A DNA stretch of 64,000 nucleotides from an uncultured Flavobacteriales bacterium (GTDB lineage: Bacteria > Bacteroidota > Bacteroidia > Flavobacteriales_E > Vicingaceae). Numbering within the stretch: position 1 is the first letter of the stretch; each line of letters starts with the position of its first letter. The position numbers were made by a program, and so were the translations under genes. Positions 1-64,000 of this stretch are shown piece by piece. The stretch is taken from positions 3,585,396 through 3,649,395 of the forward strand of contig OY970294.1 of NCBI GenBank assembly GCA_963716125.1. The letters run 5' to 3'. The notes beneath the pieces are model-generated. The model saw only the letters and a program-made list of their open reading frames with translations, ran no database searches and had not been told where the DNA came from.

Positions 1-850
1 TATATACCTCAGGGTGTCCTAAAAACCAAAATAAATGTTGAAATAATATCGGACTACCACCATCAACTTCTAAAGCTTGACCACCAATAAAAATATCTGA
101 TAGATAAAAACTAGTTCCAAAGGATCGATCAAAAAGTAAAAGCAAAACACCTCCAAAAAGGACAGGAAAAGAAATAACACCTAAAATAGCGGTTACAAAG
201 AATGCCCAAATGGTCAAAGGCAACCTCGTCATAGTCATACCTTTTGTTCTTAGATTTAAGATAGTAACAATATAATTAATACCGGCTAATAACTGAGAAA
301 TTATAAATAATGCCATAGAAGCTATCCATAAAGTCATACCCATTCCTGAACCTGGTATTGCTTGAGGCAATGCACTTAATGGTGGATAAATAGTCCAACC
401 ACCAGCTGCAGGCCCACCTTCTACAAATAGAGATGCAATCATTACACAACTAGATAGGAAGAAAAACCAATATGATAGCATGTTCATAAACCCAGATGCC
501 ATATCTCTAGCTCCGATTTGAAGCGGAATTAATAAATTACTAAAGGTTCCACTCAGTCCCGCTGTTAAAAGGAAAAATACCATGATGGTACCGTGAATAG
601 TAACTAAAGCTAAATATTTATCAGGTGCTAAAACACCATCAGGTGCCCAACTTCCTAATATAGTTTCCAATAAAGGAACACTTTCTCCAGGCCATCCAAG
701 TTGAATTCTAAAAATTAGAGACATCAACATACCGATGAAACCCATAAAAGTTCCGGTAAGTAAAAACTGCTTTGATATCATTTTGTGATCAGTACTAAAA
801 ATATACTTAAACAAAAAGTCGTTATCTTGGTGATGTGCGTGATTAGACAT
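1..850 (-). CDS. ctaD: cytochrome c oxidase subunit I (N-terminal ~283 aa; the gene runs off the window start)
   Basis: Minus-strand ATG at 850. The translation [33 protein letters not shown]...[20 protein letters not shown] is the typical heme-copper oxidase subunit I N-terminus. It lies directly downstream of coxII. Confidence 0.85.
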   Translation of the reverse strand, partial: [283 protein letters not shown]

Positions 851-883
851 GGAAAAATATTTTAAGTCTTGTTGTTTTATAAA

Positions 884-1957
884 TTAGTTTAATACAGCTG
901 TTGAAGTACTATCAGTTGCTGTCTCTTCAGTATTCATTTCTTCTTTATTCTCTTCATTTTCCGAAGAATTAGTTGATTTCCCTTCAACAGCTAAAAATTC
1001 TTTTTGCTCTCCTAACCATTTCTCAAAATCAGCTTCACTTTCTACAATGATATCCATTTGCATATTATAATGTGCTGCTCCGCATATTTTATTACACAGT
1101 AACAAATAATTAAACTCAGGATTTTTAGTGATTTCTTTCATCTCCACTGTTGTAATAGTTGGTTTAAAACCAAATCTGGTAGTCATACCAGGCACACAGT
1201 TCATTTGAGCTCTAAAGTGGGGCATATAAGCACTATGAATTACATCTTGAGCTCTAAATATAAATTGAACAGACCTGTTAACAGGTAAATGAAACTCGGC
1301 TCTTACAATTTTATCATCCCAACCTTTTGAATCAGTAGAATCCATACCTAAAGCATTAGTTCCACCTATATTTCTAACATTTGCAGCTCCAAGCTCTCTA
1401 TCTTCACCTGCATATCTCGCTATCCAACCAAATTGGTAACCGTACACTTCAATCAAAAGAGGGTTTTCCTCTTCAGAAACTGGCGTAGTAATTTTACTCC
1501 ATGTACTTAATCCATATAGAATTAAAATTGACAAAACTACAGTTGGAACTATTGTCCAAAGGATTTCCAATTTATTACTATGAGGGAAAAATTCCGCTCG
1601 TCTATTCTTATCATATCTATATTTCCAAGCGAAATAAAACAATAAAATATGGGTAATAATAAATACCGGAAAAATAATAATCCAAGTAGTTAACATTAAA
1701 TTATCTACAGCAACACCATGTTCCGAAGCAGACTCAGGCAATAAATATTGACCCCAAGCAAGCATTTGATAAATAATAAATAAGAAGTACGCTATTAGAA
1801 AAACAGGCATCATCCATGCTTGGGTTTTATTGTCCCTGTCGGTAACATCCCAAGAGTTTTCACCTCTAGCCTTTCCGGCATTTTCCAATACTTTAATTAA
1901 TTGAGCTAAGGCTATAATACCTAAGACTACCGAAACTATAATAAGCAAATTTAGCAT
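884..1957 (-). CDS. coxB: cytochrome c oxidase subunit II (CuA site CNKICGAAHYNM)
   Basis: 357-aa ORF with N-terminal TM helices and the CuA-ligand pattern H..C.E.C.GH..M (HSAYMPHF...LLCNKICGAAHYNM). It is adjacent to coxI. Confidence 0.85.
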   Translation of the reverse strand: MLNLLIIVSVVLGIIALAQLIKVLENAGKARGENSWDVTDRDNKTQAWMMPVFLIAYFLFIIYQMLAWGQYLLPESASEHGVAVDNLMLTTWIIIFPVFIITHILLFYFAWKYRYDKNRRAEFFPHSNKLEILWTIVPTVVLSILILYGLSTWSKITTPVSEEENPLLIEVYGYQFGWIARYAGEDRELGAANVRNIGGTNALGMDSTDSKGWDDKIVRAEFHLPVNRSVQFIFRAQDVIHSAYMPHFRAQMNCVPGMTTRFGFKPTITTVEMKEITKNPEFNYLLLCNKICGAAHYNMQMDIIVESEADFEKWLGEQKEFLAVEGKSTNSSENEENKEEMNTEETATDSTSTAVLN

Positions 1958-1982
1958 TGCAAATATCTTTTAGTGTTTATTT

Positions 1983-3245
1983 TTAAATGTGTAAGTGTTT
2001 ACTTTCATCAAGGAAAGGATGATTTTTTACTACTAGTGGTGCCTTGGCCAACGACCTAAATACCACGAATAAAAACAATCCTAAAAATCCTATAAAAGTA
2101 CCAATTTCTAATATTCCAAATTCCCAATGTTTACCAACCGATCCTGGCATTACTAATAAAAATACATCTAGCCAGTGACCAATAAATATAATCAATCCAA
2201 TTACCAGTGAGTACCCAATACTTCTTTTAGCGTCACGAGACATTAAAACAACCATAGGTAAGACAAAATTTACAGCAAATACTCCAAAAAACAATCCTTT
2301 ATACTCTCCAATTCGAGTCATATAGTAAGTAACTTCTTCAGGAATATTAGAATACCAGATTAAAAGGAATTGAGCGAACCATAAATAACTCCATAAGAAA
2401 CTTACGGCAAACATCCATTTGCTTATGTCTTGTAGGTGAGATTTATTTACTACTTCTAAATACCCTTTTGATTTCAAATAAATGGTCAATAAAACAATAG
2501 TTATCATAGCACTAATCCACATTCCTGAGAAAACATACCAGCCATATAGCGAACTAAACCAATGCGCATCAATAGACATTAACCAATCCCACGCTGACGT
2601 GGTAGAAGTGAATGCAAAGAAAAGTAAAAACATGGCGCTATAAACAATATTTTTAAAATGTATTTTAGTTCCTCCTTCTCTATCTTCCAATAATGATCGT
2701 TTTCTAAATAATCTTACAAAGAAAAGCCAAACACATAAGTAAGCAATAGTTCTAATCCAAAAGAATCCAATATTCAAATAAGCTGATTTTCCATCTAATA
2801 CTTCATCATAATGATGATTTACAACTGCTCCTTCTACTGCTTCTTTAGTAAATTCAGGATGCGCTGAATCCATGGTACTTTCAATTATAAATTCATGAGT
2901 AGCTGCAGGATCCATCCAATGATAAATATGATTGAAGTGCATCGTACTAGCAGCAAAAAATATAACTAAAGTAATAGCACCAATCCACATATACTGACTC
3001 ACCGCTTCAAATATTCTCTTTAGGACAATCATATAGGAAGCTTCAGCGGCATATTGCAATGCTAAGAAAAACAATGCACCCAATGATATTCCAAAGAAAA
3101 AGAATGAATTTATAAGAATGTTTGCCCAAAATCTTGAATGATGAGCTGTTTCATCGCCACTAAATCCTAGGATAAGAGCAATAACTCCTATCACCATAAA
3201 AACAGTGAAGGTAATTTTTGATTTATTTGAAAATACGAATTCCAT
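1983..3245 (-). CDS. actF: alternative complex III subunit ActF (NrfD-like polytopic membrane protein)
   Basis: 420-aa multi-TM protein in the last position of the actABCDEF gene order, immediately upstream of the cox genes. Confidence 0.65.
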   Translation of the reverse strand: MEFVFSNKSKITFTVFMVIGVIALILGFSGDETAHHSRFWANILINSFFFFGISLGALFFLALQYAAEASYMIVLKRIFEAVSQYMWIGAITLVIFFAASTMHFNHIYHWMDPAATHEFIIESTMDSAHPEFTKEAVEGAVVNHHYDEVLDGKSAYLNIGFFWIRTIAYLCVWLFFVRLFRKRSLLEDREGGTKIHFKNIVYSAMFLLFFAFTSTTSAWDWLMSIDAHWFSSLYGWYVFSGMWISAMITIVLLTIYLKSKGYLEVVNKSHLQDISKWMFAVSFLWSYLWFAQFLLIWYSNIPEEVTYYMTRIGEYKGLFFGVFAVNFVLPMVVLMSRDAKRSIGYSLVIGLIIFIGHWLDVFLLVMPGSVGKHWEFGILEIGTFIGFLGLFLFVVFRSLAKAPLVVKNHPFLDESKHLHI

Positions 3246-3267
3246 ACTAGCTGTATTTTTACTTTCT

Positions 3268-3924
3268 TTAATTATTTATAACTGTATCCTTAGCAGTTGA
3301 AGCTAATGGTGCACTAGCAGCCTCGCTATTAATTTGAACTATTCCTTTTCCTTGCAAAGTTTCTACATAAGAAACGATTAACCATCTTTCTTCTTCTGTC
3401 AATTGAGAAGCATGAGGACCCATAGCATTTAAGCCATACATAATTGTATGATAAATGTTACCGGCTTTTAATTCAGACATTGACATTCCACCTCTTCTCG
3501 TTTTTGCTTGATCGGCATAAGAAGGGATAGCACTGTAAACCGGATGAGTAATACTTCCGTTTCCCTCTCCTTTAGGTCCATGACAATGTTGACAAAAAGA
3601 AGCGAATAATTCTCCCCCTTTTGCTAAAACTTCATCTGTAACTCTGAAAGGAATTCGTAATTTATTCCCTGCCTCTAAGTAACCATCTAAATTATTTTCA
3701 AATGGATATGGATGATATCCTCTTGCTATTGTATGTTCCACAGGTAGCCTAGAAGTTTGGGAATCTGGATATTCATAATCCACATATGCCTCAATAGCTG
3801 GTGATCTATACATATCGGGCATATATTCTACCCCAGGACTATTGGAATCTCCACAAGAAGACAACACCATACTACCGAAGAGTGCAGTGAATGTAATTTT
3901 TGTTATGATATTATTTCTTTTCAT
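3268..3924 (-). CDS. actE: alternative complex III subunit ActE (monoheme cytochrome c lipoprotein)
   Basis: Lipoprotein signal (LSSCGDS). It has a single CxxCH motif (CQHCHGPKGEG) and sits between actD and actF. Confidence 0.75.
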   Translation of the reverse strand: MKRNNIITKITFTALFGSMVLSSCGDSNSPGVEYMPDMYRSPAIEAYVDYEYPDSQTSRLPVEHTIARGYHPYPFENNLDGYLEAGNKLRIPFRVTDEVLAKGGELFASFCQHCHGPKGEGNGSITHPVYSAIPSYADQAKTRRGGMSMSELKAGNIYHTIMYGLNAMGPHASQLTEEERWLIVSYVETLQGKGIVQINSEAASAPLASTAKDTVINN

Positions 3925-3946
3925 TTTAATGCCTTATTCTAATTTC

Positions 3947-4475
3947 TTATCTAGCTTCAACTCTTATTGTACCTGTTGCTATCAACATTTCTTCCAATTC
4001 GGATTCTGTTTGATCATGGTTATCATGAACATGCAACTCCATCACAAATTTATCATTGGTTGTTTCAGGATAAGGATTTCTTGCTTTAACACCTGGTAAA
4101 GTCCAGTTTCTTAAAAAGTAAGTCAATGCCAAACCATGAGCTGCCATCAAAACTGTAAACTCAAAAGTAATAGGAATGAAAGCAGGTAAATTATCCATTA
4201 ACGTAAAATTGGGTTTACCACCTACGTTCATAGGCCAATCCTGAATCATAAAATACCACATACCTGTAAGCGCTAAAATCAAGCCTACACATCCATATAT
4301 AAATGAAGTGATTGCAATTCTTGTTGGTTTTATACCGATGATAGGATCCAAACCATGAATTGGGAAAGGAGAAAACACATCTGCGTATATATATACCTTT
4401 TGATACCAAATCTTTTGCTCCTTTTAGCAAGATTTGTTCATCATCGTAGGTTGCGTATATAACTTTATCAGCCAT
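3947..4475 (-). CDS. actD: alternative complex III subunit ActD (DUF3341 family), reading frame interrupted by a 1-nt indel near 4382-4385
   Basis: The N-terminus MADKVIYATYDDEQILLKGAKDLVSKGIYI is in one frame (from 4475). The rest, (A)DVFSPFPIHGLDPIIGIKPTRIAITSFIYGCVGL..., is in the -1 frame (6-frame ORFs 4215..4475 and 3947..4378). Joined together they reproduce the conserved ActD pattern G-x-x-I-x-(D/E)-V-(F/Y)-(S/T)-PFP-(I/V)-HGLD. Confidence 0.6.
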
Positions 4476-4487
4476 TTTTAAGTATTA

Positions 4488-5882
4488 TTAAATTTTTAAT
4501 GCTCGTGAGATTCCTTTTTGTAGTGCCTCTCCTGATGATTTTAAAATTGATTTTAATTCATTTAATGCCAAAACTGGGAAATACCTTGCAAATAATAAAA
4601 ACAATACAAAGAAAATTCCAATTGTTCCAATAAAACATCCTATATCTACAAATGTAGGGTGAAACATGGTCCAACTTGAAGGTAAGTAATCTCTACTTAA
4701 ACAGTTTACAATAATCATAAATCTTTCAAACCACATCCCAATATTTACAACAATTGAAATTATAAATGAAAGCATAATACTTGTTCTAACACTTTTAATC
4801 CAAAGCATGTTTGGAACAATAATATTACAAAGAATCAATAACCAAAATGCCCAAGCATAAGGTCCAGTAGCGGCTCCTACCGACATATAAGTGTTGCTTT
4901 CGTAGATAACTCCGGTGTACCATCCTATAAAAAATTCCGCAAAATAAGCTGTAGCTACTAAACCACCACATACTATAATTACGATATTCATATATTCGAT
5001 ATGCTTAATAGTAACATATTCTTCTAAGTTCAATACCTTTCTCATAATAATCAAAAGAGTCTGAACCATAGCAAATCCTGAAAATACAGCACCCGCTACA
5101 AAATAGGGAGGAAAAATAGTACTATGCCATCCAGGTATTACAGATGTAGCAAAATCCATGGATACAATAGAGTGAACAGAGAATACTAAAGGTGTAGCCA
5201 ATCCAGCTAACACTAAAGATACTTCTTCAAATCTACTCCAAGCTTTTGCATTTCCTGACCAACCAAAGGCTAATAAACTGTATACCTTTTTAGGAACTAC
5301 TTTTGTAACTTTATCTCTAATAGTAGCAAAATCAGGAATTAATCCAATATACCAGAATACTAATGAAACTGAGAAATACGTACTAATTGCGAACACATCC
5401 CAAAGAAGTGGCGAATTAAAATTCACCCAAAGTGATCCAAATTGATTAGGCAATGGAAATACAAAATAAGCTAACCAAATTCTACCCATGTGAATACCAG
5501 GCCAAACTGCAGCCATCATTACCGCAAAAATCGTCATCGCTTCTGCAGAACGGTTAATTGCCATTCTCCATTTTTGACGGAATAATAGAAGTACAGCAGA
5601 AATTAATGTTCCTGCGTGTCCAATACCTACCCACCATACAAAGTTGGTAATATCCCATGCCCAACCCACAGTTTTATTAAGACCCCAAGTACCTACTCCG
5701 GTTCCTAGTAAATAGAGTATACATCCTATTCCCCATAAAGCCATAATACTGGCGATGCCGAAAGCAATGTACCAAGAACGATTAGCTTTACCAATAATTG
5801 GTCTAAGCACATCATTAGTGATGTCATCATAGGATTTTTCTCCTAATATTAGTGGTGTTCTTATTGCTGATTCCTGATGCAT
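4488..5882 (-). CDS. actC: alternative complex III subunit ActC (NrfD/PsrC-like quinol-interacting membrane subunit)
   Basis: 464-aa polytopic membrane protein in position 3 of the act operon. Confidence 0.8.
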   Translation of the reverse strand: MHQESAIRTPLILGEKSYDDITNDVLRPIIGKANRSWYIAFGIASIMALWGIGCILYLLGTGVGTWGLNKTVGWAWDITNFVWWVGIGHAGTLISAVLLLFRQKWRMAINRSAEAMTIFAVMMAAVWPGIHMGRIWLAYFVFPLPNQFGSLWVNFNSPLLWDVFAISTYFSVSLVFWYIGLIPDFATIRDKVTKVVPKKVYSLLAFGWSGNAKAWSRFEEVSLVLAGLATPLVFSVHSIVSMDFATSVIPGWHSTIFPPYFVAGAVFSGFAMVQTLLIIMRKVLNLEEYVTIKHIEYMNIVIIVCGGLVATAYFAEFFIGWYTGVIYESNTYMSVGAATGPYAWAFWLLILCNIIVPNMLWIKSVRTSIMLSFIISIVVNIGMWFERFMIIVNCLSRDYLPSSWTMFHPTFVDIGCFIGTIGIFFVLFLLFARYFPVLALNELKSILKSSGEALQKGISRALKI

Positions 5883-5912
5883 TATAATACTTTTTTGCTA
5901 TTTCTTGATTAA

Positions 5913-8900
5913 TTAAGCTTTTGCTTCTTCTATATTTCTAACTTTCAATTGGTAATATACATTTGGCTCTGTACCTATTTCTTCTATAACTCTATAAGCT
6001 CTTTGACTGTCTGCTTTTTGTCTTACATGGGTTTCCTTATCATTCAAATCACCAAAAATAATCGCATTGGTAGGACAAGCTGATGCACATGCCGTTTCGA
6101 TTTCGCCATCTTTAACAGCTCTACTCTCTATCTTAGCATTCAATTTTCCTTCTTGAATACGTTGAACGCACATACTACATTTTTCCATAACCCCTCTAGC
6201 TCTCACTGTAACATCAGGATTTAATACCATTCTTCCCAAATCATCTTGAGCAGGGTTTATTGCATTAAAATCACTGTTATTTTGGTAGCTAAACCAGTTA
6301 AAACGTCTTACCTTATAAGGACAGTTGTTGGCACAATATCTTGTACCGATACATCTGTTATAAGTCATCATATTCAAACCTTCATTACTATGTGTAGTTG
6401 CCAATACAGGACATACAGTTTCACATGGTGCATGATTACAATGCTGACACATCATTGGTTGAAATACTACCTGTGGATTATCCTCAGGAATTTCTAAGTC
6501 CTTATTATAACGAACATCTTTTTCAGGATCGGGAGTTGCTGCACTAAAATATCTATCTATTCTAATCCAATGCATTTCTCTTGATCTTCTTACTTCATCT
6601 TTACCAACAACTGGAACATTATTTTCAGAAGTACAAGAAGTTACACAAGCTGAACATCCAATACATGAGTTCATATCAATGGACATTCCCCATCTATGAC
6701 CAACATTAGCTACAGGGTGTTTACCCCATAAATCTGCATCGGTAGTTTTAATAGGACTATCATGCAAAGTAACTAAATGCGGTGGATTATAAGTTTCTAT
6801 CGTTTTATTTTTGAAGGTATCAAAAGAAGTTTCTTTTACGATAGAATCTCTACCCATAATAGTTTGATGTGTTTGAGTAGTTGCAATCTGATAATCATCA
6901 GCTGCCATTTCAAAACTTACATCAGCACTATAGTTTTCTACATTATTTCCATAAGGCATTGCTGGATAAACGTTAAATCCAACTATTTGATCATCTTTAC
7001 CAATAGTTTGACCATAACCAACAGCTACACCAAGAGTACCTCTTGCCTGTCCTGGTTGAGAAATTACAGGAACACCATTAAATTCAACACCATTAATTTT
7101 AATATTCATGGTATTAGCATCCTTTTGCTCACCATATTCAGTATTGTAATCCAACTCACGAGCATCCGAAGGATTCATAGTAATATAATTGTCCCAAGTA
7201 ATTTTAGAAATTGGATCGGGCAATTCTTGTAACCATGGATTATGAGCATCATTACCTGTACCAATACCCACTTTTTGGTAAAATTCAATTTCCCAATCTC
7301 CTGCAGGTGCCTTTGAAACTGAAGCGATTGCTGAATTAACATTCCCACTAAATACAGCATCTGATGCCGTATTCAAATCATGTGAAAAAACACCATCACC
7401 TAAAGTGGCACTCCAAAAGTCAAAGAAATTTAAACTCTTATTTTGCATTGGGTAGGCTTTCGCTTCCCAATTTTTCTTGATGTAAGAATAATAATCTCCA
7501 TCCATATCCATCCAAGCCATCAAAGACTCTTGAAATTGTCTTGAATCAAACAATTTAGAAATTACAGGCTGAGATAAAGAATACTGACCTTGAGATGGGT
7601 TGAAATCATTCCAAGATTCTAAATAATGATTATCAGGAGCAATATAATTACATAAATCTGTAGTAGCATTTGGACGAATAGCAAAAGAAACTCTTGTTTT
7701 TACTTTAGCCAAAGCTGCAGAAAAACCAGCTTGAGCAGGCATTGAATAAGCAGGATTAACTCCACTTATAAAAATTGCATCTACAGCTCCAGAGTTCATG
7801 TCCTTTGCTAATTTTGCAACCGCTTTATCGTTTCCTTGTCTTAAAAATGAAGGGTTATCTATATCAATAGTAGAACCATAACTACCCAAAAGGTTGTTAA
7901 TAGCATTAACTATTATTTGTGAATTTACATCATTAGAATTAGATATTACAAGTGCTGCACCTTTAGATTTTACTAAAGAATCACCTGCTCTTGCAATTTG
8001 CGCATCTACAGTAGTACTTACAGAATTACCTGCATTACCGCCAACTTTAGAAGCAACATAATTATATAGTGCTGCCAATACCTTACCATGCTCTGATGGT
8101 TTGATTGGTGTTCTATAATCAGCGTTAGAACCACTTAATGAAAAAGAAGTTTCAAACTGAAAATGTTGTGACATCCAATCGTTTTCAGGTTTTCTACCTA
8201 AAGCGTATTGTTTTGCAAATTGTATAGGAGAAATCCAATTACCTAGAAAATCTGCCCCTACTGAAACTATAGTTTTAGCATTTTCAAAATGATAAGAAGG
8301 CAAAACATTTTTACCAAATGATTGCATATTAGCCTCGATTATAGCTGAAGAAGAAACTGCATCATAAGAAACATGTTCAATAGAAGCTGCAGGATACTTT
8401 GCTTTTAATTCTTCAATCAACATTTTGGTAGACGGACTAAGAATTGTATTGGTTAAAATTCTAATTGATCCACCTTTTGAATTAATAGCTGACAAATCTG
8501 CTTTAATTGCTTTATCTAAACTAGCCCAAGATGCTGTTTCTCCATTTATCATTGGAGATTTTATTCTTTTACCATCATATAATGAAAGCAATGAAGAGTT
8601 AACTCTAGCACTTACGCCTCCATTTGTAACTTTTGATAGCTTATTCCCATCAATTTTAATTGGACGACCTTCTCGTGTTTTTACTAATATGCTTGCATAA
8701 TCATTTCCATCAGAGAATGAGGTTGCATACCAATTAGCCAGTCCAGGTGTAATATTATCAGGTTTTACGACATAAGGAATTGCTTTAATAACAGGAGTTT
8801 CACAAGCTGCCAAAGAAGCCGCTGTAATTCCAAAACCTAAATACTTCAAAAAGTCTCTTCTTGTAGTAGAAGAAGATTCTAAAGCTTCTTTATCGCCTAA

Positions 8901-9011
8901 AAACTGTTCTGATGGCAAATACTCGCTAAATTCCTTATTTTTTGAAGTAGAAAAATTAGCAGAGTCATTTAACTCTTCAGTACCTTTCCAATATTTTTTA
9001 TTCTTATCCAT
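5913..9011 (-). CDS. actB: alternative complex III subunit ActB (molybdopterin-oxidoreductase-like / 4Fe-4S ferredoxin fusion, Tat-exported)
   Basis: 1032 aa with a Tat motif (RRDFLKYLGF). It has a large MopB-like domain followed by Cys-rich ferredoxin motifs (CIGCSACVTSC, CQHCNHAPCETVCP, CIGTRYCANNCP). Confidence 0.85.
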   Translation of the reverse strand: MDKNKKYWKGTEELNDSANFSTSKNKEFSEYLPSEQFLGDKEALESSSTTRRDFLKYLGFGITAASLAACETPVIKAIPYVVKPDNITPGLANWYATSFSDGNDYASILVKTREGRPIKIDGNKLSKVTNGGVSARVNSSLLSLYDGKRIKSPMINGETASWASLDKAIKADLSAINSKGGSIRILTNTILSPSTKMLIEELKAKYPAASIEHVSYDAVSSSAIIEANMQSFGKNVLPSYHFENAKTIVSVGADFLGNWISPIQFAKQYALGRKPENDWMSQHFQFETSFSLSGSNADYRTPIKPSEHGKVLAALYNYVASKVGGNAGNSVSTTVDAQIARAGDSLVKSKGAALVISNSNDVNSQIIVNAINNLLGSYGSTIDIDNPSFLRQGNDKAVAKLAKDMNSGAVDAIFISGVNPAYSMPAQAGFSAALAKVKTRVSFAIRPNATTDLCNYIAPDNHYLESWNDFNPSQGQYSLSQPVISKLFDSRQFQESLMAWMDMDGDYYSYIKKNWEAKAYPMQNKSLNFFDFWSATLGDGVFSHDLNTASDAVFSGNVNSAIASVSKAPAGDWEIEFYQKVGIGTGNDAHNPWLQELPDPISKITWDNYITMNPSDARELDYNTEYGEQKDANTMNIKINGVEFNGVPVISQPGQARGTLGVAVGYGQTIGKDDQIVGFNVYPAMPYGNNVENYSADVSFEMAADDYQIATTQTHQTIMGRDSIVKETSFDTFKNKTIETYNPPHLVTLHDSPIKTTDADLWGKHPVANVGHRWGMSIDMNSCIGCSACVTSCTSENNVPVVGKDEVRRSREMHWIRIDRYFSAATPDPEKDVRYNKDLEIPEDNPQVVFQPMMCQHCNHAPCETVCPVLATTHSNEGLNMMTYNRCIGTRYCANNCPYKVRRFNWFSYQNNSDFNAINPAQDDLGRMVLNPDVTVRARGVMEKCSMCVQRIQEGKLNAKIESRAVKDGEIETACASACPTNAIIFGDLNDKETHVRQKADSQRAYRVIEEIGTEPNVYYQLKVRNIEEAKA

Positions 9012-9046
9012 AGATATAAATTGAAACTTTGTGGAATTATTTTATC

Positions 9047-10306
9047 TTAATAGTGACACTTAGCGCATTCAATACCGCCTAACTCACTAACAGTAATAAC
9101 ACCGTCTTCTAAATATTCTTTTCTTAATTTTTCAGGTAATCTTTTATGAATTTCATCATAATAACCATTTCCTTCCATTTGCACTTTAGTTTCTTCATGA
9201 CAATGAATACACCATCCCATTGTTAATGGAGCAAATTGTTTTCCAACAGTATAAGTCTCAACCGGCCCATGACATGTTTGACATTCGATTTGACCAACTT
9301 TAATATGTTGTGAATGATTAAAATAAACGTGATCAGGAAGATTATGAACTTTAACCCATTTAATTGGAGTAGTATTTTCTCCGTAAGTTTTAGTTACAGG
9401 ATCAAAATCTAAAGCTTTATAAATTTTTGCAATTTCTTCTTTACCGTATTGAGGTCCTTCATTAATATAGGTATGACAATTCATACATAAATTAGCAGCA
9501 GGAATACCAGCTGACTTACTATTTTTAGCACTACTGTGGCAGTACTGACAATCTATTTTATTCTGACCTGCATGTAATTGGTGAGAAAACTTGATAGGTT
9601 GTTCTGGCTCATAACCTTGATAAACGCCAATATTTAGAGCTGTATCCCATCCAGCCTTTGCTACTAAAACAATTAAACCAAGTACTATTAATGCAACAAA
9701 TTTTCTATTGGTAGCCATCCAATTTTGAATAGCGCCAAACATATTCGTCTCTTCTTCAATTTCCCCTTCTTGCATTACAGAACGCAAGGAATAGTTCACC
9801 TTTCTAAGAATTCCGATAATAACCAAAAGAATTACTAATGCACCTAAAAATACATAAGTAGTAGAATTATCAGATTCCTCAACTGCAGCATCACCATTAG
9901 CTCCTGCTACAACCGGTGCAGCAGCATCAGCTGTTGCAGAAGCAGCTCCTGCTTCATTAACATATGCAAAGATAGCGTCAATTTCTTCGTTAGTAACAGG
10001 TTGAGCAGGCATTGCCAACTTATTAAACTCATTGTAAATTGCTACTGCATCTTTATCTCCTGAGGCAATGAATTCAGATGAGTTTTTAACCCATTTGTAA
10101 ATCCATTCCATATCATGCTTTTCAGTAACTCCAGCTAAACCTGGCCCCACTAAAGTTTTTTCACTTGGATAGTGACAAGAAGCGCAATAAGACTTAAAAA
10201 GCTTTGCCCCATCTTGAGCGTAGGCTATATTAGACAGTAGAGAAACAGCAACAAAAAGTAGCCCGTATATCTTTAAATTTATTGATTTAGTATGAAATGC
10301 CTTCAT
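9047..10306 (-). CDS. actA: alternative complex III subunit ActA (multiheme cytochrome c)
   Basis: Six CxxCH motifs (CASCH, CQYCH, CMNCH, CQTCH, CIHCH, CAKCH). The start is placed at the internal Met MKAFHTKSINLKIYGLLFVAVSLL (signal peptide) rather than at the ORF-track start 10384. Confidence 0.8.
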   Translation of the reverse strand: MKAFHTKSINLKIYGLLFVAVSLLSNIAYAQDGAKLFKSYCASCHYPSEKTLVGPGLAGVTEKHDMEWIYKWVKNSSEFIASGDKDAVAIYNEFNKLAMPAQPVTNEEIDAIFAYVNEAGAASATADAAAPVVAGANGDAAVEESDNSTTYVFLGALVILLVIIGILRKVNYSLRSVMQEGEIEEETNMFGAIQNWMATNRKFVALIVLGLIVLVAKAGWDTALNIGVYQGYEPEQPIKFSHQLHAGQNKIDCQYCHSSAKNSKSAGIPAANLCMNCHTYINEGPQYGKEEIAKIYKALDFDPVTKTYGENTTPIKWVKVHNLPDHVYFNHSQHIKVGQIECQTCHGPVETYTVGKQFAPLTMGWCIHCHEETKVQMEGNGYYDEIHKRLPEKLRKEYLEDGVITVSELGGIECAKCHY

Positions 10307-10562
10307 ATTAATGGTATTACGTGTATATCGCAACTGAAATTGAATTAAGTTTACTTTTATGTGGCGCAAATTTATAAGAAACATCGTTTTTAGCTCACTA
10401 TTTTCAACAAAATTAATTGGAGAAAGCTTAATTTATAATGAATCTAAATAAGTTTTAATTTCAATTCAAAGTTGTGATATATTGTTTTATTTAATTAATC
10501 AATTTGTAAATTCACTTCAATTAAAATTCATAATTTTGATTTGAATTTTTAATTCAACTGCA

Positions 10563-11021
10563 ATGATAAAGAAATATGTTTTAACATTAATTGTAATTTT
10601 TCAATCAATTCTATTATTTTCTCAAAATAATCAAGAAATTGGAGAAACTACGCAACAAAAATTAAAATTCACTAATCCTCAAGCTATGATTTCCAAATAT
10701 ACTAAGGAAGGGAAAATAGAAATTGTAGAAGATTACAAAATCGGAGTACTAGTTGAAAAATATAATGTTTCCAAAAAAGATTTTGGCTACAGAATTCAGG
10801 TTTATTCAGGTTTATCGAGAACCGATGCTTTAAAAGCTCAAGGAAACTTCAATAGCAATTACAGAAAAATTTCCTCTTATTTAATATATCAACAACCTAA
10901 TTTTAAAATAAGAGTGGGTGATTTTGAGGATAGATTAGCAGTTAATGAGTTTTTTGAAAAAATGCTACCAACTTTTCCTGGTTCATTTATTATTCAAGAT
11001 GAAATCAATTTTCATCCTTAG
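10563..11021 (+). CDS. SPOR domain-containing protein (peptidoglycan-binding)
   Basis: 152 aa with a signal peptide. The C-terminal region (GYRIQVYSGLSRTDALKAQGNFNSNY...IRVGDFEDRLAVNEF) matches the SPOR domain fold pattern. Confidence 0.55.
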   Translation: MIKKYVLTLIVIFQSILLFSQNNQEIGETTQQKLKFTNPQAMISKYTKEGKIEIVEDYKIGVLVEKYNVSKKDFGYRIQVYSGLSRTDALKAQGNFNSNYRKISSYLIYQQPNFKIRVGDFEDRLAVNEFFEKMLPTFPGSFIIQDEINFHP

Positions 11022-12982
11022 TCGATTGAAATCACTTTAAATTCCGTTCTTCTGTTTTTCGCCTTTCCTTTAACAGTATTATTTGATGCTATCGGCTGAC
11101 TTTGGCCATATCCTTTAAAAGTTAATCTAGAACTAGATATGCCGTTCTTTATTAAATAGTTATAAACTTCTTTTGCTCTATTGGTAGATAAAGTATTATT
11201 TAGAGCAACGCTACCTTCATTATCCGTATGTCCTGCAATTTCGATAGAAAGGTTTTCATTTTTCTTTAAAAAGGTTACCAATTTATTCAACTCAGCCTTA
11301 GAATTACCTAACAATTCATACTCATTAGTGGCATAGAAAATATTTTTAAGGATTACTTTTTCTCCCACCTTAATCTTATCTAATTCAATATTCATTTTAT
11401 AAGGCTCATCTTCAGAAGCGTTCTCAATAGTAAAATTCTCAGAATAAAATAAGTACCCATCTCTAGAAACGTTCAAAGCATAATCTCTTGACAATGGTAA
11501 AGCAATTAAAAAACTACCATCATTAGGATCTGAATAAGATGCAATTACAGTTTCTTCTGTTTCCATATTAATCAATTCAAATTTTCCTAATAAAGGCTTC
11601 TTTGTTTCTGAATCAATTACTTTTCCTGCCAAATAACTCACTTGTTTTGGTTGTATAGATGGATCCAAAGCAAACTCATATAAATCCAAACCTCCATATC
11701 CGCCTTCACGATCAGATGCAAAATAAGCTTTTTGACCATCGGGAGAGATCAAAATTGAGTTCTCATTACCAAAAGTATTAATTGGATAACCTAAATTTTG
11801 AGGATTGCTCCAATTGCCGTCCTTATCTTTTCTACATAAATAAATGTCCAAATCACCCATTCCTGGATGTCCATCTGATGAAAAATATAAGGTTTGTCCA
11901 TCAGGATGAATAAAAACAGATTCTTCATTTTTAACAGTGTTTATATTCATTGGCAGTGGTTGAGGCATTGACCAATACCCCTCAGCATTTAATTCAGTAA
12001 CAAATATATCACTATGTGATTTTCCATTTTTTGGTTTAACTCTTCTGATAAAATAAAGAGTTTTCCCATCAGCGCTAAAAGAAGGTTGAGTTTCCCAAGA
12101 ACTAGAATTTACAGGCTTGCCGATATTTTCAGCTTTCAACCATCTTTGTCCAACTCTTTGTGAATAAAATAAATCACAGCTTCCATATCCTTTTCTTTCC
12201 GCACCATATTCTCCATAAAATTCACAAGCGGTAAATATTAATAATTTACCATCAGCCGATAAAGTAGGAGCTCCTTCATTATTCTCGGTATTAATTGGCT
12301 GTCCTAAATTTTGAGATTTTTCCCATTTACCATCGATTAATTTACTTACATAAAAATCTTCATTAAATTTAATGGGTGAGTCAGGAGCAGGAAGTTGACG
12401 AGTATATAATAAGGTAGAACCATCAACTGTAATACTCGGAAAATATTCAGAATAAGATGAATTTACACCTTCGCCCATATTTATTGCTTTAAAAGGTACG
12501 GGGTTTTTCATTGCCTCTAAAGCATATTCTATATTTACTAATCGATCTTGTGCATCGCTTCTCAACCGTGGATCGGCCTTTGGCAATAAAAGATATCTTT
12601 CAAAACCTTTCTTTGCATATTGATAATCACCTAATTCCATTGATAGTTGCGCAGCGAAAAATAAATTTAAGGTAGAAAATGAAGGATTAATATTAAGCGC
12701 TTTTTTGAAACTGCTTAAGGCTTTTTCTTTTTCTCTGCTATCTACATAAACATACCCCAACAAAGTGTGTGCTTCCACGAAATTAGATTCTTTTTCTAAA
12801 GCTTCTAATAATAAAGGAATAGCTAAATTAGGTTGACGATTTTTATAATTTTCGTTGGCCTCTTCAAATAATTTAATAGCTTTTTTATTGTTTATTGTAT
12901 AGTTAGTGCTTTGAGCAGAAATTTGCAAAAACGAAAACAATAAAAGTGAGAGAATTAAACTTGATTTTTTGAAAATTTCCAT
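11018..12982 (-). CDS. OmpA-family outer-membrane protein with TPR repeats and a TolB-like beta-propeller
   Basis: C-terminal OmpA/MotB peptidoglycan-binding domain (NIFYATNEYELLGNSKAELNKLVTFLKKN...GHTDNEGS...NRRTEFKVI), N-terminal TPR repeats and signal peptide. The start is taken at MEIFKK (12982); the ORF-track start is 13009. Confidence 0.8.
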   Translation of the reverse strand: MEIFKKSSLILSLLLFSFLQISAQSTNYTINNKKAIKLFEEANENYKNRQPNLAIPLLLEALEKESNFVEAHTLLGYVYVDSREKEKALSSFKKALNINPSFSTLNLFFAAQLSMELGDYQYAKKGFERYLLLPKADPRLRSDAQDRLVNIEYALEAMKNPVPFKAINMGEGVNSSYSEYFPSITVDGSTLLYTRQLPAPDSPIKFNEDFYVSKLIDGKWEKSQNLGQPINTENNEGAPTLSADGKLLIFTACEFYGEYGAERKGYGSCDLFYSQRVGQRWLKAENIGKPVNSSSWETQPSFSADGKTLYFIRRVKPKNGKSHSDIFVTELNAEGYWSMPQPLPMNINTVKNEESVFIHPDGQTLYFSSDGHPGMGDLDIYLCRKDKDGNWSNPQNLGYPINTFGNENSILISPDGQKAYFASDREGGYGGLDLYEFALDPSIQPKQVSYLAGKVIDSETKKPLLGKFELINMETEETVIASYSDPNDGSFLIALPLSRDYALNVSRDGYLFYSENFTIENASEDEPYKMNIELDKIKVGEKVILKNIFYATNEYELLGNSKAELNKLVTFLKKNENLSIEIAGHTDNEGSVALNNTLSTNRAKEVYNYLIKNGISSSRLTFKGYGQSQPIASNNTVKGKAKNRRTEFKVISID

Positions 12983-12998
12983 TCTATTTATATTGAAT

Positions 12999-13634
12999 TT
13001 AAGGTACATTTATAAATTTATGCGATTGAACTGAAATTGTCCATTCAGGATGATTTTTTACATATTCAATTATTTTGGGCAGCATTGTCTCAGATTTAGA
13101 CCACTCTACCTGCAAATATAGTTTGCAATTTTTATTTACTTTTTCCTTGTGACTTTCAGCCCATTTAAAATCGTCATTATTAAATATGATAACTTTCAAT
13201 TCTTGTGCCACATCATAATATTCGTCCAAAGGTGCTTTATTTTTTTTAGGAGATAAACAAACCCAATCAAATTGACCACTTAAAGAGTAAGCACCCGAAG
13301 TTTCTAAACAAATAGTTTTATTCAACTTTTTTAAAGCAGATGTAATTGGATTTAATTGGTACATTACGGGTTCTCCACCTGTAATCACCACCAAAGAAGA
13401 TAAACTACTTTTAGTTAAATCTGCAATATCCTTAACTGTATGTAATGGATGATTAGCAGCTTGCCAACTTTCTTTTACATCGCACCAATGGCAACCAACA
13501 TCACAACCACCAATACGTATAAAGTACGCTGCCTTACCTGATTGAAACCCCTCCCCTTGGATTGTATAAAAATGCTCCATTATCGGAAGCATTTCTCCTT
13601 TTTTTACTAAGGTATCTTGATCAATGGTGGTCAT
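12999..13634 (-). CDS. queE: 7-carboxy-7-deazaguanine synthase QueE-like radical-SAM protein
   Basis: The motif IGGCDVGCHWCDVKESW matches the short Bacteroidetes QueE family. The real start is the internal MTTIDQD (13634). The ORF-track N-terminal extension (to 13769) is just read-through of the tRNA-Pro gene. Confidence 0.7.
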   Translation of the reverse strand: MTTIDQDTLVKKGEMLPIMEHFYTIQGEGFQSGKAAYFIRIGGCDVGCHWCDVKESWQAANHPLHTVKDIADLTKSSLSSLVVITGGEPVMYQLNPITSALKKLNKTICLETSGAYSLSGQFDWVCLSPKKNKAPLDEYYDVAQELKVIIFNNDDFKWAESHKEKVNKNCKLYLQVEWSKSETMLPKIIEYVKNHPEWTISVQSHKFINVP

Positions 13635-13681
13635 AATAAATAAAAAAAATAAAAAGGCAGCAAAATGCCACCTCATAAATG

Positions 13682-13756
13682 TCGGGACGAGTGGATTCGA
13701 ACCACCGATCTCGCGCCCCCCAGACGCGCACTTTAACCGGACTAAGCTACGTCCCG
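13682..13756 (-). tRNA. tRNA-Pro (anticodon GGG), 75 nt, CCA not encoded
   Basis: Manual cloverleaf: acceptor CGGGACG/CGTCCCG with the bacterial tRNA-Pro hallmark C1:G72 and discriminator A73. D-stem GCTT/AAGT, anticodon stem CGCGT/GCGCG with loop CUGGGGG, T-stem GGTGG/CCACT with T-loop TTCGAAT. Confidence 0.9.
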
Positions 13757-13868
13757 AACTTGAGGACAAATTTAAATATCAAAAATGTAAAAATCTAACA
13801 AATTGTATATTATTTAAATTGATAAATTTGCGCTTTAAAGTTTTACTCATAAAATATAATTTTCTATA

Positions 13869-14828
13869 ATGTCGACTACACAAAACGATCAAAATAAAGA
13901 ACACGTTAAATGCTTAATAATAGGCTCAGGACCTGCGGGATATACTGCAGCAATTTATGCTGCTAGAGCAGATATGAAACCAATGATGTATCAAGGATTA
14001 CAACCAGGAGGTCAGTTGACAATTACCACTGAGGTAGATAATTACCCTGGATACCCTGACGGTATTAGCGGCCCTGAAATGATGATTAACTTTGAAAAAC
14101 AAGCGAAACGATTTGGTACAGATGTGCGATTTGGCATGATTACCGAAGTTGATTTTACAGGCCCTATCCATAAAGTAGTTGTGGATGGTAATAAAACAAT
14201 AACAGCTGACAGTATTATTATATCTACTGGAGCGTCGGCAAAATGGTTAGGAATTGAATCAGAACAAAGACTAAACGGCTATGGAGTAAGTGCATGCGCA
14301 GTTTGTGATGGATTTTTCTATAAAGGACAAGATGTAGCAATAGTTGGAGGTGGTGATACAGCAGCTGAAGAGGCTTCTTATTTGGCTAAATTGTGTACAA
14401 AAGTTACTATGCTCATTAGAAAAGATGAATTAAGAGCATCTAAGGCGATGCAGCATAGAGTGATGAATACACCAAATATTGAAATACTTTTTAATCATGA
14501 AACCAAAGAAATATTAGGTGATAAGGGAGTTGAAGGAGTTAGAGTATTTGACAACATAAAAGGAGAAGAAAAAACAATCCCTATCACCGGATTTTTTGTT
14601 GCTATTGGACATAAACCCAATACTGACGTTTTTAAAGGTTGGTTAGATATGGATGAAGTAGGTTATTTAAAAATAAAACCAGGCAGTTCTAAAACAAATA
14701 TTGATGGTGTTTTTGCATCAGGAGATGCTGCTGATAAAGTTTATAGACAAGCAGTTACCGCAGCAGGAACTGGTTGTATGGCTGCCTTAGATGCTGAAAA
14801 ATATCTAGCTGAAATAGGCATTCACTAA
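13869..14828 (+). CDS. trxB: thioredoxin-disulfide reductase
   Basis: FAD/NAD(P) Rossmann motifs (IIGSGPAGYTAAIYAAR, VGGGDTAAEEA) and the redox-active CAVCD motif. Confidence 0.9.
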   Translation: MSTTQNDQNKEHVKCLIIGSGPAGYTAAIYAARADMKPMMYQGLQPGGQLTITTEVDNYPGYPDGISGPEMMINFEKQAKRFGTDVRFGMITEVDFTGPIHKVVVDGNKTITADSIIISTGASAKWLGIESEQRLNGYGVSACAVCDGFFYKGQDVAIVGGGDTAAEEASYLAKLCTKVTMLIRKDELRASKAMQHRVMNTPNIEILFNHETKEILGDKGVEGVRVFDNIKGEEKTIPITGFFVAIGHKPNTDVFKGWLDMDEVGYLKIKPGSSKTNIDGVFASGDAADKVYRQAVTAAGTGCMAALDAEKYLAEIGIH

Positions 14829-14943
14829 AAGGCATACAACCATTTTGAATTAATTTTCGTCAATTAATTCGGGGAAATAGTTTAAAATCCTTAAAATTTT
14901 AATATTTTTATGCCCCATTGTATACATATATAAGATTTAAAAT

Positions 14944-17900
14944 ATGAAAAAATTATTTACTGTTTTAATTATTCTAGTTGGATTTATCACTTCTGCTAAT
15001 GCTCAAAATCCTGATTTGAAAGCTGTAGCAATTACATCTCCTACTTCAGGTTGTGATTTAAAGATTAATGAATTAGTTAAATTAAGAGTCCAAAATATTG
15101 GTAATACTACTATTAGTACTTATTATGCTTGTTACAACATAGATGGTGGTCCAGCCTTTTGTGATACGATTTATAGTGCGAGTATAATTCCCACAGCATT
15201 TTTAACGCATACATTTACAAATGGGGCAAATTTGTCTGCCATAAAATCCTATGATATAAAAGCTTGGGTTGAAGTAAGTGGAGATACGGCGCAATCTAAT
15301 GATACTACCACTTTTCAAGTGATCAATCAAGTTTTAACTTTCCCATTATTTGAACCATTTACATCATTTGCCTTAAATTCTTTAGGAAACTTTGATAAAG
15401 GTTATATAGGAACTCCAACTAGTACATCTGATTTTGCTTGGACTATTAAATCTACAGGCACTTCATTGACAGGACCCAGTATCAATCATACTGACACACC
15501 TGCAGTTTCTAGATTTTTAGCGGTTGACAATTCCAAAGGAAGTGTGAATAACTTTACTTATTTTACAAGTCCTTGTATAGATTTACAAGGGGTACCTATT
15601 CCTGCTTTAGAATACTGGTATCACATGTACGGTAATGATATGGGTAACTTATATATAGAAGCGAAAGGGAGTATATTTAATTCTTGGGTATTAATTGATT
15701 CAGTAATTGGAAAACAACAAACTAGTAAATTTCAGCCCTGGAGAAAAAAATCCGTCGGTTTAACTCAGTTTGCAGGTCAATTCGTCAATTTTAGATTTAA
15801 AGCACTTAAAACATCTGCCGGAAACAATGGAATGATTGCATTAGATGATATTGGTATCGTTTTCCCTGATTCAGGTCAAGCTCAATTAGCTGGTCCTGTT
15901 GGTTTGCAAGATGGTAGATGTAACTATAGCAATTGTGAGACTGTAAGGGTAAGGATTAAAAATGTAGGTAGTGATACGCTTAAATCTTTCACCGCTACTT
16001 ACCAAGTAGATGCTTTACCGATAGTCAGTCAAAATTTTTCGATTAACATTGCTCCATTTAAAACTAAAATAGTTACATTTACTCAATGCGCTGATTTATC
16101 AGCTTATAAAACATACAACATAGAATATAAAGTTTTAGTGAGTACTGATACAGATTCAACTGATAATGTATTTAATCAAACCATCACAAACATTTTACCA
16201 TCACCAGTTCCATTTTTTGAAACATTTGAAACGTTTACCACAGCCGGAAACACTAGTGGTAATCATGCAAAAGATTGGACTACAACAGTGGGAACCTATA
16301 AATGGACGGTAAAAAACGGTTCTACTCCATCTACAGGAACAGGACCAAGTAAAGATCATACCTTAAGTAATGCATCAGGCAAATACTTTTACACAGAAGC
16401 AGATAATGGATTCCCAGGTGAGGTTGCAACACTTACTTCTACTTGTTTAGATTTTAGAGCAGTTGTCGCTCCATATTTAAAGTATTGGTACCACCGTTTT
16501 GGTTTTGATATGGGTGATTTATATGTGGATGTAAATAAAGACGGTGAGTGGTTTACAGTAGATAGTTTAAAAGGAGAGCAACAGTCAACTAGTGGGGCTG
16601 CTTGGAAACAAAGAACCATCAGCTTGGATACAGCAAAACTTGCTGGTAAAAGTGCTAGATTGAGGTTTAGAGGACTCAGAGGGAATGGTTACGCAGGTGA
16701 TATGGCTTTAGATGATTTGTTCTTATATGATTTAACAGATTATGACGTAGGACCAGTTAATATGTCTAAACCAGATACTAATCAATATACTTGTTATACA
16801 AACAATCAAGAAGTTAAGGTAAGAATTCAAAACTTTGGAGCACTTCCATTAGATTTTACAGTTGATTCAGTTGATATTACTGTTTTTGTAACTAAAAATA
16901 GTTTGCCATGGGATACCGCGACTTATCGTTTAACTACTAACGCCTTTAATCCTGTAGCAGGAACACCATTGCAATCTGATAGATTTGCAGATGTAACATT
17001 TACAGGTTTTGATATGTCAACTATTGGAGATGATTACGGATTTACTATTGTTACCAACATGTTGTCTGGATTAGATACTGTGCCATTTACCGACACATTA
17101 AGACCAGCAAATATTATAACTAGAAGAACAGCAGGAACTGCTTTTGCAAGTTCAACTACAGTTTGTCAAGGAACGGCAGTTATTTTAAGTGATACTACTT
17201 TCTTTGGTCAAATTAAATGGCAAAGACAATCAGGCGCAAATTGGGTAGATGAATTTGGTCCAAATAGTGATTTTGAAACTTATGTTACTTTCCCAACTCA
17301 AGCAGTAAATGTTTATAGAGCTAAGGTTTGTGGAAATACTTTCTCAGCTCCAATAACTGTAAATGTAACTATAGTTCCTGCACCGGTAGTTAGAGGAGAT
17401 ACTAGTTGCGGACCCGGTATGCTAAATTTAACGTCAATTATACCGACAAATGCTCAAAATAATTTTTGGTATTCATCAATTAATGCAAGTGGTCCATTAT
17501 GGTTATCTGCTAATTATGACAGAAATTTAGCAGTAACTGATACATTTTATGTAGCTGCTAAAAAAGATTCATGTTTTTCTCCAAGAGTTCCAGTTATAGG
17601 TGTAGTTTCTCCAAATCCAAGAATTTCATTTAGTGGTTTGGATACTGTTATCTGTCCCGACACCTCTTATTACCTAAATGCAGGTGCACAATTAGGACTT
17701 AATCCTAACTATACTTGGAGAAGTAATGACTTAAATGTTAATGGAAGCACCTTGCAAACTATTGGTGTAGATCCTATTTATCTAAATCTGAAAACACGAT
17801 ATTACTATACGGTTGAAGTGAATACTTCCTTTGGTTGTCAAACTATATCTGATACAGCATGGGTTACAATAGATGATGATTCTTGTGGTGTAGGTTTTAG

Positions 17901-18162
17901 AGAGTATAATACATTAGGTGAAGTTAAATTGTACCCTAATCCAAACAATGGACAGTTTACAATTGAAATTAAAACTGATCAGTCTAATAATGCAGCTTTA
18001 CAAATCTTATCTATGCAAGGTAAGTTAGTGTATGAAGAAAACACTATAAATACACTAGGTTACACAAAAACAATTGACATTAGTAATCTTCCAAAAGGTA
18101 TTTATTATTTAAAATTAACTACCGACCTTGGAGTGGCTGTTGAAAAGATAGTCATCCAATAA
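14944..18162 (+). CDS. T9SS-secreted MAM-domain (meprin/A5/mu-like) surface protein with a type A C-terminal sorting domain
   Basis: 1072 aa with a signal peptide. It has repeated MAM-like blocks (…GMIALDDIGIV…, …GDMALDDLFLY…). The C-terminus (LYPNPNNGQFTIEI…GIYYLKLTTDLGVAVEKIVIQ) is a classic Por/T9SS CTD. Confidence 0.8.
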   Translation: MKKLFTVLIILVGFITSANAQNPDLKAVAITSPTSGCDLKINELVKLRVQNIGNTTISTYYACYNIDGGPAFCDTIYSASIIPTAFLTHTFTNGANLSAIKSYDIKAWVEVSGDTAQSNDTTTFQVINQVLTFPLFEPFTSFALNSLGNFDKGYIGTPTSTSDFAWTIKSTGTSLTGPSINHTDTPAVSRFLAVDNSKGSVNNFTYFTSPCIDLQGVPIPALEYWYHMYGNDMGNLYIEAKGSIFNSWVLIDSVIGKQQTSKFQPWRKKSVGLTQFAGQFVNFRFKALKTSAGNNGMIALDDIGIVFPDSGQAQLAGPVGLQDGRCNYSNCETVRVRIKNVGSDTLKSFTATYQVDALPIVSQNFSINIAPFKTKIVTFTQCADLSAYKTYNIEYKVLVSTDTDSTDNVFNQTITNILPSPVPFFETFETFTTAGNTSGNHAKDWTTTVGTYKWTVKNGSTPSTGTGPSKDHTLSNASGKYFYTEADNGFPGEVATLTSTCLDFRAVVAPYLKYWYHRFGFDMGDLYVDVNKDGEWFTVDSLKGEQQSTSGAAWKQRTISLDTAKLAGKSARLRFRGLRGNGYAGDMALDDLFLYDLTDYDVGPVNMSKPDTNQYTCYTNNQEVKVRIQNFGALPLDFTVDSVDITVFVTKNSLPWDTATYRLTTNAFNPVAGTPLQSDRFADVTFTGFDMSTIGDDYGFTIVTNMLSGLDTVPFTDTLRPANIITRRTAGTAFASSTTVCQGTAVILSDTTFFGQIKWQRQSGANWVDEFGPNSDFETYVTFPTQAVNVYRAKVCGNTFSAPITVNVTIVPAPVVRGDTSCGPGMLNLTSIIPTNAQNNFWYSSINASGPLWLSANYDRNLAVTDTFYVAAKKDSCFSPRVPVIGVVSPNPRISFSGLDTVICPDTSYYLNAGAQLGLNPNYTWRSNDLNVNGSTLQTIGVDPIYLNLKTRYYYTVEVNTSFGCQTISDTAWVTIDDDSCGVGFREYNTLGEVKLYPNPNNGQFTIEIKTDQSNNAALQILSMQGKLVYEENTINTLGYTKTIDISNLPKGIYYLKLTTDLGVAVEKIVIQ

Positions 18163-18183
18163 TGTAATTTAATATAAAGCTAA

Positions 18184-18220
18184 AACCCCATCCTCAAGTT
18201 TCTTGGAGATGGGGTTTTTT
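18184..18220 (+). terminator. rho-independent terminator hairpin followed by a T-run (AAAACCCCATCC…GGAGATGGGGTTTTTT)
   Basis: GC-rich inverted repeat plus a T6 tract directly downstream of the MAM-protein gene. Confidence 0.6.
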
Positions 18221-18247
18221 ATTTCTTCTAAAAATTAGAAAAGTTTA

Positions 18248-19966
18248 TTAAGAATTAGCCAAAATTTTAATGTCTTTTAAAACTAATTGAATTGACTTTT
18301 TACCGCGCCATTCATTTTCTTCAATTACATAAGCCACATCAAAAGTAGAATGAGAAATATCTTCTATGAAATGAGCCATTTTAAAACCAATTGAATCAAA
18401 TTTTACACTTTCATCTTTATCCGTAAGCGTAACTTTTAAATGATTCTCTCCCACAATTCTCGATATTCCACTTACTTTAACACCTTTGCTGATAAATATA
18501 GGCCTCATATTTAAAGGACCAAATGGAGCAAACTGTTTTAAAATCTTATAAAAAGAATCATTAATCTGATTTAACTCTAAAATTCCGTCAATTTCAATTT
18601 CAGGCCTTAATTGGTCTTCTGTGATATGACTACTCACATATTTTTCAAAAGCGGCTGTAAAACTTTCAATTTTTTCAACTTGCATGGTTAGTCCTGCAGC
18701 ATACATATGCCCACCAAATTGCTCCAAATGCTCGCTGCAAGCATCTATTGCATTATAGACATCAAAACCCTTAACTGATCTTGCAGACCCACTTGCTTTA
18801 CCATTTGATTCTGTTAAAACAATGGTTGGTTTATAATAATTTTCAATTAATCGAGAGGCTACAATTCCAATAACCCCTTTGTGCCAGTTTTCACTGAATA
18901 AAACAGTACTTCGCTTTTTTATTAATTCAGGATTAGACTTAATTTGATTTAAAGCTTCTTCCGTAATCAATTTATCTAATTCTTTTCTGTCTGTATTGTT
19001 TTCGTTAATACCCACACAGACTCTTTCCGCATCTACTATTGAATCTGTAATTAATAAATCAACTGCTCGCAAACCAGACTCTATTCTTCCAGCTGCATTT
19101 ATTCTAGGAGCTATTGTAAAAACCACATCCGTAATAGTCAGTTCCTTTTTATTGATTTGAGAAGACTGAATCATTGCTTGAATACCAGGACGCGGACTTG
19201 AGTTTATTTTAATCAAACCAAAATGCGTTAAAACTCTATTTTCTCCAGTAATTGGAACAATATCAGCTGCAATACTTACCGCCAATAAATCAAATAGTTT
19301 TTCTAATTCAGTAAAAGGGATATTGTTTTTAATACTATAAGCTTGCACTAACTTAAAACCAACCCCACAACCGCTTAATTCCTTAAATGGATAATTGCAA
19401 TCTTTACGTTTTGGATCTAAGACTGCAATAGCTTCCGGCAATTTATCTCCAGGGCGGTGATGATCACAAATTATAAAATCAACACCTTTTTTGTTAGCAT
19501 AAGCTACTTTATCAATTGCCTTGATACCACAATCTAATGCAATTATTAGTGCATAACCATTATCAGCTGCATAATCAATTCCTTGGAAAGAAACTCCGTA
19601 ACCTTCTGCATATCTATCAGGTATATAATAGGATATGTTTCTATAATGATTGATTAGAAAAGAATAAACCAATGAAACCGCAGTAGTACCATCCACATCG
19701 TAATCACCATAAATTAATATTTTTTGATTTTTCGAAATAGCATCTTCTAGTCGATTTACCGCCAAATCCATATCTTTCATTAAAAATGGATCATGAATAT
19801 GAGATAAGGAGGGTCTAAAAAAATCTTTGGCTTTGTCAAAAGAATTTATACCTCTGTGATATAGAATTTCACTCAGAGTAATATCTAAATTATTTAGTGA
19901 TTTGGAAAAATCTTTTACTAAATCTGAATCTATTTTTTTATTTTCTCTCCAGTGTATTTCATTCAT
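18248..19966 (-). CDS. recJ: single-stranded-DNA-specific exonuclease RecJ
   Basis: DHH/DHHA1 phosphoesterase motifs (GDYDVDGTTAV, ICDHH). Confidence 0.9.
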   Translation of the reverse strand: MNEIHWRENKKIDSDLVKDFSKSLNNLDITLSEILYHRGINSFDKAKDFFRPSLSHIHDPFLMKDMDLAVNRLEDAISKNQKILIYGDYDVDGTTAVSLVYSFLINHYRNISYYIPDRYAEGYGVSFQGIDYAADNGYALIIALDCGIKAIDKVAYANKKGVDFIICDHHRPGDKLPEAIAVLDPKRKDCNYPFKELSGCGVGFKLVQAYSIKNNIPFTELEKLFDLLAVSIAADIVPITGENRVLTHFGLIKINSSPRPGIQAMIQSSQINKKELTITDVVFTIAPRINAAGRIESGLRAVDLLITDSIVDAERVCVGINENNTDRKELDKLITEEALNQIKSNPELIKKRSTVLFSENWHKGVIGIVASRLIENYYKPTIVLTESNGKASGSARSVKGFDVYNAIDACSEHLEQFGGHMYAAGLTMQVEKIESFTAAFEKYVSSHITEDQLRPEIEIDGILELNQINDSFYKILKQFAPFGPLNMRPIFISKGVKVSGISRIVGENHLKVTLTDKDESVKFDSIGFKMAHFIEDISHSTFDVAYVIEENEWRGKKSIQLVLKDIKILANS

Positions 19967-19980
19967 AATTCAAATTTAAT

Positions 19981-20427
19981 TTATTCTTCTATGGAATCCA
20001 TTTGCTTGTCGTTAAAAATTTCAGGATTGTTTTCGGTGGGAATAAATATACATTCGATCAAAACTTTTGCAACACCTGCATGTAATAAATCAATTTCTTT
20101 AGCAGCAGCTCTGCTTAAATCTATAATTCTATTTTTTACAAAAGGCCCTCTATCATTTATTCTCACTAATACAGATTCATAATTATTCAAATTGGTTACC
20201 TTAACTAAAGTTCCAAATGGTAAGGTTCTATGTGCAGCAGTATATTCGGAATTTTTAAAAATCTCCCCATTGGAGGTTTTTCTACCTTCAAACATTTTTG
20301 CATAATAGGAAGCCCTGCCTTTTTCCATGCAGTTGGATAGACTATCTTGTGCTTTAATTTGAACAGAAAGCAGAAAAATTGAAATAAAAATAGAAAAACT
20401 GATAAATTTTGTATTTTGGTTTTTCAT
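19981..20427 (-). CDS. rlpA: RlpA-like septal-ring lytic transglycosylase family lipoprotein (double-psi beta-barrel)
   Basis: RASYYAKMFEGRKTSNGEIF…LPFGTLVKVTNLNNYESVLVRINDRGP pattern. The start is taken at the internal signal-peptide Met MKNQNTKFISF (20427); the ORF-track start 20496 would overlap the divergent cysH-like gene. Confidence 0.7.
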   Translation of the reverse strand: MKNQNTKFISFSIFISIFLLSVQIKAQDSLSNCMEKGRASYYAKMFEGRKTSNGEIFKNSEYTAAHRTLPFGTLVKVTNLNNYESVLVRINDRGPFVKNRIIDLSRAAAKEIDLLHAGVAKVLIECIFIPTENNPEIFNDKQMDSIEE

Positions 20428-20448
20428 CTTGACTAACTTTGTAAGACT

Positions 20449-21111
20449 ATGAAGATAGATATAAATCCGATTAAAAACAAAATTGAGGCTTATCAAAAAG
20501 AGGGGAAAAAATTATTCTTAACGTCATCTTTTCAAACACACAGTATTCCTTTGCTTCACATAATCAGTAGAATTGATAATAAAATTCCCGTATATTATTT
20601 AAATACAGGGTTCTTATTTCCTGAAACTATCTCTTTTAAGGATGAGTTAGCAAAAAGTTTGAATCTAGAAATAATTGCTTTAAGTTCAGCGGTAACCAAA
20701 ATTAATCAAATGGATGCAGAAGGGAAATTATTGTATTCTTCAGATCCTGATTATTGTTGTTTTTTAAATAAAACTCAACCAATGGAACCTATTTTAGCTA
20801 ATTATGATGTTTGGATTAATGGAATTAGAGCTGAACAAAGTAGTATTAGAAAAAATATGAAAGAAGAGCAATTGGCAAAATTTGGTTGTTTACGCTATCA
20901 TCCCATTTTAAACTGGGATAATAAAATGATTTATCAATACCGCAAAGAATTTGACTTACCTGCTCATCCACTTGAAAAAGAAGGCTACTTAAGTATTGGA
21001 TGTGCTCCTTGTACTCGAAAATATATTAATTCAGCCGATGAAAGAAATGGGAGATGGTTTGGCATGAATAAAACTGAATGCGGACTTCACACAGATTTAA
21101 CTTCAAAATGA
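20449..21111 (+). CDS. cysH: phosphoadenosine phosphosulfate (PAPS) reductase family protein, CysH-like
   Basis: PAPS-reductase fold signature (SSFQTHSIPLLHII…, C-terminal ECGLH motif). Confidence 0.75.
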   Translation: MKIDINPIKNKIEAYQKEGKKLFLTSSFQTHSIPLLHIISRIDNKIPVYYLNTGFLFPETISFKDELAKSLNLEIIALSSAVTKINQMDAEGKLLYSSDPDYCCFLNKTQPMEPILANYDVWINGIRAEQSSIRKNMKEEQLAKFGCLRYHPILNWDNKMIYQYRKEFDLPAHPLEKEGYLSIGCAPCTRKYINSADERNGRWFGMNKTECGLHTDLTSK

Positions 21112-22031
21112 GAGTATTAATAACGGGTGGCGCAGGCTATATAGGCACAGAATTGATTTATCAACTAGATGAAAATCATAAGATTAAAGAGATTATTATC
21201 TATGACAATTTATCAAGAGATAATCGAAATTTATTTATTGGGATTCAAAAAGCTTCCTCTAAAGTAAGATTTATTCTAGGAGACCTTTTAGATTCTAGAA
21301 AACTAAAAAAAGCACTTGATAAGATTGATATCGTATATCATTTGGCAGCTAAAGTAAGCACCCCATTTTCAGATCAAAGATCTCACGAATTTGAACAAGT
21401 AAATAATTGGGGAACTGCAGAATTAGTTTATGCTATTGAAGAGAATTCGACAGTAAAAAAATTAATTTATTTGAGTAGTGCTTCCGTTTATGGTGCTTCT
21501 AATGAAATGATGGATTTAAATAGTATTCCAAATCCACAAACTTTTTATGGAATTACCAAACTCAGAGGTGAAGCTCATATTAATCGATTATCAGAAAAAA
21601 TAGAAATTTTTATTTTAAGGTGTGCAAACGTTTATGGATATAGCAAAAGTATGCGATTTGATGCTGTTATCAATAAATTTATGTTTGAGGCCAACTTCAA
21701 TAAAAAAATAAGTATTCATGGTGATGGAATGCAATATCGTGCATTTATTCATATTGATAAAGTAGCTGAAGCATTGTCAAACATCCTATTTTCTAATCTA
21801 AAATCAGGAGTTTATCATTTATCAGAAAATAATTTAAATGTAATGGATATAGTTGATGAAATCAAACAGATTTGTCCTGAGATGGAAATGCTATTTGTTA
21901 ACCAACATCTTAAACTAAAAGAAATTAGAGTTAACCCAGATGAAAGAATTAATCAATTATTTTCATCCAAATTAACTCTAAAAGAAGAACTTATTAATTT
22001 CAAAAATTCTTTTACTTTTTATACCGATTAA
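21108..22031 (+). CDS. NAD-dependent epimerase/dehydratase (extended SDR) family protein
   Basis: N-terminal Rossmann motif MRVLITGGAGYIGTEL. The start overlaps the cysH stop (ATGA). Confidence 0.7.
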   Translation: MRVLITGGAGYIGTELIYQLDENHKIKEIIIYDNLSRDNRNLFIGIQKASSKVRFILGDLLDSRKLKKALDKIDIVYHLAAKVSTPFSDQRSHEFEQVNNWGTAELVYAIEENSTVKKLIYLSSASVYGASNEMMDLNSIPNPQTFYGITKLRGEAHINRLSEKIEIFILRCANVYGYSKSMRFDAVINKFMFEANFNKKISIHGDGMQYRAFIHIDKVAEALSNILFSNLKSGVYHLSENNLNVMDIVDEIKQICPEMEMLFVNQHLKLKEIRVNPDERINQLFSSKLTLKEELINFKNSFTFYTD

Positions 22032-22169
22032 ATGACTATACGATTTGAAATAGCGAAAAAGTAAATTAAACTTATTATATCTAACAGTTCAATAATTAGT
22101 CGGCATTAACCAATTATGCCTCTTAAAATGACTGAGACTATAAAAACAATATTTAAAAGGCTAATTGGT

Positions 22170-23201
22170 TTAAGAAGTATAAGCCCGAACAAAATCTGCC
22201 AATTGTTTTACGTTTTCTTCAGGAGTACCAGGTAAAATGCCATGACCCAAATTAAAAATATGTCCATTTCTGCCATCCACACTATCTAAAATTGCTTTCG
22301 TTCTTTTTTCAATTAAAGGCCATTCAGCAAATAATAAAGTTGGGTCTAGATTTCCTTGAACAGCCACTTGATAATCTAAATCTTTCCAAGCAGTATTTAT
22401 ATCCGTTTTCCAATCAATTCCTAAAACATCAGGATTACTTTTTTTGAAATCTTGCAATAAATGAGCAGTATTAGTTCCGAATAAAATGATAGGTGCATCC
22501 GTTTTTTCCTTCAACATTTGAATCATTTTCTCAGTGTGAGGAGCTACGTATTCTCTGTAATCCTGAACAGATAATATACCTACCCAACTATCGAATATTT
22601 GTAATGCCGCAGCACCGCTTTCAGCTTGAAAAAGTAAATAATCGGTCATAGCAATAGTTAATTTATCCATTAACAAATGCCAATTTTCAGGTTGATTATA
22701 CATCAAAGCTTTCAACTTCGCATAACTTTTTGAAGGGCCACCTTCAATCATATAACTCGCTAACGTAAATGGTGCTCCTACAAATCCTAAACAAGGAATA
22801 TTCAATCCTTTTTTCAAAATACCCAATGCATCACCAGTATATTTTAAATCTAAAGCTGGATCAATGATTTTTAGTCGATCTATATCTGCCTTGGTTGCGA
22901 TAGGATTATGAATAACAGGCCCAACTCCTGAAACATATTCAAAATTAATTCCCATTGGCTCCAATGGAATCATAATATCTGAAAAAACAATAGCGGCATC
23001 TAAAGCAAACTGATTGACAGGTGTAAATGTAACCTCAGCACACACTTCAGGAATTTTACAAATATCTATAATACTGTATTTTTTCTTAGTTTCTCTATAA
23101 GTAGCTTGATATCTACCTGCTTGACGCATAAACCAAACTGGTGTGTGGCTTACTTCTTCTTTGCGGCACGCCTTTAAAAATGTATCGTTAAATGGTGTCA
23201 T
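22170..23201 (-). CDS. hemE: uroporphyrinogen decarboxylase
   Basis: Signature PVWFMRQAGRY and overall URO-D length. Confidence 0.9.
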   Translation of the reverse strand: MTPFNDTFLKACRKEEVSHTPVWFMRQAGRYQATYRETKKKYSIIDICKIPEVCAEVTFTPVNQFALDAAIVFSDIMIPLEPMGINFEYVSGVGPVIHNPIATKADIDRLKIIDPALDLKYTGDALGILKKGLNIPCLGFVGAPFTLASYMIEGGPSKSYAKLKALMYNQPENWHLLMDKLTIAMTDYLLFQAESGAAALQIFDSWVGILSVQDYREYVAPHTEKMIQMLKEKTDAPIILFGTNTAHLLQDFKKSNPDVLGIDWKTDINTAWKDLDYQVAVQGNLDPTLLFAEWPLIEKRTKAILDSVDGRNGHIFNLGHGILPGTPEENVKQLADFVRAYTS

Positions 23202-24520
23202 TATTTCTGTATTGATTTTATTGAAGCACGAATCGCTTCTTTTATTTTAATCATGTCATTATCGCTTAAAGTAGCAGGTAAAAACCAAGCTTCAAATTGA
23301 GATGGAGGAATATACATTCCATTCTCAGCCATAGCCCAAAAGAATTTTCCAAATAGTTTTGTATCCGATGTTTGAGCAGTTTTAAAATCAATCACTTTCT
23401 CTTTAGTGAAAAAAGGATTAATCATAGCTCCAAATCGATTTACTTGCACATTTACATTAAATTCTTTTCCAGCATCTAAGATACATTGTTCGATTTGGGC
23501 AGCTTCTTTCTCTAATTTCTCATAAGGATTAAGTTTCTTTAATTCTTTCAAAGTAGCTATTCCACAAGCCATAGCAATAGGATTTCCAGATAAAGTTCCC
23601 GCTTGATAAACAGGGCCCAGTGGAGCTACCATATTCATAATTTCATCTCTTGCTCCATAAGCTCCAACAGGCATTCCACCACCAATCACTTTACCTAAAC
23701 AAGTAATATCTGCTATAATATCAAAATGATCTTGAGCTCCACCAAATTTCTTTCTAAATCCAGTCATCACCTCATCAATCACTAAAAGAATTCCATTTTC
23801 TTTGGTGATTTTTCGAAGCTCAGTCATAAACTTTTGCTCTGGCACTACCACTCCCATATTTCCAGCCACAGGCTCAATAAAAATAGCCGCTATTTCGCTA
23901 GGAAATTTTTCAATTAACTCTTTAACACTATCAATATCATTATACAAAGCAACTAAAGTATCTTTAACAGCGGCTGCAGGTACACCTTCACTACCAGGCA
24001 AACCTAAAGTAACTAAACCAGAACCGGCTGCTACTAATAATGAATCTGAATGACCATGATAACAACCAGCGAATTTTACAATTTTATTCCTTTTAGTAAA
24101 TGCTCTAGCTAAACGAATAGCGCTAAATACCGCTTCAGTTCCTGAATTAACAAATCTTACTTTATCAATAGAAGGAAAAATTTCAGCCACCATTTCTGAT
24201 AATATTATTTCGCCTTCCGTAGATGCTCCAAAAGTAAAACCGTTGTCCACAGCTTCCTTTACTGCATTTTTTACAGCTTCATTTCCGTGACCTAAGATGA
24301 TTGGACCATAAGAACCAACTAAATCAATGTATTCATTTCCATCTACATCGTATATTTTTGTTCCTTCTGCTCTTTCTATAAATAGTGGGTTTCCTCCTAC
24401 TGAATTAAATGCCCTTACAGGACTATTAACTGCACCCACAAGATGCTTTTGTCCTCTTTCAAAAAGTTTTTTAGATTGTTCTAGCTTCATCTTTTCGTAA
24501 TTTTTTGCAAACTTAGGCAA
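23201..24520 (-). CDS. hemL: glutamate-1-semialdehyde 2,1-aminomutase
   Basis: Class III aminotransferase pattern with PLP-lysine context (ITCLGKVIGGGMPVGA). Confidence 0.9.
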   Translation of the reverse strand: MPKFAKNYEKMKLEQSKKLFERGQKHLVGAVNSPVRAFNSVGGNPLFIERAEGTKIYDVDGNEYIDLVGSYGPIILGHGNEAVKNAVKEAVDNGFTFGASTEGEIILSEMVAEIFPSIDKVRFVNSGTEAVFSAIRLARAFTKRNKIVKFAGCYHGHSDSLLVAAGSGLVTLGLPGSEGVPAAAVKDTLVALYNDIDSVKELIEKFPSEIAAIFIEPVAGNMGVVVPEQKFMTELRKITKENGILLVIDEVMTGFRKKFGGAQDHFDIIADITCLGKVIGGGMPVGAYGARDEIMNMVAPLGPVYQAGTLSGNPIAMACGIATLKELKKLNPYEKLEKEAAQIEQCILDAGKEFNVNVQVNRFGAMINPFFTKEKVIDFKTAQTSDTKLFGKFFWAMAENGMYIPPSQFEAWFLPATLSDNDMIKIKEAIRASIKSIQK

Positions 24521-24531
24521 TTACTAGATTC

Positions 24532-25497
24532 TTATGCTTTGTTTAAAATCCTTGCTGCTTCTTTTGCATGGTAAGTGATGATAATATCGGCACCAGCTCT
24601 TTTGATAGAAATCAATTTTTCCATCATTACTTTTTCTCCATCGATCCATCCATTTTTTCCAGCTGCTTTTATCATTGCATATTCTCCACTTACATTATAA
24701 GCTGCAATGGGCACATCAAAATTATTTTTTAGGTCTCTGATAATATCTAAATAAGATAAAGCCGGTTTAACCATAATAATATCAGCACCTTCTTCCACAT
24801 CTAATGCTGCTTCTCTAATTGCTTCATTTCTATTGGCAGGATCCATTTGGTAAGTTCTTCTATCTCCAAACGAAGGCGTTGAATCGGCAGCATCTCTAAA
24901 AGGACCATAAAATGCAGATGCATATTTTACTGAATAACCCATAATTGGAATATTCGTAAATCCATTTTCGTCCAACTCATCCCTTAATGAAGCAACTGTG
25001 CCATCCATCATACCAGATGGCGCTACCATATCTACTCCGGCTCTAGCATGCGCTAACACTTGTTTATTTAAATTCAATAAAGTTGCATCGTTATCTACAT
25101 CATTATTATGAATAATTCCACAATGTCCATGATTGGTATATTCACAAAAACAAATATCAGAAACGACATATAATTGTGGATAATTCTTTTTTATAAAACG
25201 GATAGCCTGAGGTATAATTCCATTTTCATTCATAGCCTCAGAACCAATTTCATCCTTTTTTAAAGGAATGGCAAATAAAATAACCGATTGAATTCCCAAT
25301 GCTACCACCTCATCTAATTCTTCAGAAATTTTATCCAATGAATAACGAAAAATGCCAGGCATTGATTCAATTTCCTTCTTGATTCCGCTTTTTTCTTCAA
25401 TAAAAAGGGGATAAATTAAATCATTGACAGAAAGCGAAGTTTCTCTCACCATATTTCTAAGTGCTATATTTCCTCTTAATCTTCTTGGTCTAATCAT
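24532..25497 (-). CDS. hemB: porphobilinogen synthase (delta-aminolevulinate dehydratase)
   Basis: The N-terminus [10 protein letters not shown]…, the active-site region (VAPSGMMDG) and the length match ALAD. Confidence 0.9.
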
Positions 25498-26260
25498 TTT
25501 GATAAAATTTTAATAATTCTTTTAGCATCCCGTCCTCTGTAAATGGTTTTGCTACTAAATTAATTTTCAAGCCATTATCAACAGCTATTTTCTCAGTAGA
25601 AGTTCCAATTACCGCAATTTTTTCATTGGTTAACTCTAAATTATATTTAGATAAATGCTGACAAAAATTCTCCACAGCTGATCCACTAAAAAATGTAATC
25701 CAATCCAATTGATGCTCTAAAATTGCTATAAAGTCTTCTTTACTATATTGAGGATCATAATTTTCATATATAGGCAACGTGATCACCTCTTTGCATTGTT
25801 CACTTAACAAATTTACGTATTCATTATTTGCTTTTGATGATTGAGGAATTAGAATTCGTTCATCACCGAAAATAGGGATTTGTTTTGCCAACATTTGTGC
25901 TGTGTATTCAATTGGGACAAAACTGCTTCTATATCCTACTTTTTCTAATGCAGCTTTTGTTTTTTCTCCTACAGTCGCAATTCGCAAATGAGTTAAAAAA
26001 TGAACTTTTATTTGAAACTTTTCTATGGTTTCAAAAAAGTAATTGACAGTATTAGCACTTGTAAAAACAATCCAATCAATATTTTCTAATAGATTGAGCT
26101 CTTTTTCTATATTTTTTTGATTTTCAATAGCTCGAATAGCTATCATTGGAAAACTGATAGCCTCTGCTCCTTTATTCTCTAATAATTTAATGAATGAATC
26201 AGTCTGATGCTCGGCTCTAGTTATTAGAAGTTTTTTATTTTGAAGCGGATTCACTGACAA
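25490..26260 (-). CDS. hemD: uroporphyrinogen-III synthase
   Basis: HemD-like fold and length, and its position between hemC and hemB in the heme cluster. Confidence 0.7.
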
Positions 26261-28424
26261 CTTCTTTAGTTTTCTCTTCTAATTCTTTTTTCAATTCAAT
26301 AGCTAATTCTCTAGCGATTTTTAAGTAATCCTTTGCTAAACCTTCTTTAAAGCTATTACAAACAAGACTTCCATCATCAGAAGCGAACATTCCTTCTATT
26401 AAAATTCTATCATTATCTACTTGAGCATAAGCAGCAATAGGATAATTACATCCTCCACCTAAAGCTATTAAAAATTCTCTTTCTGCAAATGTTGCTATTT
26501 GTGTAGCTTCATGATTATATTGTTTAACCAAATCCATTACAAAACCTTTCTCATCACGAATTTCTATTGCTAAAGCACCTTGAGCTACAGCAGGTAAAAC
26601 ATCTTTAGCAGGAAAAATATAATTTGCTTTATCTATCATTCCCAAACGATTGATGCCTGCATACGCTAATAAAATAGCATCATAGCCACCTTCCATCATC
26701 TTTTTGATTCTACTATCCAAGTTACCTTGTATAAATTTAGTTTCTATATCGGGTCTCAATTGCTTGAGTTGAATTTGTCGTCTTAAACTTCCAGTGCCAA
26801 TTACAGCTCCTTTCTTTAACTCCTCAAAAGTTTCTCCATTTCGTGAAATCAAAATATCACGAACATCTGCCCTTTCAGAAATTGCGGCTAATCTAAGTCC
26901 ACTTATATTTTCAATTGGCAAATCCTTAAAACTGTGTACTGCCATATCCACTTCTCCTTTCACCAATGCTCTTTGAATAGCAGTAGTAAATGCTCCCATT
27001 ACTTGTATATCTCCATCATCACCATTGGTTCTAATAACTTTAGTAATGAATTCATATTCAGGTTCAATTTTCTTTAATGCTTCTATTACATGATGAGTTT
27101 GTGTCAAAGCAAGTTTACTTCCTCTAGTACCAACAATCACTCGTTTTTTAGGAACACGAATCTTTGCATTTTCTAATCCAAATACTTTTTTAACGGTATT
27201 GATTGGATTGTCTTGTTCGTGCATTTTATTAGACATCTCATGAATTACTTCCATTGGTCGTTTAGAGATTTTACGAACCATGCGATGAGCAAATTTTTCT
27301 AATATTTCTATTTGAGTTGGATTCAAATCACCCATTTTAGGCAGTAACCAACTTAATTCTGTTTCTTTTATTTCTTGCAATGAATTCCAATAGGCTTCTA
27401 TCACTGGCGAAGCTTTTCTATTGTAATACCAATTAGTAAACTTTTGAACTTCTTCGTCTACCAATTCAGTAGCTTTAGGAATTTCATCATGTCTTTTAAG
27501 CAAACTCTCAAAAGTCATTTTTTTGATGTCATCCAAATCATAAAGAGTAATCCCTTCTACATTTTTTAAGCCAGGATTAAAGTTTCTTGGTAATCCAAAA
27601 TCAATTAATAATTTAGGTTCAGAAGCTTTAAAAGCAAACTGTGCTCTCGTACATTGGCTATCTGTTATCGCAGCTTCGCTCAATAAATTGACTTCTCCTT
27701 GAGTTCCACCAACCATTATATCTACCTGACCTACATATCTGTGTAAATATTTTATATCAATAGCTTCTCCATGCCACTCAGCTGCCATTTCAGTAGCTCG
27801 CTCTAAATTATGGCTAGCAACATATAATTTTTTGATTTTAGTTCTGTCTAAAATAGTAGCTACCAAATTAGCCATACTTCCTGTTCCCACTACTAATAGG
27901 GAACTATCTTCTAATTTATAGCCATGTTGCTCTATCAATTCAAACCCTACAGTAGCTAATGAAGCAGAATGTTTTCCAATATTAGTTTCTAACCTTACTC
28001 TTTTACCTGTATGAACGGCATGACGTATCATTTCGTCCAGCATAGGGCCAATAGTTTTGGTTTTTCTTGCTAAAGCTAAAGCTGATCTAATTTGACCAAC
28101 TATTTGATGCTCTCCAATAGCTTGTGATTCTAATCCTGCAGCAGTAGAAAATAAATTTCTAATAGCTATTTCAGTATCAGGTAAAACAGTGAGGTATTGA
28201 GAGAAATTTCCGAACTTTTTAAGGTAATTTTCTAATCCATAATAGTTGTCACCAAAGGCATATAAGGACAACCTATTACAAGTTGCAATTATGAAAACTT
28301 CCTTATATATTTTCTTGAGATCTTCCAGAGCTTGAATGGTCTGCTCATCGTTTAAGGCCATTTGCTCCCTAATTTCTATAGGTGCAAAACGGTGACTTAA
28401 CTCAATTCCAACTATTTTATTCAT
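26235..28424 (-). CDS. hemA/hemC: glutamyl-tRNA reductase (HemA) fused in frame with hydroxymethylbilane synthase (HemC)
   Basis: The N-terminal ~420 aa is HemA (…IIATCNRLSLY…, NAD-binding VVGTGSMANL). The C-terminal ~300 aa is porphobilinogen deaminase (…KRVIVGTRGSKLALTQT…). There is no stop codon or start between them, giving a single 729-aa ORF. Confidence 0.8.
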   Translation of the reverse strand: MNKIVGIELSHRFAPIEIREQMALNDEQTIQALEDLKKIYKEVFIIATCNRLSLYAFGDNYYGLENYLKKFGNFSQYLTVLPDTEIAIRNLFSTAAGLESQAIGEHQIVGQIRSALALARKTKTIGPMLDEMIRHAVHTGKRVRLETNIGKHSASLATVGFELIEQHGYKLEDSSLLVVGTGSMANLVATILDRTKIKKLYVASHNLERATEMAAEWHGEAIDIKYLHRYVGQVDIMVGGTQGEVNLLSEAAITDSQCTRAQFAFKASEPKLLIDFGLPRNFNPGLKNVEGITLYDLDDIKKMTFESLLKRHDEIPKATELVDEEVQKFTNWYYNRKASPVIEAYWNSLQEIKETELSWLLPKMGDLNPTQIEILEKFAHRMVRKISKRPMEVIHEMSNKMHEQDNPINTVKKVFGLENAKIRVPKKRVIVGTRGSKLALTQTHHVIEALKKIEPEYEFITKVIRTNGDDGDIQVMGAFTTAIQRALVKGEVDMAVHSFKDLPIENISGLRLAAISERADVRDILISRNGETFEELKKGAVIGTGSLRRQIQLKQLRPDIETKFIQGNLDSRIKKMMEGGYDAILLAYAGINRLGMIDKANYIFPAKDVLPAVAQGALAIEIRDEKGFVMDLVKQYNHEATQIATFAEREFLIALGGGCNYPIAAYAQVDNDRILIEGMFASDDGSLVCNSFKEGLAKDYLKIARELAIELKKELEEKTKEVVSESASK

Positions 28425-28743
28425 CTATCAATTCGCTCTTCAATGATGCGGCAAATTTAACCATAAGTTAAGAGATATGGAAAATAAATAACATTAAAAA
28501 AATAGTATAAAATCAATCTAAATAAGTTTTATTATTTGCATATAAAATCTATTCAATCTTTAACGAATTGTTGATAAAAAAAATGATTAAATTAAAGAAC
28601 ATTAATAAGCATCACTTATCGAATATAAAAAGACGAATGTTAATAAAACTTATGTCCTCATGTGCAATTGAGTTAAATGACTTACTACCTTGCAAAAGAA
28701 ATTTGGTATAGCCACCAATTAATACGAATACATAAACAACTCA

Positions 28744-31368
28744 TTGATAATGAAAGAAATTGCCAAAAAAGAAGCCATTGGCTTTAACACCACTTCGGAG
28801 ATGGAAACAACTGAAAAAAGAAATTCAAACAGGAAAACATACAGCTATGAAGAAGCTGTAAAGGGTGCTACTGAATACTTCAAAAATGATGAATTAGCAG
28901 CCAATGTTTGGATCAACAAATATGCTTTGAAAGATTCAGCTGGAAACATCTATGAAAACTCTCCAAATCAAATGCACGAGAAGATTAGCATCTGAAATAG
29001 CAAGAGTGGAGAAAAAATATCCGAACTCATATAGTTATGAAGAAATATTTGCAGTATTAAAAGACTTCAAATATATTGTTCCTCAAGGTGGCCCAATGAC
29101 AGGAATTGGCAATGATTTTCAAGTTGCTTCTTTATCAAATTGTTTTGTAATTGGCAATAAAGGAGTAGCAGATTCTTATGGTGGCGTAATGAAAATTGAT
29201 GAAGAACAGGTTCAATTAATGAAGAGACGTGGAGGAGTTGGCCATGATCTTTCTCATATTCGACCAAAAGGCAGTCCAGTAATGAATAGTGCATTGACCT
29301 CTACAGGTATTGTACCGTTTATGGAAAGATATTCTAATTCTACTAGAGAGGTGGCTCAAGATGGTAGAAGAGGTGCATTAATGCTTTCAGGTTTCAATAA
29401 AACATCCTGATGCAGAAGGATTTATTGACGCAAAAATGGATGGTACCAAAGTAACAGGCGCAAATGTATCTGTTAAGATTGATGATGAATTTATGCGTTC
29501 TGTAAAAGGAAACACAAAATACGAACAACAATATCCTATAGAATCAAAAGAACCTAACTTTCAAAAAAGAAATTGATGCAAAAAAGGTTTGGGATAAAAT
29601 CATTCACAATGCATGGAAATCTGCTGAGCCAGGTATTTTATTTTGGGATACAGTAATTAATGAATCTATTCCTGATTGTTATGCAGATTTAGGATTTAAA
29701 ACAATTTCTACCAATCCTTGCGGCGAAATTCCATTATGTCCTTATGATAGCTGTAGATTATTAGCCATTAACTTATTTAGTTATGTAGAAAATCCCTTTA
29801 CAGAAAATGCAAAATTTGATATGCCTCTATTTAAGAAGCATACCGAAATGGCACAAAGAATTATGGATGATATTGTTGATTTAGAAATGGAAAAAATCGA
29901 TGCTATCATCAAAAAAATAGAAGATGATCCAGAAGTTTTAGATGTGAAACGAACAGAATTAAACCTTTGGAAAAAAATTAAACAAAAATGTATTGAAGGT
30001 AGAAGAACCGGAGTTGGTATTACTGCTGAAGGTGATATGCTAGCAGCTTTAGGTTTAAGATATGGAACTGACGAAGCACTTAATTTCTCTGTGAAAGTTC
30101 ACAAAAACTTAGCGTTATCAGCTTATAGATCTTCTGTGGATATGGCTAGAGATAGAAATTCTTTTCCTATTTACGATTCTATTCGTGAAGAGAAAAACCC
30201 AATGATCAACGTATTAAAGATGCTGATCCTGCACTTGTATGAAGACATGACTAAATACGGTAGAAGAAATATTGCATTATTGACTATTGCTCCTACAGGT
30301 ACAACTTCTATTATGACGCAGACTACTTCAGGAATTGAGCCAGTATTTATGGTTTCTTACAAAAGAAGAAAAAAGGTAAATCCTAACGATAAAAATAGCA
30401 GAGTTGACTTTGTTGACGAAGTTGGTGATTCTTGGGAAGAGTACAATGTGTTTCACCACAATTTTAAAACTTGGATGGAAGCAAACGGTTACGACTTAAA
30501 TGAAGTAGCCACTATGACTCAAGATGAGTTGAACGCAATTATTGCTAAAAGTCCTTACTACAAAGCTACTGCCAATGATGTAGATTGGGTAAACAAAGTG
30601 AAAATGCAAGGAGCTGTTCAAAAATGGATTGATCACTCTATTAGTGTAACTGTAAATGTACCAAACGACTGCAAAGAAGAAATGGTAAGCCAAATTTACC
30701 TTACAGGATGGGAAAGTGGTTGTAAAGGAATTACTGTTTACAGAGATGGTTCAAGAAGTGGTGTTTTAATTGCTAATGATGACAATAATAAAGTAAACGA
30801 AGCTATTTCTTTCACAGAAACTCAAGCTCCAAAGCGTCCAAAAACATTGGAAGCTGAAATTGTAAAATTCAATAACAATGCTGAAAAGTGGATTGCGATT
30901 GTAGGTTTATTTGAAGGAAGACCTTATGAAATTTTTACAGGGAAAGCAGAAGATTCATTCTCTATACTTTCTCAAGTAGAAAAAGGATGGGTAATACGAA
31001 ACAGAACTGAAGACGGTAGAGCTAGATACGACTTTCAATACGAAGATAAAGATGGTTACAAAACTACCATTGAAGGTTTATCAAGAACATTTAACCAAGA
31101 ATATTGGAACTATGCTAAATTAATTTCAGGCGTATTGCGTCACGGAATGCCAATTGCTTTTGTAGTAGATATGGTTTCAAACTTACACTTGAGCGAAGAA
31201 AGCTTAAACACTTGGAAAAATGGCGTGGTAAGAGCATTAAAGAAATATGTTGCAGATGGCACCAAAGTGTCCGGTCAAATATGCCCAGGTTGTAACGAAG
31301 AAGAAGGATTAGTATTTAAAGAAGGCTGTATTACCTGCGAAAGCTGTGGATATAGCAAGTGCGGATAA
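28744..31368 (+). pseudogene. nrdJ: class II (adenosylcobalamin-dependent) ribonucleotide reductase NrdJ, interrupted by three frameshifts (near 28975, 29400 and 29573)
   Basis: Three consecutive ORFs in different frames (28744..28995, 28952..29410, an untracked stretch 29402..29575, and 29821..31368) together translate to one ~870-aa class II RNR (…RRGGVGHDLSHIRPKG…, …RRGALMLS|VSIKHPDAEGFI…, …TNPCGEIPLCPYDSC…). The third shift is an extra A in the A6 run (TTTCAAAAAAGAAATTGA). Confidence 0.8.
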
Positions 31369-31391
31369 AAATTTCTATTATACTTTTTTAA

Positions 31392-31432
31392 AAGAGCCTT
31401 TTTGATTGAATCAGGAAGGCTCTTTTTTGTGT
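31392..31432 (+). terminator. rho-independent terminator (AAGAGCCTT…AAGGCTCTTTTTTGTGTTTTTTTTT)
   Basis: 9-bp perfect stem followed by a long T-tract immediately after the nrdJ stop. Confidence 0.7.
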
Positions 31433-31471
31433 TTTTTTTTGATGAGGAAGGAGGGTTTTATATATCGAAGT

Positions 31472-32530
31472 TTATTTCCTTTCATCCATTCGCTTAAGAA
31501 TATAGTCCAAGATTTCTTGGTCTTTTTCTTTTGCCCAATGGTCTAAAATTAATAAGTAGGCAATTTCTGAATCGTTGTCAAACAGTTGATTCAAAGCCAA
31601 AAGCCTTTCTTTAGAATTTTTACTATTTAACGATTCATATGTTTCTAATAAATTAGCTGCTTTTGCTTTGGAAACTATATGGGGGTATTTTATTTCGTCT
31701 ACAATTACAGCATTAATACTAAAAAGTTGCAACAAACCTTTTGATTGAGTCATTTTAACCTCTATCGAATCACTTAATTTTTCTTTTCCAATTAGATACA
31801 AGTCTATCGATGAATAATTACCTATAGCATTAATAACAATGCTTTGTAATGAAGGGATGATTATTCTTTCTTTATATTTTCTGCCAATTTCAGTATGAAT
31901 TTTAATAATAGAGTCAGGTTTTGGATTATACCAACATTTAATTTTCAATTTGATATCTTCACCGTCTTTTGAGAGTATAGATAAACTTATCAATTGTTCC
32001 TCTTGTCTGATGTTATATGTAATCAATGAATCGTGAGGAGGAATAATATGTGTTCCCTCTTTGTAAAGACTGTCTGTAGATATTTTATTGAGAAAGATAT
32101 TATAAAGAATTCCAATTTCACCAGGTGCTATAATTGCAACTTTTGATAATTTACCTAATTCACTTTGAGATGAAAAATAGTCAAGAATTCGATATATATT
32201 GTCTGTATATTCTTGGTCAGAGATATTTTTTTCTTTCAGAGATGTTTTCATTGAGTATTCAATAAACTGTTCACAGGTTCCTCCAAATTCTTTTAAAAAT
32301 TCAATTTGGTTTTGGGCTGTGGAAAATAGTCTTGATAGTTCTTCTTTAAAAAATAATTTATTCTTTTTGGATAAACATTTTCTTAAAGATTTATCAGCCT
32401 TATTTTCTGGAATTTGATTTAAATCTTTGTAACAATCACAATATTCATTAGATAATCGGTTCACATTGATTTGACCAATTGATAAAAATGGTAAAGTCAA
32501 AAATATTGTAAAAATTAATTGTCTTTTCAT
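31472..32530 (-). CDS. secreted hypothetical protein
   Basis: 352-aa ORF with an N-terminal signal peptide (MKRQLIFTIFLTLPFLSIGQ). No family recognised. Confidence 0.5.
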   Translation of the reverse strand: MKRQLIFTIFLTLPFLSIGQINVNRLSNEYCDCYKDLNQIPENKADKSLRKCLSKKNKLFFKEELSRLFSTAQNQIEFLKEFGGTCEQFIEYSMKTSLKEKNISDQEYTDNIYRILDYFSSQSELGKLSKVAIIAPGEIGILYNIFLNKISTDSLYKEGTHIIPPHDSLITYNIRQEEQLISLSILSKDGEDIKLKIKCWYNPKPDSIIKIHTEIGRKYKERIIIPSLQSIVINAIGNYSSIDLYLIGKEKLSDSIEVKMTQSKGLLQLFSINAVIVDEIKYPHIVSKAKAANLLETYESLNSKNSKERLLALNQLFDNDSEIAYLLILDHWAKEKDQEILDYILKRMDERK

Positions 32531-32544
32531 TTTCTATAATTGCA

Positions 32545-32608
32545 CCTCTTTGTTCCCGCACGATTGCATCGCGTGTTTAAATTCAAAAAACAATTTAGAT
32601 AAATTTAT
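32545..32608 (+). repeat. REP-like element copy A: hairpin CGCACGAT-TGC-ATCGCGTG plus ~40 bp conserved flank (…GTGTTTAAATTCAAAAAACAATTTAGATAAATTT)
   Basis: About 65 bp nearly identical to copy B at 35586..35648, in the same orientation. The core palindrome is shared with copy C (inverted) next to the RAYT gene. Confidence 0.7.
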
Positions 32609-32686
32609 TCTACAATTTTTATAAATCTGTCTTTATTTTCAATTTAATAATTGAAGAAATTATTAAGCATTTTAAACGTACAAAGC

Positions 32687-32977
32687 TTAATTAAAAATAT
32701 TTTCTAAGTCTAGACTTCCAACAATAGCAACTATTTCAACCATTCCATCTAAAAATGTATAATAAATACTATCTGAACCACAAGGACAACATCTGCAATC
32801 TTTACTAATATTATCTACTGATTTGAAAGATAGAGGTCTTTGAGCTATTAGTTCAAAATATTCAAAAAATGTATTGAAATATTTATCAGCTTATGTCATT
32901 CCAAAACTGCGGATTCCAAATTGATGTATTCTAATTAAGTCTGCCTCTGCTTCATTACTAATTCTATAGTTTGGCAT
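32687..32977 (-). pseudogene. parE: ParE/RelE-family toxin inactivated by an in-frame TAA (codon 29) at 32891..32893
   Basis: The minus-strand ATG at 32977 overlaps the last codons of parD. The translation is MPNYRISNEAEADLIRIHQFGIRSFGMT*ADKYFNTFFEYFELIAQRPLSFKSVDNISKDCRCCPCGSDSIYYTFLDGMVEIVAIVGSLDLENIFN. It aligns with ParE1 (…WGVDQAEQY…GxRxLxxGSHxxFYRV…V.VLHQRMD). The stop replaces the conserved Gln (CAA->TAA). Confidence 0.7.
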
Positions 32978-33209
32978 CGTACAAAGCTTTAGATTTTGCT
33001 AATATTTCAGAACTTGTATTAGTTGTAAATCCACTTTTTTTTGCTCTGTCTAGTTTAGTCGCCAACCAATCTACTCGTCTTTGCTGATTTCTTGCCTGTC
33101 TTATCAAATCATTGACCAATTCACTTTTGCTTGCATATTCATTACTGCTAACTTGTGATTTTAACCATTCATCATTTGGCTCTGTAAAAGAAATACTTTG
33201 TCGTCCCAT
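32964..33209 (-). CDS. parD: ParD-family (RHH/CopG-like) type II antitoxin
   Basis: 81 aa. MGRQSISFTEPNDEWLKSQVSSNEYASKSELVNDLIRQARNQQ… closely parallels the ParD1 pattern MGKNTSFVLDEHYSAFIDGEIAAGRYRSASEVIRSALRLLEDRE…. Confidence 0.75.
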   Translation of the reverse strand: MGRQSISFTEPNDEWLKSQVSSNEYASKSELVNDLIRQARNQQRRVDWLATKLDRAKKSGFTTNTSSEILAKSKALYDAKL

Positions 33210-33348
33210 TATAATAGTTTTGATGTAAATTTACACCTATTATTAAAAATTTCAAGATTTGGAAGATTATTTGATTGAGAAAGAGCTAATGATGTAATAG
33301 TGTTTTTTTTATTTTATTACTATTAATAGTCGTATAAATCAATTAATT

Positions 33349-34257
33349 CTAATATTTAGCAGCCTTTATTTTTTTTCCAAAAAGCATTTGTTGGTGTTCC
33401 TTGGATAATTCATTATCCCAACTTAATAAATACTCTGTAAGCGGACTAATATTAAGAGAATCAAGATTTCGATATGGGAATGCCATAATCTCATTTGGGA
33501 AATTTTTCATTACAAAGTCTTTCTTTTTTCTAGCTTTTCTATTTTTATCAAAAGGCGAAATATATAGATCTAATGCTCCAAATAGATGTAAGAATTCATG
33601 AGCAATTACTGATGGATTTTTAAAACTAACTACTGAATATTCAGGATTATTATTGCTACCAATATGCAATGCTACAGAAATCTCGTCAGTATAATAATTA
33701 TTAATAAAATACATTAGGGCTACATTATCAGTCTTATGAATATCTCTAATCCTAGCTATTAATCTTTCTCTGTCTTTAGGGTTTATCTTAGTTCTTGTAA
33801 TGGTGGATGTGTCTGGTCCGTATATCTGCAAAGCTTTTTTTCCAACCTTATCTGCCCATCTGTCTATATTTCTCGTATTTATACCTGTAGAAGTGAAAAG
33901 ACTAGCAGAAAGAGTTTTCCTTGGTAGATTACTTTCAATAGGTATTATTCTTTTTGAATCTTGATGAAAATCTAATTCTATGTCAAGGTTAATATTCCTT
34001 TCTTTCGCTTGTCTCTCAAGCCAATATATAGCTTTATTTATTGAATCAGTTGTTGATGAAATATCAAAAGTAGACCAAGAGTTCGTATATCTTGAATCAA
34101 CAAAAATAGCATATAATATCACTTTTTCAGTTAGTTTCTTGCATACATTATTATTTACGGTTGAGATATGAGCTTCATTTCCATAGTGTTTTTGAAACAT
34201 TTGACAAGATGAAAAAAGGAAAATGAATGCGGAAGTAATAATTTTAAGTCTTATCAT
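33349..34257 (-). CDS. lipoprotein with an HExxH zinc-metallopeptidase-like motif (VIAHEFLHLFGALDLY)
   Basis: 302 aa with a lipoprotein signal (LFSSCQMF) and a single HEFLH motif followed by GxLDLY. The family was not recognised. Confidence 0.5.
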   Translation of the reverse strand: MIRLKIITSAFIFLFSSCQMFQKHYGNEAHISTVNNNVCKKLTEKVILYAIFVDSRYTNSWSTFDISSTTDSINKAIYWLERQAKERNINLDIELDFHQDSKRIIPIESNLPRKTLSASLFTSTGINTRNIDRWADKVGKKALQIYGPDTSTITRTKINPKDRERLIARIRDIHKTDNVALMYFINNYYTDEISVALHIGSNNNPEYSVVSFKNPSVIAHEFLHLFGALDLYISPFDKNRKARKKKDFVMKNFPNEIMAFPYRNLDSLNISPLTEYLLSWDNELSKEHQQMLFGKKIKAAKY

Positions 34258-34427
34258 TATTTAATAAACGTACTAAATTATATTTTATTTAATCATTAAG
34301 TTGTATCAAGGCTAAATTTGAAAAGTAAGCATTTCAGGATTTAAACTTATCAAAATAGTTACTAATTTGAATCAGTTTACAACCCAAAAATTTATTGCTA
34401 TTTTGCAGATACATTTGGCGTAAAACT

Positions 34428-35525
34428 TTATTGAATCTCGGGTCTAAATCTATCAAATGATTTCCAATATTTGTCTTTGTAAATATCAAAATCAACACTC
34501 AGTCTGTTTTTGTAATAAGATTTAATATTAGTTAGAACTTTTGAAGGCAATCTAAAATCCTTGCAAGCAAAATAGATATATCTTACATTATCAGCAGTTT
34601 GCCTTCCAACATTTAAATATCCTTCTGAATCCTTAAGTTCAAACATTAATTCATCTTCAAATTTATTCATTAATTCATACGTTTCTTTATCAGGCATTCC
34701 ATTCTCATTGCCTTTGAATTTGATCTCGATAGTCAGAATCCACGGATGAGAAGCTTTGCTGTCCCAGTTAAGAAGAGCGGAGTTAACAATTGCTAATAAA
34801 GGTTTGCCATTATTTAATGTTGCTTCAAGTGAATTGTAACTGTCGTTTTCTGTATTATATCTTGTTCCTTCGTACTTTTCAATAAATTCTTTCTGTCTCC
34901 AAATAAGATAATCTTTAAGCTTCTCAATTGGAATTAATTCTTTTTCAGCCTTATCTTTTCCAACAATCTTCATGTTATCAATAGTTGTCACAGAATTTAA
35001 TTCACCTAAATAATTATCCATGAAGATATAAATCCCGTTAATTATTGGTTCTTTTAAACCTTCTGTGTAATCTGCATGAATGACAGTAATATCTATTTCA
35101 TCGGGAAGCTCAGAATTATCATTAGAATAAAATGATAAATTCTCCTTACTAAATTTCAAATCGCCCATACTGATATATACATCGTTTATATCGAGGGCTG
35201 GTTTTAATTCTGTAAATCTCCAATTATTAATCTTAGGGGCAGATTGAGCCAGTTCTTCAACAAATACTATGTTTTTATAAATCCCATCGGCAGTTAAAAT
35301 TAATTCTGCAGTATTGTTGTCTAACATGCCGGCTAAAAAACAGTATCCGTCTCTAAGTTGATTTAGTTTTGATGCCAATTTATTAAAGAAATCGCGTTCA
35401 ATACTTTCTTGATTCTTTATAACTTTGAAGAAATCCTTCTCATTATTCTGAAACCAAATCCAAAAGTCTTTATTTGATTTTATGGGTGTTTCTTTTGCAC
35501 CTCTTAAGTTTCTAAATAGCCCCAT
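34428..35525 (-). CDS. hypothetical cytoplasmic protein
   Basis: 365-aa ORF with no signal peptide and no recognised motif. Confidence 0.5.
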   Translation of the reverse strand: MGLFRNLRGAKETPIKSNKDFWIWFQNNEKDFFKVIKNQESIERDFFNKLASKLNQLRDGYCFLAGMLDNNTAELILTADGIYKNIVFVEELAQSAPKINNWRFTELKPALDINDVYISMGDLKFSKENLSFYSNDNSELPDEIDITVIHADYTEGLKEPIINGIYIFMDNYLGELNSVTTIDNMKIVGKDKAEKELIPIEKLKDYLIWRQKEFIEKYEGTRYNTENDSYNSLEATLNNGKPLLAIVNSALLNWDSKASHPWILTIEIKFKGNENGMPDKETYELMNKFEDELMFELKDSEGYLNVGRQTADNVRYIYFACKDFRLPSKVLTNIKSYYKNRLSVDFDIYKDKYWKSFDRFRPEIQ

Positions 35526-35585
35526 TCAATTAAGTTTTTTATTTGTCTAATGTTTTTAGCCTTGCCTACAATAATTATTTAACAA

Positions 35586-35648
35586 CCTCTGTTCCCGCGC
35601 GATTGCATCGCGTGTTTAAATTCAAAAAACAATTTAGTTAAATTTTCT
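35586..35648 (+). repeat. REP-like element copy B (hairpin CGCGAT-TGC-ATCGCG plus conserved flank), 5' of the RAYT gene
   Basis: Near-identical to copy A. It lies 62 bp upstream of the RAYT start. Confidence 0.7.
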
Positions 35649-35709
35649 ACTCAAAGATATCTATTTTGTATCAATGAATTAGTTAATTTAGATAGCAAAT
35701 TATTTAGGT

Positions 35710-36273
35710 ATGAGCAGAAATTACAAGTTCAAAAATCCTAAGGGGCTTTACTTTGTCAGCTTTGCAGTAGTAAAATGGTTGGATGTTTTTACAAGGAATG
35801 AGTATAAAGATGTAATGCTTGATAGTTTAAGGTTTTGCCAAAAAGAAAAAGGATTAGAAATAATTGCTTGGTGTATCATGACCAATCATGTTCATTTAAT
35901 CTTTAGAACCACCAACGATTTTAAACCTGAACAAGTTTTAGGAGACATTAAAAGATTTACGAGCAAAAAAATTGTAAAAGCTATAGTAAATAATCCAAAA
36001 GAGAGTAGAAAAGAAAATTTACTACAAGTATTTAAAGCAGCAGCTAATGAATCATCCAATGTTAGAGATTATCAATTTTGGAGACATGACAATAAACCAA
36101 TAGAATTATGGAGTAATAAAGTAATTGCTCAAAAAGTAAAATACATTCATCAAAATCCAGTAGAAGCCGGATATGTTTACTATGCTAAAGACTATATATA
36201 CAGCAGCGCAGCAGATTATGCTGGCGAAAAAGGATTAATTGATAATATTATTTTAGCAGAGTTAAATTTATAA
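35710..36273 (+). mobile_element. REP-associated tyrosine transposase (RAYT; IS200/IS605 TnpA-like HUH Y1 transposase)
   Basis: 187 aa with the HUH motif (IMTNHVHLIF) and a C-terminal catalytic-Tyr region (AGYVYYAKDYIYSS). It is flanked by inverted REP hairpins (copies B and C). Confidence 0.75.
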
Positions 36274-36280
36274 CCAATTA

Positions 36281-36306
36281 ATCACGCGATGCAATCGCGC
36301 GAGAAC
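36281..36306 (-). repeat. REP-like element copy C (inverted orientation), 8 bp after the RAYT stop
   Basis: ATCACGCGATGCAATCGCGCGAGAAC is the reverse complement of GTTCTCGCGCGATTGCATCGCGTGAT. This matches the core of copies A and B. Confidence 0.7.
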
Positions 36307-36385
36307 GGTGATTTTATAATGTCTGATTTCATGTTCTAAAGTTATTCATTTTATTATTTCCATAAGCTTTCAAATAAATATCTAA

Positions 36386-36862
36386 TTATCTGTTAATTAA
36401 ACATTTTAACTTATCCTGAAGAAATTTTGGGGGATAAGTGTGTAATGTCCCTATAGCTAATAAAAACCAACCTGAAATAGAAAGAATTTGGTTTGGAACT
36501 GTTTGTGTCACATCCATTCCATCCATTCGATACGTTATTTCTTCTACAAATCTTGGCATTAAAGAAATTATACAAGCAACTAAACCTAATAGTGCGATTA
36601 AAATTGAAAAGTAGAAATGAGTTCTCCACCAAGTATTTAGTCGGCTATTAAGTCGGATTGGAAGTCCAACAAGTCCACACACAATTACTGTCAGTAAAGA
36701 AAGAAGAATGGCTAAAATTGGATGGAAAAATGTCAATCCAACGAAATTGATCAATCCACCTTGATAGTCGAACATTGCAAATAGCATATACAGAATAAAA
36801 GTCCCACCGATTGTCAGTCCAACTTGAAAAAGAATCGTCACTAATATGATTACTCTGGTCAA
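36386..36862 (-). CDS. hypothetical integral membrane protein
   Basis: 158-aa ORF with about four predicted TM helices. Confidence 0.4.
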   Translation of the reverse strand: MTRVIILVTILFQVGLTIGGTFILYMLFAMFDYQGGLINFVGLTFFHPILAILLSLLTVIVCGLVGLPIRLNSRLNTWWRTHFYFSILIALLGLVACIISLMPRFVEEITYRMDGMDVTQTVPNQILSISGWFLLAIGTLHTYPPKFLQDKLKCLINR

Positions 36863-37098
36863 TTTAGTTTTTTGTTTTAAATGTTCAATAACAATTGTAC
36901 AACAGCACCTTATAAAGGTATTTAATCCCCCAAAAATAACTATAAATTTTAAATTATAACATTAGAATCATTCATATTTAGGGTACTATGCAATTTTAAA
37001 CCTTTCTTAACAGTTAGTAACGGATAAGTATAAACCCCTCCTCTTTACTACATTTTATAATGACCTCAGAATAATTAAATTTTAAGGATATTTGTACT

Positions 37099-37290
37099 AT
37101 GAAAAAAACAACCCTTCTTTTTTGTTTTCTACTTTCATTGATGTTTATTTTCGTTTCATGCAATAGTACCAATGGAACTTATAAACGAATGAAAAGTAAG
37201 AAAAAAGGGTGCGATTGCCCTGGTTGGACTTTTAATAATCCTGATTCCTTTCCTTCTTCAAAGATGACCTTCAACAATTTTGATTGTTAA
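37099..37290 (+). CDS. small hypothetical lipoprotein (63 aa)
   Basis: Signal peptide plus lipobox (LMFIFVSCNS). It is short and unsupported otherwise. Confidence 0.25.
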   Translation: MKKTTLLFCFLLSLMFIFVSCNSTNGTYKRMKSKKKGCDCPGWTFNNPDSFPSSKMTFNNFDC

Positions 37291-37381
37291 TCTATATTCA
37301 TTTAAAATAATCCTATATTTTTCAATGAGTCTTGACTTTTCATTTCTTTTTTCTTCTGGCTTCGGTAAATCATTTTTAAAA

Positions 37382-37403
37382 AATATTATCTTACAATAAT
37401 ATT
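37382..37403. promoter_or_regulatory. candidate Fur-box-like operator (AATATTAT-CTTACA-ATAATATT, perfect 8-6-8 inverted repeat) upstream of feoAB
   Basis: AT-rich perfect dyad ~140 bp upstream of the feoA start. feoAB is a canonical Fur target. Confidence 0.35.
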
Positions 37404-37544
37404 CTATAATATTAACTTTAAGATTTTATAAAATGAATCATATCAGAAACTCACATTCGTTAATCTTTTAAAAAAAGATCTCAAATTATTAGGATAGAAT
37501 TATCCAAAAAGCCTACTTTAGCTATTTAGAATCAATCTAAATAA

Positions 37545-37781
37545 ATGAACACAGAAAATAAGCTTTCAGAGGCCAAAAAAGGCAGTTTAGTTAGAATAGA
37601 ATCTATTGAAGATGAAAGACTTTCCATTCAATTATTGTCTATGGGTTGTATGGTAGGCGAAAATGTTTTTGTAGAACAAATAGCTCCAGTTGGCGACCCA
37701 ATGATGATAAGTATTGATGGTGCTTTGCTAAGTTTAAGGAAAGATGATGCTAGAAAAGTAATAATTTCATATCTGAAGTAA
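37545..37781 (+). CDS. feoA: ferrous iron transport protein A
   Basis: 78-aa FeoA/SH3-like domain immediately upstream of feoB. Confidence 0.8.
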   Translation: MNTENKLSEAKKGSLVRIESIEDERLSIQLLSMGCMVGENVFVEQIAPVGDPMMISIDGALLSLRKDDARKVIISYLK

Positions 37782-37791
37782 CAAATTAGAA

Positions 37792-39762
37792 TTGGGAAAG
37801 AACAGCAAAAATCATTCAGAAAAGAAATTAAGATTATTATTAGTTGGTAATCCAAATGCAGGAAAGAGTTCTCTATTCAATGAATTGACTGGCTTAAAAC
37901 AACAAATCGGAAATTTTCCTGGAGTTACAGTAGAAAAAAAGAGCGGACATACTAAATTAGCACCTCATATTTCAGCAGAAGTAATGGATTTGCCAGGTAC
38001 GTATAGCCTAAGTCCAAGATCTGAAGATGAAAGAGTTACTTTTGATTACCTGCATACAAAAAGAGATGATAGGGAAGAAATTATTGTAGTAATCGCAGAT
38101 GCTAGCAATCTTAGAAGAAATTTATTACTGTGTTCTCAATTGTTAGACATGGACAAATCAGTGATTTTAGCACTGAATATGATGGACATTGTTCAGCAAA
38201 ACAAACAAGAAATTGATGTCGCATTCCTTACTGAAGAATTAAGCATCCCAGTGGTGCCTATGAACGCAAGAATTGGAAAAGGTGTAACTGAATTAAAAGA
38301 AGAAATTCTACGTTTTACTAAAAAAGAAAGACAGCCTTTTATCAGTTTAATTGAAAATGAAGAACCAATTGACAATGCCTACAGAAGAAATGCACGTATA
38401 AAAGAAATCGTTGCCAAAGCTGTAAAAAAAGAAGGCGAAAATACGGTAAATCAGCTTACACGAAAATTAGATAAAATCTTAACCCACAGAGTTTGGGGAT
38501 TTGCAATTTTCCTTTTCATATTATTTCTCATCTTTCAAGCAGTTTTCTCATGGTCTGAATTTCCTATGCGGATGATAGAAAATGGTTTTCTATTTTTTGG
38601 AAATTGGGTTTCAGAAGTGCTTCCTGCAGGTGTTTTTAATGATTTATTAGTGGATGGAATTATAGCTGGTTTAGGAGGAATTATCATATTCATTCCTCAA
38701 ATTGCAGCACTTTTTGCATTTATCTCCATTTTAGAAGATACAGGCTATCTTTCCAGAATCAGCTTTATGCTAGATGGAATTTTAAAGAAATTTGGTTTAA
38801 ATGGCCGATCAATCATTCCATTATTAAGTGGTGCAGCTTGTGCTGTTCCTGCTATTATGAGTGCACGAACAATCAGCAATAAAAAAGAACGCTTACTAAC
38901 CATATTTATCACTCCTTTAATCAGTTGCTCAGCACGAATTCCTGTTTACACATTAATTATTGCATTGATAATTCCTGCGGATGCTTCAATAGGTATTTTC
39001 AATTTACAAGGAATTGTGATGATGGCGTTGTACCTTATCGGGTTTATAGCTGCTATTGGAACATCATTTTTTATGCAATTCTTTGTAAAAACAGACGAAT
39101 CCAGTCATTTTATAATGGAAATGCCGATTTATAGAGCTCCAAGATGGAAAAATGTAGGTTATACCATCATTAATAAAGTGAAAGTCTTCTTATTTGAAGC
39201 AGGAAAAATAATCATTGCTATTTCAATCATTCTTTGGGTATTATCATCTTATGGCCCTGGAGATTCTTTTGAAAAAATTGAACAAAAATATCAGACAGGG
39301 CAATTAGAACCCAATATAAATAATGAAACAGTGACAGAGCAAATGGCTAGCGAAAAGTTGCAAGCTAGCTATGCCGGCCGATTAGGGAAATTTATAGAAC
39401 CGGCTATTCGTCCATTAGGCTTTGATTGGAAAATTGGCATTTCAATTATCACTTCTTTTGCCGCAAGAGAGGTTTTTGTAGGAACTATGGCAACTATTTA
39501 TTCAGTTGGCGATGCAGATAATACTACTTCATTAAAGGAAAAAATGCAACAAGCCAAAGATCCTACCACAGGTGAAAAAGTATATACAAAAGCTACCGGC
39601 TATTCCTTACTTATTTTTTATGCATTTGCATTGCAATGCATGGCTACTGTGGCTATTGTTGCCAGAGAAACCGCTTCCTATAAATGGCCAATTATACAAG
39701 TGGTATATATGGGTGCCTTAGCTTATTTGGCTAGCTTTATTACTTATCAATTTTTTAGTTAA
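37792..39762 (+). CDS. feoB: ferrous iron transport protein B
   Basis: N-terminal G-domain (LLVGNPNAGKSSLFNELTG) followed by a polytopic permease domain. Confidence 0.9.
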   Translation: MGKNSKNHSEKKLRLLLVGNPNAGKSSLFNELTGLKQQIGNFPGVTVEKKSGHTKLAPHISAEVMDLPGTYSLSPRSEDERVTFDYLHTKRDDREEIIVVIADASNLRRNLLLCSQLLDMDKSVILALNMMDIVQQNKQEIDVAFLTEELSIPVVPMNARIGKGVTELKEEILRFTKKERQPFISLIENEEPIDNAYRRNARIKEIVAKAVKKEGENTVNQLTRKLDKILTHRVWGFAIFLFILFLIFQAVFSWSEFPMRMIENGFLFFGNWVSEVLPAGVFNDLLVDGIIAGLGGIIIFIPQIAALFAFISILEDTGYLSRISFMLDGILKKFGLNGRSIIPLLSGAACAVPAIMSARTISNKKERLLTIFITPLISCSARIPVYTLIIALIIPADASIGIFNLQGIVMMALYLIGFIAAIGTSFFMQFFVKTDESSHFIMEMPIYRAPRWKNVGYTIINKVKVFLFEAGKIIIAISIILWVLSSYGPGDSFEKIEQKYQTGQLEPNINNETVTEQMASEKLQASYAGRLGKFIEPAIRPLGFDWKIGISIITSFAAREVFVGTMATIYSVGDADNTTSLKEKMQQAKDPTTGEKVYTKATGYSLLIFYAFALQCMATVAIVARETASYKWPIIQVVYMGALAYLASFITYQFFS

Positions 39763-39852
39763 TGGCTAGTAAATTCAGCTGAAGAAACATTAAAAAAATA
39801 TCTTCCTGAACCAACAGTTTCGGTATGCATTTCACTATTAAACCAATACCGT

Positions 39853-40374
39853 TTGCTCCTCACAATAAAAAAAAGTAGATCTACCAAATTAGGCGATTTC
39901 AGACCAGCACACGACAAAACACCTGCACGAATAAGTGTCAATGGCGATTTGAATAAATATTCATTTTTAGTTACTTTAATTCATGAAATTGCACACGGTG
40001 TTTGTTGGATAAAATATAATAGCAAAGTAAAACCCCACGGTGATGAATGGAAAAGAATCTATTCTGAAATGTTGTCACAATTTATTGGAAATGAAATATT
40101 CCCAACTGATTTAGAAAAAATTATTGTCAAACATATACATCGTCCTAAGGCATCTAGCTGTAGTGATATGAATCTTTTAAAAGCATTAAAAAAATATGAT
40201 GCTATTCCATCATTATTTTTAGAAGACCTTCCTTTTGATGCACATTTTGAACTGAGCAGCGGTAGAATTTTCCAAAAGAAAGAGCAAAAAAGAAAGCGTT
40301 TCTATTGCATAGAGTTAAAAACTCAACGTGCCTATTTAGTAAATCCATTAGCGGAAGTTAGATTAGTAGAGTAA
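39853..40374 (+). CDS. SprT-like zinc-metallopeptidase domain protein
   Basis: HExxH motif in LIHEIAHGVCW with an N-terminal SprT-like pattern. Confidence 0.55.
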   Translation: MLLTIKKSRSTKLGDFRPAHDKTPARISVNGDLNKYSFLVTLIHEIAHGVCWIKYNSKVKPHGDEWKRIYSEMLSQFIGNEIFPTDLEKIIVKHIHRPKASSCSDMNLLKALKKYDAIPSLFLEDLPFDAHFELSSGRIFQKKEQKRKRFYCIELKTQRAYLVNPLAEVRLVE

Positions 40375-40494
40375 ATTGAATAGCAAATTTCGAAATAAAC
40401 CAAGTTCAGATAAAATTTAAGCTTTTATTAATATTCATAAAATTTATAATGATTAGAATATTGGTAATTTAGACTTCTTAAAATTGACAAGAGA

Positions 40495-41583
40495 ATGAAT
40501 AAAAATAATTATTGTGTAATTATGGCGGGTGGAATTGGAAGTCGATTTTGGCCGATGAGTCGTACCTCTTACCCTAAGCAGTTTATAGATATTTTAGGAA
40601 CCGGAAGAACTCTGATTCAGCAAACTTATGATAGGTTGCAAAGAATAGCTCCAAAAGAAAATATCTTTGTAGTAACTAATGAAGATTATAGAGAATTAGT
40701 TTTGACTCAATGTGAAGGGATGCATGAATCACAAGTTTTGTGTGAACCAAGTAGAAGAAATACAGCACCTTGCATAGCTTATGCTTCTTATAAAATCAAA
40801 GCAAAGAATCCAAAAGCTAATATTTTAGTAGCTCCTGCAGATCACTTAATTTTAAAGGAAGACAAGTTTATTGAAAATGTAGAGTTGGGTTTAGATTATG
40901 TGGAAAAGAATAATGCCTTATTGACATTAGGAATTGATCCAAGCAGACCCGATACAGGATACGGTTATATTCAATATGACAGTGAGAAATCTAACAAAGA
41001 AGATAAAATTAAAAAAGTAAAAACCTTTACTGAAAAACCAGATTTAGAACTAGCGAAACAATTTGTAGAAAGTGGAGAATTCAGTTGGAATTCAGGGATG
41101 TTCATTTGGTCTTTACCAGCTATTATTGAGTCTTTTGAGAAATATCTACCTGATTTAAATACCTTTTTTAAAGAAGGAGAGAAATTATTAAACACTCCAA
41201 AAGAAGAAAAATTTATTAAAGATACTTATTCAGTTTGTAAGAGCATTTCTATTGACTATGGTATCATGGAAAAAGCTGCCAATGTTTATGTAATTTCTGC
41301 GGATATTGGATGGTCTGATTTAGGTACTTGGGGCTCTATTTACGGTCATTTAAAACAAGATGAAAATCACAATGCTGTTATTGGCAAAAATGTAATGCTT
41401 TATGATAGCCACGATTGTATTGTAAGTATGCCTAAGGACAAATTAGTGGTATTGCAGGGTTTAAAAGATTATATAGTAGTAGAATCTAATAATACTTTAC
41501 TGGTTTGTAAAAAAGAAGACGAGCAAAAAATTAAAGAATTTGTAACTGATATTCGGTTAAGTACAGGTGAGAAATATGTGTAA
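40495..41583 (+). CDS. manC: mannose-1-phosphate guanylyltransferase
   Basis: Nucleotidyltransferase motif MAGGIGSRFWPMSR and the length typical of GDP-mannose pyrophosphorylase. Confidence 0.85.
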   Translation: MNKNNYCVIMAGGIGSRFWPMSRTSYPKQFIDILGTGRTLIQQTYDRLQRIAPKENIFVVTNEDYRELVLTQCEGMHESQVLCEPSRRNTAPCIAYASYKIKAKNPKANILVAPADHLILKEDKFIENVELGLDYVEKNNALLTLGIDPSRPDTGYGYIQYDSEKSNKEDKIKKVKTFTEKPDLELAKQFVESGEFSWNSGMFIWSLPAIIESFEKYLPDLNTFFKEGEKLLNTPKEEKFIKDTYSVCKSISIDYGIMEKAANVYVISADIGWSDLGTWGSIYGHLKQDENHNAVIGKNVMLYDSHDCIVSMPKDKLVVLQGLKDYIVVESNNTLLVCKKEDEQKIKEFVTDIRLSTGEKYV

Positions 41584-41586
41584 AAT

Positions 41587-42666
41587 TTATTTTATTTCAA
41601 TACTATAAACATTTCCTTTCCCATCAATTAAATAACCTTTATTTGATCCTTTTATAAATTGAATAGAATTGGCTGAAATATCAGAAATTTTAGACCAATT
41701 ATTTCCATTGTCTATGCTCCTATCGATTCCGTTAGGTCCAACTGCAATAAAAACATCTGCCTCATCGCAATAAGCAACACAAGAACGATAGCCACTTAAT
41801 GCAGATTCAGGATTTTTCCAAGTTTTTCCACCATCTGTAGTATAGATTGAAGTTTCTACAGAAATTAAATCTTCCTCCGTATAATCTCCACCAACTGCTA
41901 CTCCTATATTATTATCTTTAAATGTAATAGAATAAATTCCTCTAGTTGCTTTCCCTTTATAAATTGGAGTTTCAATTGCTACCCATTCCTTATATGGAAG
42001 CATTGAGGTTAGAACTCTTCCCTTTTCACCACCTAAACCTATAAACGCTCTTCTATTTGGACTAAAAGCGATAGATGAACCACTTGCTGCAAAACCACTT
42101 TCAGGCTCTACTGCCTCTATTAAGTTTTCAACTGGTGGAGAAATCCAATTTTTACCTTCATTCCCTGAAACTAAAATAAAGTGTTTGCCATTTACAGGAT
42201 CGCCATAAATCAAACCAAAATCTTTATTCACAAACTCTACAGCATTATAAAACAATTCTTTTGCAGGAAAATTAAATGCCAAGTTCCATTTTTTACCGGC
42301 ATTAGAAGTTCGGTAAACCTTTGGAGGAAAACCCGAATTAATTAAAACAACTGTATCTCTAGAAAATGCAAAAACATCTCTATGATCCAACGTATCAATA
42401 GGTGGTGGATTTATTTTTTGAATAGTCTTTCCACCATCGATAGTTCTTAATATAGTTCCATTAGCACCACTAAACCAAGCTACTGAATCATTTACAACTG
42501 AAATTCCTCTAAGACTTGATTTACTTGGGCTATTCAGCTTTTTTATCTCAGCAAATTGACTTTCGAAAGTAATTTTTTCATTTTCGTCTGCCTTATCAGT
42601 CTCTGTAGCTATATTACTGCAAGCACTCAAAACGAAAAATACAATCCAAATAATTCTTATTTTCAT
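41587..42666 (-). CDS. BNR/Asp-box repeat (Ycf48/sialidase-like beta-propeller) lipoprotein
   Basis: Lipoprotein signal (VLSACSN). It has repeated S-x-D-x-G-x-T-W motifs (TIDGGKTIQ, SNAGKKW, GNEGKNW, TDGGKTW, IDNGNNW). Confidence 0.65.
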   Translation of the reverse strand: MKIRIIWIVFFVLSACSNIATETDKADENEKITFESQFAEIKKLNSPSKSSLRGISVVNDSVAWFSGANGTILRTIDGGKTIQKINPPPIDTLDHRDVFAFSRDTVVLINSGFPPKVYRTSNAGKKWNLAFNFPAKELFYNAVEFVNKDFGLIYGDPVNGKHFILVSGNEGKNWISPPVENLIEAVEPESGFAASGSSIAFSPNRRAFIGLGGEKGRVLTSMLPYKEWVAIETPIYKGKATRGIYSITFKDNNIGVAVGGDYTEEDLISVETSIYTTDGGKTWKNPESALSGYRSCVAYCDEADVFIAVGPNGIDRSIDNGNNWSKISDISANSIQFIKGSNKGYLIDGKGNVYSIEIK

Positions 42667-42694
42667 TTATCAAAAATAAGAGTTTGATAGATAT

Positions 42695-42733
42695 AAAAAA
42701 AGGGTCTTGAAATTTGAATTACAAGACCCTTTT
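42695..42733 (-). terminator. rho-independent terminator downstream of fumC (hairpin AGGGTCTTG…CAAGACCCT, with a T-run on the minus strand)
   Basis: Perfect 9-bp stem. The A6 tract on the plus strand gives T6 after the hairpin on the minus strand. Confidence 0.65.
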
Positions 42734-42750
42734 ATATTGTTTTTATTCTC

Positions 42751-44148
42751 TTACAATGTTCCAATCATATCCAAAGGATTTACCCATTGATCAAATTCAT
42801 CAGCAGTTAAAAATCCAAGATTTACAGCTTCTTCTTTTAGAGTTGTTCCATTTTCATGAGCTGTTTTTGCAATTTTTGAAGCTTTATCGTACCCTATATG
42901 AGTATTCAATGCAGTAACTAACATCAAGGAGTTATTCAAATTCTTTTTGATATTTGCTTTGTTTGGTTCAATCCCGTTGGCACAATGCTCTTCAAATGAA
43001 ACACAAGCATCACCTAGTAAGCGTGCAGATTCCAAAATATTTTTTGCCATCATAGGTTTGAATACATTTAACTGAAAATGCCCATTCATTCCACCTGTGG
43101 TGACAGCTACATCATTTCCAACTACTTGAGCACAAACCATTGTTAAAGCTTCACATTGAGTTGGATTCACTTTTCCAGGCATGATAGAAGAACCAGGCTC
43201 ATTGGCAGGAATGTCAATTTCACCAATTCCACATCTTGGCCCTGAAGCTAACAAACGTACATCGTTAGAAATCTTCATTAAACTCACTGCCAATTGCTTT
43301 AAAGCTCCATGTGTTTCTACTATGGCATCATGTGCAGAAAGTGCTTCAAATTTATTAGCAGCAGTTATGAATGGCAATCCACTAAATTCTGCTATTTTTT
43401 TTGCAACCAATTCAGAATAACCTTTTGGCGTATTGATTCCAGTTCCTACGGCAGTTCCACCCAAAGCCAACTCTGAAAGGTGAGCTAATGTATTATTTAA
43501 TGCTTTTAAGCCATGATCTAACTGAGATACATAAGCAGAAAACTCTTGACCTAAAGTTAAAGGAGTAGCATCCATTAAATGTGTTCTGCCAATTTTTACT
43601 ACTTCCATAAAGTCCTTAGACTTCTTTGCCAAAGTATCTCTCAATTTTTTTACACCCGGAATAGTAGTTTCTACAACCATTTTATAAGATGCAATATGCA
43701 TAGCAGTAGGATAGGTATCATTAGATGATTGAGATTTATTGACATCATCATTTGGATGAATTTCTGTTTTTCCTTCACCTAGTTGGTTGCCAGCTAAAAC
43801 ATGCGCTCTATTAGAAATTACTTCATTAGAATTCATATTAGATTGTGTTCCAGAACCAGTTTGCCAAATAACCAATGGAAATTGATCGTCTAGTTGACCA
43901 TCTAAAATCTCTTCACACACTTTTGAAATCAAATCTCTTTTTTCAGCACTTAATACACCCAATTCGCAATTGGTATGAGCTGCGGCTTTCTTTAAATAAG
44001 CAAACCCTCTAATAATTTCAATCGGCATAGTTTGCTTAAAATCACCAATTTTAAAGTTATTACGAGATCTTTCTGTTTGAGCTCCCCAATATTTATCAGC
44101 CGGAACTTTTACTTCACCCATGGTGTCTTTCTCTATTCGGTAATCCAT
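42751..44148 (-). CDS. fumC: class II fumarate hydratase
   Basis: Fumarate lyase signature [15 protein letters not shown]. Confidence 0.95.
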
Positions 44149-44379
44149 TTTTTTATGTATTTTTTTAAATTTACAAGTTATATTCTTTATTTTTGATTAA
44201 AATTGCAGTCACAAAAGAAAACAAATTATGTTTACAGCCGGATTTTTACTTTTTTTAGCCATTTTTGGTCTTGCATTTTGGGTATTACTTTTCTTATCAG
44301 CTTTTGCTCTTCCTTATGCTATCACAGTTTATGTGATGGAAAAGATGAAAGAGAGAAAAAGCAAAAGCTTAGTCAATTC

Positions 44380-44718
44380 CTAAAGCAAATCATTTACATT
44401 TTCAGGCGGTCTTCCCAGTACTGCCTTATTTCCTTTTACCACAATTGGTCTTTCGATCAATTTTGGGTATTCAATCATTATAGTAATCCATTCATCTTCC
44501 GTAAAATTTGAAGTTTTAAACTTTTCTTTATAGACGGCTTCACTTTTTCTCAATAAATCAGAGGCTTTCAGATTGAGTTTCGATAAAATCAATTTAAACT
44601 CATCCCTTGTTGGTGGTACTTTTTGATAATCGATAATTTCAAATTTAACCCCACTATTTTTAATAATTTCAAGCGTTTCTCTGCTTTTAGAACATCTAGG
44701 GTTGTGATAAATTTTCAT
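44380..44718 (-). CDS. ArsC/Spx-family protein (arsenate reductase-like thioredoxin fold)
   Basis: MKIYHNPRCSKSRETLEIIK… matches the ArsC/YffB family N-terminus. The start is taken at the internal Met (44718); the ORF-track start 44754 overlaps prfB. Confidence 0.7.
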   Translation of the reverse strand: MKIYHNPRCSKSRETLEIIKNSGVKFEIIDYQKVPPTRDEFKLILSKLNLKASDLLRKSEAVYKEKFKTSNFTEDEWITIMIEYPKLIERPIVVKGNKAVLGRPPENVNDLL

Positions 44719-44734
44719 TTCTAAATTATTTTTA

Positions 44735-45830
44735 TTAATTATTTCCGCCACCATATTCCATCAAATATGATTTGATGAATTCATCCAATTCTCCATCCAT
44801 TACATTATCTACATTGGAAGTTTCATGACCAGTACGCACATCTTTTACCAATTTATAAGGATGCATTACATAGTTGCGTATTTGAGAACCCCATTCAATC
44901 TTTTTCTTTTCAGATTCAATTTCGGCACGTTTTTCCAATTTTTTTCGCATTTCAACCTCATACAATTGAGATTTTAAAAGCTGCAGTGCTTTTTCTTTAT
45001 TTCCTAATTGTGAGCGCGATTCAGTATTTTCAATAACAATACCTGATGGTTTGTGATGCAATCGAACACCTGTTTCCACTTTGTTCACGTTTTGACCACC
45101 AGCACCTCCAGATCTAAATGTATCCCATGTAATATCTGCAGGATTTATATTTATTTCAATGCTATCATCCACTAAAGGATAAACATAAACTGAGGCAAAA
45201 GAAGTGTGTCGTTTTGCATTACTATCAAAAGGAGAAATACGCACCAGACGATGCACCCCATTTTCACCTTTTAAATATCCATATGCAAATTCGCCCTCTA
45301 TTTCTACCGTAACAGTCTTAATCCCTGCTACATCACCTTCTTGATAATCAAGTTCTTTAACCTTACAATTATGTTTTTCTGCCCATTGTAAATACATACG
45401 CATCAGCATAGAAGCCCAATCGCAACTTTCTGTTCCGCCTGCTCCTGCGGTAATTTGAACAACAGCACTCAACACGTCTTCTTCTTCGCTGAGCATTTTC
45501 TTAAATTCAAGCTCTTCAACAGTATCAGTAGCTTTTTTAAAAGATTTTTCAAGCTCTTTTTCAGTTGCTTCTTCCTCTTTGTAAAAGTCATAAATCACTT
45601 GAGAATCGTCCACTGCAGACTTGGCTTTTAAATAGCCATCTGTCCAAACTTTTTGATCGCGAATTTGTTTCAAAAATTTTTCTGCAGCTTTTGGATCATC
45701 CCAAAATTCAGGCAACTGAGTACGCTGCTCATCTTCTTGTATTTGAATTAATTTATCATCAACGTCAAAGATACCCCCTTAGCGCTTCCACACGCCCAAC
45801 CAACTCTTTTATATTTTCTTGAGTAACCAT
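44735..45830 (-). CDS. prfB: peptide chain release factor 2, with the conserved programmed +1 ribosomal frameshift at 45767
   Basis: Frame 0 is [21 protein letters not shown] followed by an in-frame TGA. The site reads AGG GGG TAT CTT TGA C, which is the canonical RF2 autoregulatory shift site with an SD-like AGGGGG. After the +1 shift the frame continues DVDDKLIQ… to the GGQ motif ([11 protein letters not shown]) and SPF-domain region. Confidence 0.9.
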
Positions 45831-45931
45831 AATTTGTTAATATAATTTTTGCAAAACTACTTCTTATCGTAGAAAGAGTAGGAATAATAAAGACTAATTT
45901 TTAAGTTTACAGTAGTTTTTTAACTTTAATA

Positions 45932-46522
45932 ATGATTAGCCCTGAAGAAAGAAGAGAGTTACGTCGTTTAAAACGTAAAATAGTTCAGTATCAGTATAAA
46001 AATAAAGAAAATACGATCCATAATCTAAAAAAAGATAATATGGGTTGGATTCACTTTCTTACCATATTTGCATTTTTTATGGGATTTTTTTTGTTGATTC
46101 AATTTGGATCAGTGACTGTTATTTCATTTTGGGGTATGAGTAAGATCTTTGCTATCTTCCTTGCAATAGGATTATTAATTCCGATTAAATGGTATAGAAA
46201 AAAATGGACAATGAATATTTACGAATACTTTTTGGTCAGCTTGCTTGGAATTGCTCCATTTTTTAGTGGTTTAATATTTCTTATAAACTTTAGTTTTAGT
46301 CACACACCGCATATTGAAAGTTATGAAATAGAGAAAATCTCTGAAGGAAATCTTTATTCAGACATTCACCTTAAAAACGACACCCTTTCTGAATATGGCA
46401 TTTTAACCTCAAATGACAGTCGAGAGTATCAGATTATTGAAAATGCCAAAAAAGTAGAATACCACCTTGAATATGGTGCATTAGGAATGAAAGTATTAAT
46501 GGAACGCAAATTTAAATATTGA
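45932..46522 (+). CDS. hypothetical membrane protein
   Basis: 196-aa ORF with three or four TM helices. Confidence 0.45.
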   Translation: MISPEERRELRRLKRKIVQYQYKNKENTIHNLKKDNMGWIHFLTIFAFFMGFFLLIQFGSVTVISFWGMSKIFAIFLAIGLLIPIKWYRKKWTMNIYEYFLVSLLGIAPFFSGLIFLINFSFSHTPHIESYEIEKISEGNLYSDIHLKNDTLSEYGILTSNDSREYQIIENAKKVEYHLEYGALGMKVLMERKFKY

Positions 46523-47003
46523 AAAAAGAATTCAAGATTGGAATTACGACATCACTTTCAAAGCCTTTTTGTGCAGCATAATTATAAACAGATGACTTTA
46601 ACTTATAGAATTCGTCGCTGCTCAACTCTTTCAAATTCTCAGGAATCTTTTTTGTAATAATTTTTTTAGCTATAATTTTATATTTCTCTTGGTCAATCTG
46701 TTCAAATGAAGATTTTATCAAGTCATCACTAATTCTATGAAATTTCAACCCTTGTCGTATTTTTATTTTGCCCCAAGATTTTACATTGAACTTTCCACTA
46801 CTATAGGCCATTGCAAAACGCTTATTGGATATAAAATCACTTTCTAAAAGAACATCTAAAACTCTATCTCTATCAGTTTCTGACACTCTCCATTCTCTTA
46901 ATTTTCTATCCATTTCGGCTTCACTTCTTTCGCGATAAACACACCACTTTTGCGCCTTAAAAATGGCTTTCTCAAATGTTAATGGTTGTGGATAGTTATT
47001 CAT
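46512..47003 (-). CDS. recX: regulatory protein RecX
   Basis: RecX-family pattern (…KAQKWCVYRERSEAEMDRKLREW…DRVLDVLLESDFISNKRFA…). The start is taken at MNNYPQ (47003). Confidence 0.7.
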   Translation of the reverse strand: MNNYPQPLTFEKAIFKAQKWCVYRERSEAEMDRKLREWRVSETDRDRVLDVLLESDFISNKRFAMAYSSGKFNVKSWGKIKIRQGLKFHRISDDLIKSSFEQIDQEKYKIIAKKIITKKIPENLKELSSDEFYKLKSSVYNYAAQKGFESDVVIPILNSFFNI

Positions 47004-47058
47004 CGCAAAGCAAATAGTAATTTTGCAAATTAAACTAAAAATAGGACTTACACCTAAA

Positions 47059-48318
47059 ATGGAAAACAAAAAAGCATTATTCCAACTCTTGACCGCTAAT
47101 GCAATCTCACAGTTTGCCCAAGGGATTAGTATGTTAGCTATTCCATGGTATTTTGCTAAACAACTAGGAGAAGCTTCCTTTTTTGCAACATTTTACGCTG
47201 TTGCTACATTTACAACTCTTTTTTGGGGATTATATGCAGGCACTTTAATAGATAAATTTCCAAGAAAAAATATTTTTATGGCGTTGTGTCTATTTAGTTT
47301 TTTAGTTCTGGGAATATCCTCTGCTATTGGTTTTTATCAGGGTGAAACTCCTATGGTGGTAGCGGCTTTAGTATTTTGTTTTACTATTTTCAACTATAAT
47401 ATCCATTATCCTACTCTCTATGCCTTCGGACAAGAGATTACAGAAAAAGAGAATTATGCTAAAACCAATTCTCTTTTAGAAATTATGGGACAATCCACCA
47501 ATGTGCTTTCTGGAGCCATGGCAATAGTGCTAATTGAAGGATTTTCACAAACAATTTTTGGTTGGAACATATACATCGAAGCTTGGAGTATTCAAGAAAT
47601 ATTTCTGTTGGATGCTAGCACTTATATAGTTGCTTTTATATTCATCAAATCAATTAAATACACCCCAAAGGTTAAGGAAATAAAAGCTAGTAAAGAAAGT
47701 GCATGGTTGAGGTTGAAAGAGGGGTTCCATTTTTTGAAAAAAAATCCATTATTGTTTTATTTTGGAAATGCATCATACACGGTTTTCATATTCGTTTTAG
47801 TTTCTACACATTTGTTGTGGCCTATGTATATAGACCAACATTTAAATGTAAGTGGAGGAATTTATGCTGCTACGAAGGTTATTTATGCTTTAGGAGCAGT
47901 ACTTTCAGGATTTTTCATAACCAAATTGCTATTGAAAACAAATACCATTAAAAGTATAATTATATTGATGGTAACCGCTGCAATTGCATTTTTCATCCTT
48001 ACCATTACTCAAAATTTTTACTATTTACTTTTCCTCAGCATATTCTTTGGAATCAGTAATGCCGGCGTTCGAATAATGAGAGTAACTTACCTATTTAACC
48101 ACATTCCCAACCATATAATTGGACGAACCAATAGTGTTTTTCAGAGTATCAATATTTTTTTAAGATCTGTTTTTATTGGTTTGTTCTCTTTCGCTTTTTT
48201 TGCTGAAGGTTCACAAATTGTTTGGGCATTTGTTATTGCAGTTGTCGCAATCCTTCTATCAATAATACCGTTACTTCTCCATTACAAATCCTTAAATAAA
48301 TTAAAAACAAATATTTAA
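47059..48318 (+). CDS. MFS transporter
   Basis: About 12 predicted TM helices with MFS-like loop motifs. The start is taken at MENKKALFQ. Confidence 0.75.
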   Translation: MENKKALFQLLTANAISQFAQGISMLAIPWYFAKQLGEASFFATFYAVATFTTLFWGLYAGTLIDKFPRKNIFMALCLFSFLVLGISSAIGFYQGETPMVVAALVFCFTIFNYNIHYPTLYAFGQEITEKENYAKTNSLLEIMGQSTNVLSGAMAIVLIEGFSQTIFGWNIYIEAWSIQEIFLLDASTYIVAFIFIKSIKYTPKVKEIKASKESAWLRLKEGFHFLKKNPLLFYFGNASYTVFIFVLVSTHLLWPMYIDQHLNVSGGIYAATKVIYALGAVLSGFFITKLLLKTNTIKSIIILMVTAAIAFFILTITQNFYYLLFLSIFFGISNAGVRIMRVTYLFNHIPNHIIGRTNSVFQSINIFLRSVFIGLFSFAFFAEGSQIVWAFVIAVVAILLSIIPLLLHYKSLNKLKTNI

Positions 48319-48352
48319 AGAAGAAATAGTATTTTTAAGCCAATGAAAAAGA

Positions 48353-48733
48353 AGGAGCAAGAGATATTACTCAAAAAGGCTAAAAGTTTTTTAGAGAAAA
48401 AATAGTAGAATCTCATATTAATTCCGCTTGTAAAAGAGCTGGAAAACTTTCTAATTACAACGTAAATCCTTTTTTATATAAGTATTTAGCAAACTTTCTC
48501 AAAGGAAACGATAATCCAAGAAGTATAGCTGAAGCACTAGTTTTACCAAGTGTTTTAGGTTCTTCAATAAACACTTCTTTTGGAATGAGAATACAAGAAC
48601 GAATTATTTGATGGTTTTGGACCAACTACACCAGGTATCGATATTGAATTTATTGATGCAGTTGAAGGTAGAAAAAAATATTGTCAGTTAAAATCAGGTC
48701 CAAATACTATAAATCACTTTTCATAATGCTTGT
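48353..48733 (+). pseudogene. small conserved-looking gene (~126 aa) broken by two single-base indels in homopolymer runs (A6 at 48407-48412; TTT at 48617-48619)
   Basis: Three consecutive frames read MKKKEQEILLKKAKSFLEKK | IVESHINSACKRAGKLSNYNVNPFLYKYLANFLKGNDNPRSIAEALVLPSVLGSSINTSFGMRIQERII | DGFGPTTPGIDIEFIDAVEGRKKYCQLKSGPNTINHFS. Each frame switch coincides with a homopolymer. Confidence 0.4.
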
Positions 48734-48810
48734 TTACAATTTATAGACACCTTAAAGTTAACAAATACTGCTTAATTAAAAAATTGCCGAAATTTATTAG
48801 GTTTATTCTT

Positions 48811-49170
48811 CAAACTTCGTAACCAATAGATAACAAGCCGATTTGAACTAACAAAAACTTGCAGGTTTTGTCTCCGATTAATCAACTTAGTTAATGCAAT
48901 ATTTTTCAGCCCGTCCGCCAAAGTGCAACGAAGGAGGATTGTCAATTGCTCTTAACTACCGCCTAAACCTGCAAGGTTTAACTTGCAAACATCTCAACTG
49001 ATTGATAACAAGAAGTAACTAAATAACAAAACCTTGCAAGTTTTTGCTTTGATAAAACATTTTAGTAAATATATTAATTTCAATTATCCAACTTTCCTGC
49101 AAATTCTAATTGTACATTTTCAAGCCGTCCGCCGAAGTGCAACGAAGGAGGATTGTCAATTGCTCTTAAC
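48811..49170. repeat. tandem repeat array 1 (~1.7 units, period ~214 bp) of a novel intergenic repeat family
   Basis: Partial unit, then a full unit, then 12 bp. It shares the box CCGCC(A)AAGTGCAACGAAGGAGGATTGTCAATTGCTCTTAAC and the paired near-palindromes AAACCTGCAAGGTTT / AAACCTTGCA(A/G)GTTT with array 2. Confidence 0.8.
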
Positions 49171-50733
49171 AATTTTCTCCGTACTAATTAAATTCCCTCT
49201 TGTATCTGTTATTCTTAAAAAATAAACTCCTGATTTAAGGCTAGACACATCAATTTGAGTATCTGAATAATTAGAATTTTGCTCTTGCACCAATCTACCC
49301 ATTTGATCTAATAAGGTAAAATGCAATTGCACTGGTCTGTAATACTGACGAACTGTAAAATAATCTTTTGTAGGATTAGGAAAAACCTTTATTTCTTCTG
49401 CTTTTTTAATAGGTTCATTGATACCAACAGGAGTTGATTTTCGAGGCCAATAAGCTATACTATCTATATAAGTTACTTTTGCAAAACTGTGTAGATTATT
49501 GTTGTTATCATATTCTGTGCACTGCCCAGTAACCCATAAGCCGCCCTTATCATCTTTTTCCATTCGCCTTACATAACAATAATCATCAAAAGGTAAATAA
49601 TACGACCAATGCAAATCTCCTTTTTCATTTAAACCATAAATAACTGCGTCAGTATTCCATGGCATAGGGTCAACTAAATAGAATCTTTCAGTTAAAGCGG
49701 TCACATATAAATTGCTATCATATTTTAAAATTTGTTGAGTACCACCGGAACCATACTCTGCTGTATCATTTTTTCCATATATTTTTGATACTCCTCCTTG
49801 CTCATTATAAGGGGCATCAATTTCCCGAATTCCAATAGCCAAGTCCCAATCACGTGCAGGATTTGGGTTCGTTTTGGGGTTAAAAATATAATATGGATTA
49901 AAAACTCCACTCATTACCATAAAGGTAGAATCTGAAATAGGAGCCAAAGCTCCCATAAATGTCCCTACTGATGAACCTAAAGTTATATGGAAAGTCCCAT
50001 TAATCTCCATTAATCTATTAGAACCAGGAATTATATTTAAATTCGAATCTATAGTTGTTATACCATTTCCATACAAATTAGATTGACTAACTGAATCTCT
50101 AAATACGTCACTACTTAATCCAGTAAAAGTATTAGCTCTTTTATTCCAAATTAAATCAAGAAGAAGACACGGTGAACCCAAACATTCAGATTCTAATCGA
50201 TTAACGATATTTAAATTAGAATCTAATTCTAGCAATACCATTGTAGATTTATTAGCAATATCAATTTTGGAGAGAGAAAGAAAGTAGTTCTCATTAATTT
50301 TTTTCACAAATAAGATTCCAATTTGTGAATAAGGAGTATCTATATAAACTTTATTAGAAAAATCATCGAGATTCCCCATATTATAATACAACCTATACTC
50401 TTGTTTGGAGGTGTCTGCTACGGTTCCAAATTTTAAAAAAGTATTCTGGTAAGGTATAATAAAATTCGTAAAATTGACTAAATTGGTATCAATAATAGTA
50501 GAATCTATCAAAGTTACATTTTTATTTGCAAACCTTTGAATTTCATACTGATTATAAAAAACATTTGATGTAAGATTTGATGTCTTCCCGTAAACAAACA
50601 ATGTATCTTTATTTAAGTAAGTATTTAAAATGGAATAATTTAATTTGTTAATTGAATTAATGGTTGTCCAAGATTGGGCAAATACTTGTAATGTAAAACC
50701 AAAACCTAATAAAACAGTAATTAGATATTTCAT
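49156..50733 (-). CDS. T9SS C-terminal-domain secreted protein of unknown function
   Basis: 525 aa with a signal peptide. The C-terminus (VFPNPTKDYFTVRQ…GVYFLRITDTRGNLISTEKIVK) is a T9SS CTD. Its last codons and stop lie inside repeat array 1. Confidence 0.7.
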   Translation of the reverse strand: MKYLITVLLGFGFTLQVFAQSWTTINSINKLNYSILNTYLNKDTLFVYGKTSNLTSNVFYNQYEIQRFANKNVTLIDSTIIDTNLVNFTNFIIPYQNTFLKFGTVADTSKQEYRLYYNMGNLDDFSNKVYIDTPYSQIGILFVKKINENYFLSLSKIDIANKSTMVLLELDSNLNIVNRLESECLGSPCLLLDLIWNKRANTFTGLSSDVFRDSVSQSNLYGNGITTIDSNLNIIPGSNRLMEINGTFHITLGSSVGTFMGALAPISDSTFMVMSGVFNPYYIFNPKTNPNPARDWDLAIGIREIDAPYNEQGGVSKIYGKNDTAEYGSGGTQQILKYDSNLYVTALTERFYLVDPMPWNTDAVIYGLNEKGDLHWSYYLPFDDYCYVRRMEKDDKGGLWVTGQCTEYDNNNNLHSFAKVTYIDSIAYWPRKSTPVGINEPIKKAEEIKVFPNPTKDYFTVRQYYRPVQLHFTLLDQMGRLVQEQNSNYSDTQIDVSSLKSGVYFLRITDTRGNLISTEKIVKSN

Positions 50734-50798
50734 ATCATAAATTTATAGATAAAAACACCCAATTAATTATTCGTAATTAATTGGGTGTTTAAAATTAA

Positions 50799-51818
50799 TT
50801 AATAATATTGTATAAGTTGAGCATATTGAATTACTAACACATGTTCGCCTTTATTACTACTTGTAATAGGGTCAGTATAATTTTCACCATACAAATAATA
50901 ATTAATTTGTCCTATTAATGGATTCGATGGAACAACATAGGTAGTCCAAGTGGGAGTTAAATCATTTGCTACAGCTTTTGCACCGGGCTCATAGATATTG
51001 TTCAAGTCAGATTTTGAAAGGCAATCGGCACCGCTATTTCCATTCCATATTCTACTATCATTTCTACCTTTTTCATATCTTGTTTTTATATCATACCACA
51101 CTATATCACATACACAAGTAAAACCAGGTGAGCCTAACTGACTATTGCAGTCACTATTCATCAACATTGATTCCATTCTTAGAGCTGCATCGCCAGCATA
51201 CATAGCTGAACAATCTCCTCTTTTTTGATATGCTTTCCAATCATTATCAAAGCTACAAAATGGAACAAGAGGCTCATAATCATATTTCATATCTACCAAA
51301 ACTGAAATTTTATCTGTAGGGCTAGATCCATAATTATCTAAACCTTCAAAATCAATAACAGATATAAAACTTGAACTTCCATGAGTAGCATAAAAAGTAG
51401 AATTCGTAAATGCATCTTCTACTTCATCTTTTATGGTATTAAAATAGTCTAAACTTTGTCCATCTAAGCTAAAAACACCTTCAGATTCCGTGTAATCTAA
51501 ATCTACTTCAATTTCTAATCTTTCACTGTAATAAGATTTTTTATCAAAGTTTCCAATGTCAGTATTTACAGCTGTTTCTAACAATTTTAGAGTAGTTTCC
51601 AAGTCAAATGTAGCACTCGGTTCATCTCCGTTTAATAAATCCTTTGTATGAGTTATAATATCTGATTCAGTTATTCCTCCAGCCTTATCATTATTCCCTG
51701 CTATACTTTTTGAAGCAGTTGCATTTCCGTTAGGCGAAATTCCTGCATCTTTTTCACATGCAGTAAATATTGCCATTGTGGCTATTAAAAAGCCCACGAT
51801 AATTTTATTCTTTTTCAT
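50799..51818 (-). CDS. hypothetical lipoprotein with a Cys-rich C-terminal half
   Basis: Lipoprotein signal (LIATMAIFTACEKD). Many Cys in the C-terminal half (CSFDND…GDCSAMYAGD…DCNSQLG…FTCVCDIVWYD…GADCLS). Confidence 0.55.
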   Translation of the reverse strand: MKKNKIIVGFLIATMAIFTACEKDAGISPNGNATASKSIAGNNDKAGGITESDIITHTKDLLNGDEPSATFDLETTLKLLETAVNTDIGNFDKKSYYSERLEIEVDLDYTESEGVFSLDGQSLDYFNTIKDEVEDAFTNSTFYATHGSSSFISVIDFEGLDNYGSSPTDKISVLVDMKYDYEPLVPFCSFDNDWKAYQKRGDCSAMYAGDAALRMESMLMNSDCNSQLGSPGFTCVCDIVWYDIKTRYEKGRNDSRIWNGNSGADCLSKSDLNNIYEPGAKAVANDLTPTWTTYVVPSNPLIGQINYYLYGENYTDPITSSNKGEHVLVIQYAQLIQYY

Positions 51819-51981
51819 CGTTTTATATTATTAAGGGCAGATTGCCCAAGTTAATTAAAATTTCTTATTTAGCGCTAAACGAGAAAATATTTTATGGAAC
51901 AATGTTAAGAAAGCTAAAGGGATACGAAAAGGTATTAAATACAAAGCTTATGCATATTTTACAAAACATTTGTACAAAATA

Positions 51982-52012
51982 CAATTGAATGGTACTTAAT
52001 ACCATTTAATTG
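51982..52012. promoter_or_regulatory. 31-bp palindrome CAATTGAATGGTA-cttaa-TACCATTTAATTG, with a second dyad AAATACAA-atcaa-TTGTATTT 15 bp downstream; candidate operators in the divergent promoter region
   Basis: 13-bp inverted-repeat arms with one mismatch. It is flanked by repeated ACAAAATACAA motifs, ~160 bp upstream of the XRE-family regulator gene. Confidence 0.4.
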
Positions 52013-52173
52013 CACAAAATACAAATCAATTGTATTTATTCTTTTTTAAAATGCGCCTCTAAAAGTCAGAGTATACAAGTAAATGATAAATTTTATTTAA
52101 AAAAATAGCCCCCCCTATAACAACCTAATATAAAATACGTTATATTTATTGTAATAAATTAAAATTCTAAGCT

Positions 52174-52470
52174 ATGCTTCAAATTTCCCAAAATATCAAA
52201 TTCTTTAGATTGTTACGCAATTTAAAACAATCGTACATCTTTGAAAAACTTCAATTAAATCCTAGAACATATAGTAAGATTGAATTGGGAACAAAATCTC
52301 CAACTGTAGATGAAATGGCCATATTGGCAGAAATTTTTAATATCACTGCTCTCCATCTAAAATATTTCGACCCAAATTTGACCATAAAACTAAGTGAGCA
52401 AGCTGTTAACTTAAAAAGAAACCATAATTATGAAGATGAGCAAATATTGGAAATGTTGAATCCGGAATAA
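52174..52470 (+). CDS. XRE-family helix-turn-helix transcriptional regulator
   Basis: 98 aa. HTH_XRE pattern (LRNLKQSYIFEKLQLNPRTYSKIELGTKSPTVDEMAILAEIFNI). Confidence 0.7.
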   Translation: MLQISQNIKFFRLLRNLKQSYIFEKLQLNPRTYSKIELGTKSPTVDEMAILAEIFNITALHLKYFDPNLTIKLSEQAVNLKRNHNYEDEQILEMLNPE

Positions 52471-52472
52471 AT

Positions 52473-52860
52473 AATTGCTCTTAACTACCGCCGAAACCTG
52501 CAAGGTTTTACCTACAAACTTCAGAACTGATAGATAACAAGCCGACATGAACTAACAAAACCTTGCAGGTTTTTGCTTCGATAAAACACTGTAATTTCAA
52601 TTATCCAACCGTCCTGCAAATTCTAATTGTACATTTTCAATACGCCCGCCGAAGTGCAACGAAGGAGGATTTTCAATTGCTCTTAACTACCTCCGAAACC
52701 TGCAAGGTTTTACCTACAAACTTCAGAACCGATAGATAACAAGCCGATATGAACTAACAAAACCTTGCAGGTTTTTGCTTTGATAAAACATTTTAGTAAA
52801 AACTGTAATTTCAATTATCCAACCGTCCTGCGAATTTGACGAAGGCAAATTCTATGTCAT
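52473..52860. repeat. tandem repeat array 2 (~1.9 units, period ~202 bp) of the same novel repeat family as array 1
   Basis: It starts 3 bp after the XRE gene stop. Units 52475..52676 and 52677..~52860 are >90% identical to each other and ~80% identical to array 1. Confidence 0.8.
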
Positions 52861-52891
52861 TCATTAATAATTAACAATTTACAATTTACAA

Positions 52892-53839
52892 TTAAAAATT
52901 ATAAAAGTTTTCAATTTTCTCCGCCAAAAAGCTAGATAATTTTTCATAAGACTCTATTGTCCATCCAGCTACATGAGGAGATAAAATTACATTTTCAAAA
53001 ACAATTAAATCTTGAAAAACTACTGGTAAATCTTCCTTGCTGAGGTTCTCAAAGGAAAGACTTTCAAATTCTAATACATCCAAACAAGCGCCTAAAACTT
53101 TTTTAGATTTTAATCCATTTACCAATGCTGAGGTGTCTAAACATTTGCCTCTTGCGGTATTGATTATATAAAATGGCTTCTTGCAACCATCTATAAATGA
53201 ATTGTTAAAATAATAATGTGTTTCATCAGTATAAGGTAGATGTAGACTCACTACATCTGATTTTTCTTGAAGTTCTGTTAATGAAACTTCTTTAACAAAT
53301 TCATTTCCAAAGCCATTTTTGTATTTGTCGTGGGCTAATATTTCTACTCCAAAACCTTTCAATCGTTCAGCAAAAGCTTGTCCCATAAATCCATATCCGA
53401 TTATACCAACAGTTTTACCTTTAAGCTCTATACCTCTGTTTTGTTCCCGTTGCCACAATCCATTTCTTACTTCTTGATTGCCTCTTGCAATATGATTGAA
53501 TAAACTTAGCAACATGCCTAATGCATGTTCAGCCACAGCATCTCTGTTTCCTTCCGGAGAATTAAAACATTGAATATTTAGCTTTTTTGCAGTTTCTAAA
53601 TCAATATTTTCCATGCCTGCCCCTGAGCGAGCAATCCATTTTAAGTTGGATGCTTTTTGAAGCAATTCTGCATCAAATTTGAATTTGCTTCTGATAACCG
53701 CACCTTCATATTGATCAATAATGGTTTCAATTTCCACAGGTGTTAAATCTACTTTCCAATCACATTGAAGACCTATTTTTTCTAGTCGTTCTTTTAAAAT
53801 AGGATGAACAGAATCAATGAAAATAACTTTCTCTTTCAT
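52892..53839 (-). CDS. D-isomer-specific 2-hydroxyacid dehydrogenase family protein (NAD-binding)
   Basis: Rossmann motif GIIGYGFMGQAF and the catalytic-domain pattern of the PGDH/GDH family. Confidence 0.8.
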   Translation of the reverse strand: MKEKVIFIDSVHPILKERLEKIGLQCDWKVDLTPVEIETIIDQYEGAVIRSKFKFDAELLQKASNLKWIARSGAGMENIDLETAKKLNIQCFNSPEGNRDAVAEHALGMLLSLFNHIARGNQEVRNGLWQREQNRGIELKGKTVGIIGYGFMGQAFAERLKGFGVEILAHDKYKNGFGNEFVKEVSLTELQEKSDVVSLHLPYTDETHYYFNNSFIDGCKKPFYIINTARGKCLDTSALVNGLKSKKVLGACLDVLEFESLSFENLSKEDLPVVFQDLIVFENVILSPHVAGWTIESYEKLSSFLAEKIENFYNF

Positions 53840-53841
53840 TG

Positions 53842-55200
53842 CTAAAAGACGTTATATAACAATCTGCCGACACCAAAATAAATAAATAGTCCGATAATAT
53901 CATTCATAGTAGTAATAAATGGACCAGTAGCTAAAGCAGGATCTATCTTGTATTTATCTAGTACTAAAGGTACAGCAGTTCCTAATAAAGTAGCGAAAAC
54001 TACTGCCGTAATCAATGATATGCTTACAGTTAAACTCAATGCCCACGAATCAGAGAAAATTAAATTGTAGCTAAATATCAATGATGAACAAAGTACACCA
54101 TTGAGTAAACCAACAGAAAACTCCTTAAAAAGTCTTGAAAAAATAGAATCAAATCCCATCGTTTTATTGGCTAATCCTTGCACTACAATTGCAGAAGATT
54201 GAACTCCTGCATTTCCACCCATTGCCGCAATTAATGGTATAAACATGGCCATTTCAGGGTGAATTTGGATTTGACCTTCATAATTCTCAATCACAATAGA
54301 GCCTAAAATTCCACCAAATAAACCTATTACCAACCATGGAATTCTAGCTTTAGATAAAGACCACACATCATCAGATGATTCCACTTTTTGAGAAAGTCCC
54401 GATGCCATTTGGTAATCCTTATCTGCCTCTTCACGGATAACATCTACCACATCATCAATAGTAATTCTACCAATTAAACGGTTTAATTCATCAATCACAG
54501 GAAGTACCACTAAATCATACTTTTCCATGATGCTGGCTACTTCTTCCGATTTTTCATAAGCTTTTACAGCAGTAACATCTTTGAAATAAACGTCTTCTAC
54601 TTTTGCATTGGTTGGCGCAAGCAATAATTTTTTTAAGGATAAAGTGCCTATTAATTTTGATTGATTGTCAACTACATAAATGGAATAAACATTCTCAATA
54701 TCTTCTGCTTGCTTGCGCATTTCTTTCACGCATTTGAGCATGCTCCAATTCACATTGACTTTTATCAGCTCTTTTGCCATTAAACCACCCGCAGAATCTT
54801 CAGGATAACTTAATAAATCAACAATATCACTTGCTTGCTCTTCATTTTGAATATGAGAGATAACTTCTTCCTTTATCTCATCAGATAATTCTGCCATAAT
54901 ATCGGCAGCATCATCAGAATCCATATTTTCTATAAAAGTTTCTGCAATTTCTTTAGATCCAATAGACTGTAAGAACTTTTCTCTTACGTCTTCTTCTAAT
55001 TCAATAAGAACATCGGCAGCTTTTTCTTTATCAATAAATTTGTAAAGAAGTATGGAGTGTTCCGTATTTAATTCGTCTATAATTTCAGCAATATCAGCAG
55101 GGTGAAGCTCATTGATTTCTATCAAAATCTGAGATTCAGTTCCTTGATCAAGATTATCTCTTAATTCAGCTAAATATTCTTTTGTTAATTCAAACTGCAT
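53842..55200 (-). CDS. mgtE: magnesium transporter MgtE
   Basis: N-terminal MgtE_N, tandem CBS domains and a C-terminal five-TM channel domain. 452 aa. Confidence 0.85.
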   Translation of the reverse strand: MQFELTKEYLAELRDNLDQGTESQILIEINELHPADIAEIIDELNTEHSILLYKFIDKEKAADVLIELEEDVREKFLQSIGSKEIAETFIENMDSDDAADIMAELSDEIKEEVISHIQNEEQASDIVDLLSYPEDSAGGLMAKELIKVNVNWSMLKCVKEMRKQAEDIENVYSIYVVDNQSKLIGTLSLKKLLLAPTNAKVEDVYFKDVTAVKAYEKSEEVASIMEKYDLVVLPVIDELNRLIGRITIDDVVDVIREEADKDYQMASGLSQKVESSDDVWSLSKARIPWLVIGLFGGILGSIVIENYEGQIQIHPEMAMFIPLIAAMGGNAGVQSSAIVVQGLANKTMGFDSIFSRLFKEFSVGLLNGVLCSSLIFSYNLIFSDSWALSLTVSISLITAVVFATLLGTAVPLVLDKYKIDPALATGPFITTMNDIIGLFIYFGVGRLLYNVF

Positions 55201-55287
55201 GAGCGCTTCAATTTGCTGTTGACGAATTTACAATTTTAGCTTCGAAATTGTAAAAATAAATGAGATTTTAATGCTAATAGTGCAAAA

Positions 55288-56067
55288 TTAATCTAATAAC
55301 TTCACTAATTCTATAAATTGAGCAACTGATAACTGCTCTGGTCGTTCATTAAAAATAGGATTTGATTTGATTTCTTCTCTATCTGCAATTAACTGTTTGA
55401 GAGAGTTCCTCATCGTTTTTCTTCTTTGATTAAATGCCATTTTTATAACTGCTTTAAAGCGTTTTTCATCTACTTCTAGTGATTCTACATCATTACGTTG
55501 CAATCGGATGACAGCAGATTTAACTTTTGGTGGAGGATCAAAAACATCTTCATCGACAGTAAATAGATATTCGATGGTAAAAAAAGCTTGCAATAAAACA
55601 CTCAAAATACCATAGGTTTTAAAACCAGGAGGTGCAGCTATTCGTTCAGCCACTTCTTTTTGAAACATGCCAACCACTTCTACTACTTGTGAACGATTAT
55701 CGTATGCTTTAAATAGTATTTGTGATGAAATATTGTAAGGGAAATTGCCTACAATCGAGAACTTCTCATCTCCAAAAATTTCATGCAAATTGTATTTTAA
55801 AAAATCTCCTTCAATGATTCTGTTGTCCTCTAATGCTTCAAAATTTTCTAATAAAAAATCAATAGATTCTCTATCAATATCAATGATATAGGTTTCAAAA
55901 TCTTTTCTTTTGAGTAAATATTTAGTCAGCACACCCATTCCTGGACCCACTTCTATCACTTTACTGTATTTTTCAGTTTGTTGTAAAGCATCTACAGTAT
56001 TGGCTGCAATACTTTCGTCCTTTAAAAAATGTTGTCCTAAATGTTTTTTCGCTCTTACTAATTTCAA
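55288..56067 (-). CDS. rsmA: 16S rRNA (adenine1518-N6/adenine1519-N6)-dimethyltransferase
   Basis: KsgA signature (LGQHFLKD…, SAM-binding VIEVGPGMGVLT, NFPYNISS). Confidence 0.9.
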   Translation of the reverse strand: MKLVRAKKHLGQHFLKDESIAANTVDALQQTEKYSKVIEVGPGMGVLTKYLLKRKDFETYIIDIDRESIDFLLENFEALEDNRIIEGDFLKYNLHEIFGDEKFSIVGNFPYNISSQILFKAYDNRSQVVEVVGMFQKEVAERIAAPPGFKTYGILSVLLQAFFTIEYLFTVDEDVFDPPPKVKSAVIRLQRNDVESLEVDEKRFKAVIKMAFNQRRKTMRNSLKQLIADREEIKSNPIFNERPEQLSVAQFIELVKLLD

Positions 56068-56069
56068 AA

Positions 56070-56381
56070 TTATACCTTTTCTAAGATGCTTCTAAAAGCA
56101 ACAAATTTATCTTTATATCGCTCTGTATGATCTTTTTGTAATTTTGGAGCATGGTTTTTTTGATATTCTTCTAAATCAATCATCGAGGGACAATGATACT
56201 GAATATTATAAGTAATACCACTTTCACCTTCGGCTGCGGTCAATACTTTAGTAATTAAATTCTCAGTAAAATAACCAGTTTTCATTACTTCGGGAATATG
56301 TACATTTTTCATCCAATTTAACCAGTCTTCATGTACCGTATTTTCTAAACTTATTGTTACGCTATATATTATCATTATCAA
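56070..56381 (-). CDS. small conserved hypothetical protein (possibly DUF4286 family), co-oriented downstream of rsmA
   Basis: 103-aa ORF abutting rsmA. The family assignment is from memory only. Confidence 0.45.
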   Translation of the reverse strand: MIMIIYSVTISLENTVHEDWLNWMKNVHIPEVMKTGYFTENLITKVLTAAEGESGITYNIQYHCPSMIDLEEYQKNHAPKLQKDHTERYKDKFVAFRSILEKV

Positions 56382-58232
56382 TTAGTTGATTGAGTCTCCT
56401 CTTAAATTTCTAAAACGTTTTCTAGCTTCTACCACAAAAATACTTCCGCTATAATCCGTTAATATTTTCTTGTAAAGTTCCATAGCTTCCTCTTTCTGGT
56501 TAAGCTTTTCTTCTTTCAATTCTGCCAAATAGAAAGTAGCGTTGTCACCTAATATATCTTGCGAATAAGATTGAACTATTTTAGATAAATAATCCGCTGC
56601 TTGCTGATAATCTTTTTGCTTCAATGAGATTTTATATTTCAAATACAATATTTCATCTTGCAAAGAAGAGGTTGGAAAAAATTGAGGAATAGAATCCAAA
56701 GTATTATTTGCTGCATCAATTTTATTCTGAAAAAGTAATAATTCAGCTCTCGCATACATTTGCAATGGATCTACCAAACTATCTACACCCACATTATCAG
56801 TTATTAATAAAGACAAATCGATAGCATCATTAGAGATTAATTTGGAAGTAGAACCTTTCAATGCATCCAATTGCGCCTGCGACCATAAAAAATCTCCATT
56901 ATAGTAAGATATTTTTGCATTTTTAAACTTTGCTCTTTCCCCCAACTCATCGTATTTAAATTCTTTTTCTACCTGAGAATAGAGTAGGGAAGACTCCCAA
57001 ATTTCTCCCTCAATTAAAAGTACATCAGCCAATTCAATTTTAGCTTCTGCCACACTTTGACGATCAGCACGTGGAATTTCTATCACTTTATTTAAAATAT
57101 CAATTGCTGCAGATGTGCTATCCATATAAAAGGCTAAAAAATGTGCATAATCTGTCATTAAATTAGTAGTTCTTTCATTTTCACCCAAATCAGCAATGGA
57201 AGTTTTATAATGTCCATCTACTTCATATAATTCTGCTTGAGAATAGTCAGAGCTGGATAAAATCTTATCTTTAATAACATCTACTAAGCTAATTCTAGCC
57301 GAATTATAATAAATATTACTTTTTCCTTTTTCTAAAATATAATTAAATGCTTTAATTGCCACATCATAATTTTGGTTGGAATTAGCTAATCTTGCGAGTG
57401 CAAAAATTCGACTTCCGCTTTCATTCAATCTTTTGTCAATTGCTTTAGCCTGAATAAATGCAGCATTAAAATTTTCTTCTTGAATGTACATCCAAATCAA
57501 TAATTCGCTAAAAATCGTTTTGTCTGGATTTTTTTGAATTCTTCCAATCAGGTTTGATTTTAATTTATCCTTCATTTCTCCATTCGGATCAGGATTTAAA
57601 ACCGTTTGCAGCACATTTTGAATACTTTGAAGGTAATTTTCATTGGTTTCCAATACATCCATGTATTGATTAATCATAGCTTCAGTTTCTCCTTTTCTGC
57701 CATATAAATTGGCTAATTGAAAACTATAAGTTAAGGGATCGGATGAGTTTTTTTGTCCTTTTTCAATGGTTTCTATAGCAAAATCATACTCCTCAATTGC
57801 CGCAAAATCATTAGATAAAGAAATAATATTATTGGATGATAAAGGCACTTGTTTGATAGCATCAGAAAAATAGTTTTTTGCTTTTCTTGTATTGCCCGAT
57901 TCGCGTTCAACCCAGCCTAAATCTACACTATAATTGTAATCTATATCGCTATTTCGCATTCTTTTCTTAGCAAGAGAAATAGCCTTACTGTAGTTTTCTT
58001 TTTCTACATATAATTCTAGTAGTCTTTCATAGATGTATGGGAGATCATTTTCTTCATAAATTTCCTCATACAAATCTTGTGCTTTCTCCATTTCTTTTCC
58101 TTGAAAAAAAGCATCAGCCAAATTAATTTTTATTTCTTGACTGTTTTGAGAATGCAGTGTAAGCGCATTTGCCCAACTTATAATTAATAAGCTGAAGATG
58201 TAAATAAAGTTGATATTTAAACGTTTTATCAC
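56382..58232 (-). CDS. tetratricopeptide-repeat protein
   Basis: 616 aa with a signal peptide and multiple TPR-like helical repeats. Confidence 0.65.
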   Translation of the reverse strand: MIKRLNINFIYIFSLLIISWANALTLHSQNSQEIKINLADAFFQGKEMEKAQDLYEEIYEENDLPYIYERLLELYVEKENYSKAISLAKKRMRNSDIDYNYSVDLGWVERESGNTRKAKNYFSDAIKQVPLSSNNIISLSNDFAAIEEYDFAIETIEKGQKNSSDPLTYSFQLANLYGRKGETEAMINQYMDVLETNENYLQSIQNVLQTVLNPDPNGEMKDKLKSNLIGRIQKNPDKTIFSELLIWMYIQEENFNAAFIQAKAIDKRLNESGSRIFALARLANSNQNYDVAIKAFNYILEKGKSNIYYNSARISLVDVIKDKILSSSDYSQAELYEVDGHYKTSIADLGENERTTNLMTDYAHFLAFYMDSTSAAIDILNKVIEIPRADRQSVAEAKIELADVLLIEGEIWESSLLYSQVEKEFKYDELGERAKFKNAKISYYNGDFLWSQAQLDALKGSTSKLISNDAIDLSLLITDNVGVDSLVDPLQMYARAELLLFQNKIDAANNTLDSIPQFFPTSSLQDEILYLKYKISLKQKDYQQAADYLSKIVQSYSQDILGDNATFYLAELKEEKLNQKEEAMELYKKILTDYSGSIFVVEARKRFRNLRGDSIN

Positions 58233-58795
58233 TCTGTAGTTTCTACTTGATTACGAGCCATTACAGCCTTCATTAATGAGTCAGCCACCGGCGATATTTC
58301 TGCATATACTTCTTCACTTTTTTCTATTGATTCTACCATCTTAATAGTATTTTCTGCAATTGCTCCTACATTAGATGCTTCTAATTGATAATAGTTATCA
58401 AATTTATTTTCATCAACTATATTATTTTCAATGTCTTTTTTTAGCGCTTCCAATTGTTTTACTTCTAATTTAGCATCCTTTAATGTTGAGCTAAATTTTT
58501 TGCCGTAAAATTGATAAGTCTTTCTATGTGCTCTATAATCAGAAAGTTTAGCAATTAATGGAGTTGGAATCGAATCGGTTAAATTTAATTGAAGATACTC
58601 TATATGATGCATCATTTTTTTATAATGCTCTGAAATACTTACGCTATCTGTTGCTTCTAATTGTTCAACGTAGGTCTGAGTTTCTTGGATTAATGCTTCT
58701 ACTTTTGCAATATTTTCTTTGTCTTGCTGAGAAGAGCAAGAAACAATAAAACTTAAAACAAGAATTAGACTTGAAATTTTTAGGATATTTTTCAT
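58229..58795 (-). CDS. hypothetical lipoprotein
   Basis: 188 aa. Lipobox LILVLSFIVSCSS. Coiled-coil-like. Confidence 0.5.
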   Translation of the reverse strand: MKNILKISSLILVLSFIVSCSSQQDKENIAKVEALIQETQTYVEQLEATDSVSISEHYKKMMHHIEYLQLNLTDSIPTPLIAKLSDYRAHRKTYQFYGKKFSSTLKDAKLEVKQLEALKKDIENNIVDENKFDNYYQLEASNVGAIAENTIKMVESIEKSEEVYAEISPVADSLMKAVMARNQVETTE

Positions 58796-60066
58796 AATTC
58801 AATTTTATCAAATTTAGTGTAAGGGATTAAAGCTTCAGGTATATTGATGCCATCTTTAGTTTGGTAATTTTCTAGGATTGCAGCGAGTATTCGCGGTAAT
58901 GCCAAAGCACTTCCGTTTAATGTATGCGCCAATTCAGTTTTATTGTTTTCGTTCTTAAATCTCAATTTAAGTCGATTAGCTTGAAAGGTTTCAAAATTAG
59001 AAATCGAACTTACTTCTAACCATTTTTCTTGTGCAGCTGAAAAAACTTCCATATCATAAGTCAAAACAGAGGTAAAGCCCAAATCACCACCGCATAAAAG
59101 AGCAATTCTATAAGGCAATTTCAATTTTCTTAAAAGTCCTTTTACATGCTCCACCATTTGATCCAAAGCTTCATAGCTCTTAGATGGATGTTGAATTTGT
59201 ACTATCTCAACTTTGTCAAATTGATGTAAACGATTTAAACCTCTTACATCTTTGCCATATGAACCTGCTTCTCTTCTAAAACAAGGTGTGTAAGCTGTAT
59301 TCTTAATTGGAAAATCACTTTCCTTTAAAATGACATCTCTATAAATATTAGTTACAGGAACTTCAGCAGTAGGAATAAGATATAAATCATCTACACCTAC
59401 ATGATACATTTGCCCTTCCTTGTCAGGTAATTGCCCAGTTCCAAATCCTGATGCTTCATTGACAAGATGAGGAGGTATAATTTCTTCATACCCTGCCTCT
59501 CTAGCCTCGTCTAAAAAAAAGTTGATAAGAGCTCTTTGCAATATGGCGCCTTTGCCTTTGTATACAGGAAATCCTGCACCAGTAATTTTTACACCTAATT
59601 CAAAATCAATTAAATCATATTTTTTTGCTAAATCCCAATGTGGTGATGTTTCAAAGTCAAATTGAGGCACTTCGCCCTCGTTCAATATTATTTTATTGTC
59701 TGCGTCAGATTTACCTTGTGGGACAATTTCATTGGGAACGTTTGGCAACAGATAAAGCAGTTGTTTTAAATCTTCCTCAATTTTCGATTGATTTTCTTTA
59801 AGATGACTGCTACTTTCTTTTATCAATGCGGCTCTTTCTTTTAAAGTATTTGCTTCTGATGCTTTACCATTTTTAAATAAATCACCAATTTCTTTGGCTA
59901 AGTTATTTGCCTCAGCCAACTGAGTGTCCAATTCTTGCTGTGTCTTAACCCGATCATTGTCTTTTTCGATAATAGCATCGATAGTAGCTGTTCCATCAAA
60001 ATTTCTTTTTTTGTAACGCTCTATAATTAGGTCTTTATTTTCTTTTATGTATTGTAATTGTAACAT
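58792..60066 (-). CDS. serS: serine--tRNA ligase
   Basis: N-terminal coiled-coil arm plus a class II aaRS catalytic core (…TPCFRREAGSYGKDVRGLNRLHQFDKVE…). Confidence 0.9.
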   Translation of the reverse strand: MLQLQYIKENKDLIIERYKKRNFDGTATIDAIIEKDNDRVKTQQELDTQLAEANNLAKEIGDLFKNGKASEANTLKERAALIKESSSHLKENQSKIEEDLKQLLYLLPNVPNEIVPQGKSDADNKIILNEGEVPQFDFETSPHWDLAKKYDLIDFELGVKITGAGFPVYKGKGAILQRALINFFLDEAREAGYEEIIPPHLVNEASGFGTGQLPDKEGQMYHVGVDDLYLIPTAEVPVTNIYRDVILKESDFPIKNTAYTPCFRREAGSYGKDVRGLNRLHQFDKVEIVQIQHPSKSYEALDQMVEHVKGLLRKLKLPYRIALLCGGDLGFTSVLTYDMEVFSAAQEKWLEVSSISNFETFQANRLKLRFKNENNKTELAHTLNGSALALPRILAAILENYQTKDGINIPEALIPYTKFDKIEL

Positions 60067-60120
60067 GTTTGATATCTATTGAAGATGGCAAATATACTAT
60101 TCTATAAGATTGAAATAAAC

Positions 60121-60157
60121 AAAAAAACTCCTCTTAGCTGAGCCGAGAGGAGTTTTA
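60121..60157 (-). terminator. rho-independent terminator downstream of rplU-rpmA (AACTCCTCT…AGAGGAGTT, with T7 on the minus strand)
   Basis: 9-bp perfect stem. The A7 tract on the plus strand gives T7 after the hairpin on the minus strand. Confidence 0.7.
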
Positions 60158-60174
60158 ACTATTTTTTTTAAGTT

Positions 60175-60438
60175 TTATTCGAAACCTTCAGTATCAACTG
60201 AAACAAAAGACTTGCTGTTTGCCTTGGTTTTAAACACAACTACACCATCTTTCAATGCAAATAAGGTATGATCTTTACCAATACCTACATTATCTCCTGG
60301 ATTGTGTTTTGTACCTCTTTGTCTTACAATAATGTTACCTGCTCTCGCAAATTCACCACCAAAAACTTTAACACCTAATCGTTTACTTTCTGAATCTCTT
60401 CCGTTTTTCGAACTACCTACACCTTTCTTATGTGCCAT
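60175..60438 (-). CDS. rpmA: 50S ribosomal protein L27
   Basis: [24 protein letters not shown]… is the L27 N-terminus. Confidence 0.95.
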
Positions 60439-60466
60439 GACGTTATGAAATTTTTATCGGTTCGTA

Positions 60467-61159
60467 CTATTTTTTAGAATCATCTGCTTTTTTAGCAGTT
60501 GATTTTTTTGCTTCTTTTTTTGCAATTAAAGCTTTTGCTTGGCTTACCCATTCTTCGTTTGCAATTGAATCTTCACTGATACCATCAATAGCATCTGCAA
60601 TTTTTTCAATGTCTTTTGAAGACAAGTTAACAATTTGTTCAAAAGTAGTAAATCCTACTTTTTCCAATTCTCCTTTATAAACTGGGCCAATTCCTTTGAT
60701 TTTTGTCAAATCATCAGCTTTTTCAGTTTTTGGAGCTGCTTTTTCCTTTGTTGCAGTTTTTGGTTTTTCAGCTTTCACTTCTTCAGTTTTTGCTGCTGGC
60801 TTTGAAGCTGGCTTTGAAGCTGGCTTTGAAGCTGCTTTTTTCAAAGTACCATTACCAATAGCTTCAATTTGAATTTTAGTCATGAACTCACGATGTCCAT
60901 TCTTTTTTCTGAAGCCTTTTCTTCTTTTCTTTTTGAAGACGATCACTTTGTCGCCTTTAAGGTGTTCTAGAATCTTTGCAGATACTAACATACCTTCTAC
61001 AGCCGGGGCGCCAACAGTTATTTTGTCTCCATCGCCAGTCAAAAGGATTCTATCAAACTCAACTTTTGAGCCTTCATCTCCTTCTAAGCGATGTACAAAA
61101 ATCTGCTGATCTTTTTCTACTTTGTATTGTTGCCCTGCTATCTCTACGATTGCGTACAT
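60467..61159 (-). CDS. rplU: 50S ribosomal protein L21 with a ~125-aa Lys/Ala/Pro-rich C-terminal extension
   Basis: N-terminal ~105 aa is L21 (MYAIVEIAGQQYKVEKDQQIFVHRL…). It is followed by KPASKPASKPAAK repeats and a C-terminal helix-hairpin-helix-like segment (IKGIGPVYKGELEKVGFTTFEQIVNL). Confidence 0.85.
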   Translation of the reverse strand: MYAIVEIAGQQYKVEKDQQIFVHRLEGDEGSKVEFDRILLTGDGDKITVGAPAVEGMLVSAKILEHLKGDKVIVFKKKRRKGFRKKNGHREFMTKIQIEAIGNGTLKKAASKPASKPASKPAAKTEEVKAEKPKTATKEKAAPKTEKADDLTKIKGIGPVYKGELEKVGFTTFEQIVNLSSKDIEKIADAIDGISEDSIANEEWVSQAKALIAKKEAKKSTAKKADDSKK

Positions 61160-61245
61160 TTTATACAGCTTTAATTGTTAATAAAAATTTGGAGGGCAAA
61201 AATACAAATAAAATTCTATTTTTCAATAGTTAAATTTAATGCTTT

Positions 61246-62187
61246 TTATTGTGTTGAATTTACCTTCTTTTTTAATTTTAAGTTTTCTCTATTTACTAAA
61301 TAAACTCCTGATAATATAACACTTATCCAAACGATGTGCATCATAAGAATTTCTTCTCCATCGAGGAATCCCCATATTAATGCAAAAATTGGAATAATAT
61401 AAGTAACACTAGAGGCATAAATTGGCGACACTTTTTTGATTAAAACATTGAAAAGTATCACTGCTAAAGCAGTACCGAAAATTGCCAAAATCGCAATATA
61501 AAATAAATTTAATTTAGCCGTAGGATCTTCAGTCAATACAGTAGTGAAATCTGTTGTAAATAAATATAAACCGGCAATAGGTCCGGTAAAAAAGAATCCA
61601 AAAGCTGTGATATCTACAGAATTGATAGGGCCTAGGAATTTTTTTATAAAATTGACATTAATTGCATAGCATAGAGTAGCCAAAACTACTAAAAGAGCAT
61701 ATTCTAAATGTCCATCACCAAAATTTAAACCTTGTACAGATATTAATCCTACAGCACCAACTAAACCTAATAAAACTCCCGAAAATCTTTTGATTCTTAA
61801 TTTCATGCCGAAAGCAATAAGACCTACTACTACAGTAAATAAGGGTACTAAGCTGTTGAGCATTCCTGTTAGGGAACTGCTAATTTGTGTTTGAGCCAAT
61901 GGAAATAAAAATGCTGGAATAGCACTTCCTAATAAACCAGCGATGGTTAAATAGATCCAATATTTACCTTTAATATTCTTAAGTCCTTTAATAGTAATAG
62001 GTAAAAGCGCTAAATAGGCTATTAGTATCCTTAAAGCTGCTACTTGGGTGTTGCTATAACTTTCAAGTCCTCTTTTCATTAAAATAAACGAACTTCCCCA
62101 AACTAAGGCTAGAAAAAGTAGCAATAACCACTGCCATAATGATTTATCTAAATTAATTATTTTCATAGCCGACAAATGTAAGCGCAT
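61246..62187 (-). CDS. EamA/DMT-family transporter
   Basis: About 10 TM helices and a duplicated EamA-like pattern. Confidence 0.7.
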   Translation of the reverse strand: MRLHLSAMKIINLDKSLWQWLLLLFLALVWGSSFILMKRGLESYSNTQVAALRILIAYLALLPITIKGLKNIKGKYWIYLTIAGLLGSAIPAFLFPLAQTQISSSLTGMLNSLVPLFTVVVGLIAFGMKLRIKRFSGVLLGLVGAVGLISVQGLNFGDGHLEYALLVVLATLCYAINVNFIKKFLGPINSVDITAFGFFFTGPIAGLYLFTTDFTTVLTEDPTAKLNLFYIAILAIFGTALAVILFNVLIKKVSPIYASSVTYIIPIFALIWGFLDGEEILMMHIVWISVILSGVYLVNRENLKLKKKVNSTQ

Positions 62188-62259
62188 TAAAGTGAAAAAT
62201 TTAACTTCATTTTCTTAGAATTAAAATTATTTTCTTAATCTTGTTACATTATTATTACG

Positions 62260-62595
62260 ATGAAAAATTATATTAGAAGTTACACGAAAAGAATTATTCT
62301 TTTTTCTGCAGTTCTAGGCGGATGTATCTCTTTTAGTGCAAAAAATCATCCATCCCAAGATTCAATTTCTATTGATAATGCCAAGCTGGTTTTTTGTAAT
62401 TCTATGGCTGAGTTAAACCCAATTCAAAAAAATTTTAGTTTAACCATAGACAAGCCAATTACAAATCATTTAAATAATAGTTCAAATAAATCCGTCTCTT
62501 TAAAAAATACTATTAATATTGAAGATTATGTTCCTTCTGAAAAGTTGAATATTTCGCTTCCCGATATTATTACTTATTTTATGTCATCATTTTAA
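62260..62595 (+). CDS. hypothetical secreted protein
   Basis: 111-aa ORF with a signal peptide. No motif. Confidence 0.3.
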   Translation: MKNYIRSYTKRIILFSAVLGGCISFSAKNHPSQDSISIDNAKLVFCNSMAELNPIQKNFSLTIDKPITNHLNNSSNKSVSLKNTINIEDYVPSEKLNISLPDIITYFMSSF

Positions 62596-62653
62596 TTGTA
62601 AAAAAACCTTTTTAAAGCAGCTTCTTTATTAATTTTGGAGAAAATTTTCAAAG

Positions 62654-63688
62654 ATGTTGGAGCGTTCAAAAAGACCAATAATTATTTGGCTTCTCAGTGG
62701 TTGTTTTCTAATTTTTTTAATGGTACTCATTGGCGGAATTACACGCCTTACCAATTCAGGTTTGTCTATGGTAGAGTGGAAGCTTCTGATGGGATCATTG
62801 CCGCCAATGAATGAAGCAGCATGGATGGTAGTTTTTGAGAAATATAAACAATTTCCTGAATATCAAATTATTAATACTCATTTTAGTTTAGAAGAATTTA
62901 AGGATATTTATTTTTGGGAATATCTGCATCGATTTTTGGGCCGATTGATTGGTTTAGTATTTATCATCCCTTTTTTATATTTTCTATTTAAGAAAATGAT
63001 TGATAAAAAATTACTATATCAATTGTTGCTAATACTTTTTATGGGTGGATTCCAAGGTTTTTTGGGTTGGTATATGGTAAAAAGTGGCTTAAATAAAATG
63101 CCCGATGTAAGCCATTTTAGATTGGCAATGCACTTAATCACTGCATTCATCACTTTTGCCTATACTTTTTGGGTGGCTTTAGGTTTAATTTATCCGAATA
63201 AGCAAAAAACAACCTTCACATCTTTAAGAAATTGGGCAGTGTTTTTATTAATTATTACTGTAGTTCAAATTGTTTGGGGTGCTTTTGTAGCCGGATTAAA
63301 TGCTGGTAAAGTTTACAATACATGGCCGAAAATGGGCGATTCATGGATAGCTGAAAGCGTAACTGCTATGCAGCCTTTATGGCATAATTTTGTGGAAGGA
63401 TTGGCAGGTGTTCAATTTATTCATAGATACTTAGCATACATAGTAGTGGGAGTTGTTTTATTCATATATTTTAAATCTAAACGGCTTAAGTTGAATAAAA
63501 CTCAACTTAAAGGAGTTAACTTTTTAATGATAATGGTAAGTATTCAATTTACCTTGGGAATTCTGACACTTTTAATGGGTGTTCCAGTCTGGATGGGTGT
63601 ATTGCATCAGTTAGGTGCATTTTTTCTATTGAGTGCAGTAGTTTATACTTTGCATCGCTTTAATTTTTCCACTCAAACGATTCAATAA
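62654..63688 (+). CDS. ctaA: heme A synthase (COX15/CtaA family)
   Basis: Polytopic protein with the COX15/CtaA N-terminal pattern (…GGITRLTNSGLSMVEWKLLMG…) and conserved His in the TM helices. Confidence 0.75.
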   Translation: MLERSKRPIIIWLLSGCFLIFLMVLIGGITRLTNSGLSMVEWKLLMGSLPPMNEAAWMVVFEKYKQFPEYQIINTHFSLEEFKDIYFWEYLHRFLGRLIGLVFIIPFLYFLFKKMIDKKLLYQLLLILFMGGFQGFLGWYMVKSGLNKMPDVSHFRLAMHLITAFITFAYTFWVALGLIYPNKQKTTFTSLRNWAVFLLIITVVQIVWGAFVAGLNAGKVYNTWPKMGDSWIAESVTAMQPLWHNFVEGLAGVQFIHRYLAYIVVGVVLFIYFKSKRLKLNKTQLKGVNFLMIMVSIQFTLGILTLLMGVPVWMGVLHQLGAFFLLSAVVYTLHRFNFSTQTIQ

Positions 63689-63989
63689 AATGATTAATAT
63701 CTTTCTCTATAAAATTTTCCACAGGTCCTAAAGAGTCGGCATTTGGAGTAGCATTAAAATACAAAGCACCCCTTAGAAAATGATTGGTGCTATCTGTTAA
63801 AAAAAACTGGCTACCACTTGCTGCATTACCTTTTATAGAATACAAGGTGCCATATAATCTCTTGTTGGGTACTCGAATTAGTATTTCGTTAATCTCTTGA
63901 GCCTTTATTGTGTGCTTATAAGCCAAGCTTCTGCTTTCTTCCAATAATTGTGCAATATTTGTATCCACTTTTAAGTAGCTAAAATGCAC
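63660..63989 (-). CDS. hypothetical protein (may continue beyond the window end)
   Basis: 109-aa ORF convergent with ctaA. No motif recognised. Confidence 0.3.
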   Translation of the reverse strand: MHFSYLKVDTNIAQLLEESRSLAYKHTIKAQEINEILIRVPNKRLYGTLYSIKGNAASGSQFFLTDSTNHFLRGALYFNATPNADSLGPVENFIEKDINHFIESFEWKN

Positions 63990-64000
63990 TCTAGCTCCAA

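Follow-up and report, generated by a model that had tools for sequence, protein, structure and literature searches.

Can a ParD/ParE toxin-antitoxin module still act on its host when the reading frame of its toxin is interrupted by a stop codon, and if it cannot, what has become of the antitoxin that is left? The parDE locus described here lies on the minus strand of a 64-kb stretch of DNA that was analysed as a whole (the window), and it raises this question since its toxin frame can be followed over the full length of a ParE protein save for one TAA, which stands where the family has a glutamine. Such a stop codon might be an error of the assembly, a codon that is recoded or read through at a low level, or a genuine loss of the toxin. 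We argue below that the last of these explanations accounts best for what is seen in the window and in its relatives.

The interrupted toxin frame and its family

The parE frame opens with 28 codons that read MPNYRISNEAEADLIRIHQFGIRSFGMT, meets TAA at 32893..32891, and then continues through 67 sense codons (ADKYF...LENIFN) to its natural TAA at 32689..32687. In this respect our translation agrees with the sequence-only reading, which had described a ParE of full length apart from the one stop codon, 67 further codons to the natural end and a conserved Gln at the position of the stop. The conservation of that residue is indeed nearly complete, as Gln is found at codon 29 in 198 of 200 intact homologues, and among 75 genome loci the codon is CAA in 63 and CAG in 12. 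Comparison with parE orthologues, which the same reading had called for, places CAA at codon 29 in each of the four closest relatives, so that one C-to-T change on the coding strand suffices to explain the stop; on the plus strand, position 32893 has A in place of a presumed ancestral G. The frame differs from its homologues at a second critical place, since codon 89, which encodes Gln in 199 of 200 homologues and is CAA in the closest relatives, reads CTA (Leu) in the window copy. The proposal that the toxin was knocked out by a single nonsense codon thus stands as far as the one C-to-T stop is concerned, but not in its implication that this is the sole lesion. By alignment, parE carries two lesions, one in each of its two near-invariant Gln codons. 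Between codons 30 and 78 the frame contains no in-frame ATG, GTG or TTG, the next one lying at codon 79, and the C-terminal two-thirds of the toxin could therefore not be made by ordinary initiation. Re-initiation downstream of the stop, or a toxin split into two polypeptides, was rejected on this ground.

With the Gln restored, the protein scores 31.7 bits against the Pfam family PF05016 (ParE_toxin; cut-off 23), while the 67-residue remnant on its own reaches 14.3 bits; an NCBIfam search with the parE sequence gave no match. The repaired protein has 258 homologues in the database, 94-110 residues long, many of which are named as ParE or RelE/ParE toxins of Bacteroidota; the best of them is 90% identical, and intact proteins at this level of identity measure 96-97 residues. 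A profile of this subfamily matches the solved ParE2 of Vibrio cholerae (7R5A, E=1.6e-12) and ParE1 of Caulobacter (3KXE, E=4e-11), in both of which the residue aligned to codon 29 is likewise Gln (WGKEQ and WGVEQ, respectively). The fold was modelled on the intact homologue P0001, which is 90% identical, and not on the broken frame of the window. The resulting AlphaFold2 model (pLDDT 84.5) comprises beta1 (residues 4-6), alpha1 (8-25), alpha2 (27-46), four strands and alpha3 (88-95), and thus displays the N-terminal helical hairpin on an antiparallel beta-sheet by which the ParE fold is recognised. In a Foldseek search of the PDB its top matches are all ParE structures (8C24, 7R5A and 3KXE, TM 0.80-0.84), with RelE, YoeB and YafQ ranking below them. 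In sequence, fold and operon layout the toxin gene therefore belongs to the ParE family, and what it lacks is the open frame for a full-length toxin, interrupted as it is by TAA at codon 29 and altered by Q89L besides; it is a ParE pseudogene.

The antitoxin gene presents the opposite picture. As had been read from the sequence, parD is intact and encodes 81 residues. Taken as a single sequence, the protein falls just short of the cut-offs of both relevant models, with 19.4 bits (E=1.5e-3) against a cut-off of 21 for PF03693 and 34.9 bits (E=1.2e-8) against 46.2 for TIGR02606, and its residues 3-45 give weak matches of the NikR/CopG type. The profile of its subfamily, on the other hand, matches the solved antitoxins ParD2 (7B22, E=2e-5) and ParD1 (3KXE_C, E=2.4e-3), and a profile search retrieves at least 8000 homologous clusters, many of them named ParD or CopG and many with a precomputed PF03693 match. 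Every invariant column of the subfamily alignment is retained in the window copy, which we accordingly predict to be a ribbon-helix-helix antitoxin of the ParD family.

The two genes are small, adjacent and co-oriented, with the antitoxin first and its stop overlapping the start of the toxin, which is the layout of a type II operon. The ATG of parE at 32977 does lie within the end of parD, as the earlier reading had it, and the resulting overlap of 14 nt recurs in the intact relatives L082 and L087. Upstream of parD lies the block GGTGTAAATTTACATCAA with the perfect palindrome TGTAAATTTACA inside it. At the equivalent place, L082, L087, L083 and L002 have this block too; it is thus kept between loci whose synonymous sites are saturated, and a motif of this type precedes parD in 58 of 76 genome loci. 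A promoter-like site shares part of its sequence with the palindrome; sigma-70-like matches in the region number 8, where 6.6 are expected from shuffled sequence, so that such a match is weak when taken alone. These features together suggest that the block is a putative ParD operator overlapping the promoter. A terminator scan found no site resembling an intrinsic terminator. All in all, the locus may be assigned, from its sequence, to the chromosomal type II ParD/ParE toxin-antitoxin modules, as a member of a large Bacteroidota subfamily (Table 1).

Table 1. Features of the parDE locus, in window coordinates.
Feature	Position	Strand	Description	Basis
parD	33209..32964	minus	ATG to TAG, 81 aa, intact; predicted ribbon-helix-helix antitoxin gene	ORF listing
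parE pseudogene	32977..32687	minus	96-codon full-length frame broken at codon 29	translation
Translatable 5' part of parE	32977..32891	minus	28 codons, beta1 and alpha1 only
Premature stop TAA, parE codon 29	32893..32891	minus	in place of the conserved CAA (Gln)
3' parE remnant, untranslated	32890..32687	minus	67 codons: alpha2, beta-sheet, C-terminal helix
Second lesion, parE codon 89	32713..32711	minus	CTA (Leu)	homologue alignment
parD stop / parE start overlap	32964..32977	minus	14 nt, ATGCCAAACTATAG; typical of translational coupling
Conserved block GGTGTAAATTTACATCAA	33237..33220	minus	about 20 nt upstream of the parD ATG
Perfect palindrome TGTAAATTTACA	33224-33235	minus	inside the GGTGTAAATTTACATCAA block; putative ParD operator
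Promoter-like site	33228..33255	minus	TTGAAA, 16 nt, TAAATT; second hexamer inside the palindrome	consensus match

Structurally characterised systems offer one frame of reference. ParD2/ParE2 of V. cholerae (7R5A, 7B22), ParD1/ParE1 of C. crescentus (3KXE) and ParDE1 of M. tuberculosis (8C24) have the same gene order, an antitoxin gene that comes first and overlaps that of the toxin, and share the ParE fold; identity to them is, however, only about 27-32%, and their toxin frames are not broken as that of the window is. The window subfamily also has conserved motifs of its own, a CxCG block and GxQD near the C-terminus, which set it apart from the solved ParDE systems. Far closer are the intact Bacteroidota homologues P0001 (90% identical), P0002, P0003, L082 and L087, together with L002 from a Flavobacteriales metagenome-assembled genome (MAG; 80%). 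These share with the window the 81-residue ParD, the 14-nt overlap, a ParE of 96-97 residues and the upstream GGTGTAAATTTACATCAA block, and differ from it in having CAA at codons 29 and 89 and unrelated genomic neighbours.

One further feature of the locus concerns the limits of parE. The 12-bp sequence CGTACAAAGCTT, which reads AAGCTTTGTACG on the coding strand, is perfectly repeated in direct orientation at 32677-32688 and 32978-32989 and brackets parE exactly, one copy ending just before the ATG and the other starting inside the natural stop. The 64 kb contain just these two copies (0.29 expected), and recombination between them would delete parE precisely. The repeat was considered as a family feature and dismissed, as it is absent from relatives.

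Authenticity and age of the stop codon

A stop codon in a sequence obtained by assembly may, in principle, simply be wrong, in which case the true genome would have CAA and the module would be intact. The window gives some cause for such a concern, given that its assembly has local problems: the ribonucleotide reductase gene at 28744-31368 contains five single-base indels and 17 substitutions. At parE, on the contrary, a Logan contig of a near-identical strain from run ERR12040027 (L001), produced by another assembler, shows 100% identity with the window across 3061 nt, TAA included, although it may come from the same biological sample and the population may be polymorphic. Between the window and two other contigs of that run there are SNPs and indels, which argues that the agreement of L001 does not merely reflect the copying of one consensus sequence. 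The change in parE is, moreover, a base substitution unlike the indel-type errors of the reductase gene, and it is accompanied within the same gene by the second non-conservative change, Q89L. An assembly error at the TAA thus appears unlikely, and we would give only a very slight chance to the module being intact in the true genome. A genuine TAA could still be decoded as Gln through an alternative genetic code or a suppressor tRNA, and it may be held in favour of this idea that the stop falls exactly at a conserved Gln. Yet TAA terminates 38 of the 49 window ORFs of at least 150 codons, parE itself ends on TAA where its homologues end, and the window holds no suppressor tRNA, its sole tRNA being tRNA-Pro. 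In view of the long ORFs that end on TAA and of this lone tRNA, recoding was rejected and has, in our estimation, practically no chance of being correct. An Rfam scan of the window returned nothing except the tRNA at 13682-13756.

The comparison with run ERR12040027 also brought to light differences elsewhere in the window. The large-subunit gene of ribonucleotide reductase (28744-31368, plus strand) is split into at least four frames in the window, while two contigs of that run, L089 and L090, together encode an intact reductase ORF of 871 residues. Relative to these contigs the window has +1 insertions at 28981, 29390 and 29556, a compensating -1/+1 pair at 30206/30234 and the 17 substitutions, of which 11 are synonymous; the split may reflect an allele that has diverged and is decaying, or a consensus sequence of poor local quality. 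Over the remaining stretch of approximately 16 kb that was compared, few differences are found (6 in L089 outside the reductase gene, 0 in L001). Conversely, a MAM-domain protein that ends in a type IX secretion sorting tail (14944-18162, plus strand, 1072 residues) is intact in the window and split into 776 and 265 residues in L089 by a one-base difference at 15740-15741, which may go back to variation between strains or to a mistake in either assembly.

If the stop is genuine, the question of its age arises. The dN/dS ratio of the window parE against its relatives is 0.02-0.13, to be set beside 0.04-0.06 for intact pairs and 0.09-0.13 for parD, all of these values being of poor resolution as synonymous sites are near saturation (dS 0.5-2.9). 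That the ratio of the window parE lies near that of intact pairs suggests that the gene spent most of its history under constraint and that the knock-out is recent. Recent inactivation of the toxin, leaving an orphan antitoxin, was one of the two outcomes envisaged in the sequence-only reading, and it has gained from the analysis: a near-invariant Gln was lost by one transition, the stop is present in a second assembly, the ratio is low, and both the invariant residues of ParD and the upstream palindrome have been kept. In all likelihood, then, parE is a recent toxin pseudogene that has left ParD without a partner.

Interrupted toxin genes in relatives and the question of readthrough

In all 80 relatives from species-representative genomes parE is uninterrupted and has Gln at codon 29; the best ParE match among the GTDB species representatives is 80% identical. 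Metagenome contigs were scanned for a stop or Trp at codon 29, between FG.. and ADKYF, this being the one codon covered by the scan. Six true relatives were returned, with TGA in L091, a single TAG allele in L093 and L096, TAA in L103 and again in L107, and TGG (Trp) in L095. In all six the frames are otherwise open, ParD is intact and the palindrome is present. Each copy with a stop at codon 29 is closer to some intact relative than to any other stop-bearing copy, which indicates that the stop events were independent. When the 36 columns of the alignment that are conserved to at least 95% were considered, each of the six unusual copies proved to have at least one change, and 129 of 200 intact copies had none; such an excess of changes at conserved columns would fit relaxed constraint.

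How common such alleles are within a population can be judged from contigs that were found through ParD, whose sampling is independent of the state of parE. The population of ParD P0141 includes 24 contigs with an intact ParE, which have CAG where L093 and L096 have TAG; apart from this codon their ParE matches that of L093 and L096 residue for residue, and across parDE the DNA is approximately 99% identical. In the P0142 population, 3 of 23 contigs have a one-base frameshift in parE near codon 38 with ParD intact, and two further populations ascertained through ParD, of 22 and 23 contigs, are intact throughout. Knock-outs of the toxin beside an intact antitoxin thus appear, as far as these contigs tell, to be sporadic minority alleles that are not confined to codon 29. 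The frameshift near codon 38 is seen in L124 (933-1220) and two similar contigs of a Balneola-like population whose other 20 contigs encode ParE intact, the ParD sequence being the same throughout. A different kind of change is found on a Balneolaceae chromosome (L064), where a second ParE copy (1743-1994) has a 7-residue internal deletion right after ADKYF, and an intact ParE copy is present as well (4001-4273).

These parallels bear on the other outcome that had been envisaged, namely that the stop is leaky or even programmed, such that readthrough at a low level supplies a little full-length ParE and the module remains functional in an attenuated form. This would explain why stops recur at codon 29 with the downstream frame still open: at least five independent lineages have one there, all three stop codons are represented, the TGA of L091 lies two mutational steps away from CAA or CAG, and L093 and L096 share their TAG allele across two slightly diverged strains. 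The occurrence of five lineages at exactly codon 29, with frames otherwise open, was not predicted beforehand; it counts against the pseudogene explanation and is only partly controlled, by a scan of codon 29 alone. Set against the ParD clusters of the family, which number at least 8000, five cases nevertheless amount to a very small fraction. What is known of the individual cases points the same way, in that the nearest relatives of the stop-bearing copies are intact, the L093 allele is a minority beside its 24 intact counterparts, the six unusual copies have all changed at conserved columns, and a knock-out by frameshift occurs at another position. Codons 29 and 89 are, besides, the only CAR codons conserved across the ParE family and hence the sites permanently open to nonsense mutation by a C-to-T change. 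Bacteria terminate efficiently at UAA when a G follows, which we count against leakiness. Taking into account that TAA is the usual terminator in the window, that Q89L is present in the same gene and that the other stops are minority alleles beside intact relatives, we consider readthrough highly improbable. A hot spot or programmed stop was likewise set aside in favour of ordinary recurrent loss, which better explains the nearest neighbours of the stop-bearing copies, their changes at conserved sites, the size of the family and the contigs ascertained through ParD. Codon 29 has at most a very remote claim to being the preferred switch-off point of this ParE subfamily, as distinct from a random target. 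Were it selected as such, some regulatory function or a weakened toxicity might survive in the 28-residue peptide with alpha1 or by way of a leaky stop, and a change from CAA to TAA and back might serve as a reversible one-base toggle of toxin activity.

Genomic surroundings and fate of the module

The module sits in a stretch of lower GC content, from approximately 31500 to 37500, with values of 0.27-0.30 versus 0.33-0.35; that of the window as a whole is 32%. Its neighbours encode a Band_7/SPFH protein, a 302-residue protein without a Pfam family, a DUF695 protein and an IS200-like Y1 transposase, and a type IX secretion sorting domain in a neighbouring gene marks the host as a member of the Bacteroidota. 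The stretch that holds parDE, the DUF695 gene, the 302-residue ORF and the Y1 transposase (35710-36273, plus strand, included) may be an accessory islet. In relatives the module is found in unrelated contexts, beside transposases and genes for Fic, HigB, PIN and HamA proteins, and this variety would fit a mobile module. An association with phages was rejected, with one ParD relative only in IMG/VR. Elsewhere in the window, a single ORF of 729 residues (26235-28424, minus strand) fuses glutamyl-tRNA reductase (HemA) and porphobilinogen deaminase (HemC) domains and leads a cluster of genes for haem biosynthesis.

Decay that begins with the toxin and leaves an orphan antitoxin is already well described. 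A review (PMC7354431) records a parDE locus of Caulobacter whose parE has become a pseudogene and whose ParD is an orphan, and also cites the Shigella toxin YacB, truncated or inactivated by a frameshift; 2253 orphan antitoxins were counted across 259 Klebsiella genomes, and both degraded toxin-antitoxin pairs and an anti-addiction role have been discussed for Klebsiella pneumoniae (PMC7192599). The Caulobacter locus resembles that of the window in family and outcome, a toxin inactivated and a ParD without a partner, and differs in organism and subfamily. In the Klebsiella and Shigella cases, too, toxins are lost or truncated and antitoxins persist, but these concern other toxin families in enterobacterial hosts and were described at the level of surveys.

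The course of events at the window locus can be pictured as follows. A C-to-T transition would have turned the conserved CAA of Gln-29 into TAA, and ribosomes entering parE from the overlapping parD stop would terminate after 28 residues, which correspond to beta1 and alpha1. Alpha2, the beta-sheet and the C-terminal helix would never be made, and toxicity would presumably be lost with them. Q89L may have arisen once the constraint on the toxin had lapsed, or the toxin may have been attenuated stepwise. The antitoxin gene, its start, the overlap and the putative palindromic operator/promoter region have been left untouched, so that ParD is probably still produced and, as an orphan antitoxin, probably still represses its own promoter by binding the palindrome. 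A module in this state could no longer addict the cell. It may now be drifting towards loss, or it may persist for the sake of its ParD, which could neutralise related ParE toxins on their entry into the cell.

The latter alternative, in which the locus is selected as an orphan antitoxin with an anti-addiction role or as a transcriptional regulator, would add to the pseudogene explanation and not compete with it. It can draw on the fully intact state of ParD and its putative operator, on the fact that the modules of this family lie beside transposases and defence or toxin genes, such that related toxins are likely to be met, and on the discussion of anti-addiction in both of the papers cited (PMC7354431 and PMC7192599). 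On the other side, neither a second ParD nor another ParE of the subfamily was found in the 64-kb window, the basis for judging selection on ParD after the knock-out is one near-identical strain, and recency alone accounts for an intact antitoxin. Selective retention of this kind is conceivable, but we rather doubt it.

In an annotation of this genome, we argue, the locus is best entered as parD together with a pseudogene of parE, and it should be left out of any count of active toxin-antitoxin or defence modules. Beyond this correct annotation its significance is small, and the recurrence of stops at codon 29 merits a systematic survey only for those already engaged in the study of toxin-antitoxin decay. 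Repaired and native alleles would nevertheless make a convenient natural pair with which to address toxicity and the roles of the two conserved Gln residues. For the very large Bacteroidota ParDE subfamily, the window locus represents one more well-documented instance of decay that starts with the toxin, alongside four metagenomic parallels and one case of a frameshift.

What the first reader, a model, noticed from the sequence alone, without database searches (positions are those of the whole stretch)
35586..36306. REPtron: a RAYT tyrosine transposase flanked by inverted REP hairpins, in a Bacteroidetes context
The 187-aa HUH/Y1 protein (HVH motif, C-terminal Tyr cluster) sits between two copies of the imperfect palindrome GTTC(C/T)CGCGCGATTGCATCGCGTG. 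Copy B is 62 bp upstream (35586..35648) in direct orientation; copy C begins 8 bp after the stop in inverted orientation. This is the defining arrangement of REP-associated tyrosine transposases. They are best described in Proteobacteria and only sparsely in Bacteroidetes.
Basis: partly seen in the sequence, partly recalled or inferred. Interest (0 to 1): 0.55.

Follow-up and report, generated by a model that had tools for sequence, protein, structure and literature searches.

The report
Bacteroidota REP-associated transposase with flanking hairpins
This is an ordinary member of a published Bacteroidetes family: a domesticated single-strand-DNA transposase gene (RAYT) sitting between two inverted copies of the short DNA hairpin it is thought to copy around the genome.

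Summary
A 187-aa HUH/Y1 gene (35710-36273, +) lies between two exact copies of GTTCYCGCGCGATTGCATCGCGTG. One is direct and upstream (35591-35614). One is inverted and starts 9 nt after the stop (36283-36306). A third, slightly damaged copy lies 3 kb upstream (32552-32575). None is expected by chance.

The protein passes NCBIfam's REP-associated tyrosine transposase model and fails the IS200 model. It has no tnpB neighbour. Its motifs are NHVH, YIHQNP and a C-terminal SS, with an extra helix. These fit TnpA_REP subclass 2.6 (Bertels group 5), published in 2018 as Bacteroidetes-specific and flanked by atypical, non-GTAG hairpins.

Homologues show the same upstream-direct, downstream-inverted geometry. 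The 19-nt hairpin core occurs in at least 90 Bacteroidota species genomes. About two thirds of the stretches hold copies away from any RAYT; copies are extragenic and often in tail-to-tail doublets. Stem covariation is strong.

The REPtron reading is therefore supported, as a new member of a known kind. The REP count in the rest of the source genome could not be tested, and no subclass 2.6 enzyme has been assayed. The mildly new points are conservation of one REP core across the class Bacteroidia and REP-anchored partial duplications.

The parts
35710..36273 (+). tnpA_REP (RAYT) gene, 187 aa. HUH motif is H60-V61-H62 within NHVH. Catalytic Tyr is Y145 within YIHQNP. The W block is Q122-F123-W124-R-H126-D-N. 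The C-terminal tail carries Y164-S165-S166.
   Evidence: ORF list. Pfam Y1_Tnp 38.7 bits. NCBIfam REP_Tyr_transpos 88.7 bits vs cutoff 80. Invariant residues in a 31-sequence alignment. AF2 model pLDDT 70, pTM 0.73, and the top 30 PDB matches are all Y1 HUH transposases including 4ER8.
35585..35645 (+). Upstream REP (copy B), direct orientation. C-rich lead-in ACCTCT, foot GTTCC (35591-35595), 8-bp stem CGCGCGAT, loop TGC, ATCGCGTG (35596-35614), then ~30 nt of AT-rich leader that is also duplicated at copy A.
   Evidence: Exact pattern match. ssDNA fold -8.3 kcal/mol, z -3.7. 63-nt repeat shared with copy A. Upstream-direct REPs lie 26-232 nt before the start codon in homologues.
36283..36306 (-). 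Downstream inverted REP (copy C, iREP relative to the gene). Foot GTTCT plus the same hairpin. With its T-A closing pair it forms a 9-bp stem on the minus strand. It lies between the convergent RAYT gene and the 158-aa membrane-protein gene.
   Evidence: Exact pattern match. Fold -8.1 kcal/mol. Inverted repeat I1 with copy B. Same position in homologues L002, L009, L011, L036 and L125.
32544..32606 (+). Third REP (copy A), direct orientation, 3 kb upstream of B. Core is 32552-32575 with a G-to-A change giving an A.C mismatch in the stem. It carries the same ~30-nt 3' flank as copy B, and similarity starts at the REP's 5' edge.
   Evidence: Pattern match with 1 mismatch. 59/63 identity to the B region. 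Poor fold -2.5 kcal/mol. The same ACGAT/ATCGC intermediate variant is seen 3 times in other loci.

Best explanation
**What it is.** The locus is a REPtron of the Bacteroidetes-type RAYT clade (TnpA_REP subclass 2.6 of Quentin et al. 2018, which equals group 5 of Bertels et al. 2017). It is a single, domesticated HUH/Y1 single-strand-DNA endonuclease/transferase gene bracketed by its cognate REP hairpins in inverted orientation.

**The REP unit.** A short C-rich lead-in, a 5-nt foot (GTTCC here, GCTNC in most relatives), an 8-9-bp stem whose base CGC...GTG includes a G.T wobble, and a 3-nt loop.

**Inferred mechanism,** by analogy with E. coli TnpA_REP and IS608/ISDra2 TnpA:
1. The protein binds the REP when that strand is single-stranded and folded. 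Only the strand reading GTTCC-CGCGCGAT-TGC-ATCGCGTG forms the wobble-containing stem; the complement has a C.A mismatch.
2. H60 and H62 hold a divalent metal.
3. Y145 attacks a phosphodiester next to the REP, giving a 5'-phosphotyrosyl intermediate and a free 3'-OH.
4. Strand transfer then excises, copies or re-inserts REP units. This maintains a dispersed population of extragenic REPs and tail-to-tail REP doublets.
5. The foot plays the role that the GTAG guide plays in Proteobacteria.

**Shown here:** gene, motifs, fold, hairpin geometry, structural selection on the stem, and dispersal in relatives.

**Inferred only:** binding, cleavage site, strand transfer and any host benefit.
For: **Protein.**
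- NCBIfam REP_Tyr_transpos above cutoff; IS200 below cutoff.
- Class-2 signatures NHVH and YIHQNP, not the IS200-type DH[VI]H and Y[IV]ENQ, compared with Table 1 of PMC6006769.
- An extra helix at residues 101-114 between alphaC and beta4, and a C-terminal SS, as described for subclass 2.6.
- Fold matches only Y1 HUH transposases, including 4ER8.
- 3071 homologues, 70-89% identical in the top 120. All sources that name an organism give Bacteroidota apart from one diatom-transcriptome entry. Many are already named RayT.

**DNA in the window.**
- Three REP copies, none expected by chance.
- B and C are in inverted orientation around the gene.

**DNA in relatives.**
- The same upstream-direct, downstream-inverted geometry recurs.
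- An unsearched conserved 5' foot, cCcccGCTnC, is present in Bacteroidota hits and absent from 11 chance hits in GC-rich genomes of other phyla.
- About two thirds of stretches lack any RAYT within 8 kb.
- Two genomes have a full REPtron plus solo copies on other contigs: JBFEWU01 (L036 plus L008, L072, L120) and CAIUUO01 (L061 plus L054, L109).
- 234 generalised REPs in 850 kb vs 1 in shuffled sequence. 95% lie outside long open frames. Tail-to-tail doublets are the commonest pairing.

**Covariation.**
- 186 of 215 pattern matches have all five unconstrained stem pairs.
- 90.1% of cells are paired vs 71.2% in shuffles (0/500) and 19-54% when partners are slid. 52 double-change cells vs 16 expected.

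**Link to the literature.** The published subclass 2.6 REP of Aequorivita sublithincola has the same build and co-occurs with the window-type core in L104, L046 and L093.
Against: - No subclass 2.6 / group 5 enzyme has been tested biochemically, so the mechanism is analogy.
- The REP lacks the GT[AG]G guide, and the W motif is WR in 29 of 31 sequences where Table 1 of the 2018 paper gives WQ. Recognition may therefore differ.
- In the source window only three copies exist, all within 3.8 kb of the gene, and one is damaged. The other 60 kb has none. Copy number in this genome may be low.
- The rest of the genome was not retrievable.
- A metagenome scan with the GTTCY-foot variant gave only five stretches.
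- The AF2 model is of moderate quality: pLDDT is below 50 for residues 1-10 and 150-172. Its best Foldseek E-values are to IS transposases (ISDra2), not to 4ER8.
- Exact-core copies per related genome appear to be few (1-6 seen), not hundreds. These are lower bounds because the scan was truncated.
Confidence: 0.85

Rival explanations
1. It is an autonomous IS200-type insertion sequence: TnpA only, with subterminal hairpins as its left and right ends. It moves as a whole by peel-and-paste single-strand transposition.
For: - Pfam assigns the protein to Y1_Tnp, 'Transposase IS200 like'.
- The best Foldseek and phmmer PDB matches are ISDra2, IS608 and IS200 transposases.
- The unit is compact (~720 nt) and bounded by hairpins.
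- In Winogradskyella tangerina three 96-98% identical gene copies lie in tandem, which shows the gene can be duplicated.
Against: - The IS200 equivalog scores 30.3 bits vs a cutoff of 55, while the RAYT equivalog passes.
- The motifs are class 2 (NHVH, YIHQNP), not DH[VI]H / Y[IV]ENQ.
- The two hairpins are on opposite strands. IS200/IS605 ends fold on the same strand.
- There is one gene copy in 64 kb.
- Hairpins occur alone, far from any gene copy, in many relatives.
- Orthologues are 70% identical across orders, with no near-identical multi-copy pattern.
Confidence: 0.04
2. The hairpins are only local cis-regulatory elements of this gene: an operator or leader structure upstream and a terminator or mRNA-stabilising stem downstream. 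In this genome they are not a dispersed repeat family mobilised by the protein.
For: - All three window copies lie within 3.8 kb of the gene, and the other ~60 kb has none.
- Copy C lies between convergent genes, where terminators sit.
- Copy B and its duplicated AT-rich leader lie in the 5' region of the gene.
- The source genome could not be surveyed.
Against: - Copy C is not followed by a T-run on the gene's strand. The first T-run starts 13 nt after the stem.
- Copy A is not next to a RAYT gene.
- In relatives the same hairpin, with the same foot, is found on contigs without RAYT, in doublets and in arrays.
- The upstream and downstream elements are the same sequence in opposite orientation. 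A regulatory model does not predict this.
Confidence: 0.07
3. It is a fully domesticated nuclease that no longer moves REPs. The conserved protein-hairpin pair serves a host function, such as processing of structured ssDNA at replication forks or regulation through REP binding. The dispersed copies are ancient relics.
For: - Protein conservation is very high across orders (70-77%).
- An identical 19-nt core is present in at least 90 species. This looks more like purifying selection on a fixed recognition site than like a turning-over repeat population.
- Low exact-core copy numbers were seen per genome.
- The literature treats tnpA_REP as housekeeping-like.
Against: There are signs of recent copying:
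- Copies A and B share 59/63 nt including non-hairpin flank.
- Maribellus luteus has repeated REP + leader + RAYT codon 1-48 units that share everything 3' of the foot but not their 5' flanks.
- L016 has five near-identical REP-containing units within about 1 kb.
- Several REP subfamilies co-exist in one genome.

This reading also overlaps with the best explanation more than it excludes it.
Confidence: 0.2

Closest known systems
TnpA_REP subclass 2.6 (Quentin et al. 2018, PMC6006769) = RAYT group 5 (Bertels et al. 2017, PMC5581495). Examples: Aequorivita sublithincola AFL81591.1 and Fluviicola taffensis AEA44309.
   Same: - Host phylum: Bacteroidetes.
- Length: 187 aa vs a median of 179.
- Motifs: NH[LIV]H and YIH[QN]NP.
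- A helical insertion between alphaC and beta4.
- A C-terminal tail with SS.
- Genes flanked by hairpins that lack GT[AG]G.
- REP build of 5-nt foot + 8-bp stem + 3-nt loop, matching the Table S1 entry GCTAG-CGCGAGCG-TCC-CGCTCGTG.
   Different: - The exact REP core CGCGCGATTGCATCGCGTG is not in their table.
- The residue after the conserved W is R here (29/31 sequences), while their table gives WQ.
E. coli REPtron: TnpA_REP (YafM, PDB 4ER8) with REP/BIME elements (group 2 / subclass 2.2)
   Same: - A single HUH/Y1 gene flanked by inverted REPs.
- REPs are a conserved 5' motif plus an imperfect palindrome.
- REPs are extragenic and often in inverted doublets.
- The fold match includes 4ER8, with the best query-normalised TM score (0.48) in the list.
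   Different: - No GTAG guide; the foot is GTTCC/GCTNC.
- The stem is short with a G.T wobble, not a long stem with an A-A/G-C bulge.
- Sequence similarity to 4ER8 is marginal (phmmer E = 0.12).
- REP copy number appears far lower than the ~600 in E. coli.
- The REP core is conserved across a whole class, not species-specific.
IS200/IS605 TnpA (IS608, ISDra2, IS200)
   Same: - HUH/Y1 fold.
- Hairpin-bounded gene.
- Presumed ssDNA chemistry with a guide sequence 5' of the hairpin.
   Different: - Below the IS200 equivalog cutoff.
- Class-2 motifs.
- Hairpins on opposite strands.
- Single copy.
- No tnpB.
- Solo hairpins dispersed without the gene.
REPINs of Pseudomonas (group 3 RAYT; Bertels and Rainey)
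   Same: Tail-to-tail inverted REP doublets with short spacers (14-50 nt) are the commonest paired arrangement in related Bacteroidota loci.
   Different: - The window itself contains no short-spacer doublet.
- The REP sequence, foot and RAYT group all differ.
- Abundance appears lower.

Membership tests
RAYT / TnpA_REP REPtron | HUH metal-binding motif plus a single catalytic Tyr on a Y1 HUH fold | tested here: met
   H60-V61-H62 and Y145 are invariant in 31 sequences. Pfam Y1_Tnp. The top 30 Foldseek PDB matches are all Y1 HUH transposases.
RAYT / TnpA_REP REPtron | Sequence membership: curated RAYT profile above its cutoff and IS200 profile below its cutoff | tested here: met
   NF047646 scores 88.7 bits (cutoff 80). 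NF033573 scores 30.3 bits (cutoff 55).
RAYT / TnpA_REP REPtron | Gene immediately flanked by REPs in inverted orientation | tested here: met
   Copy B is on the + strand 95 nt upstream. Copy C is on the - strand 9 nt downstream. Homologues show the same arrangement.
RAYT / TnpA_REP REPtron | REP is a palindrome preceded by a conserved 5' tetranucleotide, most often GTAG | tested here: inconclusive
   A conserved 5' foot exists (GTTCY here, GCTNC across relatives), but it is not GT[AG]G. The 2018 paper accepts such 'atypical' REPs for subclass 2.6.
RAYT / TnpA_REP REPtron | Cognate REPs dispersed genome-wide, mostly extragenic | tested here: inconclusive
   Source genome: only one extra copy in the 64-kb window, and the rest of the genome is unavailable. 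Relatives: met. Solo copies lie on RAYT-free stretches, 95% are extragenic, and two genomes have a REPtron plus solo copies on other contigs.
RAYT / TnpA_REP REPtron | tnpA present in one or few copies, not as a multi-copy IS | tested here: inconclusive
   There is a single copy in the window. Genome-level copy number is not testable. Some relatives have 2-3 tandem copies.
RAYT / TnpA_REP REPtron | Strand-specific binding, cleavage and strand transfer of single-stranded REP | not testable with these tools
   This needs purified protein and oligonucleotide assays. A recurrent G.T wobble makes the hairpin strand-asymmetric, which is compatible but is not a test.
TnpA_REP subclass 2.6 (Bertels group 5) | Key motifs NH[LIV]H and YIH[QN]NP | tested here: met
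   N59-H-V-H62 and Y145-I-H-Q-N-P150, compared with Table 1 of PMC6006769.
TnpA_REP subclass 2.6 (Bertels group 5) | W motif given as WQ in Table 1 | tested here: inconclusive
   W124 is invariant, but the next residue is R in 29/31 sequences and Q in 2/31. The paper itself says subclass 2.6 is 'not conserved in this region', so I do not treat Q as defining.
TnpA_REP subclass 2.6 (Bertels group 5) | ~21-aa insertion between alphaC and beta4 predicted as a helix, and a ~29-aa C-terminal tail containing SS | tested here: met
   The model has an extra helix at 101-114 between helix 73-94 and the beta4 region. S165-S166 lie in the tail, and S166 is invariant.
TnpA_REP subclass 2.6 (Bertels group 5) | Bacteroidetes host; flanked by hairpins without GT[AG]G, copies of which occur elsewhere in the genome | tested here: met
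   The window encodes two T9SS sorting-domain proteins. Named homologues are Bacteroidota. For the hairpins.
TnpA_REP subclass 2.6 (Bertels group 5) | Phylogenetic placement among the published subclass 2.6 sequences | not tested
The only link is indirect: the published Aequorivita REP co-occurs with the window-type REP in L104, L046 and L093.
IS200/IS605 insertion sequence | TnpA_IS200 signature: equivalog score, DH[VI]H and Y[IV]ENQ motifs | tested here: not met
   30.3 bits against a cutoff of 55. The motifs are NHVH and YIHQNP.
IS200/IS605 insertion sequence | Left- and right-end hairpins on the same (top) strand, and the element present as near-identical multiple copies | tested here: not met
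   The hairpins are on opposite strands. There is one gene copy in the window. No tnpB is present.

The most novel reading that the evidence does not exclude
**Reading.** In this Bacteroidia clade the REP acts as a fixed left-hand anchor for one-ended copying. RAYT (or replication template-switching at the folded REP) would start at the 5' edge of the REP and run rightwards for a variable distance. This would create REP + flank duplicates and occasionally bracket or capture neighbouring genes.

**Observations that fit.**
- Window copies A and B share the REP plus ~30 nt of 3' flank, and their similarity starts at the REP's 5' edge.
- A and B bracket a 3-kb, low-GC segment holding a ParD-like antitoxin gene, a lipoprotein-like gene and a DUF695 gene.
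- Maribellus luteus has repeated 'REP + leader + first 48 RAYT codons' units with unrelated 5' flanks.
- Other genomes have REP plus RAYT fragments of 25-108 codons.

**Added point.** One 19-nt REP core is conserved in at least 90 species across four orders. Together these would make this an unusually stable, experimentally convenient RAYT system with a copying mode not described for proteobacterial REPs.
Probability: 0.12. Interest if true: 0.55.

Novelty: new member of a known kind. Interest (0 to 1): 0.25.

Why it matters
On its own this locus adds one more example to a published and database-annotated family, so it changes little.

Its modest value is as a pointer. The Bacteroidetes RAYT clade has never been tested biochemically. 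It uses a non-GTAG foot. Both the protein (about 70% identity across orders) and one REP core (identical 19-mer in at least 90 species) are unusually conserved.

This has three practical consequences:
- One oligonucleotide substrate could serve for enzymes from many species.
- How REP recognition works without GTAG becomes directly testable.
- The persistence of REP-RAYT pairs over long evolutionary times can be examined outside Proteobacteria.

Tried and rejected
1. **Second Y1-type gene in the window.** A weak tblastn hit of RAYT at 27038-26796 (-) (30% over 81 aa, E = 0.009) lies inside a 729-aa ORF at 26235-28424. By eye that ORF looks like a tetrapyrrole-biosynthesis enzyme. I rejected the hit as chance.

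2. **Conserved synteny as evidence of vertical inheritance.** Winogradskyella has RNR genes just upstream of its RAYT cluster, and the window has an RNR-domain ORF 4 kb upstream. However, tblastn of 14 window neighbours against all loci hit only the same-species contig L001. No synteny, so the lead was dropped.

3. **Rfam.** No family covers the hairpin. The only hit in 30-55 kb is a chance miRNA match.

4. **Retrieving the source genome to count REPs.** The exact protein is on record on a contig longer than 1 Mb, but only a 4.1-kb Logan contig was returned. That contig starts 48 nt upstream of the gene, just past the 63-nt repeat shared by copies A and B, which may be why the assembly broke there.

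5. **Metagenome scan with the GTTCY-foot variant.** Only five stretches were returned, and none is from the same species.

6. **Fold search as a discriminator between IS200 and RAYT.** It confirms the fold but does not separate the two families.

7. **tnpB remnant.** None was found among the flanking ORFs, and the intergenic gaps are too short to hold one.
Full report
**1. The observation**

The window contains an ATG-initiated 187-aa ORF at 35710-36273 on the + strand. Searching GTTCYCGCGCGATTGCATCGCGTG with up to three mismatches gives exactly three sites:
- Copy A: 32552-32575 (+), one mismatch.
- Copy B: 35591-35614 (+), exact.
- Copy C: 36283-36306 (-), exact.

No matches appeared in 100 dinucleotide-preserving shuffles. 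A looser hairpin-only pattern recovers the same three sites and nothing else. The B/C pair is the longest inverted repeat in the whole 64-kb window.

As single-stranded DNA, B folds at -8.3 kcal/mol (z = -3.7) into an 8-bp stem with a 3-nt loop. C folds on its own strand at -8.1 kcal/mol with a 9-bp stem. Copy A has a G-to-A change that creates an A.C mismatch, and it no longer folds stably.

Small corrections to the finding:
- Hairpin B ends 95 nt before the ATG. The '62 bp' refers to the end of a longer repeat.
- Copy C starts 9 nt after the stop, not 8.
- Copies A and B share 59 of 63 nt (32544-32606 vs 35585-35645). That covers the REP plus about 30 nt of its AT-rich 3' flank.

**2. The protein**

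Sequence-family evidence:
- Pfam places it in Y1_Tnp (38.7 bits).
- NCBIfam's equivalog for REP-associated tyrosine transposases scores 88.7 bits against a cutoff of 80. The IS200 equivalog scores 30.3 against 55.

In an alignment with 30 homologues the following are invariant:
- H60 and H62, in NHVH.
- Y145, in YIHQNP.
- Most of the block QFW(R)HDN (the R is nearly invariant).
- Y162, Y164, S166 and Y170.

An AlphaFold2 model (pLDDT 70, pTM 0.73) has the expected beta-alpha-beta-beta-alpha core. It also has an additional helix at residues 101-114 and a helix carrying Y145. Its 30 best PDB matches are all Y1 HUH transposases: ISDra2, IS608, the Sulfolobus IS200-type enzyme and E. coli TnpA_REP 4ER8. 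The fold is confirmed but does not by itself separate RAYT from IS200. The motifs and the NCBIfam profiles do that.

There is no second copy of the gene in the window and no tnpB. The neighbours are:
- A DUF695 protein.
- A lipoprotein-like ORF.
- A weak ParD-like antitoxin.
- An unannotated membrane protein.
- FeoA and FeoB.

Two proteins with the type IX secretion sorting domain elsewhere in the window place it in Bacteroidota.

**3. The family**

The protein has 3071 homologues. The best 120 are 69-89% identical. All sources that name an organism give Bacteroidota of several orders, apart from one diatom-transcriptome entry. Many are already named 'REP-associated tyrosine transposase' or 'RayT'.

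In homologous loci the gene is again preceded by a direct hairpin and followed by an inverted one. In a homologue only 77% identical (L002), the downstream hairpin core is identical to the window's.

**4. Is the hairpin a dispersed repeat?**

The rest of the source genome could not be retrieved. I therefore scanned one genome per species of GTDB for the 19-nt core CGCRCGATTGCATCGCGTG.

- 107 come from at least 90 Bacteroidota assemblies spanning Flavobacteriales, Bacteroidales (including the Prolixibacteraceae/Marinilabiliaceae group), Cytophagales and Chitinophagales.
- 11 are from GC-rich genomes of other phyla.
- 2 are labelled as other phyla but look like Bacteroidota copies.

Outside the searched core, the Bacteroidota copies share a conserved 5' extension, cCcccGCTnC, and a 3' G. 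The 11 other-phylum hits lack these, so they are the expected chance matches.

About one third of the stretches have a RAYT gene or fragment next to the hairpin. The rest have none within 8 kb. Two assemblies show a complete REPtron plus solo copies on other contigs:
- JBFEWU01: L036 plus L008, L072 and L120.
- CAIUUO01: L061 plus L054 and L109.

A generalised, structure-defined pattern finds 234 hairpins in 850 kb of these loci, against 1 in shuffled sequence. Of these, 95% lie outside long open frames. Tail-to-tail inverted doublets with 14-50-nt spacers are the commonest paired arrangement. These are the properties of REPs and REPINs.

For the source genome itself, the only direct evidence of copies beyond the gene's flanks is copy A.

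**5. Structural selection**

I collected every match to the foot plus CGC-N13/14-GTG without requiring any pairing. Of 215 matches, 186 have all five unconstrained pairs. At least ten different stem sequences keep pairing through double changes. Examples are GCGAT/ATCGC, ACGAT/ATCGT, GAGAT/ATCTC, ACGAA/TTCGT, GAGCG/CGCTC and GGATA/TATCC.

On the 37 distinct sequences:
- 90.1% of cells are paired, against 71.2% in column shuffles (0 of 500 reach it).
- Only 19-54% are paired when the partners are slid.
- There are 52 double-change cells against 16 expected.
- The last base of the foot covaries with the base after the stem (C-G 23, G-C 8).

Three pairs were fixed by the search pattern and say nothing. 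The G.T wobble at the second pair recurs in hairpins found without requiring it and in the published Aequorivita REP. It makes the structure strand-specific, because the complementary strand has a C.A mismatch.

**6. What is already known**

Quentin et al. 2018 (PMC6006769) split the Y1 HUH superfamily into classes. Their subclass 2.6, which equals Bertels group 5, has these properties:
- It is dominated by Bacteroidetes.
- Median length is 179 aa.
- Motifs are NH[LIV]H and YIH[QN]NP.
- It has a ~21-aa insertion between alphaC and beta4, modelled as a helix.
- It has a C-terminal tail with SS.
- It averages 1.8 copies per genome.

Their Table S1 lists, for Aequorivita sublithincola, GCTAG-CGCGAGCG-TCC-CGCTCGTG. 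That is the same 5-nt foot, 8-bp CGCG...CGTG stem and 3-nt loop as here. That sequence occurs verbatim in L104, with near-variants in L046 and L093, in the same stretches as the window-type core. The exact window core is not in their table.

Bertels et al. 2017 report about 31 genome-wide occurrences of the commonest flanking 16-mer for group 5. This fits the modest copy numbers seen here.

The only deviation from the published motif table is WR instead of WQ after the conserved tryptophan. The authors themselves say this region is not conserved in subclass 2.6.

**7. Mechanism**

For E. coli TnpA_REP the following has been shown (Corneloup et al. 2021):
- It recognises single-stranded, folded REP but not the inverted REP.
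- It needs the 5' GTAG.
- It cleaves at a CT dinucleotide 5' or 3' of the REP, through a 5'-phosphotyrosine intermediate.
- It can rejoin strands.

By analogy, the protein here would:
1. Bind the top-strand REP hairpin.
2. Use H60/H62 for metal binding and Y145 as the nucleophile.
3. Use the GTTCC/GCTNC foot in the place of GTAG.

Everything biochemical is inference. No enzyme of this subclass has been assayed.

One anatomical hint concerns the unit's left edge. Where two REP-containing copies can be compared, similarity begins 9-11 nt 5' of the stem, at the C-rich lead-in, and continues rightwards for variable distances. This holds for window copies A/B, Maribellus luteus L073, Leeuwenhoekiella L040, L006 and L101. 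In some genomes similarity runs into the first 25-108 codons of RAYT. This is compatible with a cut at the 5' edge of the REP and one-ended copying, but it is not a demonstration.

**8. Verdict**

- The element is a new member of a known, published and database-annotated kind.
- Interest is low to moderate.
- The points that go slightly beyond the literature I could read are the conservation of one 19-nt REP core in at least 90 species across four orders of Bacteroidia, and the REP-anchored partial duplications.
- The main untested item is the REP count in the rest of the source genome.

Noticed in passing
window 48787-49170 and 52432-52836: An unrelated ~200-nt intergenic repeat: two tandem units plus one copy 3.5 kb away. 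Each unit has an internal inverted repeat (AAACCTGCAAGGTTT ... AAACCTTGCAGGTTT) and a GC-rich junction box (GCCGTCCGCCGAAGTGCAACGAAGGAGGATTGTCAATTGCTCTTAAC). It lies next to a T9SS-tail protein gene. No Rfam match at E <= 1.
   Followed up: partly
window 32544-32606 vs 35585-35645, and the 3-kb segment between them: REP copies A and B are direct repeats that include ~30 nt of non-hairpin 3' flank. They bracket a low-GC (28-29%) segment with a ParD-like antitoxin ORF (32964-33209), a lipoprotein-like ORF (33349-34257) and a DUF695 ORF (34428-35525), all on the minus strand. No homologues of these genes were found beside REPs in other loci.
   Followed up: partly
L073 (Maribellus luteus) 5860-8000; also L013, L014, L117, L031, L095, L118: Units of 'REP + leader + only the first 25-108 codons of RAYT'. 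In L073 these are part of a ~996-nt tandem array. The copies share everything 3' of the REP foot but have unrelated 5' flanks.
   Followed up: partly
L004 (Winogradskyella tangerina) 7855-8418, 10001-10564, 11626-12153; L079 (Saccharicrinis) 3811-5075: Tandem RAYT paralogues. In Winogradskyella there are three copies, 96-98% identical to each other, separated by small unknown ORFs and arrays of REPs. In Saccharicrinis there are two adjacent copies. This is unusual for a gene described as single-copy.
   Followed up: partly
L076 (MAG labelled Alteromonas) and L077 (MAG labelled Verrucomicrobia): Both carry the full Bacteroidota-type REP including the conserved foot (cctgctgc / ccccgctac). This suggests mis-binned Bacteroidota contigs or horizontal transfer.
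   Followed up: no
L001 (Logan contig of the same species), start of contig: The only retrievable same-species contig starts 48 nt upstream of the RAYT start codon, just past the 63-nt repeat shared by copies A and B. This fits an assembly break caused by that repeat.
   Followed up: no
window 32700-32960 (-): Downstream of the ParD-like antitoxin ORF there is no intact toxin ORF of 50 aa or more. This may be a degraded toxin gene. It was judged by eye only.
   Followed up: no

Follow-up and report, generated by a model that had tools for sequence, protein, structure and literature searches.

What are the two blocks of a roughly 200-bp repeat that stand on either side of three genes in the genome of an uncultured Flavobacteriales bacterium? 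The blocks lie in a 64,000-nucleotide stretch of a single contig, hereafter the window, and a sequence-only reading had proposed that they serve as substrates for RecA-mediated deletion or amplification of the enclosed segment, that they are tandem copies of a small-RNA gene, or that they are attachment or transposition scars of an unrecognised element. From the anatomy of the units, their relation to the adjacent gene and the arrangement of the locus in relatives, the repeats look like local duplication or recombination scars rather than a new genetic element.

Anatomy of the repeats

Profile search and alignment bear out two same-orientation (+) blocks of a ~200-bp repeat that bracket exactly three genes, encoding a T9SS protein with a C-terminal sorting domain, a lipoprotein and an XRE/HTH_3 protein, which fill the 3.3-kb segment entirely. 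The profile search resolved four non-coding units (Table 1), two in array 1 (48782-49170; u1, 175 nt, followed by u2) and two in array 2 (52473-52851; 13 nt, then u3 and the 164-nt u4). The bounds first proposed, 48811-49170 and 52473-52860, thus hold at the inner ends and move at the outer ones, and array 2 begins 2 nt, not 3, past the XRE stop codon. Beyond this end, array 2 may continue in degenerate form to 52874.

Table 1. Features of the repeat locus (window coordinates; r, 13-nt motif).
Feature	Position	Strand	Evidence and remarks
EcoO109I-family restriction-endonuclease pseudogene	48334..48722	+	Frameshifted, 3′-truncated; borders array 1
Degenerate copy of r	48768..48781	+	Outer end of array 1; MAFFT pairs ACTGCTTAATTAAA.. 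with AATTGCTCTTAAC; weak match
u1	48782..48956	+	Most diverged unit; nhmmer E 1.6e-48; ends with r at 48944-48956
u2 (214 nt)	48957..49170	+	nhmmer E 2.3e-63; T9SS ORF 49156-50733 terminates within u2
T9SS cargo gene (525 aa)	49156..50733	-	C-terminal sorting domain, PF18962 and TIGR04183 over aa 450-523
Terminator-like hairpin and T-rich tail	50753..50790	-	17 pairs; between lipoprotein and T9SS genes
Lipoprotein gene (339 aa)	50799..51818	-	Lipobox ...IFTAC; no Pfam or NCBIfam match
Operator-like repeats, 20-bp period	51960..52037	.	TRF 3.8 copies; repeat families D5, I2; XRE-lipoprotein intergenic region
XRE-family HTH regulator gene (98 aa)	52174..52470	+	PF01381 (HTH_3) E 8.6e-10
r, inner end of array 2	52473..52485	+	Exact AATTGCTCTTAAC; the same 13-mer closes array 1
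u3 (202 nt)	52486..52687	+	nhmmer E 8.8e-63 and alignment
u4	52688..52851	+	nhmmer E 1.5e-48, model positions 2-190
D-2-hydroxyacid dehydrogenase gene	52892..53839	-	PF02826 and PF00389; last gene of conserved syntenic block

Both sites have the architecture r-u-r-u-r, in which the units lie head to tail and in register and abut without spacers. The 13-mer r (AATTGCTCTTAAC) has four exact matches, at 48944, 49158, 52473 and 52675, against 0.26 expected, and the conserved cores have three occurrences each against none expected from shuffles. Tandem Repeats Finder reported neither array, each of which holds ~2 copies. Stops in all six frames leave the units no ORF, and their G+C content (35-38%) exceeds both the 32% average of the window and the 13-25% of typical local spacers. 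A CRISPR array consists of short direct repeats (~24-48 bp) with unique spacers of similar length, and the early dismissal of CRISPR is upheld by spacerless, head-to-tail units of 202-214 bp.

Neighbouring units had been described as more than 90% identical, which is right for u3 and u4 once gap columns are set aside (91.5%; 89.5% counting a 12-nt indel, a stretch that u2 and u4 have and u3 lacks) and wrong for u1 and u2 (82%, with a 40-nt deletion in u1). Similarly, the ~80% identity claimed between arrays describes the individual units (78-88%) and overstates the colinear 347 nt, which are 75.5% identical. The closest pairs are u3/u4 and u2/u3 (88%), and the longest perfect runs common to both arrays measure ~26-29 nt. 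Each unit contains a perfect inverted repeat of 16-17 bp with a 47-nt spacer (arms at 52494-52509 and 52557-52572 in u3), except that u1, which is 78-84% identical to the remaining units, has lost one arm in addition to its internal 40 nt. Although u1 is otherwise diverged, its final 54 nt, around r, match those that close u2 at 94% identity. In u4, homology is clear to ~52851; compared with the profile it has an internal gap of ~30 nt, and its end can be aligned in two alternative ways.

A probable origin of the unit in the tail and flank of the T9SS gene

That array 1 provides the last codons and stop of the T9SS gene proved correct. Read on the gene strand, the copy of r at 49158-49170 spells GTT AAG AGC AAT T(GA), which encodes VKSN*, and on this strand each unit opens with these last four codons and stop (the 13-nt r). 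Homologues in other organisms end in TEKVVKF, TEKVIKL or TEKVLKL, and a paralogue in the same genome ends in TEKIVKSN; because these tails match, the V-K encoded by r is the native C-terminus of the family and not a fusion artefact, and the unit is therefore the gene's own 3′ tail and flank, duplicated. As expected for duplication from a gene 3′ end, the arrays are in direct orientation and colinear over 347 nt, and u2, into which the T9SS ORF runs without a break, is that gene's native 3′ flank.

The paralogue (P0122), located on the same 3.75-Mb contig, is 66% identical overall to the T9SS protein, with ~55% identity over the first ~360 aa and near-identity over the final ~155 aa. The latter, on sequence comparison, points to recent recombination between T9SS copies. 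The 3′ ~460 nt of the gene are common to it and the paralogue elsewhere in the genome, and an independent short-read contig from the same strain breaks at 49588, exactly where the near-identity begins. We predict that the repeat also follows the T9SS paralogue.

The locus in relatives

In the closest relative (L008), whose dehydrogenase is 85% identical, profile search of the locus detected no repeat unit, and the gap between the dehydrogenase and XRE genes, where array 2 lies in the window, is 23 nt versus 421 nt here. Identity is 76% between the XRE proteins and 84% across the aligned XRE-lipoprotein intergenic regions (the operator-like repeat has four copies at 20-nt spacing in L008), and the first 59 aa of the lipoprotein are 73% identical to those of the L008 lipoprotein, while the remainder is unrelated. 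In L008, orthology and unbroken order extend from the dehydrogenase through the XRE gene and the operator region into the 5′ end of the lipoprotein gene; only the rest of that gene and the T9SS gene are different. Since this block is contiguous and free of the repeat, array 2 would be a secondary insertion of ~0.4 kb and the three genes would not form a mobile cassette. The comparison of orthologous loci proposed in the sequence-only reading accordingly does not find the segment present or absent as a block, because L008 has its XRE-operator-lipoprotein 5′ part without the repeat. Variation in unit number, which that reading had suggested looking for, did not appear either: the sole other sample of the strain is identical to the window and shows no deletion or amplification allele.

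On the other side of the dehydrogenase, where the genes match housekeeping genes in relatives, synteny is kept in L008, L010 and L011 and partly in L038, and on the array side the genes that follow it differ among the window and all four relatives. At the far edge of array 1, the joined reading-frame pieces of the restriction-enzyme pseudogene match PF14511 (RE_EcoO109I; E 1.5e-12, profile positions 7-117 of 198), and the stops and frameshifts that disrupt it can be read directly from the sequence. Judged by its variable neighbours and this truncated pseudogene, the site is a probable rearrangement hotspot.

A duplication scar as the favored explanation

Our favored explanation, in which we place about as much belief as doubt, is that the repeats are scars left at a rearrangement hotspot by segmental duplication or ectopic recombination, with a unit that came from the T9SS gene 3′ end. 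The source would be the last four codons and stop of the gene (r) with ~190 nt of 3′ flank. A tandem duplication behind the gene, for which the simplest cause is that short r-like sequences misaligned, would have given T9SS-(r)u2-(r)u1-(r′), and a two-unit copy of the same architecture (r-u3-r-u4-...) would then have been placed in the short convergent spacer between the dehydrogenase and XRE genes. The most economical route for this second step would be tandem duplication of the [XRE-lipoprotein-T9SS-array] block followed by illegitimate deletion of the first XRE-lipoprotein-T9SS copy; ectopic copying during recombination with the paralogous T9SS locus could have had the same outcome. We infer this order and mechanism, and likewise that recombination between units occurs; r-u-r-u-r at both sites is what a past whole-block duplication with partial deletion would leave.

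Several observations fit this explanation less well. Block duplication predicts u4/u2 and u3/u1 as the most similar pairs, against the observed u3/u4 (91.5%) and u2/u3 (88%), so one has to assume that the four units were homogenised later or arose at nearly the same time. The G+C content of the units is not obviously predicted by a decaying 3′ flank and counts against the explanation, and the 94% conservation of the 54 nt around r could reflect constraint. Two short-read contig ends, at 48856 and 52510, also sit poorly with it, since repeated 30-mers of the window do not account for them and they hint at additional copies elsewhere.

Alternative explanations

An unlikely alternative would place the unit in a family of dispersed, non-autonomous intergenic repeats (of the MITE, REP/BIME, Correia or "transposed satellite" kind) that is mobilised in trans and of which the window holds two insertion sites; such elements settle in 3′-3′ intergenic spacers, sometimes head to tail. 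Consistent with this proposal, both arrays lie between convergent gene ends and are oriented alike with respect to the minus-strand gene upstream, array 2 is a clean insertion into what is a 23-nt spacer in L008, and each unit carries its perfect inverted repeat and exceeds the background in G+C. Moreover, 30-mers repeated within the window do not account for the two short-read contig ends (48856 and 52510), which hints at further unit copies elsewhere in the genome, and rare transposed satellite families with long units are reported in prokaryotes (Subirana & Messeguer 2019, PMC6749651). However, neither units nor arrays have terminal inverted repeats, their ends being direct copies of r, and r, as a native T9SS coding end, is unexpected cargo for a mobile element. 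There is no convincing target-site duplication; only an ATAATT hexamer is found near both ends of array 2, as expected by chance in DNA of 13-30% G+C. No recombinase, integrase or transposase is encoded in the 3.3-kb segment or among the family-searched immediate neighbours (an MFS transporter, RecX, a 196-aa ORF without a match and the dehydrogenase; ORFs further left were identified from translations only). No further copy of the unit exists elsewhere in the 64-kb window, exact-seed scans of 185,579 species-representative genomes and of JGI metagenomes gave chance matches only, and those of viral contigs, plasmids and phages found nothing.

It is highly improbable that the 3.3-kb segment is a cassette integrated, by site-specific recombination or transposition, into a pre-existing u1-u2|u3-u4 array at the 13-bp core r, with duplication of r and with the units as attachment or recombination sites. 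The same 13-mer does occupy both inner junctions (49158-49170 and 52473-52485), and the units adjoining the segment (u2/u3) are more alike than the colinear pairs. An integron attC site is an imperfect palindrome with an inverse core RYYYAAC and a core GTTRRRY at its two ends, and r, which reads TCTTAAC/GTTAAGA, is one base, the last, away from that core. On the other hand, r lacks an inverted partner within the unit and thus forms no attC-type R″/R′ pair, each unit directly joins the next without an intervening gene, and the segment is filled by three genes of which none is a recombinase, integrase or transposase. The apparent 13-bp duplication at the junctions, being the T9SS gene's native 3′ terminus, counts against an attachment scar. 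The suggestion of scars left by a three-gene element therefore finds no support, both for want of a recombinase and because in the array-free L008 the dehydrogenase is adjoined by the XRE gene, the operator region and the 5′ end of the lipoprotein gene.

Also highly improbable is that the unit is a cis-acting or small RNA (a 3′-UTR stabiliser, a terminator or a 3′-UTR-derived sRNA) transcribed with or after the upstream gene and placed in tandem behind the T9SS and dehydrogenase genes: both arrays do start directly past the stop codon of a minus-strand gene, the units are raised in G+C within an AT-rich genome, the long-range 16-17-bp helix is followed by a T-run on the + strand, and three C-to-T changes in the left arm of u1 would retain G-U pairs in + strand RNA, but 40 nt of the unit are missing from u1, the relatives searched have no homologue, which leaves no argument from conservation, and the notion of a tandem small-RNA gene is not supported. 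Rfam 15 matched only a tRNA-Pro (13682-13756) in the whole 64 kb and nothing in the repeats, and at E<=10 on 48300-53000 gave only chance miRNA and snoRNA matches far under gathering scores. Folding energies on both strands did not differ significantly from shuffles (z = -1.19, -0.24, -0.79 and -0.74). The 16-bp helix, the only robust one, has four pairs broken in individual units and none changed on both sides, a comparison of very low power with four sequences. No unit has a Bacteroidetes-type TAnnTTTG promoter box on either strand (a sigma-70-type scan is uninformative for this phylum), and the sole terminator-like site within 48300-53000 is the hairpin between the lipoprotein and T9SS genes, outside the arrays. 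The units thus have no function of their own that we could detect and are presumably neutral; the loss of 40 nt and one inverted-repeat arm from u1 is as expected for decaying neutral DNA.

Comparison with known systems

Non-coding prokaryotic satellites, including the rare "transposed satellite families" (PMC6749651), are head-to-tail and non-coding with long units, and the same unit can occur at more than one genome site. The present repeats agree in their six-frame stops and in-register copies, and differ in having ~2 copies per site and in a unit that starts with the last codons of the adjacent gene. Intergenic repeats at gene 3′ ends include REP/BIME, Correia and MITE elements as well as STAR elements (PMC3532100). 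The position in convergent 3′ spacers, the internal inverted repeat and the absence from the orthologous spacer of a relative recall these families, from which the units are set apart by having neither terminal inverted repeats nor a clear target duplication, by the neighbouring gene's coding sequence at the unit edge and by a high copy number not being evident; they are also far longer than REP. Integron cassette arrays likewise have a repeated site after a gene 3′ end and a junction beside a GTT... motif, and ORF-less units are conceivable as "empty cassettes". Unlike in integrons, there is no integrase here and no attC-type imperfect palindrome with R″/R′ core sites, GTTAAGA misses GTTRRRY at its last base, and the enclosed genes are syntenic in a repeat-free relative.

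When RecA-dependent events duplicate, amplify or delete parts of a bacterial chromosome, segmental duplications flanked by direct repeats are both what they act on and what they leave behind. Our locus differs from such duplications in that each flanking copy is itself a tandem pair of units and that no variant allele was seen, and with copies only 75-88% identical and perfect runs of <=29 nt, recombination between the arrays should be inefficient. It resembles them in having two colinear direct copies of a few hundred bp around a few-kb segment, with junctions at short shared sequences, and recombination would be expected either to remove the segment, with one hybrid copy left, or to amplify it in tandem. 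If the repeats are indeed scars, the finding is an ordinary one. The original proposal of a RecA substrate is compatible with these data and we retain it: the direct repeats of ~380 bp flank a 3.3-kb accessory segment that homologous recombination could delete, leaving one hybrid array, or amplify.

Four copies of one repeat unit

Repeat finding, alignment and profile search agree on one ~200-bp sequence present in four copies on the + strand, u1 and u2 forming array 1 and u3 and u4 forming array 2, and the profile search revealed no fifth copy within the 64-kb window. Each conserved unit core (25-26 nt) has three occurrences, as against zero in 100 shuffles. That ~200-bp repeats in the same orientation stand on both sides of exactly three genes, as the sequence-only reading had proposed, was confirmed by alignment, profile search and gene calls. 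The details of that reading required some revision. The repeats of the supposed tandem arrays are real, but there are only about two copies per array and Tandem Repeats Finder gave no report; the identity of >90% assigned to neighboring copies holds for u3 and u4 (~90%, or 91.5% excluding gap columns) but not for u1 and u2 (82%, u1 lacking 40 nt); the ~80% identity between arrays becomes 78-88% when measured per unit; and array 2 begins 2 nt, not 3 bp, past the stop codon of the XRE gene. The longest perfect stretches common to both arrays are ~26-29 nt. Stops interrupt the arrays in each of the six reading frames, and the G+C content of the units is 35-38%, compared with 32% in the window as a whole and 13-25% in the adjacent spacers.

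Coordinates of the repeat units, genes and neighboring sites in the window
Feature	Coordinates	Strand	Basis or remark
EcoO109I-family (PF14511) type II restriction-endonuclease gene, decayed	48334-48722	+	profile positions 7-117 of 198
u1	48782-48956	+	repeat finding, alignment, profile search
u2	48957-49170	+	repeat finding, alignment, profile search
T9SS C-terminal-domain protein gene	49156-50733	-	
Hairpin	50753-50790	-	17-bp perfect, T-rich tail
Lipoprotein gene	50799-51818	-	no family assignment
Operator-like repeats	51960-52037		20-bp period, ~4 copies, motif roughly TKGYAC-N4-TACMA
C7 homopolymer	52109-52115		~58 nt upstream of XRE start codon; spacer 24% G+C
XRE/HTH_3 gene	52174-52470	+	
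u3	52486-52687	+	repeat finding, alignment, profile search
u4	52688-52851	+	repeat finding, alignment, profile search
Low-G+C stretch	52863-52917		13% G+C; 7-nt tandem repeats (ATTAACA / AATTTAC)

The units are joined by a 13-mer, r (AATTGCTCTTAAC), with exactly four occurrences: it closes u1 and u2, opens array 2 and marks the u3/u4 junction. A degenerate r may also precede u1, and the placement of r indicates an r-u-r-u-(r) architecture in both arrays. The sole robust feature inside the units is a perfect inverted repeat of 16-17 bp (AAACCTGCAAGGTTTT ... AAAACCTTGCAGGTTT) with a 47-nt separation.

Probable origin of the unit in the tail of the T9SS gene

On the minus strand, r reads GTT AAG AGC AAT T(GA), the final four codons and stop of the T9SS gene (VKSN*), bearing out the earlier proposal that array 1 supplies the end of this gene; u2 is therefore simply the gene's own 3' flank. 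Homologues from other organisms terminate in ...TEKVVKF, ...TEKVIKL or ...TEKVLKL, indicating that the V-K encoded by r is the native C-terminal end in this protein family; the unit arose from the tail and flank of the T9SS gene, which did not pick up a foreign stop.

Only six relatives came out of a protein search that used the T9SS protein as query. One of these, P0122, is encoded outside the window on the same 3.75-Mb contig and shares 66% overall identity with the query, distributed as a mosaic: the first ~360 aa are roughly 55% identical, while the last ~155 aa are nearly 100% identical and lead to the common C-terminal end ...TEKIVKSN. The near-identity tract (window 49156-49620, - strand) exceeds the sorting domain alone, and such a mosaic is the mark of recent conversion or recombination across the gene's 3' third. 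This reading is backed independently by short-read contigs from the same strain (Logan, ERR12040027): they match the window at 100% identity, and one stops at 49588, the point from which the two paralogues are alike. In another organism this protein family occurs as five tandem paralogues with short spacers at an unrelated locus (L031), and the nhmmer profile found no repeat unit at that cluster.

Inherited and lineage-specific parts of the locus

The loci of relatives were obtained via orthologues of the dehydrogenase adjoining array 2. In the closest relative (L008, dehydrogenase 85% identical) the dehydrogenase is followed by a 23-nt spacer, a convergent XRE gene, an operator-like intergenic region, a lipoprotein gene, a gene for a CarboxypepD_reg-domain protein and aspartokinase. 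Identity to the counterparts in the window is 76% for the XRE protein and 84% in the alignment of the XRE-lipoprotein intergenic region, and the lipoproteins (339 aa in the window, 218 aa in L008, where the gene lies at 11640-12296) have their first ~59 residues in common (73% identical), including signal peptide and lipobox, and are unrelated afterwards, suggesting cassette-like replacement of the exposed part. The profile search found no repeat unit at the L008 locus. By this comparison, dehydrogenase, XRE gene, operator and lipoprotein 5' end constitute an inherited block, whose short dehydrogenase-XRE spacer has received array 2 as an insert of ~380-400 nt. Synteny with L008 ends at lipoprotein codon ~59; the non-syntenic part, to the left, comprises the lipoprotein body, the T9SS gene, array 1, the EcoO109I-type pseudogene and an MFS transporter gene. 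Judged from this gene order, the three-gene segment is not a mobile block.

In more distant relatives (L010, L011 and L038) there is no XRE module at all, and the post-dehydrogenase neighbors differ in each. The other dehydrogenase flank (MgtE, KsgA, DUF4286, TPR protein, SerRS, L27, L21 and others) is conserved in L008, L010 and L011, and L038 keeps only the MgtE gene adjoining the dehydrogenase. Because the post-dehydrogenase side (from the gene's 3' end at window 52892) differs in every genome examined, it is a recurrent breakpoint, a hotspot of rearrangement or insertion. The low-G+C stretch overlaps the dehydrogenase stop codon region.

Several further features of the neighborhood were observed. 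The operator-like repeats that separate the XRE gene from the divergently transcribed lipoprotein gene have a counterpart at L008 11433-11531, conserved in position and spacing, and are probably XRE binding sites controlling the lipoprotein gene. The C7 tract is matched in L008 by a tract of 8 residues (about 11347-11354), and is a candidate site for slipped-strand phase variation of the XRE and lipoprotein promoters. The region's only terminator-like site is the hairpin that separates the lipoprotein gene from the T9SS gene, so these two may be separate transcription units. The EcoO109I-family pseudogene carries at least two frame disruptions, is truncated just ahead of array 1, and has no methyltransferase gene adjacent to it.

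Searches for the unit elsewhere

Scanned with an 18-mer core as exact seed, 185,579 species-representative genomes gave six single, seed-limited matches in unrelated phyla, and a 21-nt degenerate core fitting all four units gave 19 matches in JGI metagenomes, none extending beyond the seed; nothing was found in viral contigs, plasmids or phages. These scans, which require exact seeds or >65% identity and use a genome collection that excludes the window's own genome, suggest that the unit is not widespread and are silent on its copy number within its own genome. Among 38 fetched loci, which include the orthologous loci of five relatives and the L031 cluster, an nhmmer profile built from u1-u4 yielded only seed-selected chance matches. 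The six joined frames, searched as a pseudo-protein to catch spurious ORFs called in further copies, had zero matches among 5.8 billion predicted proteins; the window's array ORFs are absent there too, which makes the outcome uninformative.

Two of the strain's short-read contigs terminate within units, L037 at 48856 (u1) and L035 at 52510 (u3), and their terminal 30-mers are not repeated within the window. Contig ends that the window's repeats leave unexplained may mean further unit copies, most plausibly behind P0122; this hint is a weak one, since a third contig end, at 52884 in the 13% G+C stretch, is likewise without an explaining repeat.

Alternative explanations and proposed history

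The arrays are a real but ordinary feature, most likely lineage-specific, low-copy duplications in which a gene tail and the adjoining flank were copied, as non-coding DNA, at a site prone to recombination. The T9SS tail and flank would first have been tandemly duplicated behind the gene through mispairing of short r-like sequences, generating r-u-r-u-r, after which a copy of the two-unit block would have arrived in the dehydrogenase-XRE spacer. The simplest route would be tandem duplication of [XRE-lipoprotein-T9SS-array] followed by loss of the first XRE-lipoprotein-T9SS copy, two illegitimate events that reproduce the observed order, orientation and architecture; alternatively, the block may have been copied ectopically during recombination with a paralogous locus. 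The 3.3-kb accessory segment now lies between ~380-bp direct repeats, whose shared perfect stretches of about 26-29 nt are long enough for RecA to delete or amplify the segment occasionally. The earlier suggestion of a substrate for such events survives as a possible consequence, but no variant allele was observed. The history leaves loose ends. The closest unit pairs are u3/u4 and u2/u3, a mismatch with simple block duplication, so that later homogenization must be assumed, and the raised G+C and the 54 nt around r that are 94% conserved in u1 likewise fit loosely.

A more ambitious reading, which we consider improbable, is that the genome carries several copies of the unit, always behind members of this T9SS-cargo paralogue family, and that they serve as portable homology boxes, recombination between which would move, swap, delete or amplify cargo genes between loci. 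Its traces would then be the 3' third in which the two paralogues nearly coincide, and array 2, standing beside the dehydrogenase as an 'empty' landing site.

An IS200/IS605-like single-strand element inserting after TTAAC is attractive because it would explain the head-to-tail junctions, but subterminal hairpins at both ends are lacking and no Y1 transposase is in view. Attachment or transposition scars of a mobile element, as earlier envisaged, found no backing in a search for a recombinase, terminal inverted repeats or a convincing target duplication; ARAGORN found no tRNA/tmRNA-derived att site, and r departs from the integron core consensus and lacks an inverted partner. The idea of a tandem small-RNA gene fared no better: the units match no Rfam family even at E<=10, have folding energies no more favorable than those of shuffled sequences on both strands (z -0.2 to -1.2), show no compensatory change in their one helix, several pairs of which are broken in u1 and u2, and contain neither a Bacteroidetes -7 box (TAnnTTTG) nor a terminator-like site. 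XRE operator sites within the units (the TTGTACA heptamer is the only shared element) and a remnant of a non-T9SS protein-coding gene (no protein match) were also rejected.

Significance

As it stands, the significance of the arrays is little. Annotation has to reckon with repeated sequence in the final T9SS codons and in ~0.8 kb of 'intergenic' DNA, and with breaks of short-read assemblies at this locus; for strain stability, a 3.3-kb segment encoding a regulator, a surface lipoprotein and a secreted protein is poised for loss or amplification. No account of repeats like these behind T9SS genes turned up in a literature search. Should unit copies lie behind T9SS paralogues, they would constitute a cassette system, driven by homology, for secreted surface proteins, and their recurrence with T9SS cargo genes genome-wide would document the shuffling of paralogous secreted-protein genes in Flavobacteriia-like bacteria.

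Follow-up and report, generated by a model that had tools for sequence, protein, structure and literature searches.

Tandem repeats of about 200 nt in a Flavobacteriales genome are probably REP/REPIN-like doublets amplified with flanking DNA

REPINs, or REP doublets (BIMEs), are mobilised by RAYTs (TnpA-REP) in E. coli and Pseudomonas fluorescens (PMC3116915, PMC3337134; PDB 4ER8). In REP clusters the doublet is reiterated in tandem with flanking DNA; published descriptions of these clusters deal chiefly with the GTAG and CGTC families of Proteobacteria, Bacteroidetes appearing only among the hosts of CGTC repeats (PMC3733652). Among the Class 2 TnpA-Y1 proteins, subclass 2.4 shows REPs in frame within tnpAREP and 'double foot' REPs, and subclass 2.6, from Bacteroidetes, shows atypical flanking hairpins; a central deletion in an inverted REP dimer yields a single long hairpin (Quentin et al. 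2018, PMC6006769). We analysed a 64-kb stretch of DNA from an uncultured Flavobacteriales bacterium (64,000 nucleotides, hereafter the window), in which a first-pass annotation had suggested that a repeat unit is a structured RNA, a MITE-like element or a recombination site. We propose, with a probability of roughly 0.6, that the unit of about 200 nt is a non-coding REP/REPIN-like doublet amplified in tandem with flanking DNA, and not an RNA gene. The anatomy of the units, the distribution of the family, its association with RAYT genes, the insertion status of the arrays and the lack of RNA-family evidence are shown here, whereas the homology of the window copies to this family, the mechanism on single-stranded DNA involving a RAYT and the inactivity of the copies are inferred.

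The palindrome AAACCTGCAAGGTTT and its reverse complement had seven matches with at most two mismatches in the 64-kb window, compared with 0.31 expected, and none of 100 shuffled windows reached seven. All seven fell within array A (48767-49170) or array B (52474-52862), and each array comprises approximately two units of about 200 nt. The palindromes, of 15-16 nt, have a 6+3+6 organisation (dyad AAACCT-N3-AGGTTT) and are shorter than typical REPs, which measure 20-40 nt. The core of the doublet is AAACCTGCAAGGTTTT, followed after 47 nt by AAAACCTTGCAGGTTT.

The first unit of array A, A0 (48767..48944; nhmmer with the unit profile, E=7e-50, and alignments), is a decayed copy. Its first palindrome, at 48790-48804, is degenerate (AAATTTATTAGGTTT), the second, at 48853-48869, carries a 1-nt deletion, and an internal segment of about 35 nt is missing; the GC-rich box is located at 48923-48938. 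The originally reported unit, A1 (48945..49158; E=1.3e-66), starts with ATTGCTCTTAAC and has its palindromes at 48965-48979 and 49029-49043 and its GC box at 49137-49152. It is followed by a terminal 12-nt stub (49159..49170), again ATTGCTCTTAAC, corresponding to the beginning of a further unit. In array B, unit B1 (52474..52675; E=2.9e-66; DNA fold z=-3.87) begins 3 nt past the stop codon of an XRE gene and shows an exact 16-nt inverted pair at 52494-52509 and 52557-52572, with a GC box at 52654-52669. Unit B2 (52676..52862; E=1.4e-55) has an exact inverted pair at 52696-52711 and 52759-52774; a deletion of about 32 nt in its 3' part removed most of the GC box, and a degenerate version of the 12-mer (ATTAATAATTAAC) closes the unit.

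The general description in the first-pass annotation was in part confirmed. The 6-bp stem with a 3-nt loop is present in B1 and B2, and so is the exact reverse-complement pair of palindromes that each unit was said to contain (16-mers, 47 nt apart); A1 and A0 do not have it. In A1, the unit for which the exact pair was reported, palindrome 2 is AAACCTTGCAAGTTT, with one mismatch that produces a C.A opposition on the plus strand and G.T on the minus strand. The element with 16-bp inverted ends exists, but its length is 79-81 bp rather than 82, and the start-to-start spacing of the palindromes is 63-64 bp, about six helical turns. The spacer between them, announced as conserved, is nearly identical in B1 and B2 but clearly diverged in A1. 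Indels do occur 3' of palindrome 2, with sizes of 12 nt (B1 versus A1 and B2) and about 32-35 nt (B2 and A0) instead of 11-40 bp. The GC box GTGCAACGAAGGAGGA is identical in A0, A1 and B1 and cannot be called invariant, given that B2 has lost most of it.

The four units share 84-93% pairwise identity, in a mosaic pattern, and are recent copies of one another. Because there are only four of them, all recent mutual copies, their conservation says little about selection. Independent short-read contigs break at the array repeats. The approximately 120 nt outside the doublet had no relative in 108 loci fetched from public databases (nhmmer), the GC-box key AAGTGCAACGAAGGAGGATT had no exact match in public genome contigs, and neither the GC box nor the rest of the unit had a relative at the same loci of sister genomes. 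This part of the unit remains unexplained by the REP/REPIN reading.

On a DNA fold, the inverted 16-bp pair reached -14.2 to -15.2 kcal/mol, with z = -3.6 to -4.0 relative to shuffled sequences. A helix so much more stable than shuffled controls is what would be expected if each unit were a small structured RNA, either as tandem sRNA genes or as a cis-acting 3'UTR element, in which the helix and the GC box were functional. The identity of the GC box in three units, the location of the arrays at transcript 3' ends and the A1 substitution, which leaves a G.U pair on the minus strand, point in the same direction. However, the fold of the whole unit was unremarkable (z = -1.15 on the plus strand and -0.15 on the minus strand), and only the 16-bp long-range helix stands out; the GC-box segment gave z = -0.31 and +0.56, and neither the 47-nt loop nor the GC box is structured. 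A search of Rfam 15 matched no family to the unit. A tRNA outside the arrays was the only hit in the window at the gathering threshold, and relaxing the cutoff to E<=10 across 48600-53000 yielded only miRNA-hairpin artefacts (19.7 bits, for thresholds of 75-100). None of the 16 helix pairs changed on both sides, a count with almost no power for four recent copies; three varied on one side, four departed only through unpaired cells, and the changes in A0 and A1 were one-sided or pair-breaking. The GC box is largely missing from B2, no homologue of the unit was found outside the source genome or at the same loci of sister genomes, and the identity of recent copies is not evidence of selection. 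The structured-RNA interpretation is thus not supported, and we consider it very unlikely.

The AAGGAGG motif of the GC box had been likened to a Shine-Dalgarno sequence. This reading finds no support, as no conserved ORF follows the box and, in the only open frame, the substitutions between units are mostly non-synonymous. Three small ORFs (49034..49225, 52563..52739 and 48772..48945) were rejected as coding sequences, as the frame is lost between units (202 and 214 nt) and the changes are mostly non-synonymous. Neither array contained a match to the intrinsic terminator consensus (a short G+C-rich hairpin followed by a T run). TTTTTG comes after the long hairpin on the plus strand only, and the hairpin may serve incidentally as a terminator.

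The genes on both sides of the arrays are informative about their origin. Array A overlaps the end of a gene on the minus strand (49156..50733) encoding a 525-aa protein with a T9SS C-terminal sorting domain (Pfam Por_Secre_tail, 1.3e-13). On that strand the stub 49159..49170 reads GTT AAG AGC AAT (V K S N), followed by TGA, and forms the end of this ORF; the last two codons and the stop are supplied by array A. The homologues of this T9SS-cargo protein end in ...STEK[IV][IVL]K[LF]*, and in sister genomes the gene is followed by ordinary terminators, with no array. A paralogue elsewhere in the genome (P0122) has an identical C-terminal third, including VKSN. Array B lies between two convergent genes, one for a 98-aa XRE-family HTH protein (52174..52470, plus strand; Pfam HTH_3) and one for a dehydrogenase. 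In the sister genome L111, about 25 nt separate a 76%-identical XRE orthologue from the dehydrogenase gene, this gap contains no repeat, and no array palindrome was found within 20 kb of the orthologue. Since the sister genomes are without either array, both are lineage-specific insertions between convergent genes.

The same comparison bears on the suggestion that the units are recombination sites. The 3.3-kb segment between the arrays was evaluated as a mobile cassette bounded by the 13-mer AATTGCTCTTAAC, a reading that was dropped when the repeat-free L111 proved to have orthologues of the XRE gene and of the 5' part of a lipoprotein gene in place; both are therefore native. Integron attC sites are recognised by an imperfect inverted repeat R''-L''...L'-R' with RYYYAAC / GTTRRRY cores bounding gene cassettes. 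In the arrays all copies of CTCTTAAC are direct and no unit contains the inverted form GTTAAGAG, and the attC-like reading was rejected.

The proximity of the XRE gene, which ends 24 nt from the first palindrome, raises the question of whether a dimeric DNA-binding protein such as this regulator uses the 15-nt palindromes as operators, and both the perfect dyad AAACCT-N3-AGGTTT and the spacing of 63-64 bp would suit such a role. The XRE orthologue of L111 nevertheless has no such palindrome within 20 kb, the sites are downstream of genes and not in promoters, and the real XRE promoter region is occupied by a different set of 20-nt repeats. Furthermore, the existence of a longer local palindrome was rejected on the basis of 103 distinct doublets from public loci, in which the positions flanking the 11-mer were complementary less often than by chance (0.20 versus 0.39). 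An operator function appears extremely improbable.

The palindromes were then placed in a broader context using the window's own two 11-mers as a search pattern, ACCTGCAAGGT-N35-65-ACCTTGCAGGT. There were 76 matches in one-genome-per-species contigs, for a calculated chance expectation of about two for the genome scan, and 32 in metagenomes, giving 108 loci, mostly from Flavobacteriales with some from other phyla, and mostly extragenic. Open reading frames of at least 120 aa cover 85% of these loci, yet they contain only 24 of the 113 doublets, the other 89 being outside. In 52 of the 113, the doublet is a two-hairpin REPIN of the form a-loop-b' ... b-loop-a', with one G.T wobble per hairpin; others are of the form b'-a...a'-b, with sharp element ends. 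An ORF resembling a RAYT was found in 20 loci, usually within about 100 nt of the motif, which is often present on both sides. All 11 aligned proteins matched the NCBIfam 'REP-associated tyrosine transposase' (best E=2e-18), and their profile matched only TnpArep in the PDB (4ER8). The RAYT-like proteins next to the core ACCT[G/A]CAAGGT have 30-57% mutual identity, and further copies of the motif occur elsewhere in the RAYT-carrying loci at 0.4 per 10 kb, about 40 times the chance level. The core in inverted arrangement is a widespread, mostly extragenic repeat of Flavobacteriales that behaves as a REP/REPIN.

The 16-mer AAACCTGCAAGGTTTT of the window is identical to RAYT-adjacent REPs in two loci (L010 and L064). 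Elements with nothing but the outer pair (a...a'), as in the window, were seen immediately 3' of genes in Pedobacter, a Cytophagaceae MAG and one metagenome contig, and another was present in a Flavobacterium MAG (L057). A doublet repeated in tandem with its flank was found with a period of 345 nt in L008 and of 370-390 nt in L062, L103 and L107, and in L084 and L087 arrays of doublets adjoin RAYT genes. As the search key consisted of the window's own 11-mers, their presence in the matches holds by construction; that the window copies are homologous to the RAYT-linked family is an inference and not proven. The doublet probably belongs to, or derives from, the family with core ACCT[G/A]CAAGGT.

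The window copies possess only some of the properties of REPs and REPINs. They are short palindromes (15-16 nt, 6+3+6), they form in B1 and B2 a perfect 16-bp inverted pair with a 47-nt spacer, and they are extragenic, both arrays being located between convergent genes with only the 12-nt stub overlapping the last codons of an ORF. The GT[AG]G (or CGTC) foot is absent from them on either strand. Their arms, ...CTGCAAGG... and ...CCTTGCAGG..., show GCAG/CTGC where canonical members have GT[AG]G, and they are devoid of the inner or outer partner motifs (b, b') with which canonical members form two short hairpins, ACCTTGTAGGT pairing with ACCTGCAAGGT through a G.T wobble. No copy was found outside the arrays in the 64 kb, for which the density in other hosts (0.4 motifs per 10 kb) predicts only about 2.5, nor in approximately 90 kb of sister-genome sequence; these stretches give no sign of a dispersed population of the palindromes in this lineage. 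No RAYT flanked by the array palindrome was present within the 64-kb window. No target-site duplication was seen at the 80-bp inverted repeat (flanks CCGCCG / TTGCTT), as expected for Y1/HUH elements.

This last observation is also relevant to the MITE-like reading of the first-pass annotation, which is near the mark insofar as the element is small, non-autonomous and bounded by terminal inverted repeats, but does not extend to a classical MITE. Movement of the 80-bp inverted repeat by a DDE transposase acting on its 16-bp ends would account for the perfect terminal repeats, the small size and the AT-rich interior. The inverted repeats are however without a flanking direct repeat (…CCGCCG | AAACC…GGTTT | TTGCTT…), the repeated block is the whole unit of about 200 nt and not the 80-bp repeat, no parent IS with such ends exists in the window, and each presumed terminal repeat is itself palindromic, as in REPs. 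Every public match near a transposase has a Y1/HUH RAYT-like gene. We regard a classical MITE as highly improbable.

One objection to the REP/REPIN reading is that segmental duplication alone could generate the arrays without a transposase; the repeated part is the whole unit, and the sole RAYT of the window has a different REP. According to this alternative, the 3'-end hairpin region of the T9SS gene (terminator or 3'UTR, including the last codons) was duplicated in tandem, and illegitimate recombination then placed a single copy of the block in the adjacent convergent intergenic region, the likeness of the stem to the Flavobacteriales REP core being a coincidence or a convergence. It is consistent with the presence in all units of GTTAAG, which matches the native V-K codons ending this gene family, with the paralogue sharing the VKSN end, with the mosaic identities, which suggest recombination or gene conversion, and with the absence of GT[AG]G and of dispersed copies in the 64 kb and the 90 kb or so of sister sequence. 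The right flanks of the arrays are weakly similar, including a 12-mer CAATTTTCTCCG, but this similarity concerns low-complexity AT-rich sequence. A plain local duplication would leave the identity of AAACCTGCAAGGTTTT with RAYT-adjacent REPs in L010 and L064 to coincidence or convergence; the inverted arrangement and the spacing fit the REP family, outer-pair-only doublets lie at gene 3' ends in several other Bacteroidota, and the terminators that follow T9SS gene homologues are quite unlike this region. We consider it unlikely, while giving it appreciable weight.

A RAYT gene is present in the window, at 35710..36273 on the plus strand. It encodes a 187-aa protein with NHVH and YIHQNP motifs that matches NCBIfam NF047646 (88.7 bits, cutoff 80) and Pfam Y1_Tnp (1.3e-9), and its 90%-identity cluster includes proteins named RayT. 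The gene is flanked on the left by a GC-rich REP, GTTCCCGCGCGATTGCATCGCGTG, with a 6-bp stem and a TGC centre (35591..35614, plus strand), and on the right by the same REP in inverted orientation (36283..36306, minus strand). A solo intergenic copy of the left flank, of about 60 nt including the REP and with one mismatch, is located at 32540..32600 (plus strand). The host lineage thus carries a REP/RAYT system whose transposase, judging by sequence, is not the cognate of the array palindromes. BLAST searches with the units gave no match at 32.5, 35.6 or 36.3 kb. A relationship between the GC box and the GC-rich REP was rejected for lack of a convincing alignment, and so was an origin of the unit from a RAYT gene fragment, as neither tblastn nor a RAYT-profile HMM gave a match inside the arrays.

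The GC-rich REP and the array palindromes share a common design, a 6-bp stem with a TGC/GCA centre. A sister genome shows the centre polymorphism TTG[C/T]A, which is also that of the family ACCTTG[C/T]AGGT. We may speculate that the whole unit of about 200 nt, and not only the 80-bp doublet, is a module which the host RAYT (Bacteroidota-type, subclass-2.6-like) can still process, an idea that we hold to be quite unlikely. Such a module would be amplified in tandem at gene 3' ends, pass in one piece from one convergent intergenic region to the next and rewrite gene termini, as in the ...VK-SN-stop of the T9SS gene, and the shared TTG[C/T]A centre would be what is recognised or cleaved in two REP stems of very different sequence.

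Returning to the REP/REPIN-like doublet, its history can be pictured from the mechanism established in E. coli and Pseudomonas. The inverted copies would fold into a hairpin on single-stranded DNA, which the RAYT would bind and cut, allowing the doublet to be copied to new sites without target duplication. The doublet and about 120 nt of flanking DNA would have been reiterated to give two-unit tandem arrays, as in REP clusters, and one array block would have been copied between the two neighbouring 3'-3' intergenic regions, array A replacing the last residue and the stop codon of the T9SS-cargo gene. With GCAG/CTGC in place of GT[AG]G, no cognate RAYT in the window and decay evident in one unit, the window copies are most likely an immobile, inactive relic. 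Their present role, if any, would be incidental, for example as a 3'-end hairpin terminating or stabilising convergent transcripts.

For the source genome, this reading accounts for an odd repeat, for a region that breaks assemblies and for the altered C-terminus of a T9SS-cargo gene. To our knowledge, work on REP systems has dealt almost exclusively with Proteobacteria; the family with core ACCT[G/A]CAAGGT is widespread and tied to RAYT-like genes in Flavobacteriales and a few other phyla. Annotation pipelines can mistake such palindromes for sRNAs, MITEs or 'questionable CRISPRs'. In a text search of the literature the core was encountered only in a CRISPR table, where CTCCTGCAAGGTTTCCAAAACCTTGTAGGTG is listed as the 'questionable CRISPR' CRISPR-9 of F. 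branchiophilum FL-15 (PMC5395568 Table 4). This automated call with three repeats shows the same a-loop-b' hairpin at short intervals and is not a CRISPR array.

Compared with MITEs, the window element is likewise small, non-coding and provided with terminal inverted repeats, but it lacks a target-site duplication, its arms are palindromic and the transposases associated with it elsewhere are Y1/HUH. The host RAYT, with its NHVH and YIHQNP motifs, its 187 aa and its short stem-TGC-stem flanks, fits the description of subclass 2.6, to which it is assigned by motifs only, and the central deletion of an inverted REP dimer described in the same work may be one route to the a...a' form of the window (Quentin et al. 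2018, PMC6006769). The window copies differ from REPINs in the missing GT[AG]G foot and G.T-marked short hairpins, in having no cognate RAYT in view, and in their confinement to two adjacent loci, always inside a larger 200-nt repeat. They resemble REPINs in being extragenic, clustered, located at gene 3' ends and free of target duplication, and the identical core adjoins RAYT-like genes in other genomes. REP clusters (PMC3733652) have exactly the architecture seen in arrays A and B as well as in L008, L062, L103 and L107, and the two arrays would illustrate how a REP-type doublet can carry its flanks along when it is reiterated in tandem.

The ~200-nt repeat occurred four times in the window, split over two arrays. 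Array A comprised unit A0 (48767–48944), unit A1 (48945–49158) and a 12-nt stub, ATTGCTCTTAAC, ending at 49170, and array B comprised units B1 (52474–52675) and B2 (52676–52862). A search of the 64 kb with a unit-derived profile found no further units. In independent short-read data, contigs of this genome broke exactly at the arrays, which shows that the repeats are real. The 15-mer AAACCTGCAAGGTTT or its reverse complement occurred seven times with up to two mismatches (0.31 expected), always inside the arrays. The first-pass annotation, largely right but in need of correction, had described two palindromes per unit as exact reverse complements. This was true of B1 and B2, in which 47 nt separated the two 16-mers, while A1 had one substitution in the second copy, and in A0 the first palindrome had decayed (C>T and G>A substitutions) and the second was one base short. 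The AAGGAGG-bearing GC box GTGCAACGAAGGAGGA, described as invariant, was the same in A0, A1 and B1 but mostly deleted in B2. Pairwise identity between units was 84–93%, with a mosaic pattern: the units are recent copies with sequence exchange among them. Their identity is therefore no evidence of constraint, and the conservation taken as typical of functional RNA or recombination sites carries little weight as a sign of selection. The pentamer TGCAA/TTGCA was in modest excess in the units (48767–49158 and 52474–52675; in B1 four occurrences for 0.79 expected, P ≈ 0.009). Both palindromes and the GC box (AAG-TGCAA-CGA) are centred on it, as are a TCC-TGCAA-ATT site and the REP of the host's own REP-associated tyrosine transposase, or RAYT (GA-TTGCA-TC).

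The proposal of a structured RNA was not borne out. Rfam gave zero matches at gathering thresholds, and at E ≤ 10 only miRNA-precursor models picked up the bare hairpin. Folded as RNA, the whole unit showed no gain in stability over shuffled sequence (+ strand, z = −1.15; − strand, z = −0.15). The sole exceptional fold was the long-range 16–17-bp helix taken as DNA (z = −3.6 to −4.0), and the fold analysis revealed no structure in the 47-nt loop or the GC-box segment. The four-unit alignment, which has almost no power in this respect, contained zero compensatory changes in the helix, the differences being one-sided or pair-breaking. No homologue of the unit was present in 108 related loci or in sister genomes, and 185,579 species genomes contained no exact match to the GC box. 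As for the supposed Shine-Dalgarno-like AAGGAGG, no conserved ORF lay downstream, and open frames across the units lost phase.

The window is part of a Flavobacteriales chromosome, with housekeeping genes, and its proteins have their nearest named relatives in Vicingaceae and Salibacteraceae MAGs and in Acidiluteibacter (Cryomorphaceae). Both arrays sit between convergent genes: array A has an MFS gene (+) on one side and a 525-aa T9SS-cargo gene (−) on the other, and array B is bordered by an XRE-family gene (+) and a 2-hydroxyacid dehydrogenase gene (−). The closest sister genome (locus L111), whose dehydrogenase is 85% identical, has the XRE orthologue (76%) and the lipoprotein gene start in place, and its dehydrogenase–XRE gap is only ~25 nt, with no repeat in it. 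In other genomes, homologues of this T9SS gene ended in ...STEK[IV][IVL]K[LF]-stop followed by ordinary terminators; the window gene ended in ...STEKIVK-SN-stop, with VKSN-stop within the 12-mer of the repeat. From these comparisons we infer that both arrays were inserted at gene 3' ends specifically in this lineage, and that array A rewrote the end of the T9SS-cargo ORF. The 13-mer AATTGCTCTTAAC at the inner edge of both arrays had initially led us to suspect that they bounded a 3.3-kb cassette; this was rejected, as the XRE gene and the lipoprotein gene start are native in the repeat-free L111 locus.

The 12-mer CAATTTTCTCCG, encoding ...EKI..., was found to the right of both arrays, directly after the repeat at the T9SS gene end (49170–49181) and, at array B, ~38 nt further along, at the dehydrogenase gene end (52911–52922). 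It may be a microhomology used in copying the block, or a chance occurrence in AT-rich sequence. A paralogue of the T9SS-cargo protein encoded in this genome outside the window (P0122, 528 aa) was 66% identical overall, with full or near-full identity over the C-terminal ~130 residues, the repeat-derived VKSN ending among them. This suggests a recent gene conversion or duplication, which may have included a further array copy. Between the MFS gene and array A lay a frameshifted gene remnant (48455–48725), a fragment of which, GPTTPGIDIEFIDAVEGRKKYCQLKSGPNTINH, matched the Pfam type II restriction endonuclease family RE_EcoO109I above its cutoff (2e-5); the locus is variable and decaying. Between the lipoprotein and T9SS-cargo genes, the two 17-bp arms of a perfect inverted repeat (AAACACCCAATTAATTA/TAATTAATTGGGTGTTT, 50753–50790) enclose a 4-nt loop; this was the sole terminator-like site in a scan of 48.2–53.1 kb. 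The divergent lipoprotein/XRE promoter region held 3.8 partly inverted copies of a ~20-nt unit, TACAAATCAATTGTACAAAA (51956–52037), which are more plausible XRE operators than the array palindromes. The top score in the tandem-repeat scan of the window was a 12-nt repeat, GCTGGCTTTGAA, at 60795–60838 (3.8 copies, 96% match).

Public sequences were scanned with the core pair ACCTGCAAGGT-N35-65-ACCTTGCAGGT, which returned 76 loci from one-genome-per-species contigs, where about 2 chance matches were calculated, and 32 from metagenomes. The hosts were chiefly Flavobacteriaceae, with many loci in Salinimicrobium, and also Pedobacter, Cytophagaceae, Saprospiraceae, a Caldilineaceae MAG, an Anaerolineales genome and Marinimicrobia-like MAGs. 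Writing a for ACCTGCAAGGT, b for ACCTACAAGGT and a prime for the reverse complement, most matches had a regular architecture. The common form was a-loop-b' ... b-loop-a', two inverted hairpins with one G.T wobble each, which matches the anatomy of a REPIN (an inverted pair of REPs); a second group was b'-a ... a'-b, the elements sharply bounded and the spacer ~55 nt long. The doublets avoided ORFs (24 of 113 lay inside long ORFs, though these made up 85% of the loci), and additional motif copies occurred in other parts of the loci at ~40 times chance. Twenty loci encoded a 180–240-aa protein with a HuH motif (NHFH) and a YxxxNP tyrosine motif, its gene usually less than ~100 nt from the doublet and often with motifs on both sides. 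All 11 of the RAYT-like proteins aligned matched NCBIfam NF047646 'REP-associated tyrosine transposase', and the only PDB match of their profile was E. coli TnpA-REP (4ER8). A RAYT flanked by its own palindromes, with scattered extragenic copies, is the signature of REP/RAYT systems (PMC3116915, PMC3337134, PMC6006769). A 'questionable CRISPR' listed for F. branchiophilum (PMC5395568) is a hairpin of this ACCT[G/A]CAAGGT family, which, across Flavobacteriales, is a more useful by-product than the window arrays themselves.

The RAYT profile search also gave an unexpected match in the window, at 35710–36273 (+ strand). The 187-aa product passed the NCBIfam equivalog cutoff for REP-associated tyrosine transposases (88.7 bits for a cutoff of 80), and the gene was flanked on both sides by inverted GC-rich REPs, GTTC[C/T]CGCGCGATTGCATCGCGTG (locus 35591–36306), with a solo ~60-nt copy of the left flank 3 kb upstream (32540–32600). 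Its motifs (NHVH, YIHQNP) and length fit the Bacteroidetes subclass 2.6, whose flanks were described as 'atypical secondary structures' (PMC6006769). In sister genomes with only 77–80% dehydrogenase identity, the identity of this RAYT protein was at least 90%. The REPs of the host RAYT and the array palindromes differ in sequence but share a design (CGCGAT-TGC-ATCGCG and AAACCT-TGC-AGGTTT), and RAYT-flanking copies in a sister genome varied between TTGTA and TTGCA at the centre, the same polymorphism as in ACCTTG[T/C]AGGT. This parallel may serve as a pointer only, not as evidence that the host RAYT acts on the arrays.

The nearest known kind for the arrays is a REP/REPIN doublet, locally amplified with flanking DNA; the suggested MITE-like element was correct in spirit. 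Window copies share with the family the exact 11-mer, the inverted arrangement and the spacing, and two RAYT-adjacent copies (L010 and L064) share the entire 16-mer. Similar outer-only a...a' doublets were found directly 3' of genes in Pedobacter, a Cytophagaceae MAG and a metagenome contig, and another, gene context aside, in a Flavobacterium MAG. The main rival, which we consider less likely, is that a hairpin region at a gene 3' end simply underwent segmental duplication and resembles the REP family only by coincidence. The window copies also depart from the family. Canonical members have the b/b' partners, whereas these have only a degenerate ACCTACAAAC after the first palindrome; GT[AG]G is on neither strand; and, unlike the family, they are without exception embedded in the 200-nt unit. 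The remainder of the window and ~90 kb from sister genomes contained no further doublet copies. The REP/REPIN reading covers the doublet, and leaves ~120 nt per unit, including the GC box and the pentamer excess, unaccounted for. The window doublets are probably inert now. According to Quentin et al. (PMC6006769), an inverted REP dimer that loses its centre becomes a single long hairpin, which would be one route to the a...a' form.

REP clusters have been described to reiterate a doublet along with the DNA around it (PMC3733652), and such reiteration was also seen in L008 (345-nt period) and in L062, L103 and L107 (370–390 nt). In L008 (Salinimicrobium sp. HB62, 3650–4700), a ~1-kb non-coding region repeats a two-hairpin REPIN and its flanks, interleaved with a 7-nt microsatellite (CTGACCA-like), in parallel to the window arrays. 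In L107 (4776–6041), L103 (6013–7268), L062 (2645–3900) and L041 (3894–4676), the 5' ~115 codons of a gene and the doublet are reiterated two further times with a 370–390-nt period. An in-frame REP insertion in tnpAREP was already known from subclass 2.4 (PMC6006769).
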